Below, piece after piece: positions 1 through 64,000 of a stretch of 64,000 nt of DNA. This DNA is from Hormiphora californensis. Taxonomy: Eukaryota; Animalia; Ctenophora. The number at the start of each line of letters is the position of its first letter. Positions within the stretch are counted from its first letter, which is position 1. The notes beneath the pieces were generated by a model. That model saw only the letters and a program-made list of their open reading frames with translations. It ran no database searches and had not been told where the DNA came from. The translations under genes and the position numbers were made by a program. Location of the stretch: NCBI GenBank assembly GCA_020137815.1, contig CM035362.1:1798001-1862000 (forward strand), given 5' to 3'.

Positions 1-344
1 GTCACAGCAGAGGATGTGATCATGTCCCAGATAGGAAACAACCCTTATGTGAACTTCCAGAACCCGGGGGAGTTAGAGGAAGGGGATGGTGGAGGAGGGG
101 GAGAAGATGTGAGTGTGTTATGTACATTTTTGTCTCGAATTTGTTTTTCTACCCAACATATTAGAACCCCACCCCCCTTACAATACCCACCCTGTAATTA
201 TTTAATTACCCAGCTAATTAACTGATTAACTTCCAGAGACCAGGAATTGAGGATGGTTTGGAAGACGTTGAGGAAGGTAAAGAAGTGGTCCAGTACGAAT
301 GGGGGAAAGATGACAGCCATATACCTGCACCTTATTCCTTATGA
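1..344 (+). CDS. Last two coding exons of an unidentified gene (exons <1-108 and 237-344)
   Basis: Frame 1 is open (VTAEDVIMSQIGNNPYVNFQNPGELEEGDGGGGGED) up to a GTGAGT donor at 109. A TTCCAG acceptor at 236 gives an in-phase exon RPGIEDGLEDVEEGKEVVQYEWGKDDSHIPAPYSL*, and AATAAA follows near 418. No family recognised. Confidence 0.6.
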
Positions 345-1023
345 TACTCCGGGGGGACTGCTAGTATAGCAGAATACCACGAGAATACAGAACAAAGTAA
401 TTGGTAATTACTTGGAGAATAAAGTGATTAGTAATTACTTGCGCAATAACAATTACATTGATATCAGAGGTTGCGTCAGACAATTGGGCGTTGGTTTATT
501 GTTATTCAGAGTTCAAAGACTTTAGGCAGCGATTCATATCATATCGACAGCCCGATGGAAATATTGAGACCTGTATTTTGTACATGTAGATATGGTGGGA
601 GTGTAATAATGGCAAAACTAAGTTGTTCAGAACCAGAGTGATTAGTCCATCACGATGACTTTCTATTAATTTTGTTGAATTTTATCGACATCCAAAATAC
701 ATATAATTTTGTTCCTGTGAGATCTTGTAAACGATGGAAAGCTATATATCAGACAGCTTTGAGGGAGATTTCAAATTCTTGATATTTCTCGCATGAAAAA
801 GGTCTAATTGATAACTACTGGGAAAGTGGGAGTACTAAGTAGCCAGTTCGACGAAATGTCGAATGAGAAATATGCTCCTAAAAAGCAGCAAACCATATAG
901 GGGAGATGGAGATGAATTCGTTGGAAAATATCAGTTGGACAATGTACACTGTACAGCCCGCCACCCCATTGGCCTAGACCGTGCCCCAAATACAATTTTA
1001 AAAGAGGATCAACCCCCTGTCCC

Positions 1024-1929
1024 CTAATTATAGGTGTGATGGGTACCTTCTGTGAAGAGAATTTCCTCGACTTGTGTACTTGATCCATTACTGTATCGGT
1101 CTTTACTCCTGTAAATATAATGACAAGATATAATCTATGAAGATCGAGGGAAGCTGATCGCTATTAAAGTTGATTAAAATATGTCATAAATTTAATGAAA
1201 GCTCTTCTCAAATTGAAAATAAAACCAATGACGTACCGTCGTGAGTGAATTAAAACATGTATCTCAATTCTCAAAACCAATGACGCACTTCGTGGGTTGC
1301 ATATTTTGACAAGTTTGTGAGCCTCGGTAAAGATTCCACGATTAGCTGGGCATGTAAAGTACTGTTCCCCTCTCACTAGGCCACTGTGCCTCCCATCTAG
1401 TGGAGGTGGTAATAATTTAGAGTTAGAGGTTCTTATTTTTAAACCCTCTAAAAAAGTTACTAAGGTGACATGAAATGAGTTGTTGTGAAACTAGACCAAT
1501 GAAATGAGTGACAGGTCAAAAACAAGAAGATGTGTGCTAGTTAAATTACCTGGTGTATCAAGGGCTAGTCCCACCCAGGTTCCTGACTTCCCACGGACCT
1601 CCCCAATATACTTTACTACCCCCGCTTTATGCTCCTTACCTATACCAGGGAGGGAATGTGTTAGAACTTAGAAGTGTTCCCTATCTTGTTAGGGGACAGA
1701 GAGGGAAACACTGCCTAGTGCCACAGACCCCGATATAATCTGACTCAAAAAAGGGACTGGGACAGATGAAAAAGTCTCGAGAAAGATTGTCGTGTACCCC
1801 CCCCCCTTACCAATAAAGTCTTTATCCCCCCCCCCCCTTACCAATAAAGTCTTTATCGATCCAGGTGGTTTTCGCATCCGGGTACCATAGCACTTTCAAA
1901 CCCACCACTATATTCTTGGGGTTTAGCAT
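1024..1929 (-). CDS. Small CAP-Gly domain protein (exons 1929-1842, 1639-1550, 1396-1237, 1108-1024)
   Basis: Phase-consistent splicing gives MLNPKNIVVGLKVLWYPDAKTTWIDKDFIGKEHKAGVVKYIGEVRGKSGTWVGLALDTPDGRHSGLVRGEQYFTCPANRGIFTEAHKL..., matching the CAP-Gly consensus (GxVxYxG...WxGxxLD..GKNDG.V.G..YFxC....GxF). The last exon is less certain. Confidence 0.8.
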
Positions 1930-3170
1930 CGATCCTATTCAGTTCATTGGCTATACTAATAGGGAGAGAGAGGAGTTAGAATGATAATGAACGAATTCAG
2001 TACTGTACAGTATCAGGGGGCCGCATTTGTGAGGGAGGGTGGAATGCCAAGGGTTGCGGAAGGCAAGACGATTCTTGGCAACAGCAGTAACACGAGGAGA
2101 GTTAGACTGCGCGTCCGCGCACAGAGTGGTGTGCTTTTTACACTAGCAAGATGTTTGGGAAATGCGTTCAATTGAACTTTCATACTTTAGTACTGCACTA
2201 CTTCAATATCATGATGACTTCATGTGTGGACTTGATGTGCAGAATGAAATTTCTAAAGAACTTACACGTAAAAGAAATTTAACATTCATACATGGAGAGA
2301 GAACTCAAAAATCAGAAAAACAATAATAGAGATCATCTCCCTTTTCCTAATTCTGGATCACACACTCCTCAATCACACACCAAGTGTCATTTTAAAGTTT
2401 CTAAAAAATACCATTTTCGTTAATAATTATTTAACTGTATTTAATTGTAAATTACAAAACAGATGACACACAAGGTTACAATCAAAAGTTCATGGAAACA
2501 TACACAGCTGCTTGATATCTTTGCCTTGTTCGACCCTCCCTCCCCGGGTTTGAACAAAACGATCTTTGTTATGTTCTAGCCCTCATTTACATTTGTCATG
2601 CGGGGCACGGTGAAACAGGGTCGAGCAACGCAATGATACTTATCTTACACGCCAGGCGATTCTCGCTCATGAGTCCGACCCTTCTCTCCCTAGTGAGTGT
2701 ACCTACATTCCAAAAGTTAGTTTGAGAGAATTAGTATGAAGGATAATGCCACAACTCCAGGCTGGATCATAATACAATGTCACATTAGAAAGAAAGTATG
2801 CTTGTTGTGTACTATTTAGAGTGCTTCTTAGCCAATTATCAAGCTTTACAATATTGTACACACATTACTAAGCTATCGCACATTAAACAAAAATGCCGGC
2901 ATTTACGATTGTTCTAATTTTGGCTCTCTACTTTCTACAGATCTAGCTAAGTTACATGATTAATCCCAGATGTTATAAAACGTTCACGATACTAAAAGAA
3001 AACTTAAAAACATAAAATACATACAAGTAGGTACTGCACAAAAGTGATTTAACTCATGAAAAAATGAGTTGCCATATTAGCTTGATTATCTACTGCATGC
3101 AACGTTAGGCTTGTTCATAATTGATAATATCTAACCCAATTAAAGGGTCAAGCAACATGCTGGTATCCCT

Positions 3171-5942
3171 CTATTTGAATGTAAAGGTGGGGTATTGAGG
3201 TTGGTATCCCTTCAAATCCTCCTCCCCATCTTGCTGACCTCCCTGGAACAACTCTTCATAACTCGGCAACTGGGAACTATCACTACAGAACACTCCGTAG
3301 GTAGTTGGAGGTGGTGGAGCAGACGCACCTGGAGCAGCCCCAAATGGGGGTGGTGGTGATCCAGCGGGGGCTCCAAAAGGTGGCGGTGCTGATGCCCCAG
3401 CAGGTGGCGGTGCTGATCCAGCAGGGGCTCCAAAAGGTGGGGGTGCTGATGCCCCAGGAGCACTATATGGTGGTGCAGTGCCTCCCGCCATATCACCCTT
3501 ACTGGGTAATGGCCCTGCCTCATAACCTGGGGCTGTTGCAGAGTAGCTGGGTGGGGCTGAGGGATCTGGGGCAGGTACAAGTGGTTCATCTCCCACTACA
3601 ACAAACCCAGAGGGGCCAACATCGGAGCAAGGAGGGGCGTACCCCGCACCACCAGCAGGAGGTGGCGCCCATCCACCACTACCAGCACCCCCAGGAGGTG
3701 GGGCATAACCCCCTGTACCAGCGGGAGGAGCATAACCCCCTGTAGCAGGAGGTGGTGGTGCCCAGGGTATCATATCATTGAAGGGTATGGTACCAATATT
3801 AATAGGGAAATCCAGATCCAACGCAAAGTGAACACCAGGTGGCACAATGCGGATATGGAGATGATATTGAACATCAATAATACTACACCCATCAAGATTG
3901 GATGGTGGTAGACAGGGTACAAATACTTTGACATCGCTCCACTTTGCTACATCAGCCTTGTCCATCCCTGGCTGAGTAACAGCGTGTACCTGCGGTGGAA
4001 GGAATCTAAATGTGTGTTGTAAATTATATAGCAGTGTAATAATTGGACATGAAATTACTGAAATTACTGAAGTATACATGCTACTAAATCATGTGGTTCT
4101 TCTACAATAAAAACCCCGTCTACTCATTTTGTCCAGCCGGAAGGAGAAAACAAAACTTCCTCACTGATATGCGGCTAATAAACAATCAACCGATCCTTAT
4201 TCTCTACTAACTCATGTAATGGTAATGTTATAATGGTAATGGTAATGGTAATGTTACAGACTATGTGTATTAAATGTTACGATGTTTAAATGTTACCTTG
4301 CCACCCCCTTGTACCCCCTATTCCCACACCCGTAATGGTAATGTTACCTTAGTGTGGGTGCTCTCAGTGCGTCCCTGTGCCCGGAAAACTACTTTTTTCA
4401 TCAAATTCAGCTCACAGTGCTTTATCTTCACATCACTTTGATTATCAATCACACCTACAAAATGTGTGTTAGTTCCTTTGTTTGTTTGTTCGTTTGTTCC
4501 TTTGTTTGTTGGACAGAATCTTGTTTGGGGGCAGGATGGAATAAGTTGGGAGTTACTCAACAGCGTATTTACTAGGAGTTATCTTGCATTACCATATTTG
4601 TGGGACAAGCAATGCAATATTTTTTTGTTTGCTGAATGTTTGTTTGTCTGTTTTTCTGTTTGCTGTGTACGGTCAAGGAAAATTAGGAGGTAAAAGATTA
4701 AGTAATTCGAATTTCGATAGTACATTAATTTTGAAGCGAGGGGAAATGGGTCGGGAATCTAGATTCTAGATCACTAAATAAGAGGCCATCAGGGTTGCAA
4801 AACAACTGTAATTCGTCAGATGAAACTAACCTGATACGAGAATATTTTCACCGCTGACGAAGCCCTGCTTGTTAATACTAAGTGTAGCTGTAATGGGTTT
4901 ACTCTTCCAAAACAACACACCAAATGTTTTCTTGTTGATCTGCTGAAAGGGATTCCTATGTCCCGGGAAATAGTTGAGATCCCGAATACCAACAACAGAG
5001 AATGGCAGGAGTCGCTTAGTTGCCATGTGGAGCCCCTTCCTGTGAACATGTCCCTCCACAAAATACTTCACACTGCCATGGCGACCGATGAAGGAGCTGG
5101 GTAGGTTGGGTGGGAGGACGTAGCCAAATGGAAATGTGTAGACTACACCAGGTTCTAAGCGACCGTTAGGAGGGTTAAACACAGTCCACTTGGTAGCTAG
5201 ATACACCTCTTTTGAGTGGTACCGAACCGTCTCTGTTTTCCTGTTCTCACCACTACCTGGGAATTGGGAATTTAGTTTTTGTTAGTTGATAGTAGTTTAT
5301 CATTAATTTTCAGCATTTTTTCAGAATTTTTTGTCGGCTAGAAATATGTGCAAAATAGGGGGTCTAGTGACAAATGAGTGTGCCTTTTTTAAAATTGATA
5401 CTGGAATATCTCCGGTTCCTGATGAGATACAGAAACCGTTTTGGTAGCGTTGGAAAGGTCTTATTAAGGCCAATCCAACGCAACCAAGATCAAGTAGCTA
5501 TCTTTTGAGGAACCGGAAACGTGAATTTCAATTTGCGAGACGCAGTGAGTGTGCCCAGTAAAACCAGTGCTGACAATATCGGTAGACCCCCTATTTCGAA
5601 TTTTTTCTAGCCGACAAAAAATTCTGAAAAAATGCTGAAAATTAATGATAAATCAAAATAAGACGGTATACGAAAAGTTTTAGGTATCTTGTCAACCTTT
5701 AACGAACTGGAAGATTACAAGACTGAAATAAATTATTTTCTAATTATTTTCTAATGTTGTTCATTACCGGTAGTTCTAGTCACAGTCCATTCCGTATCAG
5801 CACGCCCAGAGAACTGAATAAACACCCCATTTGAATCCATTGGTTTCGTAACATGGAATGAGATGTGACCAGTGACATTCTGCCCGGCATAGAAAACCCC
5901 TGGTGTCTGGTCAAACACTAGGAAGAGGTTCTCTATTCCCAT
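3171..5942 (-). CDS. Alpha-arrestin (ARRDC-like) with a Pro/Gly-rich tail and PY motifs (exons 5942-5768, 5256-4831, 4454-4348, 3989-3171)
   Basis: Arrestin_N signatures (FYAGQNVTG; YTFPFGYVLPPNLPSSFIGRHGSVKYFV) and Arrestin_C signatures (KQGFVSGENI; LPPSNLDGCSIIDVQYHLHI; PINIGTIP). The tail has PPSY and LPSY motifs. All introns are GT-AG and in phase. Confidence 0.92.
5296..5698. mobile_element. Left-truncated copy of the TTAA-flanked MITE at 13626-14075 (in arrestin intron 1)
   Basis: Near-identical to 13626-14075. The right end GTCAACCT-TTAA is intact; about 45 bp of the left TIR is missing. Confidence 0.85.
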
Positions 5943-6292
5943 CCTAAAACAGAAGTAAACATTTGAATTATTTGTTCTCCAAACCGCAGCGCTGCAGCCT
6001 GTACATATATGTTCAATATGTAGTAGCTTAGAAAGAATAGTGGTAGGGATATGAGGTTTTGAATTGTTCATGCTATTTTAGGCGTGTACACATGACACTG
6101 TGTCAGGCGACTCAGATGGAGCCTCAGAAGTCAGAAATAGTTTGTATTTTGGAATATTTTGCTTTCAAAACAAAGTGGCAATTGAACCATAACAAGAGTT
6201 ATTTGCATTATGTACCCATAATGCTGAGTTTCCCTGTCCTAGTCGACTTATCATTCAACTCATCCAATGAGTCGGCTATCCACAGATATACT

Positions 6293-6757
6293 ATGGCGGC
6301 GCATTGACGCAAAATCAAAAAAATAAAAACATGAAAAAAATAAAAAAACGTGTTTCAAAAAACATGTTTTTAAAAAAATATGTTTTCGAAAATTTTGATT
6401 TTGCGTCAATGCGCCACGTAAGCCGGCTCAATGACGCAAAATCATGTTTTCGAAAATTTTTATTTTGCGTCAATGCGCCACGTGGCCGGCGCATTGACGC
6501 AAAATCAACTTTTTCGAAAACATGTTTTTTTCCGAAAATTTTGATTTTGCGTCAATGCGCCGGCCACGTGGCGCATTGACGCAAAATAAAAATTTTCGAA
6601 AACATGATTTTGCGCCATTGAGCCGGCTTACGTGGCGCATTGACGCAAAATCAAAATTTTCGAAAACATGTTTTTTTAAAAACATGTTTTTTGAAACACG
6701 TTTTTTTATTTTTTTCATGTTTTTATTTTTTTTGATTTTGCGTCAATGCGCCGCCAT
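6293..6757. mobile_element. Palindromic foldback MITE with a 9-bp TSD (Mutator-like)
   Basis: The termini ATGGCGGCGCATTGACGC...GCGTCAATGCGCCGCCAT are flanked by the direct repeat AGATATACT (6284-6292 and 6758-6766). The element is almost entirely self-complementary and built of GCGCATTGACGCAAAAT units. Confidence 0.85.
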
Positions 6758-6760
6758 AGA

Positions 6761-7053
6761 TATACTCCATTTTTTTCAACTGTTCACCCCCCAAAGTCGT
6801 GCGCGGATTTTTTTTTGCGCGTCTATCACATGTTAACGTGTAGCGCACACAGCGTAAATTAGAATATCGCATGCGCACGAGTTGGGGGGTGAACAGTTGT
6901 ATATTGTGTATTGAATAAAAATGGACTTTAAAGTCCGTTTCAAGCGACTTGACCCGTAATTCTTGGAATTTGGCGCATTGCGCGTGTATTTACAAAGGGG
7001 AAATCCTGAATTTCCAGGAATCTCAGGTCAAGTCGTTTGAAACGCACTTTAGG
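6761..7053. mobile_element. Two adjacent short MITEs of an AAGTC...GACTT-ended family
   Basis: 6761-6930 matches 24520-24676 in reverse, and 6929-7053 matches 25055-25182 in reverse. Both have short TIRs and TA flanks. Confidence 0.7.
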
Positions 7054-8084
7054 TGCCATTATGCTGTATTCACACGTTTTTAGAATTTTTTTTTTTTTTA
7101 GAATTTTTGGACAAAACGCAGAACAGATTTTTCAATTTAATTTCTCCAGTTTTCAGTCGTAATAAAGCCGCGCATTGATTCCTCAAATTTAAATGCGCGG
7201 CGTAAAATTGCGTCGTACTTCTTGTTTTAGGGCGTGTTTCGTAATTAGTACACGAAAGATCCTTACACGTATACTACAAATTACTTACTGTTACATTAAG
7301 TGATCTATCGGCATCAGTGATACTGTCAGTGTCAGTCAGACTAGACCGAGTCATTCAAACTAACCACCATGGACCAATAAAAGCCAAATAAAACGAGATT
7401 GAGCGGTTCTCTAAGTCTAAGTCTCATAGAAAAGCAAATTTACTTAAAGTTAAACGTAATTAAACAAATCAAAAAGAACAAAAATAATTTATAAAGTACA
7501 TTGCTCAGCAACGAAAAACTGGAAAAGTAAAAAAGAGCGCAAAACTAAAACCTGCGATTGCGATAATATTTATCTTGAGGGCAAAACGTCTCCTTCCTTT
7601 TTCATCACATGCTTTTTCTACTTCCATAATAATACGGGGATATAGCTCAAGTCCATGGAGTCCAAAATATTGTAATATATTGACTGCATGCAGCTGCCAG
7701 GCGAATGCTCTGGCCACAGTTCTCAGGCTGTCAGAGCATTGGCATGACCCTATTCTCATTTCTTCAAACAGCTGACAGGTCTGCAGATGAACAAGAGTCC
7801 TAAAATTGTTTAAAAGCATTAGCAGGAGGACCCCTGACGCAATCACACACTTTCCATTTTCCAGGATCACGATTCACGGTGATGAAACACACTTCAGTTG
7901 AGCAGTTAACAGTCGCTGGACATCTTTGATACCCACTGAGTAGAGGAAGGAGTTATATTAATTGGATGTAAAACAATCCCTAATATCATATAGGAACTTC
8001 CTATCATAATCAAGTTTCCTAAATTCTCACGGCCTCCCTTGCACCTCGGAAGATCTCCGGAGGTGCAAGGGAGGCCGACAGAGT

Positions 8085-11000
8085 TCAGATAACTGAGGCC
8101 TGTTGTAACCTCTTGTAACTAACCATGTGTCCAGTAGCACCATTAGCAGAGATACAAACTCCAAACATATCAAGACAGTGGGATGATGCAGGACAGTACA
8201 TTCCATTTGTACAGGGTGTCATATCCTGGCACCGGGTCGGAGATATAACAGCACTCATTTTACGTGTTGAGTCCTGTTGGGGGAGTTATATTGGAGAAAA
8301 CAGGCCTACAAGCAGATTTATACTTGGCTGTGACAGTCAAAAAAGAATTCTGCTTGTCTGCGTCGACAGTCGAATTAAACTGATAAAATCACTATCGTCT
8401 ATCAGCGGCCGTGTGGCAGTCAACTGTTACTATCCTAAGTGTAGTGTGCAGTGTACTTCTAACTACTAATTACTGCTGCAGTGCAGTGGGTTTAGCCTAC
8501 ATGTAGCCTGTAATTGGGAGTTTCAGTGTTTGGGTGTGTTCCAAGATTTTGGCTCCCTGGTGAGTTACTCTGTTGACAGTGCGCGCGCTACCAATTTACC
8601 CCCCTTTTGCGCCACCAACCCTTCCACAACCACTCCGCGCGCTACGTCGATATAGGAATTGTACACGGCTGCCCCAGGAGGACGTAACCAGGGTGTGAAC
8701 TGCATGTCGTGTTTGCTAGTCGCGAGCGCGCTTGCGAGACAAGCAAACACGTCAAGGTTCATTAACAAGCATGCTGCTCAGTCATTTTAGATTTAATACA
8801 CAATGTAAGGATACCATGTAATAGGTGAGACTCTTGCCGTCACCCTCGTTCAAGTCCCGTGAAAAACGGAGCAGTACACGCAAACTGATGCCCATTTTCC
8901 TCGCGTGACCCCGATTCAGCAGTTTGAGACACCAACTCTTTAGGGGGCCATATCTCAGGAACCAGACAAGATAGGAAAAATCGCCGTCTAATGAGGCGTA
9001 CAGTTTTTAATCTAGTTTACCACTGTACCGGCCGTTTCACTCTCCGACCTAAAACAAAAATCGCAACCCCACAAAACTTCAAAATAATGAAATTCGCATC
9101 TCGCATGTCGTGTTGCATGTCGTGTCATGTTATTGACGCGCTCGCGTTCAACTCTCACACAGCAGCTGCAGAACGTGGCGGGAAACATCGAGGAGTAGAG
9201 AGAGGGTCGGTGCCGAATCAAATATTTCTTGATCTTGATCTACTCCATCTCTCAGCTATCCTACCCCTCATCAACTCGATCTCTCAGCTACCCTACCCCT
9301 CATCTACTCCATCTTTCAGCTACCCTACCCCTCATCTACTCCATCTTTCAGCTACCCTACCCCTTATCTAGTCCATCTCTCAGCTACCCTACTCCTCATC
9401 TACTCAATCTCTCAGCTTCCCTATTAGGGAAGCATAGAGATGGAAACGATTAGGGGTAGGGAATCCCTATCCATAATCGTTTCCATCTCTATGCTTCCCT
9501 AGCCCTCATCAACTCCATCTTTCAGCTACCCTACCCCTAATCTAGTCCATCTCTCCGCTACCCTACTCCTCATCTACTCCATCTCTCAGCTACCCTACCT
9601 CCCATTTACTCCATCTCTCAGCTTCCCTACCTCCCATTTACTCCATCTCTCAGCTTACCTACCTCCCATTTACTCCATATCTCAGCTTCCCTACCTGCCA
9701 TTTACTCCATCTCTCAGATACCCTACCTCCCATTTACTCCATCTCTCAGCTTACCTACCTCCCATTTACTCCATCTCTCAGCTTCCCTACCTCCCATTCA
9801 CTCCATCTCTCAGCTTCCCTACCTCCCATTTACTCCATCTCTCAGCTACCCTACCTCCCATTCACTCCATCTCTCAGCTACCCTACCTCCCATTTACTCC
9901 ATCTCTCAGCTTCCCTACCTCCCATTTACTCCATCCCTCAGCTTCCCTACCTCCCATTTACTCCATCCTTGCCTCCCATTTACTCCATCTCTCAGCTACC
10001 CTACCTCCCATTCACTCCATCTCTCAACTACCCTACCTCCCATTTACTCCATCTCTCAGCTTCCCTACCTCCCATTTACTCCATCTCTCAGCTTCCCTAC
10101 CTCCCATTTACTCCATCCCTCAGCTTCCCTACCTCCCATTTACTCCATCTCTCAGCTTCCCTACCTCCCATTTACTCCATCTCTCAGCTACCCTACCTCC
10201 CATTTACTTCATCTCTCAGCTTCCCTACCTCCCATTTACTCCATCTCTCAGCTTCCCTACCTCCCATTTACTCCATCGCTTACCTTCCCTACCTCCCATT
10301 TACTCCATCTCTCAGCTTCCCTACCTCCCATTTACTCCATCTCTCAGCTACCCTACCTCCCATTTACTCCATTTCTCAGCTTCCGTACCTCTCATTTACT
10401 CCATCTCTCAGCTACCCTACCTCCCATTTACTCCATCTCTCAGCTTCCCTACCTCCCATTTACTCCATCTCTCAGCTACCCTACCTCCCATTTACTCCAT
10501 CGCTCAGCTTCCCTACCTCCCATTTACTCCATCTCTCAGCTACCTTACCTTCTATTTACTCCATCTCTCAGCTTCCCTACCTCCCATTTACTCCATCTCT
10601 CAGCTACCCTAGCTCCCATTTACTCCATCTCTCAGCTACCCTACCTCCCATTTACTCCATCTCTCAGCTACCTTACCTCCCATTTACTCCATCTCTCAGC
10701 TTACCTACCTCCCATTTACTCCATCTCTCAGCTACCCTACCTCCCATTCACTCCATCTCTCAGCTACCCTACCTCCCATTTACTCCATCTCTCAGCTTCC
10801 CTACCTCCCATTTACTCCATCCCTCAGCTACCCTACCTCCCATTTGATCCATATATCAGCTTCCCTACCTCCCATTTACTCCATCTCTCATTTATCCTAA
10901 CATTCCTACCCCTGAGAGATGGAGTAAATGGGAGGTAGGGAAGCTGAGAGATGAAGTAAATGGGAGGTAGGAAAGCTGAGAGATGGAGTAAATGGGTGGT

Positions 11001-14000
11001 AGGGTAGCTGAGAGATGGAGTAAATGGCAGGTAGGGAAGCTTAGGGATGGAGTAAATGGGAGGTAGGGAAGCTGAGAGATGGAGTAAATGGGAGGTAGGG
11101 AAGCTGAGAGATGGAGTAAATAGAAGGTAAGGTAGCTGAGAGATGGAGTAAATGGGAGGTAGGGAAGCTGAGCGATGGAGTAAATGGGAGGTAGGGTAGC
11201 TGAGAGATGGAGTAAATGGGAGGTAGGGAAGCTGAGAGATGGAGTAAATGGGAGGTAGGGTAGCTGAGAGATGGAGTAAATGAGAGGTACGGAAGCTGAG
11301 AAATGGAGTAAATGGGAGGTAGGGTAGCTGAGAGATGGAGTAAATGGGAGGTAGGGAAGCTGAGAGATGGAGTAAATGGGAGGTAGGGAAGGTAAGCGAT
11401 GGAGTAAATGGGAGGTAGGGAAGCTGAGAGATGGAGTAAATGGGAGGTAGGGAAGCTGAGAGATGAAGTAAATGGGAGGTAGGGTAGCTGAGAGATGGAG
11501 TAAATGGGAGGTAGGGAAGCTGAGAGATGGAGTAAATGGGAGGTAGGGAAGCTGAGGGATGGAGTAAATGGGAGGTAGGGAAGCTGAGAGATGGAGTAAA
11601 TGGGAGGTAGGGAAGCTGAGAGATGGAGTAAATGGGAGGTAGGGTAGTTGAGAGATGGAGTGAATGGGAGGTAGGGTAGCTGAGAGATGGAGTAAATGGG
11701 AGGCAAGGATGGAGTAAATGGGAGGTAGGGAAGCTGAGGGATGGAGTAAATGGGAGGTAGGGAAGCTGAGAGATGGAGTAAATGGGAGGTAGGGTAGCTG
11801 AGAGATGGAGTGAATGGGAGGTAGGGTAGCTGAGAGATGGAGTAAATGGGAGGTAGGGAAGCTGAGAGATGGAGTGAATGGGAGGTAGGGAAGCTGAGAG
11901 ATGGAGTAAATGGGAGGTAGGTAAGCTGAGAGATGGAGTAAATGGGAGGTAGGGTATCTGAGAGATGGAGTAAATGGCAGGTAGGGAAGCTGAGATATGG
12001 AGTAAATGGGAGGTAGGTAAGCTGAGAGATGGAGTAAATGGGAGGTAGGGAAGCTGAGAGATGGAGTAAATGGGAGGTAGGGTAGCTGAGAGATGGAGTA
12101 GATGAGGAGTAGGGTAGCGGAGAGATGGACTAGATTAGGGGTAGGGTAGCTGAAAGATGGAGTTGATGAGGGCTAGGGAAGCATAGAGATGGAAACGATT
12201 ATGGATAGGGATTCCCTACCCCTAATCGTTTCCATCTCTATGCTTCCCTAATAGGGAAGCTGAGAGATTGAGTAGATGAGGAGTAGGGTAGCTGAGAGAT
12301 GGACTAGATAAGGGGTAGGGTAGCTGAAAGATGGAGTAGATGAGGGGTAGGGTAGCTGAAAGATGGAGTAGATGAGGGGTAGGGTAGCTGAGAGATCGAG
12401 TTGATGAGGGGTAGGATAGCTGAGAGATGGAGTAGATCAAGATCAAGAAATATTTGATTCGGCACCGACCCTCTCTCTACTCCTCGATGTTTCCCGCCAC
12501 TGTTCTGCAGCTGCTGTGTGAGAGTTGAACGCGAGCGCGTCAATAACATGACACGACATGCAACACGACATGCGAGATGCGAATTTCATTATTTTGAAGT
12601 TTTGTGGGGTTGCGATTTTTGTTTTAGGTCGGAGAGTGAAACGGCCGGTACAGTGGTAAACTAGATTAAAAACTGTACGCCTCATTAGACGGCGATTTTT
12701 CCTATCTTGTCTGGTTCCTGAGATATGGCCCCCTAAAGAGTTGGTGTCTCAAACTGCTGAATCGGGGTCACGCGAGGAAAATGGGCATCAGTTTGCGTGT
12801 ACTGCTCCGTTTTTCACGGGACTTGAACGAGGGTGACGGCAAGAGTCTCACCTATTACATGGTATCCTTACATTGTGTATTAAATCTAAAATGACTGAGC
12901 AGCATGCTTGTTAATGAACCTTGACGTGTTTGCTTGTCTCGCAAGCGCGCTCGCGACTAGCAAACACGACATGCAGTTCACACCCTGGTAACATCTTTTC
13001 CGCAACACCATGTTTGTGTTTTAGAGGGAGGGGAAGGAGAGATAGAGAGCGTGTTTGTGAGAAGGAGAGAGAAGAGAGAGAGATAGAGAGTGAGAGAGAG
13101 AGGGAAGAAGAGAGAGAGAGAAGGGAAAAAAGCTTGCCTTGCTCGCCCCACACTACGAAACAAATGTAAAGGAGGGTTAGAAAATAACAAGGAAACGCTT
13201 CATTCCTTACCTGAGTGCACCATTTCTTTTCCAAATCACACTCGAACCCCTCAGGACAGCACTCTGTATCAGAACAACACTTCAAACCATCTCTCTGAAA
13301 AAACGGGATATCAGTCGATATTATGTTACTATTTGCCGAGAGGGAGATAGAAAGAGAAGGTCGAGCAGGGCAAGTTATTGTGACAAATTTGTCTGATGAG
13401 TAGTTCACCAACATGTTACACTTCCCTTTGACTGCTGGCACCCTCTTTTACTTGCTCTCGCACAGAAAAGAGGAGTCAACACTTTCCTTTCAGTTGAGTG
13501 CCTACACACCAAGAAAACGTCCCCCGCACGGAAATAAAATACGATGTGAGCTATAACACAAGGTAGTAGGGGAGGGATTTGGGGCAACTACCTACTTCTA
13601 TGCCTGATCATTTCTACCTGATTAAAGGTTGACAAGATACCTAAAACTGTTCGTATATCGTCTTATTTTGATTTATCATTAATTTTCAGCATTTTTTCAG
13701 AATTTTTTGTCGGCTAGAAATATGTGCAAAATAGGGGGTCTACTGATAAACGAGAGGCGCAATTTAAAAATTGGTACCGTAATATCTCCGGTTCCTGATG
13801 AGATACAGAAACCGTTCTGGTAGCGTTGGAAAGGTCTTATTGAGACCAATCCAACGCAACCAAGATCAAGTAGCTATCTTTTGAGGAACCGGAAATGTGA
13901 ATTTCAATTTGCGAGACGCAGTGAGTGTGCCCAGTAAAACCAGTGCTGACAATATCGGTAGACCCCCTATTTCGAATTTCTTTCTAGCCGACAAAAAATT

Positions 14001-17000
14001 CTGAAAAAATGCTGAAAATTAATGATAAATCAAAATAAGACGATATACGAAAAGTTTTAGGTATCTTGTCAACCTTTAAAGTAATTATCCTACCTTGCAG
14101 GAACATGATACTGGTTGAAGGGTCGTACATCCCCCACCAGTCTTACACTGTAACCCCTTCTTACAGCAGGTCTTGCCATCAGCACAGCACACACCTGGGA
14201 GAGAGATATCAGGGGGTTGCCATGACGATGTTTCAGAGATAACATGTTCAGATAGGGTTGAGTGACAGTTTACTCAAAGAAAACTAAATTTCAAATGGGT
14301 CACATGGAGGAACATACACAGGTTGCACTAATTAATTAATTAATTAATTACCGTGTATGAATTTGCAGCACCCTGCCAGATCTCCACTAGAATTGTAACA
14401 ACACTTCTCTGTTCCAGGGCAGTACTTTCCACCCTTACACATCATTTGAGGACCAGGGTCTATAATAGAGAGATGGGGGGTTAGGGGTCTAGAGGACCGG
14501 AGAGATGGGGTAGTTAGAACCGGGTTCTAGAGGGAGAGTTAGGAGTTAGGATACTCTGGGCCCTATAATCTATCTAGAGAGCGTAAAAATAGTTTCCAGA
14601 TCGGGCTAAGTAAGAGCTGTAAGTGAAGGAAATCGAGTCTAAATCTGAGAGCAGCAATTTAGAAAGTATTGTACAGTGTAGATTTAGAAGGAAAATAGAA
14701 TATATAACCCACCTGACTCATTCTCACTCTGTACATCCCTGGCAGGTACTAGACTTTTCATTTTCCCATTATTACCAGGTACTAGACTCTTCATTCCTCC
14801 TTTGTTATCGGGTACTAGACTTTTCATTTCTCCATTATTATCGGGTGCTAGGTCCTTCATTCCTCCTTTGTTATCGGGTGTCAAGGGTGTTAGGAGGGTA
14901 GCTACCAGAGCCAAGCTGTCTAACTGACACGTACCACTCTTGATGTGACATGTGTAACCTGGGAGAGTGGAGAGAGAGAGAGAGAGAGAGAGAGACTAGA
15001 TATGAAGAGTAGATATATACGAAGGATGAGTAGACGGGTCGGGATATAGATATAGAGTCTTTGCTTGCTCATCACATATCTCTGCTCTCTCTGCCCTCTC
15101 GCTTCTCTCTCTGCTCTCTCTCTCTCACTCTCTCTCGCGCCCATCCGCTCTGTCTCTCGCTCTCTATCTCGTGTCTCTCTCTCTACTCTCGTCGTCTCTC
15201 CTCTCTCTCGCTCTTCTCTCTCGTGCCTATCTCTTTTCTCAATCTACTCTCTCTCTACCTCCCTACTCCTCTCTTTTTCTAACCTTCTTGGAGTCGATTG
15301 GAGAACCTCACTACTTACACTACCAAATGCCAAATGCCAATATAGACCAGTCATATGATGTCGGTTTTGGACCGAAAAAAAACATAATTGATCTAAATGT
15401 GATTCCACTTCTAGGGCACTCCAATAGGTCCCTAGAACCACCAAAAAAATTTGTCACTCTTCATCAAATGAATAAATGTGGTTTTTGGGCCACGCCCTTA
15501 TACCTGTATTTTCAGTCATGTGGTCAAAACTGAAAACCATCTTAGGGAACGAGTAGAGAAGAAATCAAGGGCACTAAAGTGTGTAGCGTCCTCGCATTAG
15601 TGGGGATAGGTGCCGGAATTAAGTCTCTATCTCATCTGGTTAATTAGATAATTGGATAATTAGGTATGCGCATAACCGTTTTTTGGCTATATGGTCAATG
15701 TTATTTTTGTCTGGTTCGTTTTTGACTTCGAAAAATGGACACTTTTACATTTAGTCATTTTTGGACAACTAAATAATGCCAAATTAACGAAATATTCCGA
15801 ATTTATTAATAAAAATGTATAATAATCGCTTTTACAACTCTAAAATTTGAATAACTCATTTCGTGAGGTGCCGGTGACATAGTTTGCAAAAGCATGTGCT
15901 GTTCCATCAATTTTTAATAATTTTTCCTAAAATTTTCGAAAATATGCTGAAAATGTCCAATATATACACCTATTAAAATATGTAAGCAAACTTACTCAAC
16001 CTATGAGGTGCAAACGGTGTTTAAAGTTACACTGTATACTTACATCTACTTTTAAGCCTGTAGCACCTCACGTTTCACGACTTTTCCTAGCTAGATACTT
16101 GCAGTAGACTCAAAAACATTATTTGTACCAAAAAAGTTCCAAAAATTTTGCTCAATGAGTGAGGTGCACCCAAAAAACGGTATTTTCTTCAAACGCTAAT
16201 TGCACCTCACTCAGTGAGTATATAGTTCTAAAAGTGGCCTTAATTTACTCATATGACATCCCCAAACACTACCTAATCGACTCCAATGTCATTACTCAAC
16301 CTGTGAGGTGCCCTGGAGAAGTAGGTAAAATATGTCATTTTTCAAAGGTCTGCACCTCACTCGCTGAGTAATTTTTAGATTAAATTTTAGATAAATCAGG
16401 GGGGAAATTGTCCAATCTTGCTATATAACAAGTTTCAAATCATTATTCACTCATTTGACCCCTGAAGAGTAAACTTTTAGCTCTAAAAACGGCTTGCACC
16501 TCACTAAATGAGTAAAATTGTCTTAGCTTTTCACCTCATTTGATGAGTTAGAAATCAATCTAGCTTTTCCGGAAATTTCGAGATTTTTGCTCAAACGGTA
16601 TTCCTGTAAATCAAGAGCACCTCACGTGGGCACCTCACGGGATATTTCAGTGTCTAGCACCTCACTGGATTGAGCTAGAGACATCGCGTTTTCACAATAA
16701 TGAAGTTATGACAATTTTTCAATTTTTTGAGGTGCTGAGTAAAACCTTTGGGGTTGTAGCCTATTTACTATAGCTCGATGGAAAATTTTGGTCGGCGAGC
16801 CAGACAAAAATAACATTGACCATATGGCTATAGCCACTTATAAATGGTTTAGAGACTTTTCACTGGTGCCATTTTGTAGGCAATGGCCAAGTTATGGGGG
16901 GTCGACGTCGGACTTTTAAGCTCTATCTTCAACCGTTTAGCCGTTATTTGGCTTTTAAGATGCTGAAAATGAGCAAAAAACGGGAAAAATCCCGATTTTT

Positions 17001-20000
17001 ACTCATTTTCAGCACCTTTGAATCGAAATAACGGCTAAACGGTTGGAGATAGAGCTTAAAAGTCCGACGTCGACCCCCCATAACTTGGCCATTGCCTACA
17101 AAATGGCACCAGTGAAAAGTCTCTAAACCATTTATAAGTGGCTATAGCCATATAGCCAAAAAACGGTTATGCACATACCTAATTATCCAATTATCTAATT
17201 AACCAGATGAGATAGAGACTTAATTCCGGCACCTATCCCCACTAATGCGAGGACGCTACACACTTTAGTACCCTTGATTTCTTCTCTACTCGTTTCCTAA
17301 GATGGTTTTCAGTTTTGACCACATGACTGAAAATACAGGTATAAGGGCGTGGACCAAAAACCACATTTATTCATTTGATGAAGAGTGACAAATTTTTTTG
17401 GTGGTTCTAGGGACCTATTGGAGTGCCCTAGAAGTGGAATCACATTTAGATCAATTATGTTCCCTATCATGCATCATATGACTGGTCTAATAGTGCAAGT
17501 GGTTGGTGTAGGCTGTAAAACGCTGGATAATGAGTGTTTCTATGGAAACAGTTCAAAGAACCCCTCCTGCCCATTCTCCAGTCCCCTTACATTACCCTTA
17601 TTACCCTTATATTACCCCTTATATTACTTTGTGTGGTACATTTTATACCCTCACAAAGCGAGTCCGCTCTACGAGGATGCGGTAGATGAACCCTTTGGTA
17701 TCGAAGACACCTCACACTCTGTTTAGGTCGCCGGGCGACCTTCGCGCGCGCTGGCAAGGGGTAACTTCGTAACCAAATGAACCCTTACCTTGTGGACAAC
17801 AGTGTTTAAAATCAGGGCAGCACACGGCGTTGTCATGGTAACAGCACCCATAACCACCCTTATAGAGCTGGCAGCAGGTAGGTGGCAGTTGGGCAGGCAC
17901 TGCCATCAGGACATTTTACCATTCCCTTCATTGTATCAACTTGTTCCTTGCTCGGTCCCTGCATTTTATCAACTTGGTCTTCACTTGCTCCCTGCATTTT
18001 ATTGACCTGATCCTCGCTGACTGAAATTGGGGAGAAACGGAATAAGTAACGGAATCAAGGGGGGTTGAAGTAAGAGGTTACCTCTCTCACCCGTTGAGAA
18101 ATGGAATGTGAAGAAGAAAATAAGGCGTTTTACAAGATTATAAAAGTAATATATTCCTCAACATCACATGCGATCAGGAAGGGCTTAGGACCAACCTCCC
18201 CCCCCCCCCCCAACCTAATGTCATTTCACTCTCTCTCTCTCTCTAACCTGCAAATGCCCTATCACAAGTGCCCTGTTCCGTGTTACAAGTGTAACCGTGA
18301 GGACAGCAGTGTTCTCCATCGTTGCAACACTGAGCTGAGGGATAAGGACAGCAGCCGTATTGTCCATCATACAGTTTACAGCACGTCTCCCCGTCCTCAC
18401 ACACACTCCCATCTTCACATGTCACATCATTATCCACAGAGAGAGGGGAGATATCTGGGGGGGGGGGAGAGGGTTGGGAGTTGGAGAGAGATCTAGGGGA
18501 GATATCTGGGGAGAAGGAGAGAGTTGGGAGAGAGATCTAGGGTCGGGAGAGTTGTTCACCTCTCTCTCTCTAACCTGCAAATGCCCTATCACAAGTGCCC
18601 TGTTCCGTGTTACAAATGTAACCGTGAGGGCAGCAGTGTTCTCCATCGTTGCAACACTGAGCTGAGGGATAAGGACAGCAGCCGTATTGTCCATCATACA
18701 GTTTACAGCACGTCTCCCCGTCCTCACACACACTCCCATCTTCACATGTCACATCATTATTCACGGAGAGAGGGGAGATATCTGGGGAGGGAGAAGAGTT
18801 GGGAGTTGGAGAGAGATCTAGGGGAGATATCTGGGGAGGGAGAGAGGGTTGGGAGAGAGATCTAGGGGGAAGAGAGTTGGAGGGGTGGTTGAGAGTTGTT
18901 CACCTCTCTCTCTCTCTCTAACCTGCAAATGCCCTATCACAAGTGCCCTGTTCGGTGTTACAAGTGTACCCGTGGGGGCAGCAGTGTTCTCCATCGTTGC
19001 AGCACTGAGCTGAGGGATAAGGACAGCAGCCGTATTGTCCATCAGATAGTTTACAGCACGTCTCCCCGTCCTCACACACACTACCATCTTCACATGTCAC
19101 ATCATTATCCACAGAGAGAGAGGAGATATCTGGGGAGGGAAAAGAGGGTTGGGAGAGAGATCTAGGGGGAAGAGATCTAGGGTGGTTGAGAGTTGTTCAC
19201 CCCTCTCCCTCTCTCTAACCTGCAAATGCCCTATCACAAGTGCCCTGTTCGGTGTTACAAGTGTAACCGTGAGGGCAGCAGTGTTCTCCATCGTTGCAAC
19301 ACTGAGCTGAGGGATAAGGACAGCAGCCGTATTGCCCATCAGACAGTTTACAACACGTCTCCCCGTCCTCACACACACTCCCATCTTCACATGTCACATC
19401 ATTATCCACAGAGAGAGGGGAGATATCTGGGGGGGAGAGGGTTGGGAGAGAGATCTAGGGGGAAGAGAGTTGGGGGGTTGAGAGTTGTTCACCTCTCCCT
19501 CTCTCTCTAACCTGCAAATGCCCTATCACAAGTGCCCTGTTCGGTGTTACAAGTGTAACCGTGAGGGCAGCAGTGTTCTCCATCGTTGCAACACTGGGCT
19601 GAGGGATAAGGACAGCAGCCGTATTGCCCATCAGACAGTTTACAGCACGTCTCCCCGTCCTCACACACACTCCCATCTTCACATGTCACATCATCTGGTG
19701 GGGTGATTAGGTAATTAGACAATTAGATAATTGGATAATTAGATAATTCGATAATTAATTAGACAGAAAGGAGAGAGAGGTAATAGGTATAACTTCTTAG
19801 TCTATGAGGAAAATGCAAGAGAAACAAACATTTCACCCACTTTCCATTACAGCCTCCCCCTTCTTCATTAGTGGTATTCCAGCCCAAGGTAGACTTGCCA
19901 CAGATCCCGGAGAATCACATGTCCCTGCTGCCATGTTACAGGTTCTGTTCTCTGGACAACAGTGTTCCTTATCCGAGCAACAAACCGCCGAACTGAAGGT

Positions 20001-22879
20001 AGGGGTGGTTTTAAAAAGAAGGGTTCTCAAATGTGGGAGGGGGTTTGGAAGGAGAGCAACAAACCGCCGAACTGAAGGCAAGGAGGTTAAGAGATTTGGT
20101 TCCAAAGTAGAGATGTTAGAGCATTGCAGTTAATTAATTGGATAGTATCTGGCTAAATAATTATCTGGCTAATTATCTGAAAATTATCTGGAAATTCATC
20201 ACTCTAGTAATTACCTGAAGGGACAGCATCCATAACTTCCACTTTGGATCTGACAGCAAGTTGTCCCTGTTGGACACAAACTCTGGTCAGGACACACCAC
20301 ATCATGTATCGGGACATCATCATCCTTCCGTTGTATTGGGACAAGTCTATCATTTCGTTGTATGGGAGAAAGTGGTAGTCCAGCTTTCTCTAGATTTCGT
20401 TGTATTGGGACAAGTGGTAGTTCACTATTCTTCATTCCTCCTTCTCTGACATCCGTTAGTGGTACTTCACCACCCCTCTCTTCCTCTTTATTACCACCAA
20501 CAAGACCCATGGCGACCATCTCCCCGCTAGCAGGCTGCACACACAGATGTGTCTTCTTATCGCACCAATGCCCTGTCGGACAACAATGCTCCCTATCAGA
20601 ACAACACACCGCTTTAGCAAAGGGACAGCACCCGTAACCACCATCTGGGAGTCTACAACACGTCTCCCAGTCCCGACACTCCATCTCTTCATCACATATT
20701 ATAGTGGTCACATTACTGCCAATAACTTGACTAGTGTTAATAACTTTGCGGGGAGATGCTGGTCGCTTCTTTCCCATAGGGATCCTATCCACCATTAGAG
20801 ACATGGTCTTAGCCGGTGGTTCGGGAGGAAGACACACGTTGGTTTCAGGTTGGACATGTGTAGTTAGTTGGACAACTGTGCACCCCATCATCACAACATG
20901 TTGCATTAGGAAAGGGAGAACACGTGACGGATTGGTCCTGCTGCATGCAACAGGTCTGCCCCTTGTCACAGGGATTCTGGACACCATGCGGACACTTCCC
21001 CCTAGTGCCTGATACAGGATCCGCTACTGATTTAGGTACTACAGGATCATCCCTGACTACTGGACCGGGAGCTGCTGATCTCAGACTCCGCTCTAGACAC
21101 AATCTGGGTGATGTAGCGGTGATATTGGTGTTGCAAGTCTGGTGGGAGGGGCAGCACCATGCCCCACAACATACACCCCGAGTCGTAGGGACAACACAAG
21201 GTGGGTAAGTGTCACGCCTGATCATGGGGAGAGACAGTTAGACATTACATAGCAGTGGAACTTATTATATAGCAGTGAAATTGGCTAGGAAGCAGTGGAA
21301 CTTGTACACAGCATATAATACTTATATCCAGGGAACAATACCGATATTTCATCAACAAATTTTCAACTAATTACAATTAATAATTAATTACCAACTAACT
21401 AGTTCAACTAATTTACCTGATTTGTTCTTTACTGGGCAGCACTTCTTCCCACTACAAAGTGAGTTATCAGCACAGAAAGTGTGGGTATCAGGGGAGGGGA
21501 GGGCGGCTACAATGGCATCTGCCACTGCTAGATTTCTTCTCTGGAAGTCTGATAGAGCTGCTTCATCGGCCTTCTGAGGGTGAGGTAATCTCCATTAAAA
21601 GTAAAGACTAACATAGATATTTCACACTTTTGAGAGTTTATGATTATTTTGGGATAACTTTTAGCAACTCGATTGTCGAAACCCCTTACTTGAGGCACAC
21701 CCACCGGTGGGTGCGCTAGTGTTACAAATAATCGAGGGGTTTCTAGGAACATATTATTGTCTTCAAATGAATATATTTTACTTGTCTTGTTCGAACCTCT
21801 CTCTCTCTCGCTTTCCACGCCCCCAAATGCAAAGGAGGGTTAGAACATAACAAATATTTTACCTCGAACTGCTGTTCATCTTGCTGCTTTGGCGTGTTTG
21901 TCACCATCGAAAGGAAGGGGTGAGCTAATACTCCCTTATCACTGTGTCCACGGCACTGAAATTTTATACACTTTTATCACCAGGTCTGCAGCAGCTGTGT
22001 GAGTTTGGTAAAAAGGGGCTTATTTTTCCAATTCCACCTAGCAAATTTCTGAAGAAATGCTGACAAAGCTGTTTTGCATCATCATTTCATCTCTAAAGTC
22101 TAAACAGAAGAACCTTCATGCTCATCTAACTGTTAAAATGAGAAATCCGGTACTAAGTACAACAAATTACGGTTTTGCCTTGCTCGACCTTGTTTCACAA
22201 AACAAGGTTACTTAAAGTTACAGGAACCGACCGACACAAGAAAACAACCAATCAGAACTCGTTATTTAGGTCACGTGACTGGTTATCAGCCAATCACGGA
22301 CCAGTATTTCCTGATTCGGTCGGTTGCTTTAATTAACTTACCCCGTGTTCGCTACACTCGGTATGTTTCGGACAGCAGAACGCAGAATGCTCGCTGCAGC
22401 ATTTACCATCGTTATATGGGCAGCACATGTAACCGGTGTGACCCCACTGCCAGGGAGAAGGGGGTTAGATGGGTACACAAGGGGGGGATGAAGGGAGGGG
22501 AGGTATTAGATGGGTACAGAAGGAGGGGCGATGAAGGGAGGGGATGGGTTATATGGGTAGGAGGGGGATAAAGAGAGAGGAGGATAAGTATTGGGGGAGG
22601 GGATCACAGAACCAAAATACTTACTTTACTTTTACAACAGGAGGACGAGTCGTGACACCACACGCTCATTCCCGGGCACCAGCCCCCATCTGAATATCTG
22701 ATGAAAACCTGAAAAAAAGAAGGACAATTAATTTATAATTGATTTACCAAAACCTGCCAGAGCGGAGAAAACACTTATTGTTATTAGATAACACACAATT
22801 TGTTACTTGATTTAACTTGTTTAAATGCTTAAATTAGAGTACTTACAGTTAAAAAAGCGAAAAAGTAAAAAAGTTTCAT
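8085..22879 (-). CDS. GRN: Progranulin-like protein with about 13 granulin modules over roughly 17 exons
   Basis: Signal-peptide start MKLFTFFAFLT (22879-22847). Repeated granulin motifs C..C..CC..GCCP..A.CC.D..HCCP.G..C occur in exons near 22700-22340, 21570-20216, 19990-19840, five tandem exons in 19694-18248, 18020-17789, 14957-14713, 14460-14094 and 13295-13211. A Cys-rich exon at 8273-8085 is in phase with the 13211 donor. Several single-base frameshifts fall in homopolymers. The true 3' end may extend to an exon near 7935-7800. Confidence 0.9.
8689..12987. mobile_element. 4.3-kb foldback element: about 2.1-kb inverted arms with 32-bp satellite, CAGGG termini, 5-bp TSD
   Basis: Starts CAGGGTGTGAACTGCATG and ends CATGCAGTTCACACCCTG, with GTAAC on both sides. 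The arms mirror each other almost base for base, including satellite variants. It lies in a progranulin intron. Confidence 0.9.
9238..12436. repeat. 32-bp minisatellite (CTCCATCTCTCAGCTWCCCTACCTCCCATTTA), inverting near 10890-10915
   Basis: The 32-nt period can be read directly (e.g. units at 9609 and 9641) and explains the 32-aa repeating pseudo-ORFs. Confidence 0.95.
13626..14075. mobile_element. MITE with TTAA TSD and AGG termini (Kolobok-like)
   Basis: TTAA|AGGTTGACAAGATACC...GGTATCTTGTCAACCT|TTAA with a TIR of about 100 bp. Purine-purine termini with a TTAA TSD fit Kolobok rather than piggyBac. Confidence 0.85.
15345..17487. mobile_element. 2.1-kb non-autonomous TIR element in a progranulin intron
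   Basis: TA|GACCAGTCATATGATG...CATCATATGACTGGTC|TA with TIRs of about 350 bp. The interior has many CACCTCA/TGAGGTG motifs and an internal palindrome at 16826-17150. No ORF. Confidence 0.85.
18243..19700 (-). repeat. Five tandem intron-plus-exon units, each encoding one granulin module
   Basis: Five near-identical exons encode DVTCEDGSVCEDGETCCKL(Y/S)DGQYGCCPYPSAQCCNDGEHCCPHGYTCNTEQGTCDRAFA, with similar short pyrimidine-rich introns. Confidence 0.95.
22221..22328. mobile_element. Short MITE-like repeat (CAGGAACCGACCGA...TCGGTCGGTT)
   Basis: Terminal inverted repeat, internal CCAATC twice and the GTCACGTGAC palindrome. It resembles a repeat I recall as abundant in Pleurobrachia sequences; not verified here. 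Confidence 0.6.
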
Positions 22880-23466
22880 CCTAAATGATAAAAGTCACCC
22901 ACTCATCCTAAAAAATAAGATAAACATTCAAAATTTGAGACTGCCAAACACTTATGTCTAACAGGCAATAAAAATCGATATGTTATGACAAAACACTATG
23001 GCCACGTATGAGCCATAATATAAATTCTGAAGGTGGTGGTGGTGCACAGTGCACACTGCACCTGAGGAGCCCTACTTCGTGGCCTACTGCTCTTGGGTTC
23101 TCGGGCCCGGTTCTCGTCAAAAAAGCGTGAAAAATTGGAAATTTCCGCTGTGTTCATCATGAGAGGCGAAAAGATTCCTCCTTCATATTATTCCAGAACT
23201 CTTCTCTATGCCTGGCAGGCATTGCCTACTTCTTCGCAACCTCGTTGGGTTTCAGGTTTTCGATTTTCGAGATTTTTTTTAAAATAAATCCTTTAAGTTT
23301 TAACTGAGAAGCAAAAAAGTCAATAACTTACAATAAATTACCCACACACCCTCATATACTCATTCTCCCTCTCTCTGCTCACGTATCTCGAAAGTCAACA
23401 TCTTCCACTCTGACTTAAAAATCTAAATTGGCATACGTTGCAGGCCCCTTATGAGCATGAGGATTG

Positions 23467-24939
23467 GGGGGGGGGGGCCCGCGTATTAAAATGTCCTTTA
23501 ATGTCCCTCGATTTTTGGGACATTAAATTGTCCGCAGTAATTTGGGACATTAAAAGACATTAAAGGACATTAAAGGACAGGAAATTTTAACTTCCAAAAG
23601 CCATTTCAAAATGTGTTACCAAACATATCTTCCACCAATGTACTACTAAAGGTCCCATCTTTCGATTCCAATGAATGTTCATTAGTTTTCAGTGGTGATT
23701 AGGCTTGCTTTTGTGTGGGCCGTGGGTGCGGTACCTCTTTTACATGTGTATAATTCTAGCCTAGACGATATCTCAAAATCATCTTATGAAACGAGTAGAG
23801 AACAGCCCCGATTTTGTCAGAATAGTGTTTGGTGTCTAATTAGAAGTCAAAAAAGTTTTAGTGCTCAAACCCAAAATTTACGATATTTAGGTTTTTTAGA
23901 TTTTTTGTCGTTTATGGGTTTCAGGAACGTCCTAGAACAAAATGAATAAAACCATCTTTCTCGGCATGAAATTCTGCATTGATTATAGTGGCTATAAACC
24001 TTTCTATGGCGTAAGGTTAAGAAGTTATGCCAAAAAATCGCAAACGGGTACATGTTATAGGGTCGGGTACATGTTTTAGGCTAACGGGCAAACCTCTTGT
24101 CAGAACACCATGTTATAGGGTGTCAATCGACGTTTATTGATGAGGAAATCATTTTAGTGAAAACCATTTTGATCTGCGATGTCTGTGTAACGAATAAAAC
24201 CTAAAAAACCTTACCACCATAACTTCTGAACCTTACGTCATAGAAAGGTTTAAAGCGACTATAATCGATGCAGAATTTCACGCCGAGAAAGATGGTTCTA
24301 TTCATTCTTTTATAGGACGTTTCCGAAACCTATAAAGCCAAAAAACCTAAAAAACCTAGAAAAACCTAAATTTAGGATTTGAGCACTTAAAAAATTTTTG
24401 ACTTCTAATTAGACCCCAAAAACCATTCTGACCAAGTTTCATCAAAATCGGGGCTATTTTCACTTTAAAACCTTGACATCCAGTCAAAAACTACAAAATT
24501 TCCGGGGTTCGCTTAGAGGTAAAGTCCATTTTTTTTCAACTGTTCACCCAAAAACTGAAATTTGATAAAAATTAGAATTTGGGTGGCGCGCGCTACACGT
24601 TAACATGTGATAAACGCGCAAAACAATTCCGCGCACGACTTTGGGGGGTGAACAGTTGAAAAAAAATGGAGTATACCGCGCCACCCTAAAATGAGGCTTA
24701 ATCACCCCCAACATCTATGGTATTGGGTGGAATCGATAGAGGGGACATTAGGGGTAAATATTAAGTGGTTGAAAACACCATTTTAGTTTAATAATAGCTG
24801 AAAATTCATGTTTTAATTAAATGTCCTTTAATGTCTTTTAATGTCTTTTAATGTCCTTTAATGTCCCAGGGACATTAAAGTCAGACGTGTTTATTTAGGA
24901 CATGGATATTAAATTCACGCGGCCCCCCCCCCCCCCCCC
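23467..24939. mobile_element. Composite TIR element with poly-G/poly-C termini and an 8-bp TSD
   Basis: GAGGATTG|G(n)CCCGCGT...ACGCGGC(n)|GAGGATTG with subterminal GGACATTAAA/TTTAATGTCC repeats. It carries a nested inverted-repeat element (about 23800-24460) and a MITE (24520-24676). Confidence 0.7.
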
Positions 24940-25054
24940 GAGGATTGAGGGGGCTGCAGCGCATTCCCAAAATTTAAAAAGTTTTAAAAAGCAAGTTTGA
25001 AAATCTGTAATTTTTCCGGATTTTTTAGATCTGCTATTGGCCTATGCTACAGGC

Positions 25055-25536
25055 CCCTAAAGTGCGTTTCAAACGACTTGACCTGAGATTCCTGGAAATT
25101 CAGGATTTCCCCTTTGTAAATACACGCGCAATGCGCCAAATTCCAAGAATTACGGGTCAAGTCGCTTGAAACGGACTTTAAAAAAAAGTGCGCCGTGGAA
25201 AACGCGCGCACTTGGGGTCTGAAGCGCATGCCAAGATCTGCTATTTTATGTGCCGCGCGCTGCAAATTATTAACGCTTGCCGCCAAATTTCACACAACTG
25301 CGCTGCAATTTCGTATGACGCGCACTCACAACAAACTTTTCCATCGCGTCAGGTGAATTTCCAGCGCTGACAAGCGCTGTTCACTTTTTAAAGTCGGATT
25401 TTTTGAAGTTGTCACCCCCTTCGGCCTTCTCGTGCGCTCTTTTTTTTGCATGTTAACGTGAGGTGTGCGCGTCAAAATTGATAAATTTCACATTTTTTCA
25501 CGTTTGGGGGGTGACAACTTCAAAAATCCGACTTTA
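25055..25536. mobile_element. Cluster of AAGT...ACTT-ended MITEs
   Basis: 25055-25182 is the reverse copy of 6929-7053. 25390-25536 has the TIR AAAGTCGGATTTTTGAAGTTGTCACCCCC. Confidence 0.7.
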
Positions 25537-25658
25537 TATCACTTGAAATAAGTGGTTGTTGTGCGATCTTGTGTGATTATGTTACCCTTTTGGCATATCC
25601 CCTTACTGCGTATGAGAACGATCGCTGTTCAACTGAAATACTGAGGATACAAACTAAT

Positions 25659-26096
25659 ATGGATTTTGAGCTCCTTTTGCCTAAAAGCTCAACCCCTAGC
25701 CCTGCCCCTGTCCGAATTCGACCCGATCCCGTCTCCCCCAGCGCAGTCGACTGCAGTCTCCACTCTCTCAGTTCCTTCACCGCTAGGCGCTATCGAATAC
25801 CGATTGCAATTAGTCGGTTCCAGATTAAGCAGAAATTAGAAACCACAGTAGCATTTCGGGCTGTGGCATTGCCACCACAGACGAATTAATAGTACAAACT
25901 CTCTGACAGGGGGATATGAAATGAATTGAATTAAAAAGAACAATATCTAACGAAATGCAATTCTTGAAGATACATGTCGTGTTTGCGAGGTAATCCGTGC
26001 TGTGCGAATGACGTGACTTCACTCTACATTCCAGCTCGAAGGAGTGCTGATGGATGGTTACGGAGCAAATTCTTCAAGACTTCATCCAGAGAGAAG
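25659..26096 (+). CDS. Possible 5' exons of a gene divergent from progranulin (perhaps the DIXDC1 5' end)
   Basis: ATG at 25659 opens a Pro/Ser-rich ORF. There is a short GT-AG intron at 25990-26034 and a GTAAGG donor at 26097. The frame is broken and no domain is recognised. Confidence 0.25.
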
Positions 26097-26367
26097 GTAA
26101 GGAAAAACTAATTAATAATAAAATAATAGTATCAGGGGAGGGGGGTATTTGGTGAGTTATTTGGGGAGGTTAATTGGTGTCATTTGGTGTTTGAGGATTG
26201 CCTGATTTTGTTCAGACCACAATTTATTGCAGCTTGCTTCATTTTTCCGCTCTACTATTTATTCCACCATTCGTGATCTTTGATCGTACTGGGATAGCTC
26301 ACATCTTAACATGCAAGTTGACTTTTAACACTTCAATATCCATTGTGTATAGCATAACCATCTTCCT

Positions 26368-26655
26368 CTTCTCTCTCTGTCTCTCTGTCCCCCTCCCCAG
26401 TTTTACTCTCCCTGTCTCTCTGTCCCCCTCCCCTGTTTTACTCTCTCCGTCTCTCAGTCCCCCTCCCCTGTTTTACTCTCTCTGTCTCTCTGTCCCCCTC
26501 CCCTGTTTTACTCTCTCCGTCTCTCTGTCCCCCTCCCCTGTTTTACTCTCTCCGTCTCTCTGTCCCCCTCCCCTGTTTTACTCTCTCTCTGTCTCTCTGT
26601 CCCCCTCCCCTGTTTTACTCTCTCTGTCTCTCTGTCCCCTCCCCTGTTTTACTCT
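26368..26655. repeat. Pyrimidine-rich minisatellite of about 35 bp (CTCTCTGTCCCCCTCCCCTGTTTTACT)
   Basis: About 8 direct tandem copies. Confidence 0.9.
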
Positions 26656-29600
26656 CCAAACCATTTATATCGCTACTCGTTTTTCTCCCTTCGCATCTCT
26701 TTCTGGTGTTTTACACCTACTTGTTGAACTAAAAGACCACAGTGTGACCAACTAAGGTGTGATCATCTCACTTTCTAGATTCCTTACACTTCTTTCATGG
26801 TTCATTCAGGGCAGGTTCGCCCACTTTATTTTCATCATGTTCAAATCCAAAAAAAGATAGAAATTAATTTTACCCAAAACCCTGTCCAAAGCTTTATTGA
26901 TCATGATTAAATGTTAAATGTCTTATCTAAATTGATCATAACCTCATTCTATACTATCGATTTTATCACTCAGTTAAAATTATCATTAGTCATAGTCTGG
27001 CTATATTGAGTACTGAGTAGTTGCTGTATACATACTGTGTAGGCGTCAGAGATGCGGCCGACACTTGGTATAAACTGAGATCCATAATAAAAGAAAGAAA
27101 TAAACAATAGGATAGACAGAGAGAGGGAGAAAGATAGGATAGATAGAGAGAGTAACATGACGTGAAATAATGGAAGATACAACTATAGAAAGAAAGCTAA
27201 GGTGTGTGTGATGTGTCCACTGTCCATTGTTCCCCTTCCATTTTCCTCTCCTTTGTCTTCAACAATTTAATAATCACACACATGTGACAACTGACACTAG
27301 ACTTACAGACGACTACAACTACATACCATCCCATCCTAAGAAATGTGTGGTTAAAATGTCGATTGAGGTTCTGTGTGTCCATCTTCCCCAAATAGAGTTC
27401 AGGGCCCAGTTCAGTTAGATTGTTTAGGGTTCACAGTTTCATTAGCTGTGTGGGCAATTAATGGTCGTTTCGAAATAAACAAACTCCTCACGTCTGCTTG
27501 ATTGAGAAAAGAGAGGGGGAATAGAAAGGGAGGGAGAGGGAGAGGTAGAGATACGGAGGGAAATAGAGGGAGGGGAGGGAGAGAGACGGAGGGAAATAGA
27601 GGGAGGGGAGGGAGAGGGAGAGACATGGAGGGAAATGAAGGGAGGGAGGGAGAGAGACGGAGGGAAATAGAGGGAGAAACACAATCAGACACTACTTACA
27701 TCCACAAGCACATGATGGGCCGATCTTTCTGCCGTACTTCTCATCTTGAGTAGATCTCCATTTTAATATACTCACAAATCCATCAAGAATGTAATAATAT
27801 TACATCCGTGACATATAATTGTCACGCCCATTGTCTCATTATTATTGCACTCAAATTGAGAAATAGTAGGTAGCATTTCCCCGATTTGCACTCCATCGGG
27901 AAATGCTACCTGCTATTTCTGGAGAGAGATCTGTTGTTACACATTAGGATACCAAACACCAAAATAGTACTTTCTCTCTCTCTCTTTCTCTCTCTTTCTC
28001 ACTGGTTTCTATGGTTACATACCAGTTTCATCATATATTTGAAACAGCGCTGTGGTAACAAGATCAGATCAGGGCACAGTTTGTCTGGAGAGCGGTGGGG
28101 AAAAGAAATATATGGTGGATCTAGATAGAGGTTGGGAAGAGAAATGATGTGGATTTAGAAGACTGAAGATGAGAGAGAAGTGAGGAAAGAAGTTAGGACT
28201 CACTCCTCAGACAGAAGTGAGGAAAGAAGCTAAGATTTCTCAGTAAAAAAGTAAGTAATCTAGTGAGCATGTTTCACAAGAAAAAGGTGTGGTCAGTAAG
28301 ATTAGTTGGCTCTTTCAGTTGTAAGGGAGAGAGGGAGAGATGAACTTTTTTAATAAGCTGAGTGACTCCTTCTCTCCCCCTCGTATCAGTGATTCTCAAG
28401 AACGCACGTCACAATCTGAATATATAAATGCAAGTTGTACCAAAAATGCAATTATGTTCTCTAAAAGTACAACGTTTATCTCTCCATATACCAGGATTTC
28501 ACGTCTCTCGTTTCTCTATACTGAGACATATCACTAGATCAGTTTGTGGGTTGTGGTTGATAAAGACCGTGTTATACAGCTTTGTGTGTGCGAGTGGTAT
28601 TGAACAGATCCAATCACTAAGATGAGGCCCTTTCTCTTTCATTTCATTTCATTCTGTCTTCTGTCGCTCACACACTTGCACTATCACCATAGCTGCACTC
28701 GTGAGGGGGTGGGGGGAGGTCACAAGAAATACATTACGGCGAATGATATTTTATCAGTTTTTGTAGGTACCCGTGGCTCAATGAAAAGGCAATAAGTTAT
28801 GGTAATGAAAATGTCACGGCGGGATAGAAAGAAAGAGAGGTAGAGTAAAAGGGATAGAGAGGTAAAGAGAAAGAAATATTATTGCGATGTGAAATATAAA
28901 GAGATAGATAGCAATACCACTGAGTACTAACTACTATGTGACCGTGTGTTGATTGATTGAGTGCTGTCTACAACTGTGTCCAATACCCTAGTTGGGATCT
29001 ATCACACCGTGTGTACATTATACCTGTTAGGTTTCGGCTATTTACAACCCCCACACATTCAATTGTTGTTGTCCGAGTTCCAAAATACAAGAGTGATGGA
29101 ATGAAAGGAAAGGAACCAGGAAGTTTCTCGTTGTAGTTCGCTATGTGCCTCAAAGGGTTAAACAGACCGTTTAGTACCACAGATACAGTTTAGAAAGGAT
29201 TTCAGACTCTGGAAATGTAGTTCACTGAACCATGGGAATGGGGATTGGGTAAGAGGTCCCCTATTTTCTATTTCTCTCCCTTCTGCTCTGTACTCTCTCA
29301 CAATGTCACCGTCTTTCCAGGGATTATCTTCCCGGTAAAAGAGGGTATACCGCGGTACTCAAGAATAGAGAGTGGCAGAGTGGCAGAGTGCTTCAATGGT
29401 TTTGTTCTAAGTTCTGCAATTGTACACCTGTCCAATGTAGAGTTTCTATGTGGGTGGGACAATTACACACAAACTAGCCTCGAATAGAATGTGATTGGGA
29501 GGGGAGAGAGAGTGATAGAGAAAAAGAGAAAGAAAGAGAAAGAAAGAGAGCAAGAGAGTCACATACAGTAAGAAAGAGAGCAATAATTATGGTCCCCACT

Positions 29601-32600
29601 CCCCGCTTAGCTAAATGTACAATGTACGGAGTGGCCGCTGTGTAATACGTCATAAAAGTAGACACCACTATACTGCCAGATTATAGAGAGAGATTTATAG
29701 AGAGAGATTTATAGAGAGAGATTTATAGAGAGAGGTTTATAGAGAGAGATTTATAGAGAGATTTATAGAGCAATATTCTCCCATTTTCTTTTATCTCTCC
29801 CCCTTTCCATCCTCCTATCTATCTTTATACCAGGCCACTTCATAAATCAAAGAATACTTTCCTAAAATGAAATAACCACTTCGCCAACAAGGTGGGGAAA
29901 GTCTTCAGAAAAGCAGCTTTAAATTAAGCAGTCTTCTTAGAAAGTAGAAATTATGTGGTTTAGTGATTTGAAATATCTTTATAGTGGTGGCTATTATAAT
30001 AGTTCATGGTTATGAGTTATACAGCTTACAAAGGTCGCGTTTTGATTAAGAATCTTGAATCTTCTCTGCTTCTAGAAAGAATGTTCTCAAAAACCTGCTG
30101 ATTGCTTCTTTCGGTGTCACCCAGAAAATTATTTTAGAGAATGTATACTGGCGGTGTGAGAGGTGATAGGAAAAGAGACCTTGGCCTCGATGCAAGATAA
30201 CGTGTTACCTAATCATATGACACTAACTCGCACAGTCATATTATACCCAGAAACTTATTCAATATTGATTTCAAATTTACAAACTTGATTTGCTGGGAAG
30301 GAAAGATGTAGTAATATCAACTCTACTATTTCACCTCTCATAATGGCTTAGCTCATCTGTCAGGACCCATTTTTATTTTCCCCCTTATTTTTTAACCCCA
30401 AAATATCACGGGGCAATGGTAAAATTTGACAGGAATTGAACCCCCCCCCCCCCCCCCCCCCCCCCTGAAACAGCTTAATTCTCCCTTTTTTCTCTCCCTA
30501 TCTTTTCTCTCGCTCATTTTGCCCTCTGATCTTTCCTTTTTCCTCGCTCTCTTTTTCCCTCTGATCTTTCTCTCTCCCTCTATATCTCTAACTCTCGGCT
30601 CTCAGATATTTCGCTCGAATACATCTTACCCACTAACCCTCTATCTATTTTTTTTAAAAACCCTTTTTTTTTCTTAGGGGCGGGGTTTCACGAGTAAGTT
30701 TCCCCTGGGCCCAAACCAAGCCCAGGACCCTTCCGGGATTGGTGGGTTTTTTCAGCGGTTCAAACCCCGGGGCTTCATATTAGAACGGGTTAAAATTTAA
30801 CAAAAAAAGGGGGGTTTGGGGGGGGAAAATTAAGGGTTTTTTTTTTGGTAAGCCTGGGTTAAAAAAAAAAGGAAAAAATTAAACTTTTTTCCTTTTTTTG
30901 AATTTAGGGAAACCCAATTAAAAGGGAACTTAAAAAATATAAGGGGTTTTTGGGGGAAAACCCCGGGGGACGAGGGGTTGGGGAGGGGGGGTTTTAGGGG
31001 GGGGGGGGGGGAAGCAAGGAAAAACCTTTTTTCTCCCCCCCTTTTTTTCCCTTTTTTGCTTTCATTTTTTTTCTTTCTCTTTCTCTTCTTTTCTTCTCCC
31101 CTTTCCCTCCCTTTTCCTGTTCCCCCCGGGGTTCTCTCTCTCTCCCCGTTTCTCTCTCTCCCCTCTAGCTCTTTCCTCTCTCCCCTCCCCTCTCTCTCTC
31201 TCTTTTTCCTCTCTTTCTCCTCTTTTTCCCCCCATTTTATAGCCTCTCTCTCTTTTCTCTCTCTCTCTCTCTTCTCCCCCTCTCTCTCTCTCTTTTTAGC
31301 TCCACTTTGAAAACTGTCTCGGTTATTAAACCCCCCAAAAAAAGCCCTCACCATAATCTTTATATATTTTAATCTGCAAGCTCTCTTTCCCCTTTTTTTT
31401 TTTAAATCAAACTAAACCTCTTCCCCCCTTTTGTTTTTTGTATTTTTTTGTCCCAAAATTTTTTATTGAAAAAAAAGTGAATGTGAGTTCGTCAAAATTT
31501 AGATCATCTTGATTCACATTTTACACATTTCTTCCTGAGATGGTTGTTTATAGCGCACTTTTCATTCAAAGAGTGACAAAATAGAAATAGAGAGAAAGAA
31601 AGAGAGAGGTTTTCAAATAAAGTTGATTGCCCACCGCTAGTCTCTCCCTCATACTATACAGTGAGTGTATGACTGTATAAACGACACCTGGTTTCCATTC
31701 ACAACTGCTGTTACTTGGTCATTTTAGAACCCCTTGTAAATCGATGGATGGGTTTTTTGGAAAAATTTTTGAAACAAGCTAATTTAAAAAAAGGGCTAGC
31801 AAAATTAAAGTAAAAAATCGGGGCGGGGAAAATAAATTGGGAAGAAAAAAAACCCGGATTTTGGGTTTTTTCTTCAATGCAAAATTTTGGAAAGGGGCCC
31901 CGGGGGAAATTTTTCCTTTGTTGTTTTCATTAACCGCTTAGAAAGGGCTTTTTTCCCTGGGGGGTTGGCCCCCAAAAATTAAAAATAATTAATTTTCCTT
32001 TTGGTTTTTCCCCCTTCCCCCTTTTTCCTTCCCCTTGTTTTTTTATTTTGTCAGCTCCCCCCCCGCCCCCCTTTTTCCCCCTTTTTAAACTTTCTTCCTC
32101 TTCGACCATCTCTCTCTCTCTCTCTCTTTTTTCTCTCTCTCTCTTCTCTCTCCCCCCCTCCCTTTTTCCCCCTCCTTTTTTTCTCTCTCTCTATTCTCTC
32201 TTTTTTATCCCCTCTCTCTCTTTCTCTATTTTTTTTTCCCCTAAATTTCTCTCTTCTTTTCTCTCTCTTTTCCCCCCTCCCCCCTCTTTTCCTTTTCCCT
32301 CCCCTCTCCCCCCTCCCTTTCTCTCCCTTTCTCTCTCCCATTACAAATGACTGAGTTACAGAATATCAAACGGGAAAACCATGAAAACCGACTCCCAAAT
32401 GAACCCCCTTTTTTATCCCCCAAACATACCGAATCTCTCCCCAAATCACCCCCGGTTTCTCTTTTTTCTATTTGGGGGTTTTTTTTCTATGCTTTACGGG
32501 GGGTTTTACGTAAGCATTTTGGGCTTGACACGTCCCTCTCTCTCTGTGGTGGCCCCAATCTCCTCATGTTTGAAAATTTGGGGACGTTAAAAAAATCGTA

Positions 32601-34999
32601 GTCCCAAAATTTGTTTAATGCCCCGTAACGAACCGCCCCCCTTCCTCGCATGCGTATTGACGTTGAGACTGTATAATTTGGGAAAGAAAAAAAAAATTTC
32701 AATTTTTGACAACCACAATAATTTTATGTTAGCGGCCCTAAAATATCAATGTTTTTTTTTTTGTTGTTCGACAGAGTCATCGAGACACTTTTGAAATCAC
32801 ATTCTAGCCGTGAAATGCTACGAATAATTTTTTTCAAACTTTTAAAACCTTTATTCAGCAACCCCTAGGGGGGGGCCACATGTTAATTGTTAAAAAATTT
32901 ACCTATTTTTTTTGATTTTGTTTAAATTTAAAAATTTAAATTAAAAAAATTAAAAAAAGTTAACCAAAAAACAAAAAACTGTTCTTTGGTTGAAAATACG
33001 ACTTTTTAAATGGTTTTTTTTTATAGTTTAAAAAGACTTTTTTTAACACAAAAAAACCCCCAAAAAAGGGGCCCCTTTTCCCTTAACCAAAAATCCGACA
33101 TACATGTTTTTTGGCTCAAAATCGAATTTAAAAACCAAAAAATTACAAAATTTTAATTTAGCGTATAAAAAATTTACTTTAAAAGTGATTTTTTTTATCG
33201 ATAATCGATTCTTTAAAAGAAAGAAGATGATGTACAACGTTTCTTTCGGAAAAAACAAAAAAATTTCCAAAATTAAAAAATTTTTTTGGGCAAAAATTAA
33301 AATTTGCCCTTTGCTACAAATCCTTGTGTTTTTTTTAAAAAAAAATTTATTTTTTTGGGGGTTTTTTTTTTTATGGTAAATTCAAAAGTCTCAATTAGTT
33401 TTTAAGGGGTTTAAAAAAGGTGGATTAGGGTCAATTGACTTCAATTGCGGTTTAGTTTGGCTAGTTTTTATTAAAATTTACACAATGGAACAAATCGCTG
33501 TAGAAAAGCCGTAGTAGAGGTTAGTAGGAGTGTGCAAATCGTGCAAAAGGAACAACTTTGCTCGCAGAACAAGTGTTAAATACCAAAAACACGCGCTAAA
33601 GGTGATTTAGATGGCATAAATGGCATTTGTTAACGTTTGTTAACTTTTTGTTAATTTTGTTAATAAATCACCTGTTTTCTCGATGTTAATATTAACAAAG
33701 TTAACAAAATTAACATGTCGCACCCCCCAACCATATTCACCCGGCCATTATGGAGACTGGAGAGACCATTGGAGACTGGAAAGTGGTTCATAACGGTGTT
33801 ACTAGACAATGCTCCATTTATATTGCCCTTGTCTAGTCAGCTGCAGTTGTGTATATGTCCATATAAGGAATAATTGGGTACGGGGCTTTGAACTGTCACT
33901 TTGTTCTGCATTCCCCCTACCCGTCACGCTCTTATCTGGTTAAAATGTTATCAACTTAGGAGCGTATATACTTAGTTTTCTGACTTCATTTTACATATTA
34001 TCACCATTCACCAATTAACTGTATGGCGGCGCCCCTTTTGATAGTGCGACAGTGCGCTCAGATGGGGTCGCGGACAGCCAAACAATGATAATCAAGTGTA
34101 CTTTTTTGGGGTTGGGGTTTCTTGGCTGGGGTTTTGGTTGTCGTCAGAGGTCAAAGTTCACTGGTACAGGTTTGTTATTGAGGGTATCGGGGTAGAATGC
34201 CAGGCGGGGATATATTGCGGTAAGGGGGTGTATATTATTTCGTCTCGTGATAGCTGAGGAAGTTTTTAGACCTCTCGTTGTTGATGATAGTCATGGTATG
34301 GTAGTGTGTGTTCAGCACTGTAGTACATTCCCTCTCTTGTCACTGCTGTGACACCCTGTCGCCTAGTGCTGTCATAGTGTATCTCATTCTCTTTCTATTC
34401 TCCTTATTTCTATCACCCTCCTTCCCTCTTTTCCTTTCACTATCCTTCCCACTACTTATCACTATATCTCTCTTCATTTTTATCATTTTTTCCTTGTCCT
34501 TCTCTCTTTTGCAACCCATCAAAAACCCACATCCTCCTCAGTCCTCCCTGTTAATATGAGTGACATATCACACATATTATATGTGTATGGAATTTCTAAA
34601 ACACGTTGCGAAACCTCATACTCTCTATCCACCTCTCTTCACCTCCTCAAGATTCTACCCCTCTCTCCCTCTTTTTTTCTCTATTTCTCTCTTTTCAACC
34701 CCTTCCCTCCTCTAATCTCTTCTTCTGCAAGTCTCTCCTCTCCTCTCCTGCAGCTTGACACTTGCAACTCGTCTTTTTAACTTTGTCGTGCTGCAGGTTT
34801 GAATTTTTTGGATCTTTACTACCGTCCTTTGTTTGACGAGAATTTACCAACGCCCCTCCCTTCAAGCCATGCCTTCTATCTCTCTCTCTCTCTCCTCACT
34901 CTTCTCCCCTCTCTCTCTCTCTCTCATCTCCTCTTATACTTCTTCCTTCTGGTTACTTCTGATGATTCGCCGCGTTAACTCCGAAACCGTGGTATCCGC

Positions 35000-37900
35000 T
35001 TGCTTGCCAACTCCCCAGCGTTCAGTCTCAGTCTAGATAAGAGTTCTGGAGCTTCGTACATGCCCGTAACGGGGGGACGTCCGAAAACGACGTCAGGTAT
35101 CTTGACAGCTGAACCTGTGGAATACCTGGAAACTCGTTCAATTTGATTAAGTTTTTGGCAGGTAACAGTTCCTAGTCGTGGTAACCCATAACCGCAAAGG
35201 ATCCGTCATATGCTGTACTGTTTGGCCTCATAGTTGGATAGTTTGGTCGCATTGTGGGACACCACAGCTCGACGCCAAGTCGGCCTCCAGTTGTGAACCT
35301 TAATTTGAGGTCATTGGGACTAGCCGGTTTTGATCTTCCACATGTGGAGAATGGAGTATCTCTCTCATCCTGCGCCTGCCAGGGAGCTAAGGCCCAGGTA
35401 TTGCAGTCTCGCCAGTAATCCATCCCTTGCACCAGATATCCGTCTGGTGAAGGAGCGTTGCACCCCCCTCTAAAATCTGGATATCCGGATCTTGGTGGAT
35501 TCCAAAAGAGGGCAGCAGTATTCCAGCAGCTTTCTTAACATGTCTTGTAGAGGTTCCATACCTCTATCCCTGGTCCTGAACACACTAAAACACCCAGGCT
35601 TGCTTTCCTGCTTAGCGTTTTCGGCATGTCAGCGAATGTCCCGGACCAGGTTAGATCGAGAATGAACAAGCAGCCCAAATCCTAACCGAGGGATAGGTTT
35701 CAGCAGCCTGTCGGAAGTGCTGTAGCTCAAGATATCCAGCAGTAAAAGGGGATGGTGCATGAGAGGTCACGGTGAACCTCATGCGTAGGAATTCAACGTT
35801 CCGTTATGAGTTTCATGTTATTTCAGTCAGTGACCACTCGGAACCGAATCCAAGTCCCGTTGGAGTATTTTCATATCCATTTCCTCTCCAATATCTTCAT
35901 GATTCGTGTGTGTCTGCAAGCACCGCAGTTTACTTCCTGACAACACCGTTGTGATATCATTCGATATATTAAAAAAGCGATCGGTCCAAACTGACCTTGG
36001 GAACTCTGCTTTAACATGTACAGGCCTCCGTACTGACATCCATCACCGGACTCTCGCCTCTTCTCAGGAAAGGACTGGATCATGTCACGAGATTCATGTC
36101 CTTATGTCTCTAAGTTCTACATCAAGTGGTTAGGACAACTCGGTCAAACGCCTTAGCGTAATCAAGGTACCAGAGTCAGTTTCCTGCCATCGAGTGCATT
36201 ACCTATGACTGTTGTCGAAGTGACTAGGAGCCTTGGTGAGGCCACTTCCTCCCACCTAAATCCATGTTGAAATGTCGTTAAAAAGCTCATTTTTCCTCAA
36301 AATGGTTCACTAGCTTTTCCGTACGACTCTCCGCAGACCTTAATGGATGATCGGTCAGAAGACAGGGCTCTAAATTTTTGTCAGCTGAGGACCTGCTACC
36401 CCTTCTTGTAGAGGGGGGTGACAAAAGCGACACCTTGGACATGTGGAACATACCTTCCCCTACGACCAGTCCACATCAGTTACAGTGGGTGTGCCAACCG
36501 CTTCAGTCGCAGCTTTTCACAGTATGCGGTATTCTCCGCCGACCAGGAGCTGCATCCGGTTTCAATCTCCTTGATAGCATCTATGATAAATCTTGCACTG
36601 TAAAGTCACCAATCAATTGTCACCCGTGTTATTGACTCGCAAACTGGTATCGTGTCCTGTTTTAAGTCAAGCTTCCTCTGGTCCAACTGAACACAGCTTT
36701 GAATTGCCTAGACAAAGCTTCCACAATTTTCTTTCTTATCGTGATCAATTCGCAGATTCTCAGTTTAACGCCGATCATACTGTTGCTGTCCCAGCGAAAC
36801 GCTAGCGTACTGTAGAAGTACTTGGGTTTGTTTTGATCTTTCAACTGCCATTTTTTTCCTGCTTTATATTCTCATCCAGGATTAGCATCCCGGATTTCCC
36901 CATAAAGCACATCGATCCTCTTTTGGAGGCTTCAATCGTACTGATCGGAGTATCCTTTTTCTCCAAGAGCGTGCTAGACGCCCTTTCGTGTCGCAGCTCT
37001 TTTTTTCCGAGAAAATTTGTCTGACAAGCTTTGGCCTCCCCCTTCCTCGGTTTCTTCTTCCTATGTTGCATGAATCTTGAGCACTCTGGAACAATAGTAT
37101 CCCTGAATACTCGGAAGCTCTCCCGTGGTGCACTTACCGAATACAGCTTCCCAACACCTTTTTTAAACCGCTCACATATTGCCTCTGTAGTCTGCGTTGT
37201 ACATATCCAGTGAACGAACTCATCAGCAGCAACTGAGGTGGCACAGTTTCCTCCCTGGCTGCAGAGCACGGATTCCGAGTCACACCACACACCAAAACTC
37301 CAATGGTTGGGTCCGACAACCTGTCTCCTTGCTCCGCACAAAAACACGGTTAACCAGTTTGCTCAGAGTTGCTGAAACAAAATCCAAGTAGCTGCTGCCT
37401 CTCGATTGTCATCAATTTTGAGAAGCAGCTTTCCTCAGTGAAGCTAAGCAGTGCGGTCACTATGTTGCCCTGTTCTTGGGTTTTTGTTGCCTCAGGTGGT
37501 TCCCAAGCGATCTCAGGTACATTAAAATCTCCCATAAGACAGACAACATGATCTCGGCCTCTGTTCGATGAAATTTCGGGCTACCTCCCAGGCACGCCCT
37601 AAAATCACTAGAACTGGAGCTGATGGGTTATCTGTAGCATTAACCCCAAATACCCCTTACCCCTTGCTTGGGCTTGAGGAGCACCTTAACCGCTGCAGCT
37701 GTCTTTATCCAAGCTACATGCCGTCTAGTCGTAGATCAAATTGACGCAGCAGCAAACAACCGCCCCCTGTCCTGTATCTCGATCACAACGGATACCCTGT
37801 ACTTCCTCTCCACTCCATTTAGAATTTTAAGTTTTTTCCACGTAATGGTTTACGCCATGTTTCTGTCACAGGCTATTAAGGGTAACCCATCTCCTGGGAT

Positions 37901-39340
37901 TGACTCCACATCCTCCTGAGGCACTTGCACTTCAAGCCATTTACTTCCTGCACTTGGGGTTGCATGTTTGGCGTTTAATAACACCCTTACTGCAGCACCC
38001 GTGCCGGATTCCGACCCCGAGACCTCCCCATTGAGCAGCTCTTTCCTTGATCTGCCTCTCAGAGTTTTTCAGGGTTTTTCTGCATTTGTGTCTGATCCCC
38101 CTTTTATGTCCGACATTCCTTCTGAAGCTTTTCCAAAGGATTTGATAGCTAAAAAATCACTCCTTACTTTTAGCTGGAGTGAATTTTGCTTGGTTACCGC
38201 CTGGTTTCCGTTTCGTTTCGTCCCGCGAACTGCAGGCTTCCTTATCATTGACTTGTTTTGCCCCGTGCGAAGGCGGCTGTTCCGTTCGTCCTCCTTCCTG
38301 GGAAGGTCCCCCGGTTCACCTCTTTCTTCTATCTCTCTTTGCCCCACCTGGTCCCCTTGGCTTTCGCCTGTTTGGTTCTTGGGGTGAACAAGGTAACATT
38401 TCTTTTTCAACACATTCTTGGATTCTATTGCTCCTGGCACAGATAGCCTTGTGTAGTTTCCTACATTCCGTACCCGTGGCACAACCTTTCTCTCCTTTCG
38501 TTCTTCCCCCCCAGGGAACACATAGTTTTCGGATAAAAAAGTCACAACCTATCCTTACGTCAGCAGATTTCTTTCTTCCCCATTATGCCATGAGGACCAC
38601 CTACCCCTCCTTGAGCAACATATCCAGTAGTTTCGCACATCGTTTGGGATTTTTCCGCCTCCTTCTGCTGTTTCGCGAATTGGCCCGTGCTTCCACACAT
38701 CGATCTTCAGCGTTCACCTTCTTCTCGCTTGCCTCATCGTTCATTTTCGTTTTTCCGTTCACCTACCCGGGCTCAACATCGACAGACTGTTATTCCTGAC
38801 CTCCAGCGTATTCAGTCGCGATGAACTTGGTAGTAAGCGGTGTACCCTTTCCTTCCCTCATCTTTGGGACACAGCACGATCACATATCCAAACTTCTCCT
38901 ACCAGCTCGAAGCTTCAATTTCTTGAAGTGATTACACTCACCAAAGGTTCACCGTCATGGGAAGGTTGGTGACAGAGAAAACCCACCTCCGATGAAACGA
39001 GGGCCATTCCTCGTGTGCTGGAGATGTCGTTTACATTCAGCGCATTTGACTGGCACCGGTCGGGCTTTGAGCTCCTGAGCAACGCCTGTAGCAATCCTGG
39101 TCTTTGTTTTCAGCTCTATGTCCTTAACCCCCTTTTCACCAATAGGGGAGGAATACCGAGAACTCCGCGAATTCATCGAGAGGGGTCGGTTTAACCTTTG
39201 AATAAGGACGCCTTATTGGCCCACACAGGTTGTGAATTTATCGAATGTTTCAAGGCGGTTTTAACAGCTTCCGGACCAGTCCGAATCATCTCCCCGAGTA
39301 CTTCCTTGCTGTGCCATGTTTGTCATGATTGGCCATTACT
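35000..39340 (-). mobile_element. Degenerate non-LTR retrotransposon (CR1/L2-like; APE endonuclease plus RT), many stops and frameshifts
   Basis: Minus-strand motifs in the expected order: an ORF1-like Cys region (about 39100), MGDFNVPEI.W (37535), KPKYFYS (36820), a degenerate QHGFR (36265), YLDYAKAFDRV (36140-36170), then degenerate PQGSVLGP (35990) and FADDT (35910). The ends are approximate. Confidence 0.8.
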
Positions 39341-39399
39341 TTTACATAGGCTAGATTCCTCAAAGTAATTGTTTAAAAGTAGTGTTGAAAAAGTTTGAA

Positions 39400-39499
39400 N
39401 NNNNNNNNNNNNNNNNNNNNNNNNNNNNNNNNNNNNNNNNNNNNNNNNNNNNNNNNNNNNNNNNNNNNNNNNNNNNNNNNNNNNNNNNNNNNNNNNNNN
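39400..39499. other. Assembly gap (100 N)
   Basis: Run of n characters. Confidence 0.99.
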
Positions 39500-41465
39500 A
39501 CCCCCCCACAACTCCAATCTCAGCTTCCCAAACCCTTTGCCCCAAATTTTACTCCATCTTCAGAACCCTCCCTCCCATTCCCCCGCCCACCCCCCTTTCC
39601 CCCCCAGCCCCTACCTAACCCCTCCCATTTATCCCTCTATTACCCTCCTCCCTTTTACTCTCCCAGTTCCCTACCCCCCATTTTTTTCCCTCCCCCTTTC
39701 TCCACCCATTTTCCCTACCCCCATTTAGCTCCCTCCCCCCCTTTTACCCCAACTTCAGCCCCCTACCCCCCATTACTCACCCCCATTTCCCTACCCCCAT
39801 TTCCCCATCTCTCCCAACATTCCCCCTCCCCTACACCCCATCTTACTCCCCTACCTCCATTTACTCACTTATTTCCCTCCCTCCATTTTTCCACTCTAGT
39901 TCCCACCCCCCATTTACCCCATCTTAATTTTCCCACCTCCCTTTTACTATCTCTCAGTTCCTACCCCCATTACTCCACTATTTTCCCTATCCCTTTTACT
40001 CCATCCTATTCCCTACCTCCCATTTACTCATCTCTCCTCCCCCCTCCATTTACTCCATCTTCAGCTCCCTATCCAACCCCTCGCCCAAACCCAACCCACC
40101 TTAGCACCACCCCAAACCCCCAAAACCCAAACCCCCCCAAAACCCCAAAACCCCCCTCCCTTTACCCATCTCTACTTCCCTACCCCCCTTTACTCCATCG
40201 TTCCCTTCCCTACCCCCCTTTTACTCCACTCTCACTTCTCTCACTTTCATTTATCCTAACTTTCCCTCCCCTGAGAGGGGAAAATGGGGGTGGAAGCTGA
40301 GGATAAAGTAAAGGGGAAAGGGTGGAAAAGCTAAAAGGGAGAAAAGGGGGGTGGGTTGCGGAGAGGGGTAAATGGCGGTGGGGAAGCGGGGAGGAGTTGG
40401 GGGTGGACGGAGATGGGTCAGGGGGGTAGGTACTAAAGGGGAAAAAATGGGGGTAAGGTGTGGGATGGGTAAATGGGGGGGTGGGGAAGTGAGGAGGGAA
40501 TAAATGGGAGGTAGGGAGTGAGGATGGAGTAAATGGGAGGTGGGAAAGCTGAGGAGGGAAAAGAAATGGGAGGTAGGGGGAAGATGGGGGGGTAAAGGGG
40601 AGGTGGGAAGGAGAGAGGAGTAAATGGGGGGTAGGGTGTTGGGGAAGGGAGTGAATGGGGGGTAGGGTGCTGAAAATGGGTAAAGGGAGGCAAGGATGGA
40701 GTAAAGGGAGGTAGGGAAGCTGAGGGAGGTAAAGGGGAGGTAGGGTACTGAAGAGGAGACATGAGGGGTGGGTAGCTGAAAGATGGAGTAAGAGGGTAGG
40801 GTAGCTGAGAGATGGACTTGATGGGGGGTAGGGTTTTTAGCGAAAGAGGGTAGTAGGGGTAGGGTAGCTAAAAAGAGGAGTAGATGGGGGGGGGGTGGGG
40901 AGCTGAGGACGGTTTGATGGGGGGTTTAGGATAGTGGAGAGTGGGTAGAAAAAGACAAAAAATATTTGTTGGGCACGACCCTCTTCTACTCTCGTGTTTC
41001 CCGATTTCTGCAGCTCTGGTGGATTTTGAAGCGAAGGCGTAAATAAATAAACCGACATGAACAGACATGCGAGAGGGAAAATTTTCTTTATTTAAAAGTT
41101 TTGTGGGGTGCGATTTTTTGTTTTGGGTGGAGAGTGAAAGGGCCCGGTACAGTGGAAAAATAGTTTAAAAAAACGTACCCCTTTAGACGGATTTTTCCTA
41201 TTTGTCTGTTTGAGATATGGCCCCCAAAAAGTTTGGGGCCCCAAAATGCTGACGGGGGCACGCGAGGGAAAAAGGGCATCAGTTTTTCGGTACGCTCCGT
41301 TTTTCAAGGGCTTGAACGAGGGGGCGGGAAGAGTCTACCCATTACATGGTACCTTTAAATTTGGGATTAAAACTAAAAGATGAGCAGCATGTGTTTAAAG
41401 AACCTTGAGTGTTTTCTTGTCTCGCAAGCGCCTCGCGACTGCAAACACACACAGTTCACACCTGG
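39500..41465. mobile_element. Second, error-rich copy of the 8689-12987 foldback element
   Basis: C-rich then G-rich satellite halves meet at the same centre (TTATCCTAAC...CCCTGAGAG, about 40250-40277). The same unique arm follows, ending CAGTTCACACCTGG near 41465. The left end is lost in the gap. Confidence 0.8.
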
Positions 41466-43759
41466 TATAGCGTTTTGTATATCAATCAGGGGTGTTCAAG
41501 AATACTGTAGAGCTTTTTAACATTTTGAGGGGGGTGTAGAACACAGATCAGTAGTAGGCATACGGCCGTTTTAGTGTTTTTTGTAATTGTTTTTTTAATT
41601 ATTTTAAATTATTTTTAGTGAATTTAAATTAGTATTTTTGTGCCCCGGCCAGTATGATTATTGATTTTAGGCGAACACCGCCCACCCATAATACCCCTGT
41701 AAGTTGGGAGGTTAACGTTAGGGGGACCCAAAGGGGGAAAGGGGGAAAAAGAACCAAAATTTAGTTTTTTTTTGATTATTAACCCAGTTTTATGGCAAAT
41801 TATATAAAGGGTAATAGTAAATCAGGGTTTTTAACCCCCCCTTCCCGTCAGGGCTCAACCTACGGGCGTGGTTTCAACAGTTTAAAGAGGGGGAACCGAC
41901 ACGCAAAAAGTAAATTGGGGAGGGGTATCAGGATGGTATCACCCTCCCCCAAATAATATGGGTAAGAATCATTCGTCCGAATCATAAGTTTAGCTTTGTT
42001 TCCGCGTTGGCGTTTCATTGAGAGGATCCCCTAAATAATGGATTTTCCCGCCGAGATTAAACGATACCACAACTATCATATCCCTAATTTTCCAAATTTC
42101 CAGGCGAGGACCCCGGCCTGAGTGATTTACTCCCAAAACAGTGCCCCCAGGAAAAAACATACGGGTGTGTTTCCCCGATCTCCAACAGGCCCCATTCCCC
42201 CCCGGAAAAGCACTGCCCCCGGGGAGTGGTTTTCTGGGGAGGTACTAGTGGTTGGGGGAAAACGGCTAGTCTGAATTTTTGTGTAAGAAATCGTTTTGGG
42301 GAGAGCTGGAGAGATTTAGGGAGAGAGGGAAAGGGATTAGGAAAAGGGGAAGAGGAGGGGGGGGTCACCCAACAATAGAGGGGGGCAATTGGGTTTTAAA
42401 CCGAACAGCGGGAAAAAAGGGTTTGGGGGAAAAAATTTTAAAATTTTTTTAAAGAAGCAAAAAAAAATTTTTTAAAAAGGGGGGGGGGGAAAAAAAAAAA
42501 CCCCCCAATTCATTTTGGTGTAATGTTCAAACCCCGCCAAACGCCCCCAAAAAAAAAGGAAAAAAATTTTTTTTTCTTTTTTTTTGGGGGAATGGGCAAA
42601 AAAAAAAGGGGGGGGGGGCCCGGGGCCCCCCCCCCCAAAAAACCCCCCCCCCCAAAACCCCACGTTTCTCTCCTCTCTCTCTTCTCCTCTCTTCTTCTCT
42701 CTCCTCCCCTTTTTTCCCTCCTGTAGACGCCTATTTATGATAATCCCATCTTTGTATTTCCTAACCCCCTTTTTTTTTCCAAGAAAAAGGAAGTTTCGCC
42801 AGTTTTTGGAGAAACCTTTTTTCAAAAATTTCCCTTTGTTTCAAATACGTTCTTTTTTTTTGGCTGGGGGAAAAATAGCAGGAAGGGCCGGGGGGGACGA
42901 GGACTTGAGTAGAGATAGATGAAAATAATAAAGATGAATTGTGATAGGATCTAACATGTATTCTTTGACGCCTAGGAACTTGTTTTGGTTCTCTCCCATT
43001 TATAACTAACTCTGGTATTTCTTGAAAGAGATCATTATGCTGCTATAACTCATTTACCAGTCATTTTCTATCATTTCCTTCTTCGCTTTTAATAACCTGT
43101 CTCTTCTACAGAATCTCTCTATTTTTACTTCATCTGAGTTTTTACATCTAGCCAAGTCCTTCGTCCCATTAGCATTTCTTCCCATCCTTGAGTGAGTGTG
43201 GAGTCTTTCTACTTTCAGTTTCTCACACTGTAGTTTAGTGTGAGCTGCAGCTGCCAGGAGAGATATACATTGTGAGTCGTGAGAGATGAATTCTGAGACA
43301 ATTGCATCTCACAGTCTGTCTCTGTCTCTGTCTCTGTCTCCAGAAAGAGAGAAAGACATAAACCTAGAGAGGTTACATTAATAAGTTGAGTTTAGCCGAT
43401 TTTCTCTACTCGCCCGATATTGTCTGTAAATGAGTGACGATTATTCCTTTTTATCTCAGTCATTATCTATCTATCTATCTAGGATCTATCTATCTATCTC
43501 GCTCTATCTTTCTCTTTTTCTCTATTTCTCTCTCTTTTTCTCTCTATCTCCCTCGTTGATCTATCTATCTAAATCTCGATCTATCTTTCGATCTATCTCC
43601 ATATCTCTCTACCCTCATGATACTGCGTGTATCTCCTCTCTTGTTACACGGCACTTTGCACAAGCACTCCGAGAGAGATAATTTGCTGCTGCTGGTGCAT
43701 ATTGCATTGTATGCCACCCCTAATCCACGTCAACGTAGTAGTCTCGTTTTATCAGGAGT

Positions 43760-43925
43760 AGGGAGGGAGAGAGAGATAGAGAGAGGGGAAGTGGAGAACG
43801 AGAGAGAGAGAGGGGTGAGAGGGAGAACGAGAGAGATGGGGAGAGAAAGGGGAGGGGAGAGAGAACGAGAGAGAGGGGTGAGAGAGCCGGGGAAGGAAGG
43901 GGAGAGAGAGAGAGGAGAGGCAGAG

Positions 43926-43956
<31 letters not shown>

Positions 43957-44002
43957 CGAGAGGAGAGAGAGAGAGAGAGACGAGAGAGAGGAGGGGAGAG
44001 AT

Positions 44003-44058
<56 letters not shown>

Positions 44059-44060
44059 GG
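43760..44060. repeat. GA-rich microsatellite (similar tracts at 44970-45075, 57876-57930, 61378-61482)
   Basis: Runs of (GA)n/(TC)n. Confidence 0.9.
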
Positions 44061-44475
44061 GTTGAAGGGGGAGAATGAAGATAAAGACAAGCTTTCCAAA
44101 CTGTTACAGCAGTGTCTCCAATGTTGCACCATGCTTTCGTTTATCTCTCGATGTACCACCATCACTGCTCTTGTAGCTAGCACCGCATACCTAGGTAATA
44201 GTTGTTCGTACTTGGGGTAACATGGGGTCTACGTCTGGGCCTGGGGTTGTTAGACATGGCTGTATAATGGTAACAGGGGTTCAATTTTTGTCAGTTTCAA
44301 ATACCACGTCCAGTATTTATTTCGTGCGGGTTGGCTAGAATGAATTGAGGTGCTATATATGGAATTGTTTCCCCTTCCCCTCCAATATTTCCTAACCACC
44401 CTCCCTTCCCTCAAGTATTTCCCAACCACCCTCCCTTCCCTCAAGTATTTCCTAACCACCCTCCCCTTCCCTCAG

Positions 44476-44974
44476 ATGTTTCCAACGGTAATCTCAAGTG
44501 CATTATGAGGTTATTGCTAGCTCTGGCTGCAAACTTCAAGACCTATCGACCTGATTCAAAGTAAGTTGTATCCTCGAATCATATGTCGCATTGCAAATAA
44601 TTGAGAGAGTGAGAAGGAGATTGAGAAAGAGAGTGAGAGAGAGAGAGAGAGTGAGAAAGAGATTGAGAAAGAGAGTGAGAGAGAGAGGGGGAGAGAGAGA
44701 GGGAGAGAAAGAGGGAGAGAGAGTGAGAGAGACAGGGAATAAGCAGAGTGAGAGACCTACAACACGCGATATTCTTCAGCTCTGATTTGGACAAATTGCT
44801 TCTATCTTTTTTATCTCTCTCTTTCTATCTCCCCACCCTCTCTCTCATCCTCCCTCTTGCACCATCTTTATCTCCACTATTTTCAGGTGTTTTTTGTCAA
44901 CAAGTCTCTATCTCTCATTCTGATTTAACTCTTGCTGGTGCCTCTTGAATATTGACTATATGAAACCATCATCT

Positions 44975-45064
<90 letters not shown>

Positions 45065-48000
45065 ACTCTCTCTCTAAAATGCTTAAAGCATAAAATTATG
45101 TTTTAGTTCAGTAGTATTTTACTACCTTATGTTGAACTACTTGTCCCCTGCTTGTCCTGGTCCTTGGTCCATTTCTTGGCCAAACAGTTTCCTGTCAGGC
45201 CAATTCTCTGCCATCTGTGACCCCTAACTAAGGTCTAAATCGCTCTTTAGGCCATTCTTCTGTGGTCCATCTAAAATTGCTCACTTGGTTTACACAATGT
45301 ATGCAAAACTGATCCCTTGTGTGTGCTAAACTTCCTTTGATTGCATTCTATTATTCTAATTATGATATCCCTAAATCGCTTCACTTTAACACGCATTATA
45401 CATTATATATGGGCATCACGATCCACTGATTACTGAATCTCTCTTTCCCTTCACTTTCAGAATCAGCATATAATATAGAGTTTAATTAAATCTTGATAGA
45501 TTACCACTAATTATTCTTTAACTCCAATAGATTACAACTCCTCAGTCACTACACACCATCTCCCTTCTCGTCTGTAACTCTGTGGGTTCTCTTGTATAAA
45601 CCTGTTAAGTCTTCTCAGCCTGTACCAGCTGTCAGGCTATCTGTCAGTTGTTAGACCTTTCCCTGTTTTTCATTTTATACTTGAGAGTTGTCTGCTGCAA
45701 GATGCGGTACTATACTTTATTGTGTATAAATATGCCTTACCCTAGGTTAGGCCACTGGCCCACTGCCCTGTAAATAGGGTCAGGCCAATGCTCTGACAGG
45801 CCTTGCTTGTTATAACAGACCCTGTCCCTAACCTGGAAACTGTCATAGTTCGGGTTTTTACCAACTGGCTTAGTTTTTGCCACGTTTACTTTTAGTACCC
45901 CTGAAGTCCCAACTCTTAATCTCACTCCTAGATCGCCGCGATATTTCCTTCTATTTATGCTGCTCTCTCCTAGTTAAAGTAACAATCTCTCCCCTAGATC
46001 GCCCCTGCTCTCTCTTAGTTAAAGTAACAATCTCTCCCCTAGATCGCCCCTGCTCTCTCCTAGTTAAAGTAACAATCTCTCCCCTAGATCAGTCCTGCTC
46101 TCTCTTAGTTAAAGTAACGATCTATCCCCTGCTCTCTCCTAGTTAAAGTAACAATCTCTCCCCTAGATCGCCGCGGTATGCTCTGCCAGGAAGTGACATG
46201 ATGAATCCTCCGCAACAACACCAAACCACCGTCCCAACTAACCATACTCAGCCTACCCCTAGTGAGTGTATAAACTATAACCGCTCATATTTTGAATCTC
46301 CTAGTTATCTAATCACCTAATTATCACTCTATCTTTGCTTGTAAAGGGATTTCTGGTAAAGCGCTCGACAGAATCAAGATTCTGGAGCTGATTACAAAGT
46401 AATACAAGATTAAATTAAATCTTGATTACTTTGTAATTATCACTCTAGAACTCTTTTAACGAAGTTGTCCATTCCTTGTTAGCGCCCAAAGTTCGTGGAA
46501 GGATTATACATTCTAGAACTATAAAGTTCTCAATTTGTATTTTAACCACCTAATGATCTTCATTCTCCTTCCAGATGCTCCCACCAATGATGACAATGAG
46601 ATGGTGTGGGTGGTAGATGAGGTATCAGAGACCAGGAAACAGCTTGAAAACCTCAAACAACTCCTACTAAAAGATATTACAGATGATGAAAAGGTAAAGT
46701 TACAACTGAGACCTGTCAGGTCAATGCTCTGACAGACTGAGACCCAGATATACCGGGCCTCGATATACCGGTCAAAACCCTTTCCCCCGAGCATCCTGGT
46801 AAATCGGGGTCCTTCTGTACTACTGCAAGTACTGAGACCCAGATCTCCACTATCCAGCTCTTCTCACTGCCACAATTATTGTGATATCTGAGTTATTTCA
46901 CCTCTTCTCTCAACCTCTTATAATTTTTAAATCCTATTACTTTTATTAAATGAAATACGATTGAAACAAAAAAGTGTCTCAAGATTTTATGCCTCCATAA
47001 TTTAAATTATGCTATGTAATGTTTGTAATCTTACCAACTGCATCTAAACCGTAGACCATGACCTCCTTAATAATCATCTTTACTCCATCATCTGTAATTA
47101 TAACATCCCCATCTATAACCTCTGCCACTGTGTCATCATACAACCACAATTTGGTTGCTACAATGTCATCGGGACAGGTAATGGTGTACTCTGGGTAGGT
47201 TTTGTGCTCCTCGACAGTTCCACAAGTGGTCCACTTGTCTTCGTGTTCACTATAGATTCGGACTTGGGTCCCCAGAATACGGTATCCCCAATTCGCATGG
47301 TTTCCTCTAAATATAAATAAAGAGGGATAAATTATGAAAATATATATTTCACCTGGAGTTTTCATATTTCTAGTCACAGGATAAAATACGCTGTGATTAG
47401 TTGCATGAAATTCTAAAAACTTGCTGTGATATCTGGCCCAAATTTCAGGGTTGCAACTAACCTGCCTCTCATCGTGACCCTACTGATTGGAGAAGGGTCC
47501 TGCAAAGCAAATTTAATCCACTCTTTAACCGATGACTCAGACTGAAGTGACACATACTCAGTTGTAAAATTGCCATCAATAGCCCGGGATGCACCACGTT
47601 CATTATCCATACTTCTCTCTCTAGGATTAACCAACACCAATTGTCGGCTTGCTGCATCAGTTGCCATGGCAACAGACAGCATCCAAAGTACGGATAACAT
47701 ATTTTCTTCGACTATTTTGGTTGGGATTTTAGTTTGGGGAAATTAGAAGAAATCAGATGAGTTTATAAAAACTGTCATTTTATATAGACTCGTAAAGAAT
47801 ATGTAAAGTCGAATTTTTTATTTAAGCGACAGGCCGCCGCGCATTCAAAGAAGTCGCGCAGCGTTGTATTTGCGCGTGACAATTCGAGAAACCTTTTCGC
47901 TCATATCTCCAGTTCCTGATAAGATAAAGAATTGATCTTGGTCGCGTTGGAAAGGTCTTGAAATTATCTTTCCAACACTTCCGGGTTCAAGTCTTAAGAT

Positions 48001-51000
48001 TGCCAGGAACTCGATCTCGATTATCACGCGCAAATACAACGCCACGCGACCTCTTTGAATGCGCGGCGGCCTGTCGCTTAAATAAAAAATTCGACTATAG
48101 TATGTATGCTATTCTTTCTTGTTCGAAGCAAGTTCAATATATTACTAAGAGAGAGCCTGGCAACTAAGACTATTATACGAGCAGGGTAGACGTGGGATGC
48201 GAAACCGAAATCGATGATAAATAACCACTAAAAGCGATAATACGAAGACGCATCTATATGTCTCTTTCTCCCTCTTATCCTTCAGACTAGGAGCCGGCGA
48301 TATATATCGATATCGAATGGAATATCGATATTTCGATTCGATAATATCGAATCGATATCGAATCGAGCAATTTTTTTCCCGAAATATCGAATCGATATCG
48401 AATCGAAAATTTTTCGATACCAAAATATCGAATCGATATCGAATCGAAATTTTTCGATATCAAAATATCGAATCGATATCGAATCGATTTTTTTTCGATA
48501 TCAAAATATCGAATCGATATCGAATCGAAAAATTTCGATATTAAAATATCGAATCGATATCGAATCGAAATTTTTTCGATATCAAAATATCGAATCGATA
48601 TCGAATCGATTTTTTTCGATATCAAAATATCGAATCGATATCGAATCGATTTTTTTTCGATATCAAAATATCGAATCGATATCGAATCGATTTTTTTTCG
48701 ATATCAAAATATCGAATCGATATCGAATCGAAAAATTTCGATATTAAAATATCGAATCGATATCGAATCGAAATTTTTTCGATATCAAAATATCGAATCG
48801 ATATCGAATCGAAAAATTTTCGATAACAAAATATCGAATCGATATCGAATCGAAAATTTTCGATTGTCAAAAAAAAATCGATATCGAATCGAAAAAAAAA
48901 ATCGGGATATCGCCGGCTCCTACTTCAGACACGTCACCGTGTACCACATTGAGTTCAACAAACACTAATAATAACCGCATCGGGCATCTTACATCGGGCA
49001 TCTTACACTCTCGCTATCTTTATCTCTTCCTCCCTCTCTTTCTCTCTCTCTGGTCTCTCGAACGTCTCTCGAACGTCTGCCGCAAAATAAGAAGATCATA
49101 CGAACACAGCGATCAAAACAAATCAATGGCTATCCTTGCTCTCTTTTTATCTATCAACAAACATTCGTCCTTCCCCTCACCCTTCCTTTATCAAAAAAAG
49201 GGATATTTATAAAACTGCATTCGTCTTTGTCAGTTAGAAATGAACTGTTATATCATTAGTCCTCTTTGCCAACCCCTCTTGTATTGTTATGTTCTAACCC
49301 TCCCGGGGTGCGGGAAATGGGGTCGAGCAAGGCAAACCCCCTCTTTAACCATCCTATCCACTGCAGGTCCTGTTAGAAGAAGCGGGTGTTGAGATAGCTG
49401 CAGTAACTCCCAGTACTTGTTCTTCCTGTAATGATATGGGCAACAAGATACAATCAATGGAGGATACTATTAGACAACGTGACCAACAGGTAATAATTAC
49501 TGGTTATTAATAAAGCTGGGTAATTACCCAATTAATAATTGGGTAATTAGTAATTACCCAGCTTTATTATACAATCGGACCGTGCCTAAACAATCGGACC
49601 GTGCCTATATTTACACGCCCCCACCCCCTATCATGTACCGATGTACATGGTGTCCCACTGTCTTTGCGTGACCTGTGATTTTGGGTGATGAGTGGGTTCC
49701 ATTCAAATACTCATAACTCATCGAAAAATAGGTCAAAACGGCTCAACCAAAAACAGTGTTGTGGAGAATTGTCAGGCGAACACTAGGGTACAAGATTGAT
49801 GTTCCAAGTCTTACCAACCGTCAGATATATCGTCTTAAAGTCAAAAATACGTGTTCATGAAATCCGACCGGGGTTCACGTTTTGAAAAATTCACAAATGC
49901 AAAGTTGCTCGGATCACATTGCATCCCTCATAAGAGTTGTAGGAAATTGTCTGGCGGTCATTTTGGTACCCGGGTTTTTGTCCTAGCTCAATGTTTAGAG
50001 TGTCCTATGACTGTCAGAACTGGAATTTTCACAAAAGTGGTCTCAGGTATCGCATTACATTTTGCCCTGTTATGAAGCTCATTGCTGCTTGAATAACATC
50101 TTAGTGCATGATAGGGTTGGGATAGACCACTTGCGTATCCTACACATTAACAGGGGCCTTGCCAAATCGTCATAACAACCCTGTCAAGTGTCTAGATGAA
50201 ATTGAGACGATATGTGCTGATTATCATGGGATTACACACGACACCGGGTAGCATACAATAATGCCTACGGTCAATAATGCCTACACCCTAAAACACCTAA
50301 TTAGAGGTGGAGGGTAGGCAAAACTGCTTGTAGGCATTATCGTCAACACCAGGGGGGTAAACCGCAGTTTTGCCTACGGTACATAATGCCTACCATGTAG
50401 GCAAAACTGTGATTTTACCACTGATGTTGACAATAATGCCTACCCTCCACCTGCATTGCAGTTGACAACTCGCTAAGGATATCTCGATTCGGTATATATA
50501 TTTACCGAATCGAGATATTCTTAGCGAGTTGTCAACTGCAATGCAATCTTTCATTCTCTTTTCTATCAATATTTCAATATATAGAATTAAATATAGAATT
50601 AAAACAAGCTAGTTCATTATTATAAAACTGAAATAAAACTGAAATACAACTGAATTTTACACAAGTCTGCTCAAAGATCTGCAGTAAAGGGCAAGTCCGA
50701 CAGTTCCGTAGTTGCTGATGGCTTTCTTGATCCTCTCCTCAAGGTCCCGATACTTCTTCCTCCTCTTAGCGGCAGGAACGTTCCCAGTGAGGCAGTGCTC
50801 GATGTGTAGTTCGGCCTGTTGATTGAACTGGGTCAGGGCGTCCGCCAGGAGTCCACCAGAGGGATTACTGCAACCGATGAAGCGGTTCAAGGCGTTGTTG
50901 TTCCCCTCCGAGTGGTTGTTGGTTCGGGGACCTCCGTCTAGGACTGTCTGGAACATGTTCCACATCCGAATAGGGTAGATGGGTGAAAGGATCCAGGTGG

Positions 51001-52264
51001 CTTCGAAATTATTGACCGTAGGCATTATCGTACGTAATCCGACACCGAGCCACCTAATTAGGGGTTGTGAGCCGATACCAACTAAGACTCAGCATAGAAA
51101 AATCTTTATGTTCCTACAGTCGAATAACGCAACTAAAACGTAGAGCTATGGAAAAAATCATGGTATCAAAATGAACCTTAGACGATTCCAATGAAGCTCT
51201 TATAAATTTCAAACCATTTTACCGATTTGTTGATGACACGTGATCCCCTCAAAAATGTTGGTTGAATTTCGTCTTTAGACAGTCATAAGACACTCTAAAC
51301 ATTGAGCTAGGACAAAAACCCGGGTACCAAAATGACCGCCAGACAATTTCCTACAACTCTTATGAGGGATGCAATGTGATCCGAGCAACTTTGCATTTGT
51401 GAATTTTTCAAAACGTGAACCCCGGTCGGATTTCATGAACACGTATTTTTGACTTTAAGACGATATATCTGACGGTTGGTAAGACTTGGAACATCAATCT
51501 TGTACCCTAGTGTTCGCCTGACAATTCTCTACAACACTGTTTTTGGTTGAGCCGTTTTGACCTATTTTTCGATGAGTTATGAACATTTGAATGGAACGCA
51601 CTCATCACCCAAAATCACAGGTCACGCAAAGACAGTGGGACACCCTGTATAATCCCATTCTCCCCACTAGATTATGGAATTAAAAGCGGAAGTATTACAC
51701 TTCTCCACTCGAGACAAATTCCTGAGCACGGAGCTAGAGGAAAGAAATAGACAGCTGACTAAAGCTAAAACTCTTCATGAAAAGAAAATGGTGAGAAAAT
51801 GAATTATTTCTAGATGATCAGACTTTTTAGTCAAATAATTAAGTTAACTACGTTGTTATGCCTCACTCTCTAACACTATAACTACGTTTCTAACTTGTTG
51901 ACTCAACAATTTCTAACACTAATTGTCTCTTCAGATAATGGCAGATAAGTCTCGATCCCACAACAATTCCTTTCACCACCGTCCCCAAATAGGTCCCACT
52001 AAGATCCTCTACTACTTCGGGACTTCCACCACCCCCTACCTCTCACAAACTACTAAACGGCTCGGTGACATAACCCTACGGGACTTTAAGGGCATTGTCA
52101 ATAGGGCGGGTAAATTCAGATACAACTTCAAGTGTCACGATCCTGAGTTTGGAACGGTTAAGGAGGAGATTATTGAAGATGGGGCTGTTCTCCCTGGATG
52201 GGATGGGAAGATTGTGGGGTTCGTAGAGGAACAGAGTACTTCGTTGGACCATATTGAGATTTGA
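44476..52264 (+). CDS. DIXDC1: DIXDC1/dixin-like protein (end of CH domain, coiled coil, C-terminal DIX); exons 44476-44560, 46167-46261, 46575-46693, 49367-49489, 51671-51790, 51935-52264; 5' exons not securely located
   Basis: [22 protein letters not shown] matches the end of the dixin CH domain. The middle exons are coiled-coil-like. The last exon [15 protein letters not shown]...[12 protein letters not shown]...[18 protein letters not shown]...[14 protein letters not shown] is a dixin-type DIX domain. All intron phases agree. Confidence 0.88.
45960..46172. repeat. Tandem repeat of about 44 bp containing copies of a splice acceptor
   Basis: CTGCTCTCTCCTAGTTAAAGTAACAATCTCTCCCCTAGATCG is repeated about 5 times. 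The last copy is the acceptor of DIXDC1 exon 46167. Confidence 0.9.
47012..47700 (-). CDS. Secreted F-type-lectin/galactose-binding-fold protein nested antisense in a DIXDC1 intron (exons 47700-47462, 47306-47012)
   Basis: Signal peptide [13 protein letters not shown], then [35 protein letters not shown] and IKEVMVYG, following the fucolectin/F5-8 type C pattern. The phase-2 GT-AG intron joins the two ORFs. Confidence 0.72.
47806..48096. mobile_element. TA-flanked MITE (AGTCGAATTTTTTATTTAAGCGACAGGCCG TIR)
   Basis: TIR of about 45 bp, visible at both ends. Confidence 0.8.
48288..48922. mobile_element. hAT-type MITE with an 8-bp TSD and internal palindromic tandem repeats
   Basis: CTTCAGAC|TAGGAGCCGGCGATAT...ATATCGCCGGCTCCTA|CTTCAGAC. 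The interior is about 14 copies of a unit of about 40 bp built on ATATCGAATCGATATCGAATCGA. Confidence 0.9.
49646..51647. mobile_element. Tc1/mariner-type non-autonomous element with TIRs of about 370 bp, TA-flanked
   Basis: TA|CATGGTGTCCCACTGTC...GACAGTGGGACACCCTG|TA, with long, nearly perfect TIRs. Confidence 0.85.
50247..51039 (-). mobile_element. Internally deleted MULE element carrying the 3' part of its transposase (50657-about 51000)
   Basis: 8-bp TSD CGACACCG and TIRs containing ATAATGCCTACGGTCAATAAT. The [29 protein letters not shown]...CSNPS matches the MULE RTNNxxE motif. Confidence 0.8.
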
Positions 52265-52925
52265 AAGAGCGTGTGTTTCGTATATTTGAGAATTATATAG
52301 ACTCTCGAAGGTTGCTGTAATATTTGTAAATAAAATGTGTGTAATTGAGCCTGTAGCTCTGACGTCGCCAGACCCCGATTTGATTCTCAGTGCGCTCAGA
52401 TGGGGTCTGCGGCGCTAGACAGATTTGAGCTGGTTTGAGGTAAAAGAGAGGGTTGTTCAGATGTGTTTATTTCAGTGGACCGCGGGTTGTCTGCTGAGTT
52501 CTGTAATTGTTTGAAAATATAGTTGTCAACAATGAAGGTCTGAGTTTTTAAAACAACAGTTGGACCCTGGTTGAATGGGGAAGGGGTTTGCCTGGTAAAT
52601 TTGGGTGCCCGGTATATTGAATATCGGGGTAAAATACCGTTTATTTCCTATATCGAGGGAATTTTATCCTCCCGGGGTCCGACTGTATAAAGCAAAGTGT
52701 CCAATATGATGGTAACCCCCGCAATTCACATCATGTATCTCCTGTCATGCTCTGACACAAGATCTCCAGTTTTTGTGTGGTTATGGTTTCCGTTCTGTGT
52801 GTTTGTGTGAGTTTGTTTTCAAGTAAATTTTAAAAACCCCACAAAATTCAGTTTTTAAAGGGTCACAAATCATCATAGAATTTGAGCACTGCTGGTTTTT
52901 CCACATGGATTCCATAATTACCAAG

Positions 52926-55900
52926 TTACGGGATATCGGCGCACCTACCACAGGTTTTGGGGCAATACGTAACAGCCAGTTCGTCCTCCTTGCACAGGGC
53001 TGGCATGCTAGCACAGTCCTTCCAAGAATCCTCACAGTCGTCCTGGAAACGAGAGGGGAGTTATAACTGGCAGTTGTTCTGGAAACGAGATAGAGAGGGG
53101 GTCATTGAGGTACACGGTAAATCGAGGTTTGGACGTTTGGTATGGCTGTTATACTACCCTTGGGACGGGTATGGCGGCGCCATACCCCATTTGACAGTGC
53201 GCTCAGATGGGGTGGCGGCGCCAGACAGTTTGGGGCCCAAATTGGTAATCAAGGGGTAACATTTCATGGTGGTACTGGTAGTTATTGAAATTATACATAT
53301 TGGTATGTAAAAGGCTGAGCGAGCGGCAATTCTGCAAGTTTGGGACTTTTAGTTTTGGTTCTGGAGCAGCAGCTGGGATTATGTATGTATACTATCAGTT
53401 GTATCAGCAGTAACGGGTTTTCTTAACCGAACCGATCGTTCGGTCGTTTCTGGTATCACTATCAGCATGGAAAACGGGCAGTATTTTCCGGTTAAAAACT
53501 GCAGCATTGTATCTGAACTGGTTTCCTTACAGGGTGCTGGGTAGGGGGTACAATGTCATCGCATCTGTCACACGACAAGGGGCAGTATTTCAGGGCAAGG
53601 TCCTCCTCTAGGCATACTCCAGGCATATATGGACAGTCAGGATGACTGTCTTTACACTCCTAACACAGACACAATTCAATGTTATTTGGCAAATTTGGGT
53701 AAGCCGCAAATGTTGTCTGGACGTCGTTCCAATGTTGTCTAGACTTGTTATTATGTTCTAGCCCTTTGTTACATTTGCGAAACACAGTCTAGCTCTGTAT
53801 GGCGGCGCCATACCCCATTTGATTCTCAGTGCGCTCAGATGGGATCGGCGGCGCCAGACAAGTCTAACTAGGCAAGTCTATACGGGTTTTTCCAACATGG
53901 GCTTGAGGCGGAGTCAAACGTGCTTGAGACGTGTTTGGCACAAGTCTGTTTCAAGCCCGTCTTAGGGAACCCCGTTACTGTTAGACGGGTACGACGGTGG
54001 AGTACTGGAGCGACGTCCAGACAACTTTTTTAGCCAATCCAAATTTCCCAGAAGTCAAATTGTGAATAGATGGTCACTTGTTGAGGGTTTTGTGGCCCAA
54101 GTCAGCAGAAATCAGAAACAGGGCAGTATTTTCCGGTTAAAAACTGCAGCATTGTATCTGAACCGGTTGCCTTACAGGGTGCTGGGTAGGGGGTACAATA
54201 TCATCGCATCTGTCACACGACAAGGGGCAGTATTTCAGGGCAAGGTCCTCCTCTAGGCATACTCCAGGCATATATGGACAGTCAGGATGACTGTCTTTAC
54301 ACTCAATATCCTAACATTATTGTGGCATATTTGTACAAAAGTGAAAAGTGAAATTTGTAAGTTGGTTGAGCTAGAACTTCTAGAAGTCAGGTTTAGCAAT
54401 TCTCTTACCGTGGGTGGCTCGGGGGCTGCAGTGGTTGGTCCTGCAGTGGTTGGGGAATCAGTGGTTGGGGAATCAGTGGTTGGGGCAGTGCCAGTAGTGG
54501 GCTCTACAGTTGTTGGAGCAGCGGTGGTTGGGGCTCGGGTAGGAGGGTCAAAAGGGCATTCAGGTACATTCTCAGGCCAGTCACAAACTTGTTCCTCTTC
54601 GTTGAACCAGAGCTCTGGGTTATCCTGGAAATTAGGAATTAATTAGCTGATTAGTAATACTTGGAATTTTAATTGGGGATCAACAAGTGAAGTCAACTTC
54701 TATTACTAAATCACGGTGAATGTGTTCCTATTTATCTCATACTATGAGTCATATTCTTCCTAAATTCTATCATACCGGGCAAGTCAGGTGGAAGAGACGA
54801 CCGTTGAAGCACCTGTAAAACCTGTTACAATCCTCCTTGTCCAAAAACCGACCATCTTTCTTGCAGTCCAGCGGGTTTTCTGTGGGCCCTTGGGTTGTGG
54901 GCTCGACTACCGTGGTGGGTTCAGGAGTTGTGGGTTCAGGGGTTGTAGGTTCAGGAGTCGTAGGTTCAGGAGTAGTAGGTTCAGGTGTTGTAGGTTCAGG
55001 GGTTGTGGGCTCAGGAGTCGTAGGTTCAGGAGTCGTAGGTTCAGGAGTCGTAGGTTCGGGAGTCGTGGGCTCAGGAGTCGTAGGGGCGTCAGTAGGAGCG
55101 TCAGTAGGGGCGTCAGTGGGGGCGTCAGTGGGAGCATCAGTAGGGGCGTCAGTGGGAGCATCAGTAGGGGCGTCAGTGGGAGCAGGAGTGGGAGCATCAG
55201 TAGGGGCAGGAGTGGGAGCATCAGTAGGGGCAGGAGTGGGAGCATCAGTAGGGGCAGGAGTGGGAGCATCAGTAGGGGCGTCAGTAGGGGCAGGAGTGGG
55301 AGGGTCCAAGGGGCACTCAGGTACATTCTCAGGCCAGTCACAGACTTGGGCTCCCTCGTTAAACCAAAGACCATCCTGGGAGAGGATATTGGTGAATGTA
55401 TATGAAGCATTTTAATTTATGCTAACACTGTTACTAACACTGTTAGAGGCCAGAGACTCCTGTTTGTTAGTAACAGACAAGAGTCAGTGGCCTCTCACTT
55501 CGACTTATAGGACAGGGCCCCTTTGCATTGCTTGACGAGGCGCCCTTACAGGATACCCCCAGATACCCCCCGATACGTACAGGGCAGGGCATGTGATGTT
55601 TCTGCTCACCCACACACCACCAGTATTTGTTGCAGTCAATCTTGTCCAGGAACATCCCATCCCCGGGACAAACAAACTCACACTCTGGAACATTCTCAGG
55701 CCAATCACATTGTCCCTTTGCCTCGTTGAAGTACAGAATCGGATCCGTCTGAATTGGAGTTTGTTAGGGGTTGCGACTTGTTGGTAGTTGGTAATGGAAT
55801 TTTATTTTCAGGGGTTGGGACTAGAATTGGGTTCTTGGAGTTGGATAGTTCAACACCACCAGACAGCTATTCACAACTCACCGGGCAAGGCATATCAAAG

Positions 55901-56331
55901 ACTCCAGTTTGGTCGCACACCCAGTACCGGTTACAATCGTCTGGGTTCCTGAACCACCCGTCACCAGGACACTCGAATGCGGTTGCCATGACAACCATGA
56001 GAGATGCCAACACGATCTAAGGAGGGGGATGGGTGAGAGAGTGACATCTGTCTGTCTAGTCTAAGTCAGGAAAACCCTGTCTAGCGTAGCCAGACCCCGC
56101 TTTGATCGGGTCGGCTTTGCCAGACTGGGATCACCTGACCGCTCCGTTCAGATTCTGGTGATTGCTGACGCCGCAGACCCCGTCTTTAGTGTACTCAGAA
56201 CGGTGCTGCGGCGCCTCACAATTCTCCGTTTCTGTCTGGCAGACAGCTCCGTTTGAAGACGGAGGTCGGAGTTCAATTTTAGGGTTTTGAGAGAAAAGGT
56301 CGATTTTATTGTTTTATTTCCTAACCTTCAT
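52926..56331 (-). CDS. Secreted peritrophin-like protein: 3x CBM14 chitin-binding, Thr/Pro mucin repeats, C-terminal ShKT (exons 56331-56326, 56016-55882, 55748-55581, 55375-54776, 54624-54409, 53042-52926)
   Basis: Signal peptide MKIVLASLMVVMATA. Three six-Cys units C..DG.F....DCN.Y..C......CP...L.FNE....CDWPENVPEC, plus (PTDA)n and (PTTPE)n tracts. The last exon is CEDSWKDCASMPALCKEDELAVTYCPKTCGRC. All introns are phase 0. Confidence 0.9.
53476..54305. repeat. Direct duplication of about 185 bp (53476-53660 and 54121-54305)
   Basis: Two near-identical copies of GGGCAGTATTTTCCGG...GTCTTTACACTC in one intron. Confidence 0.9.
53795..53858. mobile_element. Hairpin mini-repeat family of about 60 bp (also near 34021, 52357, 53170, 56165)
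   Basis: TGGCGGCGCCATACCCCAT...CAGTGCGCTCAGATGGGG..GGCGGCGCCA recurs five times in the window. Confidence 0.7.
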
Positions 56332-57269
56332 TGTGAATCTCTAGAGCACAAAATACCAGAACAGGGCGTACTAAACAAAGAGATCTCTCAAAAGAAGGAG
56401 TGTTCAACTAATGAATCTTTGTTGTAGCCCCACCTCAACATTGTGCTAAATCAGTTAGGCAGGTGGTGGTGTGTCGGAGAATTGTCTCCAACTGATTTAG
56501 TAAACTGTGCTAGGAGGTGCTAAACTGTGCTGGCCACATGTGGACTGGCTGGCGGTTATAATATTTAACTAATTAGGAGCATCTCAAGAGCCTAGCATCT
56601 CAAATACAGTCGGACCCCGATTTACTGCGGTATACCGGCCACCGAGATTATCGAATATAGATGGAACCGGAAACGATTTTAATTCATTAGATAAATCGGG
56701 GTCTGGCTAAAGCTAAAGTTTTGGACCTTTTCTCTCGTATTTAGAATTTTGATAACTTCAGGATTTTGGTTTTTCTGGGAAGATTAATAAAGAGTAATTG
56801 GGATACAGCATCACACCCTGATCAAAATCACACACACACAATCACACAATCACACGCCCTCTCACACACACACACACACACACACCTTCCAGACAAAAAA
56901 CGTCACCCAAACTCACACATAAGTCCACAGATACAGCTAGGCTCACGTGAACAATCATCGCTGCAATCTTGTTCACAACAAAATATCTCTCTCGGTTAAA
57001 AACTAATAGCCGATAAAAACCCCCACGTTTCTAATATTGTCACGTGACCAGTCACGTGATATTTCATTTCATTGTCTTTTTCGTATTTTATCTCCTTTAA
57101 AAATGATAAATCATATAACGCCCTTGTTGAAAAAAGTCCAAGGTCTGTTGTCCTAAATATCACATTTGATTGGTAACAACAGCCATGGTAACCATGACAA
57201 CCAGATCTGCAGTCTGTAATCACCATAGTAACCATCTTGGTAACCGCATGTTCCTCTCTCTTCAACTCT

Positions 57270-60826
<3,557 letters not shown>

Positions 60827-61417
60827 TTAGTTGAATATTGAATACTATCCCTCTTTGACGCTCCCTGATCCCTGTCGTAAACCCTCCCTAAACCATCTAA
60901 TCTAAATTCTGCTGAAACTTTTAAAACTTGATATGACACCTCAATTCAACCAAACCCTGATATTTTCAGATTTCTACAACTATAATAACAGTCCAGTAAT
61001 ACACGGCCCGCTGCTACTAAATTCTAAAATCTCACTCTCCTTCTCACACTGTGTAATAGATGGGAATAGTTAATTGTAAGATAATGCCCTGTCATCAAAT
61101 CAACCCTCTACAACACCCCCACCAGCAGAACACTGTTTTATTTCTTTTTTAATCCAACCTCCCCCTGTCACAACTAGAGAATCATACTGTTATTCTAACC
61201 CCCAGGTTTGTTATGTTTTTCATTTATAAAAGAGGGGCGCTGAGAGAGGATCGAACAAGGCAATCCCCTAAAACGGATAGAATTCTGAATTTGAAGCCCT
61301 TCATTGGACCCAAGTACAATTGTTTTTGTTTGTTTTGTTAAGTACACATAATGAACATTTATACATCCAACAATTGTGCTCTCTTTCTCTCTTTCTCTCT
61401 TTCTCTCTTTCTCTCTT

Positions 61418-61483
<66 letters not shown>

Positions 61484-61897
61484 ACCACACCGTTCTATAA
61501 TTGTACCCAAATTGTTGCTGGTGCTATTTTGGAAGAAATGTGTGTCTCCTGTTATGTCAACAACACACACACAAGGTGATCTCACCCCATTTGATCGGTT
61601 TTCTCTTTGAGTCTGGACCTTGTTAACGTGGCTGAATTAGTTTTCTTGTTCAATTAAACTTGTTTTCTTGGTAAATATAGTTGGTTGTGATAGATTCCCA
61701 CTTGTTCAGAGGAAAGGAAAAGCAATTATTTGTTTACTTTCTATTCTGTTTACTTTCTATTCTGAAGTTTTGAATAATCGTATTTGATCGGTTTCAACAG
61801 TTTGTTTGATTCATTGATCGTCCTATAGCGGCCTAAACACCAGTTTATTTCCCTCTATCTCTCTATCCCTCTCTCCAGGTATGTTGGTGTTAGTGAT

Positions 61898-63885
61898 ATG
61901 GTGAAATATGTATTACCCCTGACGACCCTCATCACTTCTCTACTCCTCCTTCTTCCCGGGCAACATGCCAACATTTGTAGCAGCAACCCCAACATAAAGG
62001 CATCCGGGGTTAAAACTTATAATCAGGTAGGGATGTGTATTGTGTAACCATGGTAACCTAGAGATAACACCGTAAGTGTGTAACCATGGTAACCAAAAGT
62101 TACCCTCCCCATGATCATTATTCCCGCAGGATGAAAAAACGTATGTCGATGAGACGAAGATATCTTTTAAAATTGGCCTAGATGAGACAGTATGCTTTGA
62201 GATACGCGAGAAAAATGCATACACCCCAAAGGAGGTGTTCAGGTATGTTACCATGGCAATCTTTTCAATGCCCAAATAAGGACAAAAAGGGATATTTTAC
62301 AACCTAATAAGGTCATTGATTTCACAGGATATCCTTCTTGGATGTGGATAGCATCTTCACCTACAAGAACTCGTATGACTTTGCAATAGCTGAGAGTCAC
62401 GTGACGTGTGTCTGTGATTGCCCGGGTATGGAAGACCAGTGTTCACCGATCCGACAGAGTTGTAAGGAGGAAGAGGACCAGTCGCATTTGTGTTGGAACT
62501 TTTATAAAGGTTTGTACTGCGATCAATATATCAGATATTGATACCAACTACTACGGAAAATAACCGGGAAATAACCACTACCGATAATTACTAACCACTC
62601 GGGGTAACTAATGGTTACTAACCACTCGCTCCCGGTAACCACTGGTTACTAACCACTCACCAGTATTGCCCTATTTCAGGTGATCAATCATCTGAGGGAT
62701 GTGGAGTATTTGAGACGATGGGGTCTGCCGAGGTTTGCTGTGCTGTTGATTTTACACCATTCCTGGGTCAAACATACAAAGCATTCCAGGTTTGTCTTTG
62801 CACATTTATCTGTGTAGTACTTGTGAGCGAGGGCGCTGGTAAGGGTTCGGCAGAGCAAGTCCTTTTTTTGAAAGCTTATGTGACATCCTAATATGATCTG
62901 TTACAGGTTACCACCCCAACAACTCGGGGTAAGTTTGTCTTTGAAACCCGGACCAGTAACATCACCAACACCTTCTCGACTAACTTGGATAAGGCCAGCA
63001 AGAAGTTTATTGACCAGGATACCGCCATCTCATTTGAAACACCAGGTAGGGAACCTGCGACAGCTGAAACCCATACTAAGTTAATTCCATCAGCCAGCTT
63101 TCTGCTAGACTTCCTGGCCCTCTCCCGCTGTGCATGATACTAACATGACCCTGAGACCCTCGTTGGGTTTTCTACTACTACTGCTAAATCATGTTGTCAG
63201 GTTCCTCTGTTGCAATACCAGATGGGTGGTACTACGGGGCTCTGAACACCAACGAAGTACTAACCAATGTCCAGATTAATGGACTTAACGAGTGGAAGCT
63301 GAACAAGTTGGGCTGGCTGAAGTATGGACCGGACGGAAAGTTGAAATATAGCGAGAGTGAGGTTTCAAAGGTAACGATACTTGTACTTTGAGTTAGTTTT
63401 TAGTGCACTTGGCTGCCCGTAACGCAGCATATGAGGTGCACTTCGCACGCCGGAAAGGGAAAGGTAGCGAGCACCAGTTGACTTTTTTCACGATCCTTCC
63501 ACAGACGTTTTCTGCGGAGGCAACCAGCTGTCCTAACAACTTGATGAAGGTTGACTTTAGTTCCCCGTACGCTAACAGAGAGATTACGGAATCTCAGAGA
63601 CTCGATCAGTTCTTTCAAAGCACAATACGGTAACTTTATATAGAATCACTATCTTTCTCTATCTCTATCTCTATCTCTATCTCTATCTCTATCTCTATCT
63701 CTATGTTTTGGCAGGAAGGTAGTGAGGGAGGACGACCGCCGACATTTTCTGGTGTACTTTAGAAGTTTTGAGAAGCTGAATGTCCAGTTGACACTGCGTA
63801 ATGAGTATACGGTAGTACCCCATAAGTATGAAAGTGCCTTTACTAGCTTTACTGGAGCTGCACTACTGGATAAACACTCCAACAG
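61898..63885 (+). CDS. EFF-1/AFF-1 family (fusexin, class II) cell-cell fusogen, 5' part; exons 61898-62026, 62130-62242, 62328-62509, 62680-62789, 62907-63045, 63201-63370, 63505-63629, 63715-63885; continues beyond the window
   Basis: Signal peptide MVKYVLPLTTLITSLLLLLPGQHA. Motifs are colinear with C. elegans EFF-1 as I recall it: FKIGLDETVCF, YDFAIAESHVTCVCDC, LCWNFYKGDQSSEGC, VCCAVDFTPFLGQTYKAF, DGWYY, NGLNEWKLNKLGWLK, FTGAALLDKHSNR. All seven introns are GT-AG and phase-consistent. Confidence 0.88.
63648..63703. repeat. (CTATCT)n microsatellite
   Basis: Hexamer tandem repeat in a fusogen intron. Confidence 0.9.
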
Positions 63886-64000
63886 GTAAGATAAGTCCTT
63901 ATATGGTAGGAATCTCCTAATATGGGCAGAAATATATTGCCATTTAAGGTCATGATCTTCATAAACAAGGGCCAGGAAGAGATAATATTCTACATAATAT

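Follow-up and report, generated by a model that had tools for sequence, protein, structure and literature searches.

The window, a stretch of 64,000 nucleotides from the ctenophore Hormiphora californensis, holds at its right-hand end a real, conserved and new member of the known EFF/AFF family. Judged from its sequence, it is a host gene and no recent viral insert. Our preferred reading, to which we give a probability of roughly 60%, is that its product would act as a surface fusogen that trimerises, folds back and merges the plasma membranes of body cells, and would in this way form or repair syncytia, for example those of the nerve net or muscle. EFF-1-like proteins of ctenophores are already on record (PMC6504885, PMC4723337; papers are cited here by their accessible sections), as the sequence-only reading of this DNA had also stated. 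The interest lies in testable candidates and in the observations on the domain II tip and on paralogs, not in the presence of the family in ctenophores.

A split gene of the EFF/AFF family

Eight coding exons (Table 1) were joined to 379 codons containing no stop. All seven complete introns are of the GT-AG type, measure 85-170 bases and agree in phase. The closest full-length relative of the product is a protein of Mnemiopsis leidyi with 677 residues (KAL5246729.1, hypothetical protein ACHWQZ_G018820), termed P0003 in the following; other relatives likewise carry P numbers. An acceptor AG at 61877-61878, before coding exon 1, suggests an untranslated exon 5' of it. The N-terminus of the window protein is hydrophobic, with a best 11-residue Kyte-Doolittle mean of 2.22 at residues 8-9, and by hydropathy it fits a signal peptide. 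The gene had been described as intact, which holds for the eight in-phase exons with their lack of stops, but the gene is seen only in part: since a GT donor stands at 63886, the gene continues past the window, whose edge is reached at about residue 375 of the 677 residues of P0003, and domain III, stem, anchor and tail are absent from the visible part.

Table 1. Coordinates of the EFF/AFF-family gene, its cd loop and the neighbouring repeat domain within the window.
Feature	Position	Strand	Remarks
Coding exon 1	61898..62026	+	Contains the start codon and the first cysteine; residues 1 to about 25 probably a signal peptide; N-terminus of P0003 aligns here
Exon 2	62130..62242	+	tblastn match to P0003 35-69
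Exon 3	62328..62509	+	Cysteine-rich part, domain II; PF14884 32-88, E 7.1e-7, above cut-off; 63% to P0001
Exon 4	62680..62789	+	Contains the cd loop at the domain II tip; PF14884 92-123, E 7.7e-5
cd loop, Cys149-Cys162	62700..62741	+	CGVFETMGSAEVCC; in exon 4; aligned via P0003 to the EDD tip of EFF-1
Exon 5	62907..63045	+	Aligned with P0003; no EFF-AFF match when scanned singly
Exon 6	63201..63370	+	PF14884 188-234, E 1.8e-5
Exon 7	63505..63629	+	tblastn match to P0003 277-317
Exon 8	63715..63885	+	PF14884 298-346, E 0.0013; followed by the GT donor
RPB1-type C-terminal repeat domain, five exons	59099..60807	-	PF05001, E 1.1e-20

When the exons were scanned singly, four of the eight matched the Pfam EFF-AFF profile PF14884, in profile order. 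One of these four, exon 3, exceeded the curated cut-off by itself (28.6 bits against 25), while P0003 reached 177 bits. The joined window protein scored 266 bits on an EFF/AFF family profile, for which 75 rows of a 96-row alignment were used after 21 ctenophore-like rows had been taken out by hand; 500 shuffles reached at most 7.8 bits. All 12 cysteines of the window protein face cysteines of P0003, and the ten P0003 cysteines between residues 104 and 285 all face cysteines of EFF-1. C. elegans EFF-1 (PDB 4OJC, 4OJD, 4OJE, 4CYL) and AFF-1 share the colinear cysteines and have a signal peptide, which is probable in the window protein. By these matches the window gene is a member of the EFF/AFF family. 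They uphold the identity proposed by the sequence-only reading, which had named an HMM search against Pfam as the check, as well as its description of a cysteine-rich ectodomain colinear with EFF-1.

A Pfam scan of the window exons and of P0003 gave no match to the HAP2 signature PF10699, and P0003 matched no viral family in it. The same scan gave a Pox_I1 match on exon 5 (E 0.044), which was treated as chance. The ESM Atlas ranks EFF-AFF first, at 0.86, which serves as a lead only.

Relatives and probable paralogs in ctenophores

A search with exon 3 returned two unnamed proteins, and the cluster of one of them contains KAL5246729.1. Across 372 columns P0003 and the window protein share 49% identity. 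P0003 has the same 12 cysteines and the same type of tip, and carries a hydrophobic helix at about residues 503-530 followed by a cysteine-rich tail. It is the probable ortholog of the window gene.

HMMER with P0003 as query yielded 164 proteins with E values no greater than 0.001, and 150 of these were listed. Most of the 20 matches looked up had no name; those named include proteins of Bolinopsis microptera, Pleurobrachia bachei, Branchiostoma, Owenia and Panagrolaimus. The alignment comprised 83 rows of 330-1000 residues, without near-duplicates, DIX hits and a single repetitive protein. After removal of six low-cover rows a fast tree was computed from 77 rows, and 40 of these, chosen by hand, were analyzed with IQ-TREE. 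In the IQ-TREE result the window gene and the Mnemiopsis group are joined with a support of 100/97, P0016 comes next (100/99) and then a Bolinopsis group (100/99). Support for adding the Pleurobrachia protein to these is weak (72/36). The placement with the Mnemiopsis and Bolinopsis proteins agrees with the ctenophore affiliation that had been suggested for the gene.

Mnemiopsis and Bolinopsis are close relatives. P0003 and P0017, a protein of the Bolinopsis cluster, are nevertheless only 33% identical, and we therefore infer several paralog lineages of EFF/AFF in ctenophores, at least three. Bolinopsis microptera XP_063692208.1 and Pleurobrachia bachei sb/3463226 share the EFF-AFF domain and a hydrophobic tip with the window gene, but they are only 30-32% identical to its product and are probably paralogs. 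Divergence among the paralogs to about 30-38% identity would suit a protein that kept the class II fold, lost fusion and now serves in adhesion or surface recognition, and the fusion tests described in the accessible sections of PMC6504885 were made on nematode members only. Such a loss of fusion appears decidedly improbable, as the cysteines and the membrane-proximal segment are conserved from EFF-1 to Mnemiopsis and the ortholog group shows a conserved domain II tip.

Seven unnamed EFF-AFF-like proteins from ENA fall neither in the nematode clade nor in the ctenophore clade (P0022, P0025, P0026, P0028, P0032, P0033 and P0051). Several of them are near full length, and two, P0022 and P0025, differ in the arrangement of cysteines at their tip. 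A further relative, P0024, belongs to the annelid Owenia fusiformis; annelids are absent from the lists of family distribution in the accessible sections of PMC6504885 and PMC4723337.

Predicted class II fold

Among the sequences of solved structures, EFF-1 was the sole match to P0003 below E 1 (E 8.4e-23). A model was folded from a 96-row alignment for P0003, that is, for the probable ortholog and not for the window protein. It reached a pLDDT of 80.6; most of the ectodomain exceeds 85, whereas the tail is disordered. In the PDB the three best matches to the model were EFF-1 structures (TM 0.81-0.85 by target, rmsd 2.9-3.3 Å, E about 1e-32), with a structural identity of 17-19%. Phlebovirus Gc came next, followed by further class II proteins of viruses and by HAP2, all at 8-14% identity, and matches in BFVD were 9-13% identical. 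From P0003 a three-domain class II fold, one membrane anchor and a cysteine-rich cytoplasmic tail are predicted for the window product; P0003 has the fold, the stem and the single membrane anchor in common with EFF-1. Exon 2 of the window gene would, by this model, supply strands of domain I. A class II fold had been named as a trait of the family, with a comparison of a structure model to EFF-1 as the check, and the comparison, run on the Mnemiopsis relative, supports the fold for that relative. HAP2/GCS1, phlebovirus Gc, alphavirus E1 and flavivirus E have the fold in common with the model. They stand apart in their low identity, and the window gene is an intron-containing host gene.

A hydrophobic tip of domain II

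The tip of domain II in EFF-1 carries an acidic EDD motif (PMC4050280), at a site that in the class II proteins of viruses is taken by a hydrophobic fusion loop (PMC4050280, PMC8784728). A hydrophobic domain II tip is common to HAP2 and the viral class II proteins (PMC5332557, PMC8784728), and the cd loop is also treated in PMC12236693. In contrast to EFF-1, the window gene is without the acidic-tip trait: its cd loop is hydrophobic, with Val, Phe and Met together with two Glu at the position of the EDD. The loop of P0003 is hydrophobic as well and three residues longer than that of EFF-1, and in the model a short helix (146-151) lies between two strands at the tip.

A tip was scored as hydrophobic if at least two of loop positions 1-5 were hydrophobic. 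This applied to all eight rows of the ctenophore set, to 5 of the 29 rows of the nematode-containing clade and to 17 of 20 rows from other lineages, where the groups were drawn by hand from the fast tree, the rows are non-independent and five rows without the anchor motif were left unscored. Mean acidic counts in the loop hardly differ among the groups (1.0, 1.24 and 0.9). The idea of a ctenophore-specific hydrophobic tip was ruled out by the 17 hydrophobic rows among the 20 from elsewhere; by these counts such a tip is common outside the nematode clade and no ctenophore invention. An acidic cd loop is, in the aligned rows, a trait of EFF-1 and not of the whole family, and its absence is no bar to membership. 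This distribution suggests that the acidic, two-sided design of EFF-1 may be a speciality of the nematode clade and not the family rule.

The hydrophobic tip of the window gene suggests direct contact with the membrane. It is no proof of one-sided fusion, because Arabidopsis HAP2, which has a hydrophobic tip with a short helix, gave bilateral fusion only in heterologous cells (PMC8784728). The same likeness to Arabidopsis HAP2, including the short predicted helix, and the cysteine-rich tail of P0003 would also be expected of a HAP2-like gamete fusogen. A gamete role is hardly probable, however, with sequence and fold nearest EFF-1 and far above HAP2 (rank 27 among the PDB matches, 11% identity), and with EFF/AFF roles that are somatic as far as they are described in the accessible sections of PMC6504885.

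Host gene and intron history

GC3 of the window gene is 0.53, compared with 0.56 and 0.49 in two neighbouring host frames, and the neighbours upstream are host genes. None of 75 pattern matches in viral contigs was confirmed in an exact-pattern search, a method of low reach, and none of 113 and 315 pattern matches to relatives was confirmed in metagenome contigs. An origin as an envelope gene of a virus or retrotransposon, recently made endogenous, or as a pseudogene in decay would be in keeping with a fold that is common to bunyavirus Gc and a nematode endogenous-retrovirus envelope, with relatives that seem intron-poor and with a 3' half that lies beyond the window. Such an origin is largely refuted and very improbable, in view of seven canonical introns with no stop, viral matches at only 8-14% identity, the host-like GC3 and, within its low reach, the viral-contig search. 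The sequence-only reading had likewise preferred a domesticated gene to a recent viral insertion; introns, conserved relatives and viral fold matches of at most 14% identity all point this way.

Intron richness had been counted as a mark of this domestication. The seven GT-AG introns are present, but they are a weaker sign of old domestication than claimed, because close relatives seem to be without most of them. Protein ends alone served to place the introns of the relatives. In P0001, from a 918-kb contig, a single frame runs across seven of the eight intron positions of the window gene, P0016 spans eight of them and P0167 seven; close unnamed relatives of KAL5246729.1 differ from the window gene in an open frame across seven of these eight positions. 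Other relative fragments end where the window gene has no intron. P0126, which is 89% identical to exon 8, stops at donor 63886, and the intron after exon 8 appears to be present in this near relative also. The short divergent tails of P0001, P0002 and P0006 past residue 436 suggest that these three are unspliced frame calls. The introns of the window gene may be young. We infer an independent gain into an intron-poor gene, to which general intron turnover in ctenophores is the alternative.

Possible role in cell fusion

Both EFF-1 and AFF-1 bring about the fusion of cells and of neurites (PMC6504885). For the window gene we prefer a corresponding role in the fusion of body cells. A class II fusogen that passes the membrane once is predicted for its product on the basis of the Mnemiopsis relative. 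By analogy with the family, surface monomers would trimerise and fold back and thereby draw two membranes together. Domain II's hydrophobic tip would, to go by its loop, contact the bilayer or insert into it as in HAP2 and the viral class II proteins, whereas the acidic tip of EFF-1 is proposed to rest on head groups instead. Syncytia of body cells, such as nerve net or muscle, would be formed or repaired as the outcome. Against this stand the several paralog lineages, which mean that this copy may serve another tissue, and the tip, which other non-nematode lineages share with ctenophores (17 of 20 rows) and which in the window loop retains two Glu. The nerve-net syncytium may, moreover, come from incomplete division (PMC7617566).

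The fusogen might instead remodel the membranes of single cells, in wound sealing, auto-fusion or endocytic and phagocytic scission, and not build multicellular syncytia. EFF-1 and AFF-1 do so in C. elegans (PMC6504885) and injured ctenophores are reported to fuse (PMC13482580). The sequence does not separate this role from cell-cell fusion, but the latter is the best-documented role of the family (PMC6504885), and we regard single-cell remodelling as unlikely. 

Returning to the preferred role in syncytia, the tissue in which it would be played is a separate matter. Ctenophore nerve nets are syncytial, and fusion versus incomplete division is stated as open (PMC7617566): Burkhardt et al. 2023 left undecided whether nerve-net neurons stay connected once they have divided or extend towards one another and fuse. 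That the nerve net is the tissue of this copy or of its ortholog is a guess, and a rather doubtful one; ctenophores seem to carry several paralogs, so that the window copy need not be the neural one. A more far-reaching scenario is quite unlikely. In it an expanded ctenophore family would have a HAP2- or virus-like tip, the ortholog group would fuse neurites one-sidedly to build or reconnect the nerve net, and introns would have independently filled an intron-poor ancestor.

In the literature searched, outside of which most subscription papers lay, no ctenophore EFF/AFF gene was found tied to a tissue or function. The accessible sections of PMC10730927, PMC9816575, PMC12407032, PMC7617566, PMC13482580 and PMC13749725 give none, and the term EFF-AFF was absent in a term search of the readable supplements of PMC13749725, PMC12221973 and PMC9525235. 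Mnemiopsis KAL5246729.1 and its paralogs are specific candidates for the question of fusion versus division, and a laboratory ctenophore permits their localisation, knockout and assay. If it were true that one of them builds the net, a fusogen of the nematode type would underlie the most unusual of animal nervous systems.

Genomic setting

The exons of the RPB1-type repeat domain (Table 1) join to an open frame of about 327 codons, in which 11 heptads are exact. Altogether at least seven repeat exons were seen at 57270-60807 (minus strand), consensus heptads coming first and degenerate ones after. The last repeat exons gave no in-frame join in two trials. No repeat-like candidate for upstream exons was found in 60830-64000, nor was the gene body found in the window. 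Because the upstream exons were not found before 64000, RPB1 is the probable host of a nested gene, and an RPB1 intron probably contains the EFF/AFF gene in antisense orientation; the alternatives are a misjoin or a repeat gene standing by itself. Hormiphora commonly has nested genes, of which 2357 are reported (PMC8527503).

Some further features of the window were observed. A gap of 100 N lies at 39400-39499, and the low-complexity regions at about 30800-33400 and 39400-42900 resemble poorly polished sequence, so the quality of the assembly may be uneven. A long tandem repeat at 9500-12170 forms two inverted arms with near-identical frames on opposite strands. At 52900-56000 (minus strand) a gene with chitin-binding peritrophin-A domains (PF01607) and long Thr/Pro-rich repeats was found, which also has small cysteine-rich exons, one of them duplicated. 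Contig cover of 52000-64000, from one run, fell mainly on the repeats of this peritrophin-A gene, where it was very deep; exons 2-8 of the EFF/AFF gene had no usable cover, which speaks neither for nor against their expression. A dixin-like DIX-domain exon is present at 51923-52264 (plus strand); from 52 candidates a search with it returned dixins of fish, amphioxus and tick and none of a named ctenophore. On the minus strand, a gene with an arrestin domain and a Pro/Gly-rich tail lies at 804-5281 and one with granulin repeats at 20211-21237.

What the first reader, a model, noticed from the sequence alone, without database searches (positions are those of the whole stretch)
62697..62741. Viral-like hydrophobic fusion loop (GCGVF) at the fusogen's cd-loop position
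Seen: QSSE-GCGVFETMGSAEV-CC. Established: the equivalent EFF-1 loop is acidic (GCSEDD...LCC), and EFF-1 must be present in both membranes. Flavivirus E (GCGLF) and phlebovirus Gc (GCGCF) use hydrophobic loops at this tip to insert into target membranes. Inference: this protein may retain or have regained a membrane-inserting loop and fuse unilaterally, an intermediate between viral and somatic fusexins. A five-residue match could be chance.
Basis: partly seen in the sequence, partly recalled or inferred. Interest (0 to 1): 0.8.

Follow-up and report, generated by a model that had tools for sequence, protein, structure and literature searches.

The report
Comb-jelly fusogen with virus-like loop
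This comb-jelly-type gene of the EFF-1/AFF-1 cell-fusion family carries a greasy, flavivirus-like loop where the worm protein EFF-1 has an acidic one, as do most family branches outside the one holding EFF-1, so the loop is likely an inherited shallow membrane anchor and not evidence of one-sided, virus-style fusion.

Summary
Observation confirmed. GCGVFETMGSAEVCC (62697-62741, +) lies in exon 4 of a spliced EFF/AFF gene (Pfam PF14884, 379 aa to the window's end). It is 50% identical to a Mnemiopsis orthologue with GCGLF; another relative has GCGLFG. In an AlphaFold model of that orthologue (EFF-1 Z 31, 2.5 A) the motif lies in the cd loop. It aligns with EFF-1's acidic EDD and, without gaps, with the yellow fever virus E fusion loop.

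GC is family-wide (58 of 66 loops). The viral Trp at -4 is absent in all 66, and the window's loop is flanked by acids. The nearest viral fold is phlebovirus-type Gc, not flavivirus E. Non-polar loops are not unique: 25 of 29 sequences outside the EFF-1-containing clade have them (amphioxus, horseshoe crab, sea cucumber, all ctenophore-clade paralogues), against 5 of 29 inside. This favours 'retained', with EFF-1's acidic tip as the exception (unrooted tree). AtHAP2 and Fsx1 have non-polar loops yet fuse bilaterally, so unilateral fusion is unsupported (~20%). The scan had not noted this before. New variant of a known kind; interest 0.55.

The parts
61898..62026 (+). Exon 1: ATG, hydrophobic signal-peptide-like N-terminus, first Cys (C27)
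   Evidence: open frame, GT donor; start codon and signal peptide inferred from the sequence and from likeness to the P0003 N-terminus
62130..62242 (+). Exon 2 (domain I strands, ETVCF)
   Evidence: aligns to P0003
62328..62509 (+). Exon 3: b strand CVCDCP, bc loop, c strand (C136 at 62491-62493)
   Evidence: PF14884 E 7e-7; 63% identical to P0001
62510..62679 (+). Phase-1 intron between the c strand and the cd loop
   Evidence: GT...AG, 170 nt
62680..62789 (+). Exon 4: cd loop and d strand
   Evidence: PF14884 E 8e-5
62682..62696 (+). Polar/acidic N-terminal half of the cd loop, D143-Q-S-S-E147. S145 (62688-62690) stands where flavivirus E has Trp
   Evidence: gapless 12-residue Cys-to-Cys spacing against yellow fever E
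62697..62711 (+). G148-C149-G150-V151-F152, the flavivirus-like motif at the cd-loop tip
62712..62741 (+). E153-T-M155-G-S-A-E-V and the family C161-C162 on strand d
62907..63045 (+). Exon 5
   Evidence: aligns to P0003
63201..63370 (+). Exon 6 (GWYY, NEW, LGW family motifs)
   Evidence: PF14884 E 2e-5
63505..63629 (+). Exon 7 (includes C290)
   Evidence: aligns to P0003
63715..63885 (+). Exon 8 (ends LLDKHSN); the rest of domain III, the stem, the transmembrane helix and the tail would lie beyond the window
   Evidence: PF14884 E 1e-3; the orthologue P0003 continues to a predicted helix at 503-536

Best explanation
This is a spliced ctenophore-clade EFF/AFF gene whose cd loop carries G-C-G-V-F where worm EFF-1 has acidic residues, and the loop likely acts as an inherited shallow membrane anchor in a class II fusogen that probably still needs a partner fusexin on the other cell. 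Shown: family membership, class II fold of the orthologue's model, cd-loop position, gapless register with the flavivirus loop, conservation in orthologues, and the spread of non-polar loops over most deep branches of the family. Inferred: (1) C149 is tied to the bc loop by a disulfide and presents V151, F152 and M155 at the domain II tip; (2) these side chains dip into the outer leaflet, less deeply than a viral loop because the Trp at -4 is missing and D143, E147 and E153 flank them; (3) trimer formation and fold-back of domain III and the stem pull the membranes together as in EFF-1; (4) the weak anchor lowers the barrier, but fusion stays bilateral, as for AtHAP2 and Fsx1; (5) a non-polar tip is the family's ancestral state and the polar or acidic tip arose in the clade holding EFF-1. 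The exact GCG(L/V)F spelling is probably partly convergent with flaviviruses, since sister paralogues read GCTAF, GCLPF and GC(V/I)W.
For: (gene, Pfam); model pLDDT 79, loop 141-153 between strands 132-140 and 154-164 with pLDDT 87 and 95 in those blocks; EFF-1 Z 31.1, rmsd 2.5 A over 414-418 residues. (EFF-1 loop aligned); 12 residues between the c-strand Cys and the loop Cys in yellow fever E and in 52 of 58 family members; conservation and named carriers (Mnemiopsis GCGLF and GCVWIT, Pleurobrachia GCIWVT, Bolinopsis GCTAFL, Branchiostoma GCAVYW, Tachypleus GCLFFT, Holothuria GCPLSFL); trees built with the loop masked give one clade (support 99 and 100) that holds the EFF-1 orthologue P0040 (751 bits to EFF-1). 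In it 5 of 29 loops have two or more hydrophobic residues in the first five positions, against 25 of 29 outside (9 of 9 in the ctenophore clade, 16 of 20 others). Viral Gc, HAP2 and Fsx1 all have non-polar loops. AtHAP2 and Fsx1 fuse bilaterally.
Against: The window's own loop is only middling: rank 36 of 66 on an interfacial hydrophobicity sum, and +3.98 kcal/mol over positions -5..+5 against -2.08 for yellow fever E (scale values recalled; D and E counted as charged). The trees are unrooted and the deep forks are weak (support 86 or drawn open), and most rows have no taxon name. The sequences are related, so the clade counts are not independent. Seven of 66 loops have F or W right after the Cys, six of them in or resembling the 'polar' clade, so that clade is not uniformly polar. 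No coordinates were returned, so exposure and disulfides are untested. The model is of the Mnemiopsis orthologue, not the window protein.
Confidence: 0.5

Rival explanations
1. Virus-like unilateral fusogen: the GCG(V/L)F loop inserts firmly into the opposite membrane, and the protein fuses cells that do not express it.
For: Gapless register and up to six identical residues (GCGLFG in P0118) with the flavivirus loop; F at +3 kept in 6 of the 7 rows of the ctenophore sub-clade; Chlamydomonas HAP2 is listed as unilateral, and FF proteins were suggested to have weak unilateral activity through amphipathic insertion (PMC6504885 passages).
Against: [quoted passage not shown]
Confidence: 0.2
2. The non-polar residues do not touch lipid. 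They pack against the bc and ij loops, form the trimer tip, or bind a partner protein or receptor, and the viral likeness is convergence on a Gly/Cys-constrained hairpin.
For: GC is family-wide (58 of 66); the loop differs among ctenophore paralogues; the closest viral fold is phlebovirus-type Gc (Z about 20), with flavivirus E absent from the 50 entries listed (Z 12.9 and above); the window's loop has net unfavourable interfacial energy; the model puts a short helical turn at 149-151.
Against: The position equals the membrane-facing tip in EFF-1 (EDD 157-159; PMC4050280 passages) and the fusion loops of viral Gc, HAP2 and Fsx1, where mutation abolished binding or fusion. Aromatic residues recur at +1 to +4 in separate branches.
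Confidence: 0.22
3. The protein is an EFF/AFF homologue that no longer fuses plasma membranes (adhesion, membrane shaping or vesicle fission), so the loop says nothing about fusion mode.
For: I found no functional data for any ctenophore member in the library; ctenophores have several diverged paralogue types.
Against: Intact frame, conserved cysteines and a complete class II ectodomain with a membrane helix in the orthologue; ctenophores have syncytial nerve nets and fuse after injury.
Confidence: 0.08

Closest known systems
C. elegans EFF-1 / AFF-1 somatic fusexins (Pfam PF14884; PDB 4OJC, 4OJD, 4OJE, 4CYL)
   Same: Pfam hits, cysteine frame (CxCxC, GC, CC), 12-residue c-strand-to-loop spacing, class II three-domain fold (Z 31, 2.5 A for the orthologue's model), single membrane helix in the orthologue.
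   Different: The cd loop is three residues longer and non-polar (GVFETMG, against SEDDIPK in EFF-1); about 20% identity; EFF-1-like triple acid seen in 1 of 66 family loops. Fusion mode untested.
Flavivirus E glycoprotein fusion loop (DRGWGNGCGLFGKG; yellow fever E, PDB 9B6V, 6IW0)
   Same: Gapless Cys-x12-Cys-G-(L/V)-F register; GCGLF in Mnemiopsis and GCGLFG in P0118.
   Different: No Trp, no Gly-rich N-terminal half, acidic flanks; sequence match not significant on its own (E 1.6 and worse; family profile E about 0.7); overall fold further away than phlebovirus-type Gc.
Phlebovirus/bandavirus Gc and the nematode endogenous Atlas virus Gc (PDB 6EGU, 5G47, 7A4A)
   Same: Closest viral fold (Z 18.6-20.6); disulfide-braced cd loop with an apex Phe.
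   Different: Their apex Phe follows the braced Cys directly (G-C-F), whereas here it is at +3; about 10% identity; viral, low-pH-triggered and unilateral.
HAP2/GCS1 and archaeal Fsx1
   Same: Cellular fusexins with a non-polar domain II tip; probably the best functional analogy, with a loop that matters but bilateral fusion in cultured cells.
   Different: Different families (HAP2 Z about 16); the HAP2 cd loop is about 40 residues with helices.

Membership tests
EFF/AFF somatic fusexin family (PF14884) | Sequence match to the family profile | tested here: met
   4 of 8 exons hit PF14884 on their own, exon 3 above the curated cut-off; orthologue P0003 hits EFF-1 at E 8e-23
EFF/AFF somatic fusexin family (PF14884) | Conserved ectodomain cysteine frame | tested here: met
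   C65, C108/110/112, C119, C126, C136, C149, C161/162 of the window model match the nearly invariant columns of 72 sequences
EFF/AFF somatic fusexin family (PF14884) | Class II three-domain fold closest to EFF-1 | tested here: met
   Model of the 50%-identical orthologue: EFF-1 Z 31.1, next best 20.6. The window protein itself was not folded.
EFF/AFF somatic fusexin family (PF14884) | Type I membrane protein (signal peptide, one transmembrane helix, tail) | tested here: inconclusive
   Hydrophobic N-terminus present; the gene runs off the window before the membrane helix; the orthologue has one
EFF/AFF somatic fusexin family (PF14884) | Acidic cd loop as in C. elegans EFF-1 (often quoted for the family) | tested here: not met
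   GVFETMG here; but only 8 of 66 family loops have two or more D/E, so this is an EFF-1 trait, not a family-defining one
EFF/AFF somatic fusexin family (PF14884) | Bilateral cell-cell fusion activity | not testable with these tools
   needs cell-mixing assays
Flavivirus-type class II fusion loop | Located in the cd loop, same Cys register | tested here: met
Flavivirus-type class II fusion loop | GCG(L)F C-terminal half | tested here: met
   GCGVF in the window, GCGLF/GCGLFG in relatives
Flavivirus-type class II fusion loop | DRGWGN N-terminal half with Trp | tested here: not met
   GDQSSE here; W at -4 in 0 of 66 family loops
Flavivirus-type class II fusion loop | Inserts into target membranes and supports unilateral fusion | not testable with these tools
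   needs liposome and cell assays
Recent endogenous viral envelope gene | Intronless, virus-like context, close viral relatives | tested here: not met
   Seven GT-AG introns in 2 kb; orthologues in other ctenophores; 0 of 49 pattern matches in viral contigs encoded a relative

The most novel reading that the evidence does not exclude
Ctenophore EFF/AFF proteins keep a working, virus-type membrane-inserting fusion loop and fuse one-sidedly. The bilateral rule known from nematode EFF-1 and AFF-1 is then a derived result of losing that loop, and this gene family supplies the fusogen that builds or repairs the ctenophore syncytial nerve net.
Probability: 0.12. Interest if true: 0.88.

Novelty: new variant of a known kind. 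Interest (0 to 1): 0.55.

Why it matters
The statement that somatic fusexins lack a hydrophobic fusion loop rests on one structure, C. elegans EFF-1. The survey here suggests EFF-1 is the outlier and that most other branches, ctenophores first, keep a non-polar tip in register with viral loops. That gives natural variants, and a loop swap between two harmless cellular proteins, to test directly whether the loop decides one-sided versus two-sided fusion. It also bears on the proposed viral origin of EFF-1-like genes. It names candidate fusogens for the ctenophore syncytial nerve net and for fusion of injured animals, for which the passages I read name no ctenophore fusogen. That link is a hypothesis: I have no expression data.

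Tried and rejected
No whole genome is held for this window, so the gene's 3' end and its paralogues could not be read.

Expression: no RNA holder was listed. The one run offered gave a single 33-base partial match in exon 1. This is uninformative.

Viral contigs: 49 pattern matches, none a relative. The broader 72-sequence alignment had no stretch conserved enough to scan with. Metagenome contigs gave 2 loci: L001 is the P0033 gene; L002 is a chance match on an unrelated frame of a bacterial-looking gene. No further ctenophore loci came from this.

Profile search for more named members returned only 6 proteins, all already in hand. A fragment-based family profile did not retrieve flavivirus E at E up to 10, and exon 4 alone hit nothing relevant in the PDB. 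The sequence link to flaviviruses is therefore weak.

The ESM Atlas gave only leads under 0.9: EFF-AFF first, flavivirus E second for P0003; nothing usable for P0036.

The mixture-model tree did not finish; FastTree and LG+G4 trees were used instead. No outgroup sequence was available for rooting, and no AU test was run.

No trimer prediction was sent: a pass would follow from likeness to solved trimers.

Rejected: chance non-coding match, pseudogene (within the window), recent viral insertion, and uniqueness of the hydrophobic loop to this gene.

Earlier scan notes: none by sequence or place; two word hits on other genomes concern other fusexin-like genes.

Full report
Observation. Window 62697-62741 on the + strand reads GCGVFETMGSAEVCC. 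It is the only GCG-x-F in the six frames of the window. It lies in exon 4 of a gene whose eight exons (61898-62026, 62130-62242, 62328-62509, 62680-62789, 62907-63045, 63201-63370, 63505-63629, 63715-63885) are separated by GT-AG introns of 85-170 nt and join to 379 codons without a stop; the gene continues past the window. Four of the eight exons hit Pfam EFF-AFF (PF14884) alone. No genome and no informative RNA run were available, so the splice model rests on splice signals, the open frame and homology.

What the gene is. A search with exon 3 found P0001 and P0002. P0001's cluster holds Mnemiopsis leidyi KAL5246729.1 (P0003, 677 aa), which is 50% identical to the window protein over 362 aligned residues. 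In both trees the window protein groups with P0003 and P0002 (support 99) inside a clade with Bolinopsis, Mnemiopsis and Pleurobrachia paralogues (support 91-92; names). The source is therefore very likely a ctenophore. AlphaFold2 on P0003 with a 72-sequence alignment gave mean pLDDT 79. Its best structural match is EFF-1 (Z 31.1, 2.5 A, 414-418 residues). Next come Atlas virus and phlebovirus/bandavirus Gc (Z 18.6-20.6), HAP2 (about 16) and alphavirus E1 (13-15); flavivirus E is not among the 50 entries listed and ranks 38-40 in Foldseek. EFF/AFF-like genes in ctenophores are already on record (PMC6504885 passage).

Where the motif sits. In the model the motif is coil between strand 132-140 and strand 154-164, with pLDDT 87 and 95 in those blocks and a short helical turn at 149-151. 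EFF-1's TPIGCS---EDDIPKLCC aligns to it. Counted from the Cys, EFF-1's E-D-D, described as the membrane-facing tip (PMC4050280 passages), corresponds to V151-F152-E153. A relative's fragment (P0118, DGCGLFGP) aligns without gaps to yellow fever E, CKRTYSDRGWGNGCGLFGK, though at E 1.6. The 12-residue spacing from the c-strand Cys to the loop Cys holds in 52 of 58 family members. The register with the flavivirus loop is thus real and family-wide. Side-chain exposure could not be measured because no coordinates were returned.

How special it is. A search of 1.84 billion representatives gave 118 family members. Of 147 sequences in hand (146 stored proteins and the window model) I set aside 16 near-identical cluster mates and examined 131. 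A loop could be parsed in 66; the other 65 were fragments or lacked the CxCxC...CC pattern. Among the 66: G before the loop Cys 58; an aromatic residue in the next five positions 31; two or more hydrophobic residues 32; two or more D/E 8; an EFF-1-like EED only in P0040, an EFF-1 orthologue; F at +3 in 7 (six ctenophore-clade, one horseshoe crab); Trp at -4 in none. Named carriers of non-polar loops include Branchiostoma lanceolatum, Tachypleus tridentatus, Holothuria leucospilota and Bolinopsis microptera (I could name only 4 of the 10 clusters asked about).

With the loop masked, a 62-row FastTree tree and a 42-row IQ-TREE tree both recover one clade holding P0040 (99 and 100). Of the 58 tree rows with a parsed loop, 5 of 29 in that clade and 25 of 29 outside it have two or more hydrophobic residues after the Cys (9 of 9 in the ctenophore clade, 16 of 20 others). 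These rows are related, so the counts describe a pattern and are not independent trials. The trees are unrooted, have long branches and are weak at depth. Viral Gc, HAP2 and Fsx1 have non-polar loops, so the simplest reading is that a non-polar tip is ancestral and that the polar tip arose once in the EFF-1-containing clade. This is inference.

Results against a virus-strength loop. The flavivirus motif is DRGWGNGCGLFGKG (PMC8419435 passages); the window has GDQSSE in place of DRGWGN and an E directly after the F. That the Trp is a principal anchor is my recall, not from a call. On an interfacial scale (values recalled) positions -5..+5 sum to +3.98 for the window, +3.21 for P0003 and -2.08 for yellow fever E. 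The five residues after the Cys give +1.11, -1.10 and -0.68, against +4.30 for EFF-1. The window's loop ranks 36 of 66 in the family. Sister paralogues read GCTAF, GCLPF, SCGIG and GC(V/I)W, so the exact GCG(L/V)F is confined to one orthologous group. With a background chance of about 6e-4 per loop and some 60 loops, the letter-for-letter likeness to flaviviruses may be partly convergent. Seven of 66 family loops have F or W at that +1 position.

Mechanism. Shown: family, fold of the orthologue's model, loop position, conservation, distribution. Inferred: a disulfide-braced tip presents V151, F152 and M155 to the outer leaflet as a shallow anchor, and trimerisation with fold-back drives fusion. 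On sidedness, the closest precedents point to bilateral action. AtHAP2 has a hydrophobic cd loop but gave 2% mixing with naive cells against 35% multinucleation (PMC5350521 passages). Fsx1 needs its uncharged loop yet fuses bilaterally (PMC9259645 passages). A review states that membrane interaction does not imply unilateral action, while listing Chlamydomonas HAP2 as unilateral. I give 0.5 to a retained weak anchor with bilateral fusion, 0.22 to a non-lipid role, 0.2 to unilateral fusion and 0.08 to a non-fusogenic protein.

What is in print. Nine searches listed no paper whose title or opening abstract concerns the cd loops of non-nematode EFF/AFF proteins or a ctenophore fusogen. I read term-matched passages, not whole texts, of 15 papers: PMC5332557, PMC12236693, PMC12407032, PMC10730927, PMC6504885, PMC4050280, PMC8784728, PMC9259645, PMC9094657, PMC5350521, PMC12700828, PMC7617566, PMC13482580, PMC5082683 and PMC8419435. 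I saw no supplements. Those that discuss the EFF-1 loop describe it as acidic. The primary papers Perez-Vargas 2014 and Avinoam 2011 did not appear in any listing and I did not see them; their alignments, and the supplement of PMC5350521 with models of Branchiostoma and Naegleria members, may already show such loops. Ctenophores have syncytial nerve nets and injured animals can fuse; tying this gene to that biology is a hypothesis without expression data.

Verdict. The feature is real and correctly placed. It is a new variant of a known kind: an EFF/AFF fusexin with a non-polar, flavivirus-like cd loop, and part of a wider pattern that makes EFF-1's acidic tip look exceptional. Unilateral fusion is possible but unsupported. 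Interest 0.55.

Noticed in passing
window 59015-60826, minus strand: Several exons of YSPTSPS-type heptads (24 matches), like the C-terminal domain of RNA polymerase II's largest subunit (motif recalled). The highest exon starts at an AG acceptor near 60810, and by eye no polymerase-like exon lies between 60830 and 64000, so the EFF/AFF gene may be nested antisense in an intron of that gene.
   Followed up: partly
P0003, P0010, P0025, P0009 (not in window): Ctenophore-clade EFF/AFF genes fall into about four paralogue types, all with non-polar loops; two Mnemiopsis genes (G018820, G018899) lie on contigs of the same length, 11,662,019 bp, probably the same one.
   Followed up: partly
L001:137-2015: Intronless EFF/AFF-like gene (P0033) on a 2,142-bp metagenome contig, with the C-terminal part in another frame. 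With P0028 and P0031 it forms a clade with a changed cysteine pattern around the cd loop (no CC). Host unknown.
   Followed up: partly
family survey: Seven of 66 family loops have F or W directly after the loop Cys, the phlebovirus-type register, mostly in or resembling the otherwise polar clade.
   Followed up: no
window 54770-56016, minus strand: Exons with Cys-spaced repeats resembling chitin-binding modules (recalled) around a Pro/Thr-rich repeat tract.
   Followed up: no
window about 58360-59030: Two stretches of about 300 bp that look like reverse complements of each other (similar translations on opposite strands), possibly a small inverted-repeat element.
   Followed up: no
window 39400-39499: A run of 100 N (assembly gap).
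   Followed up: no
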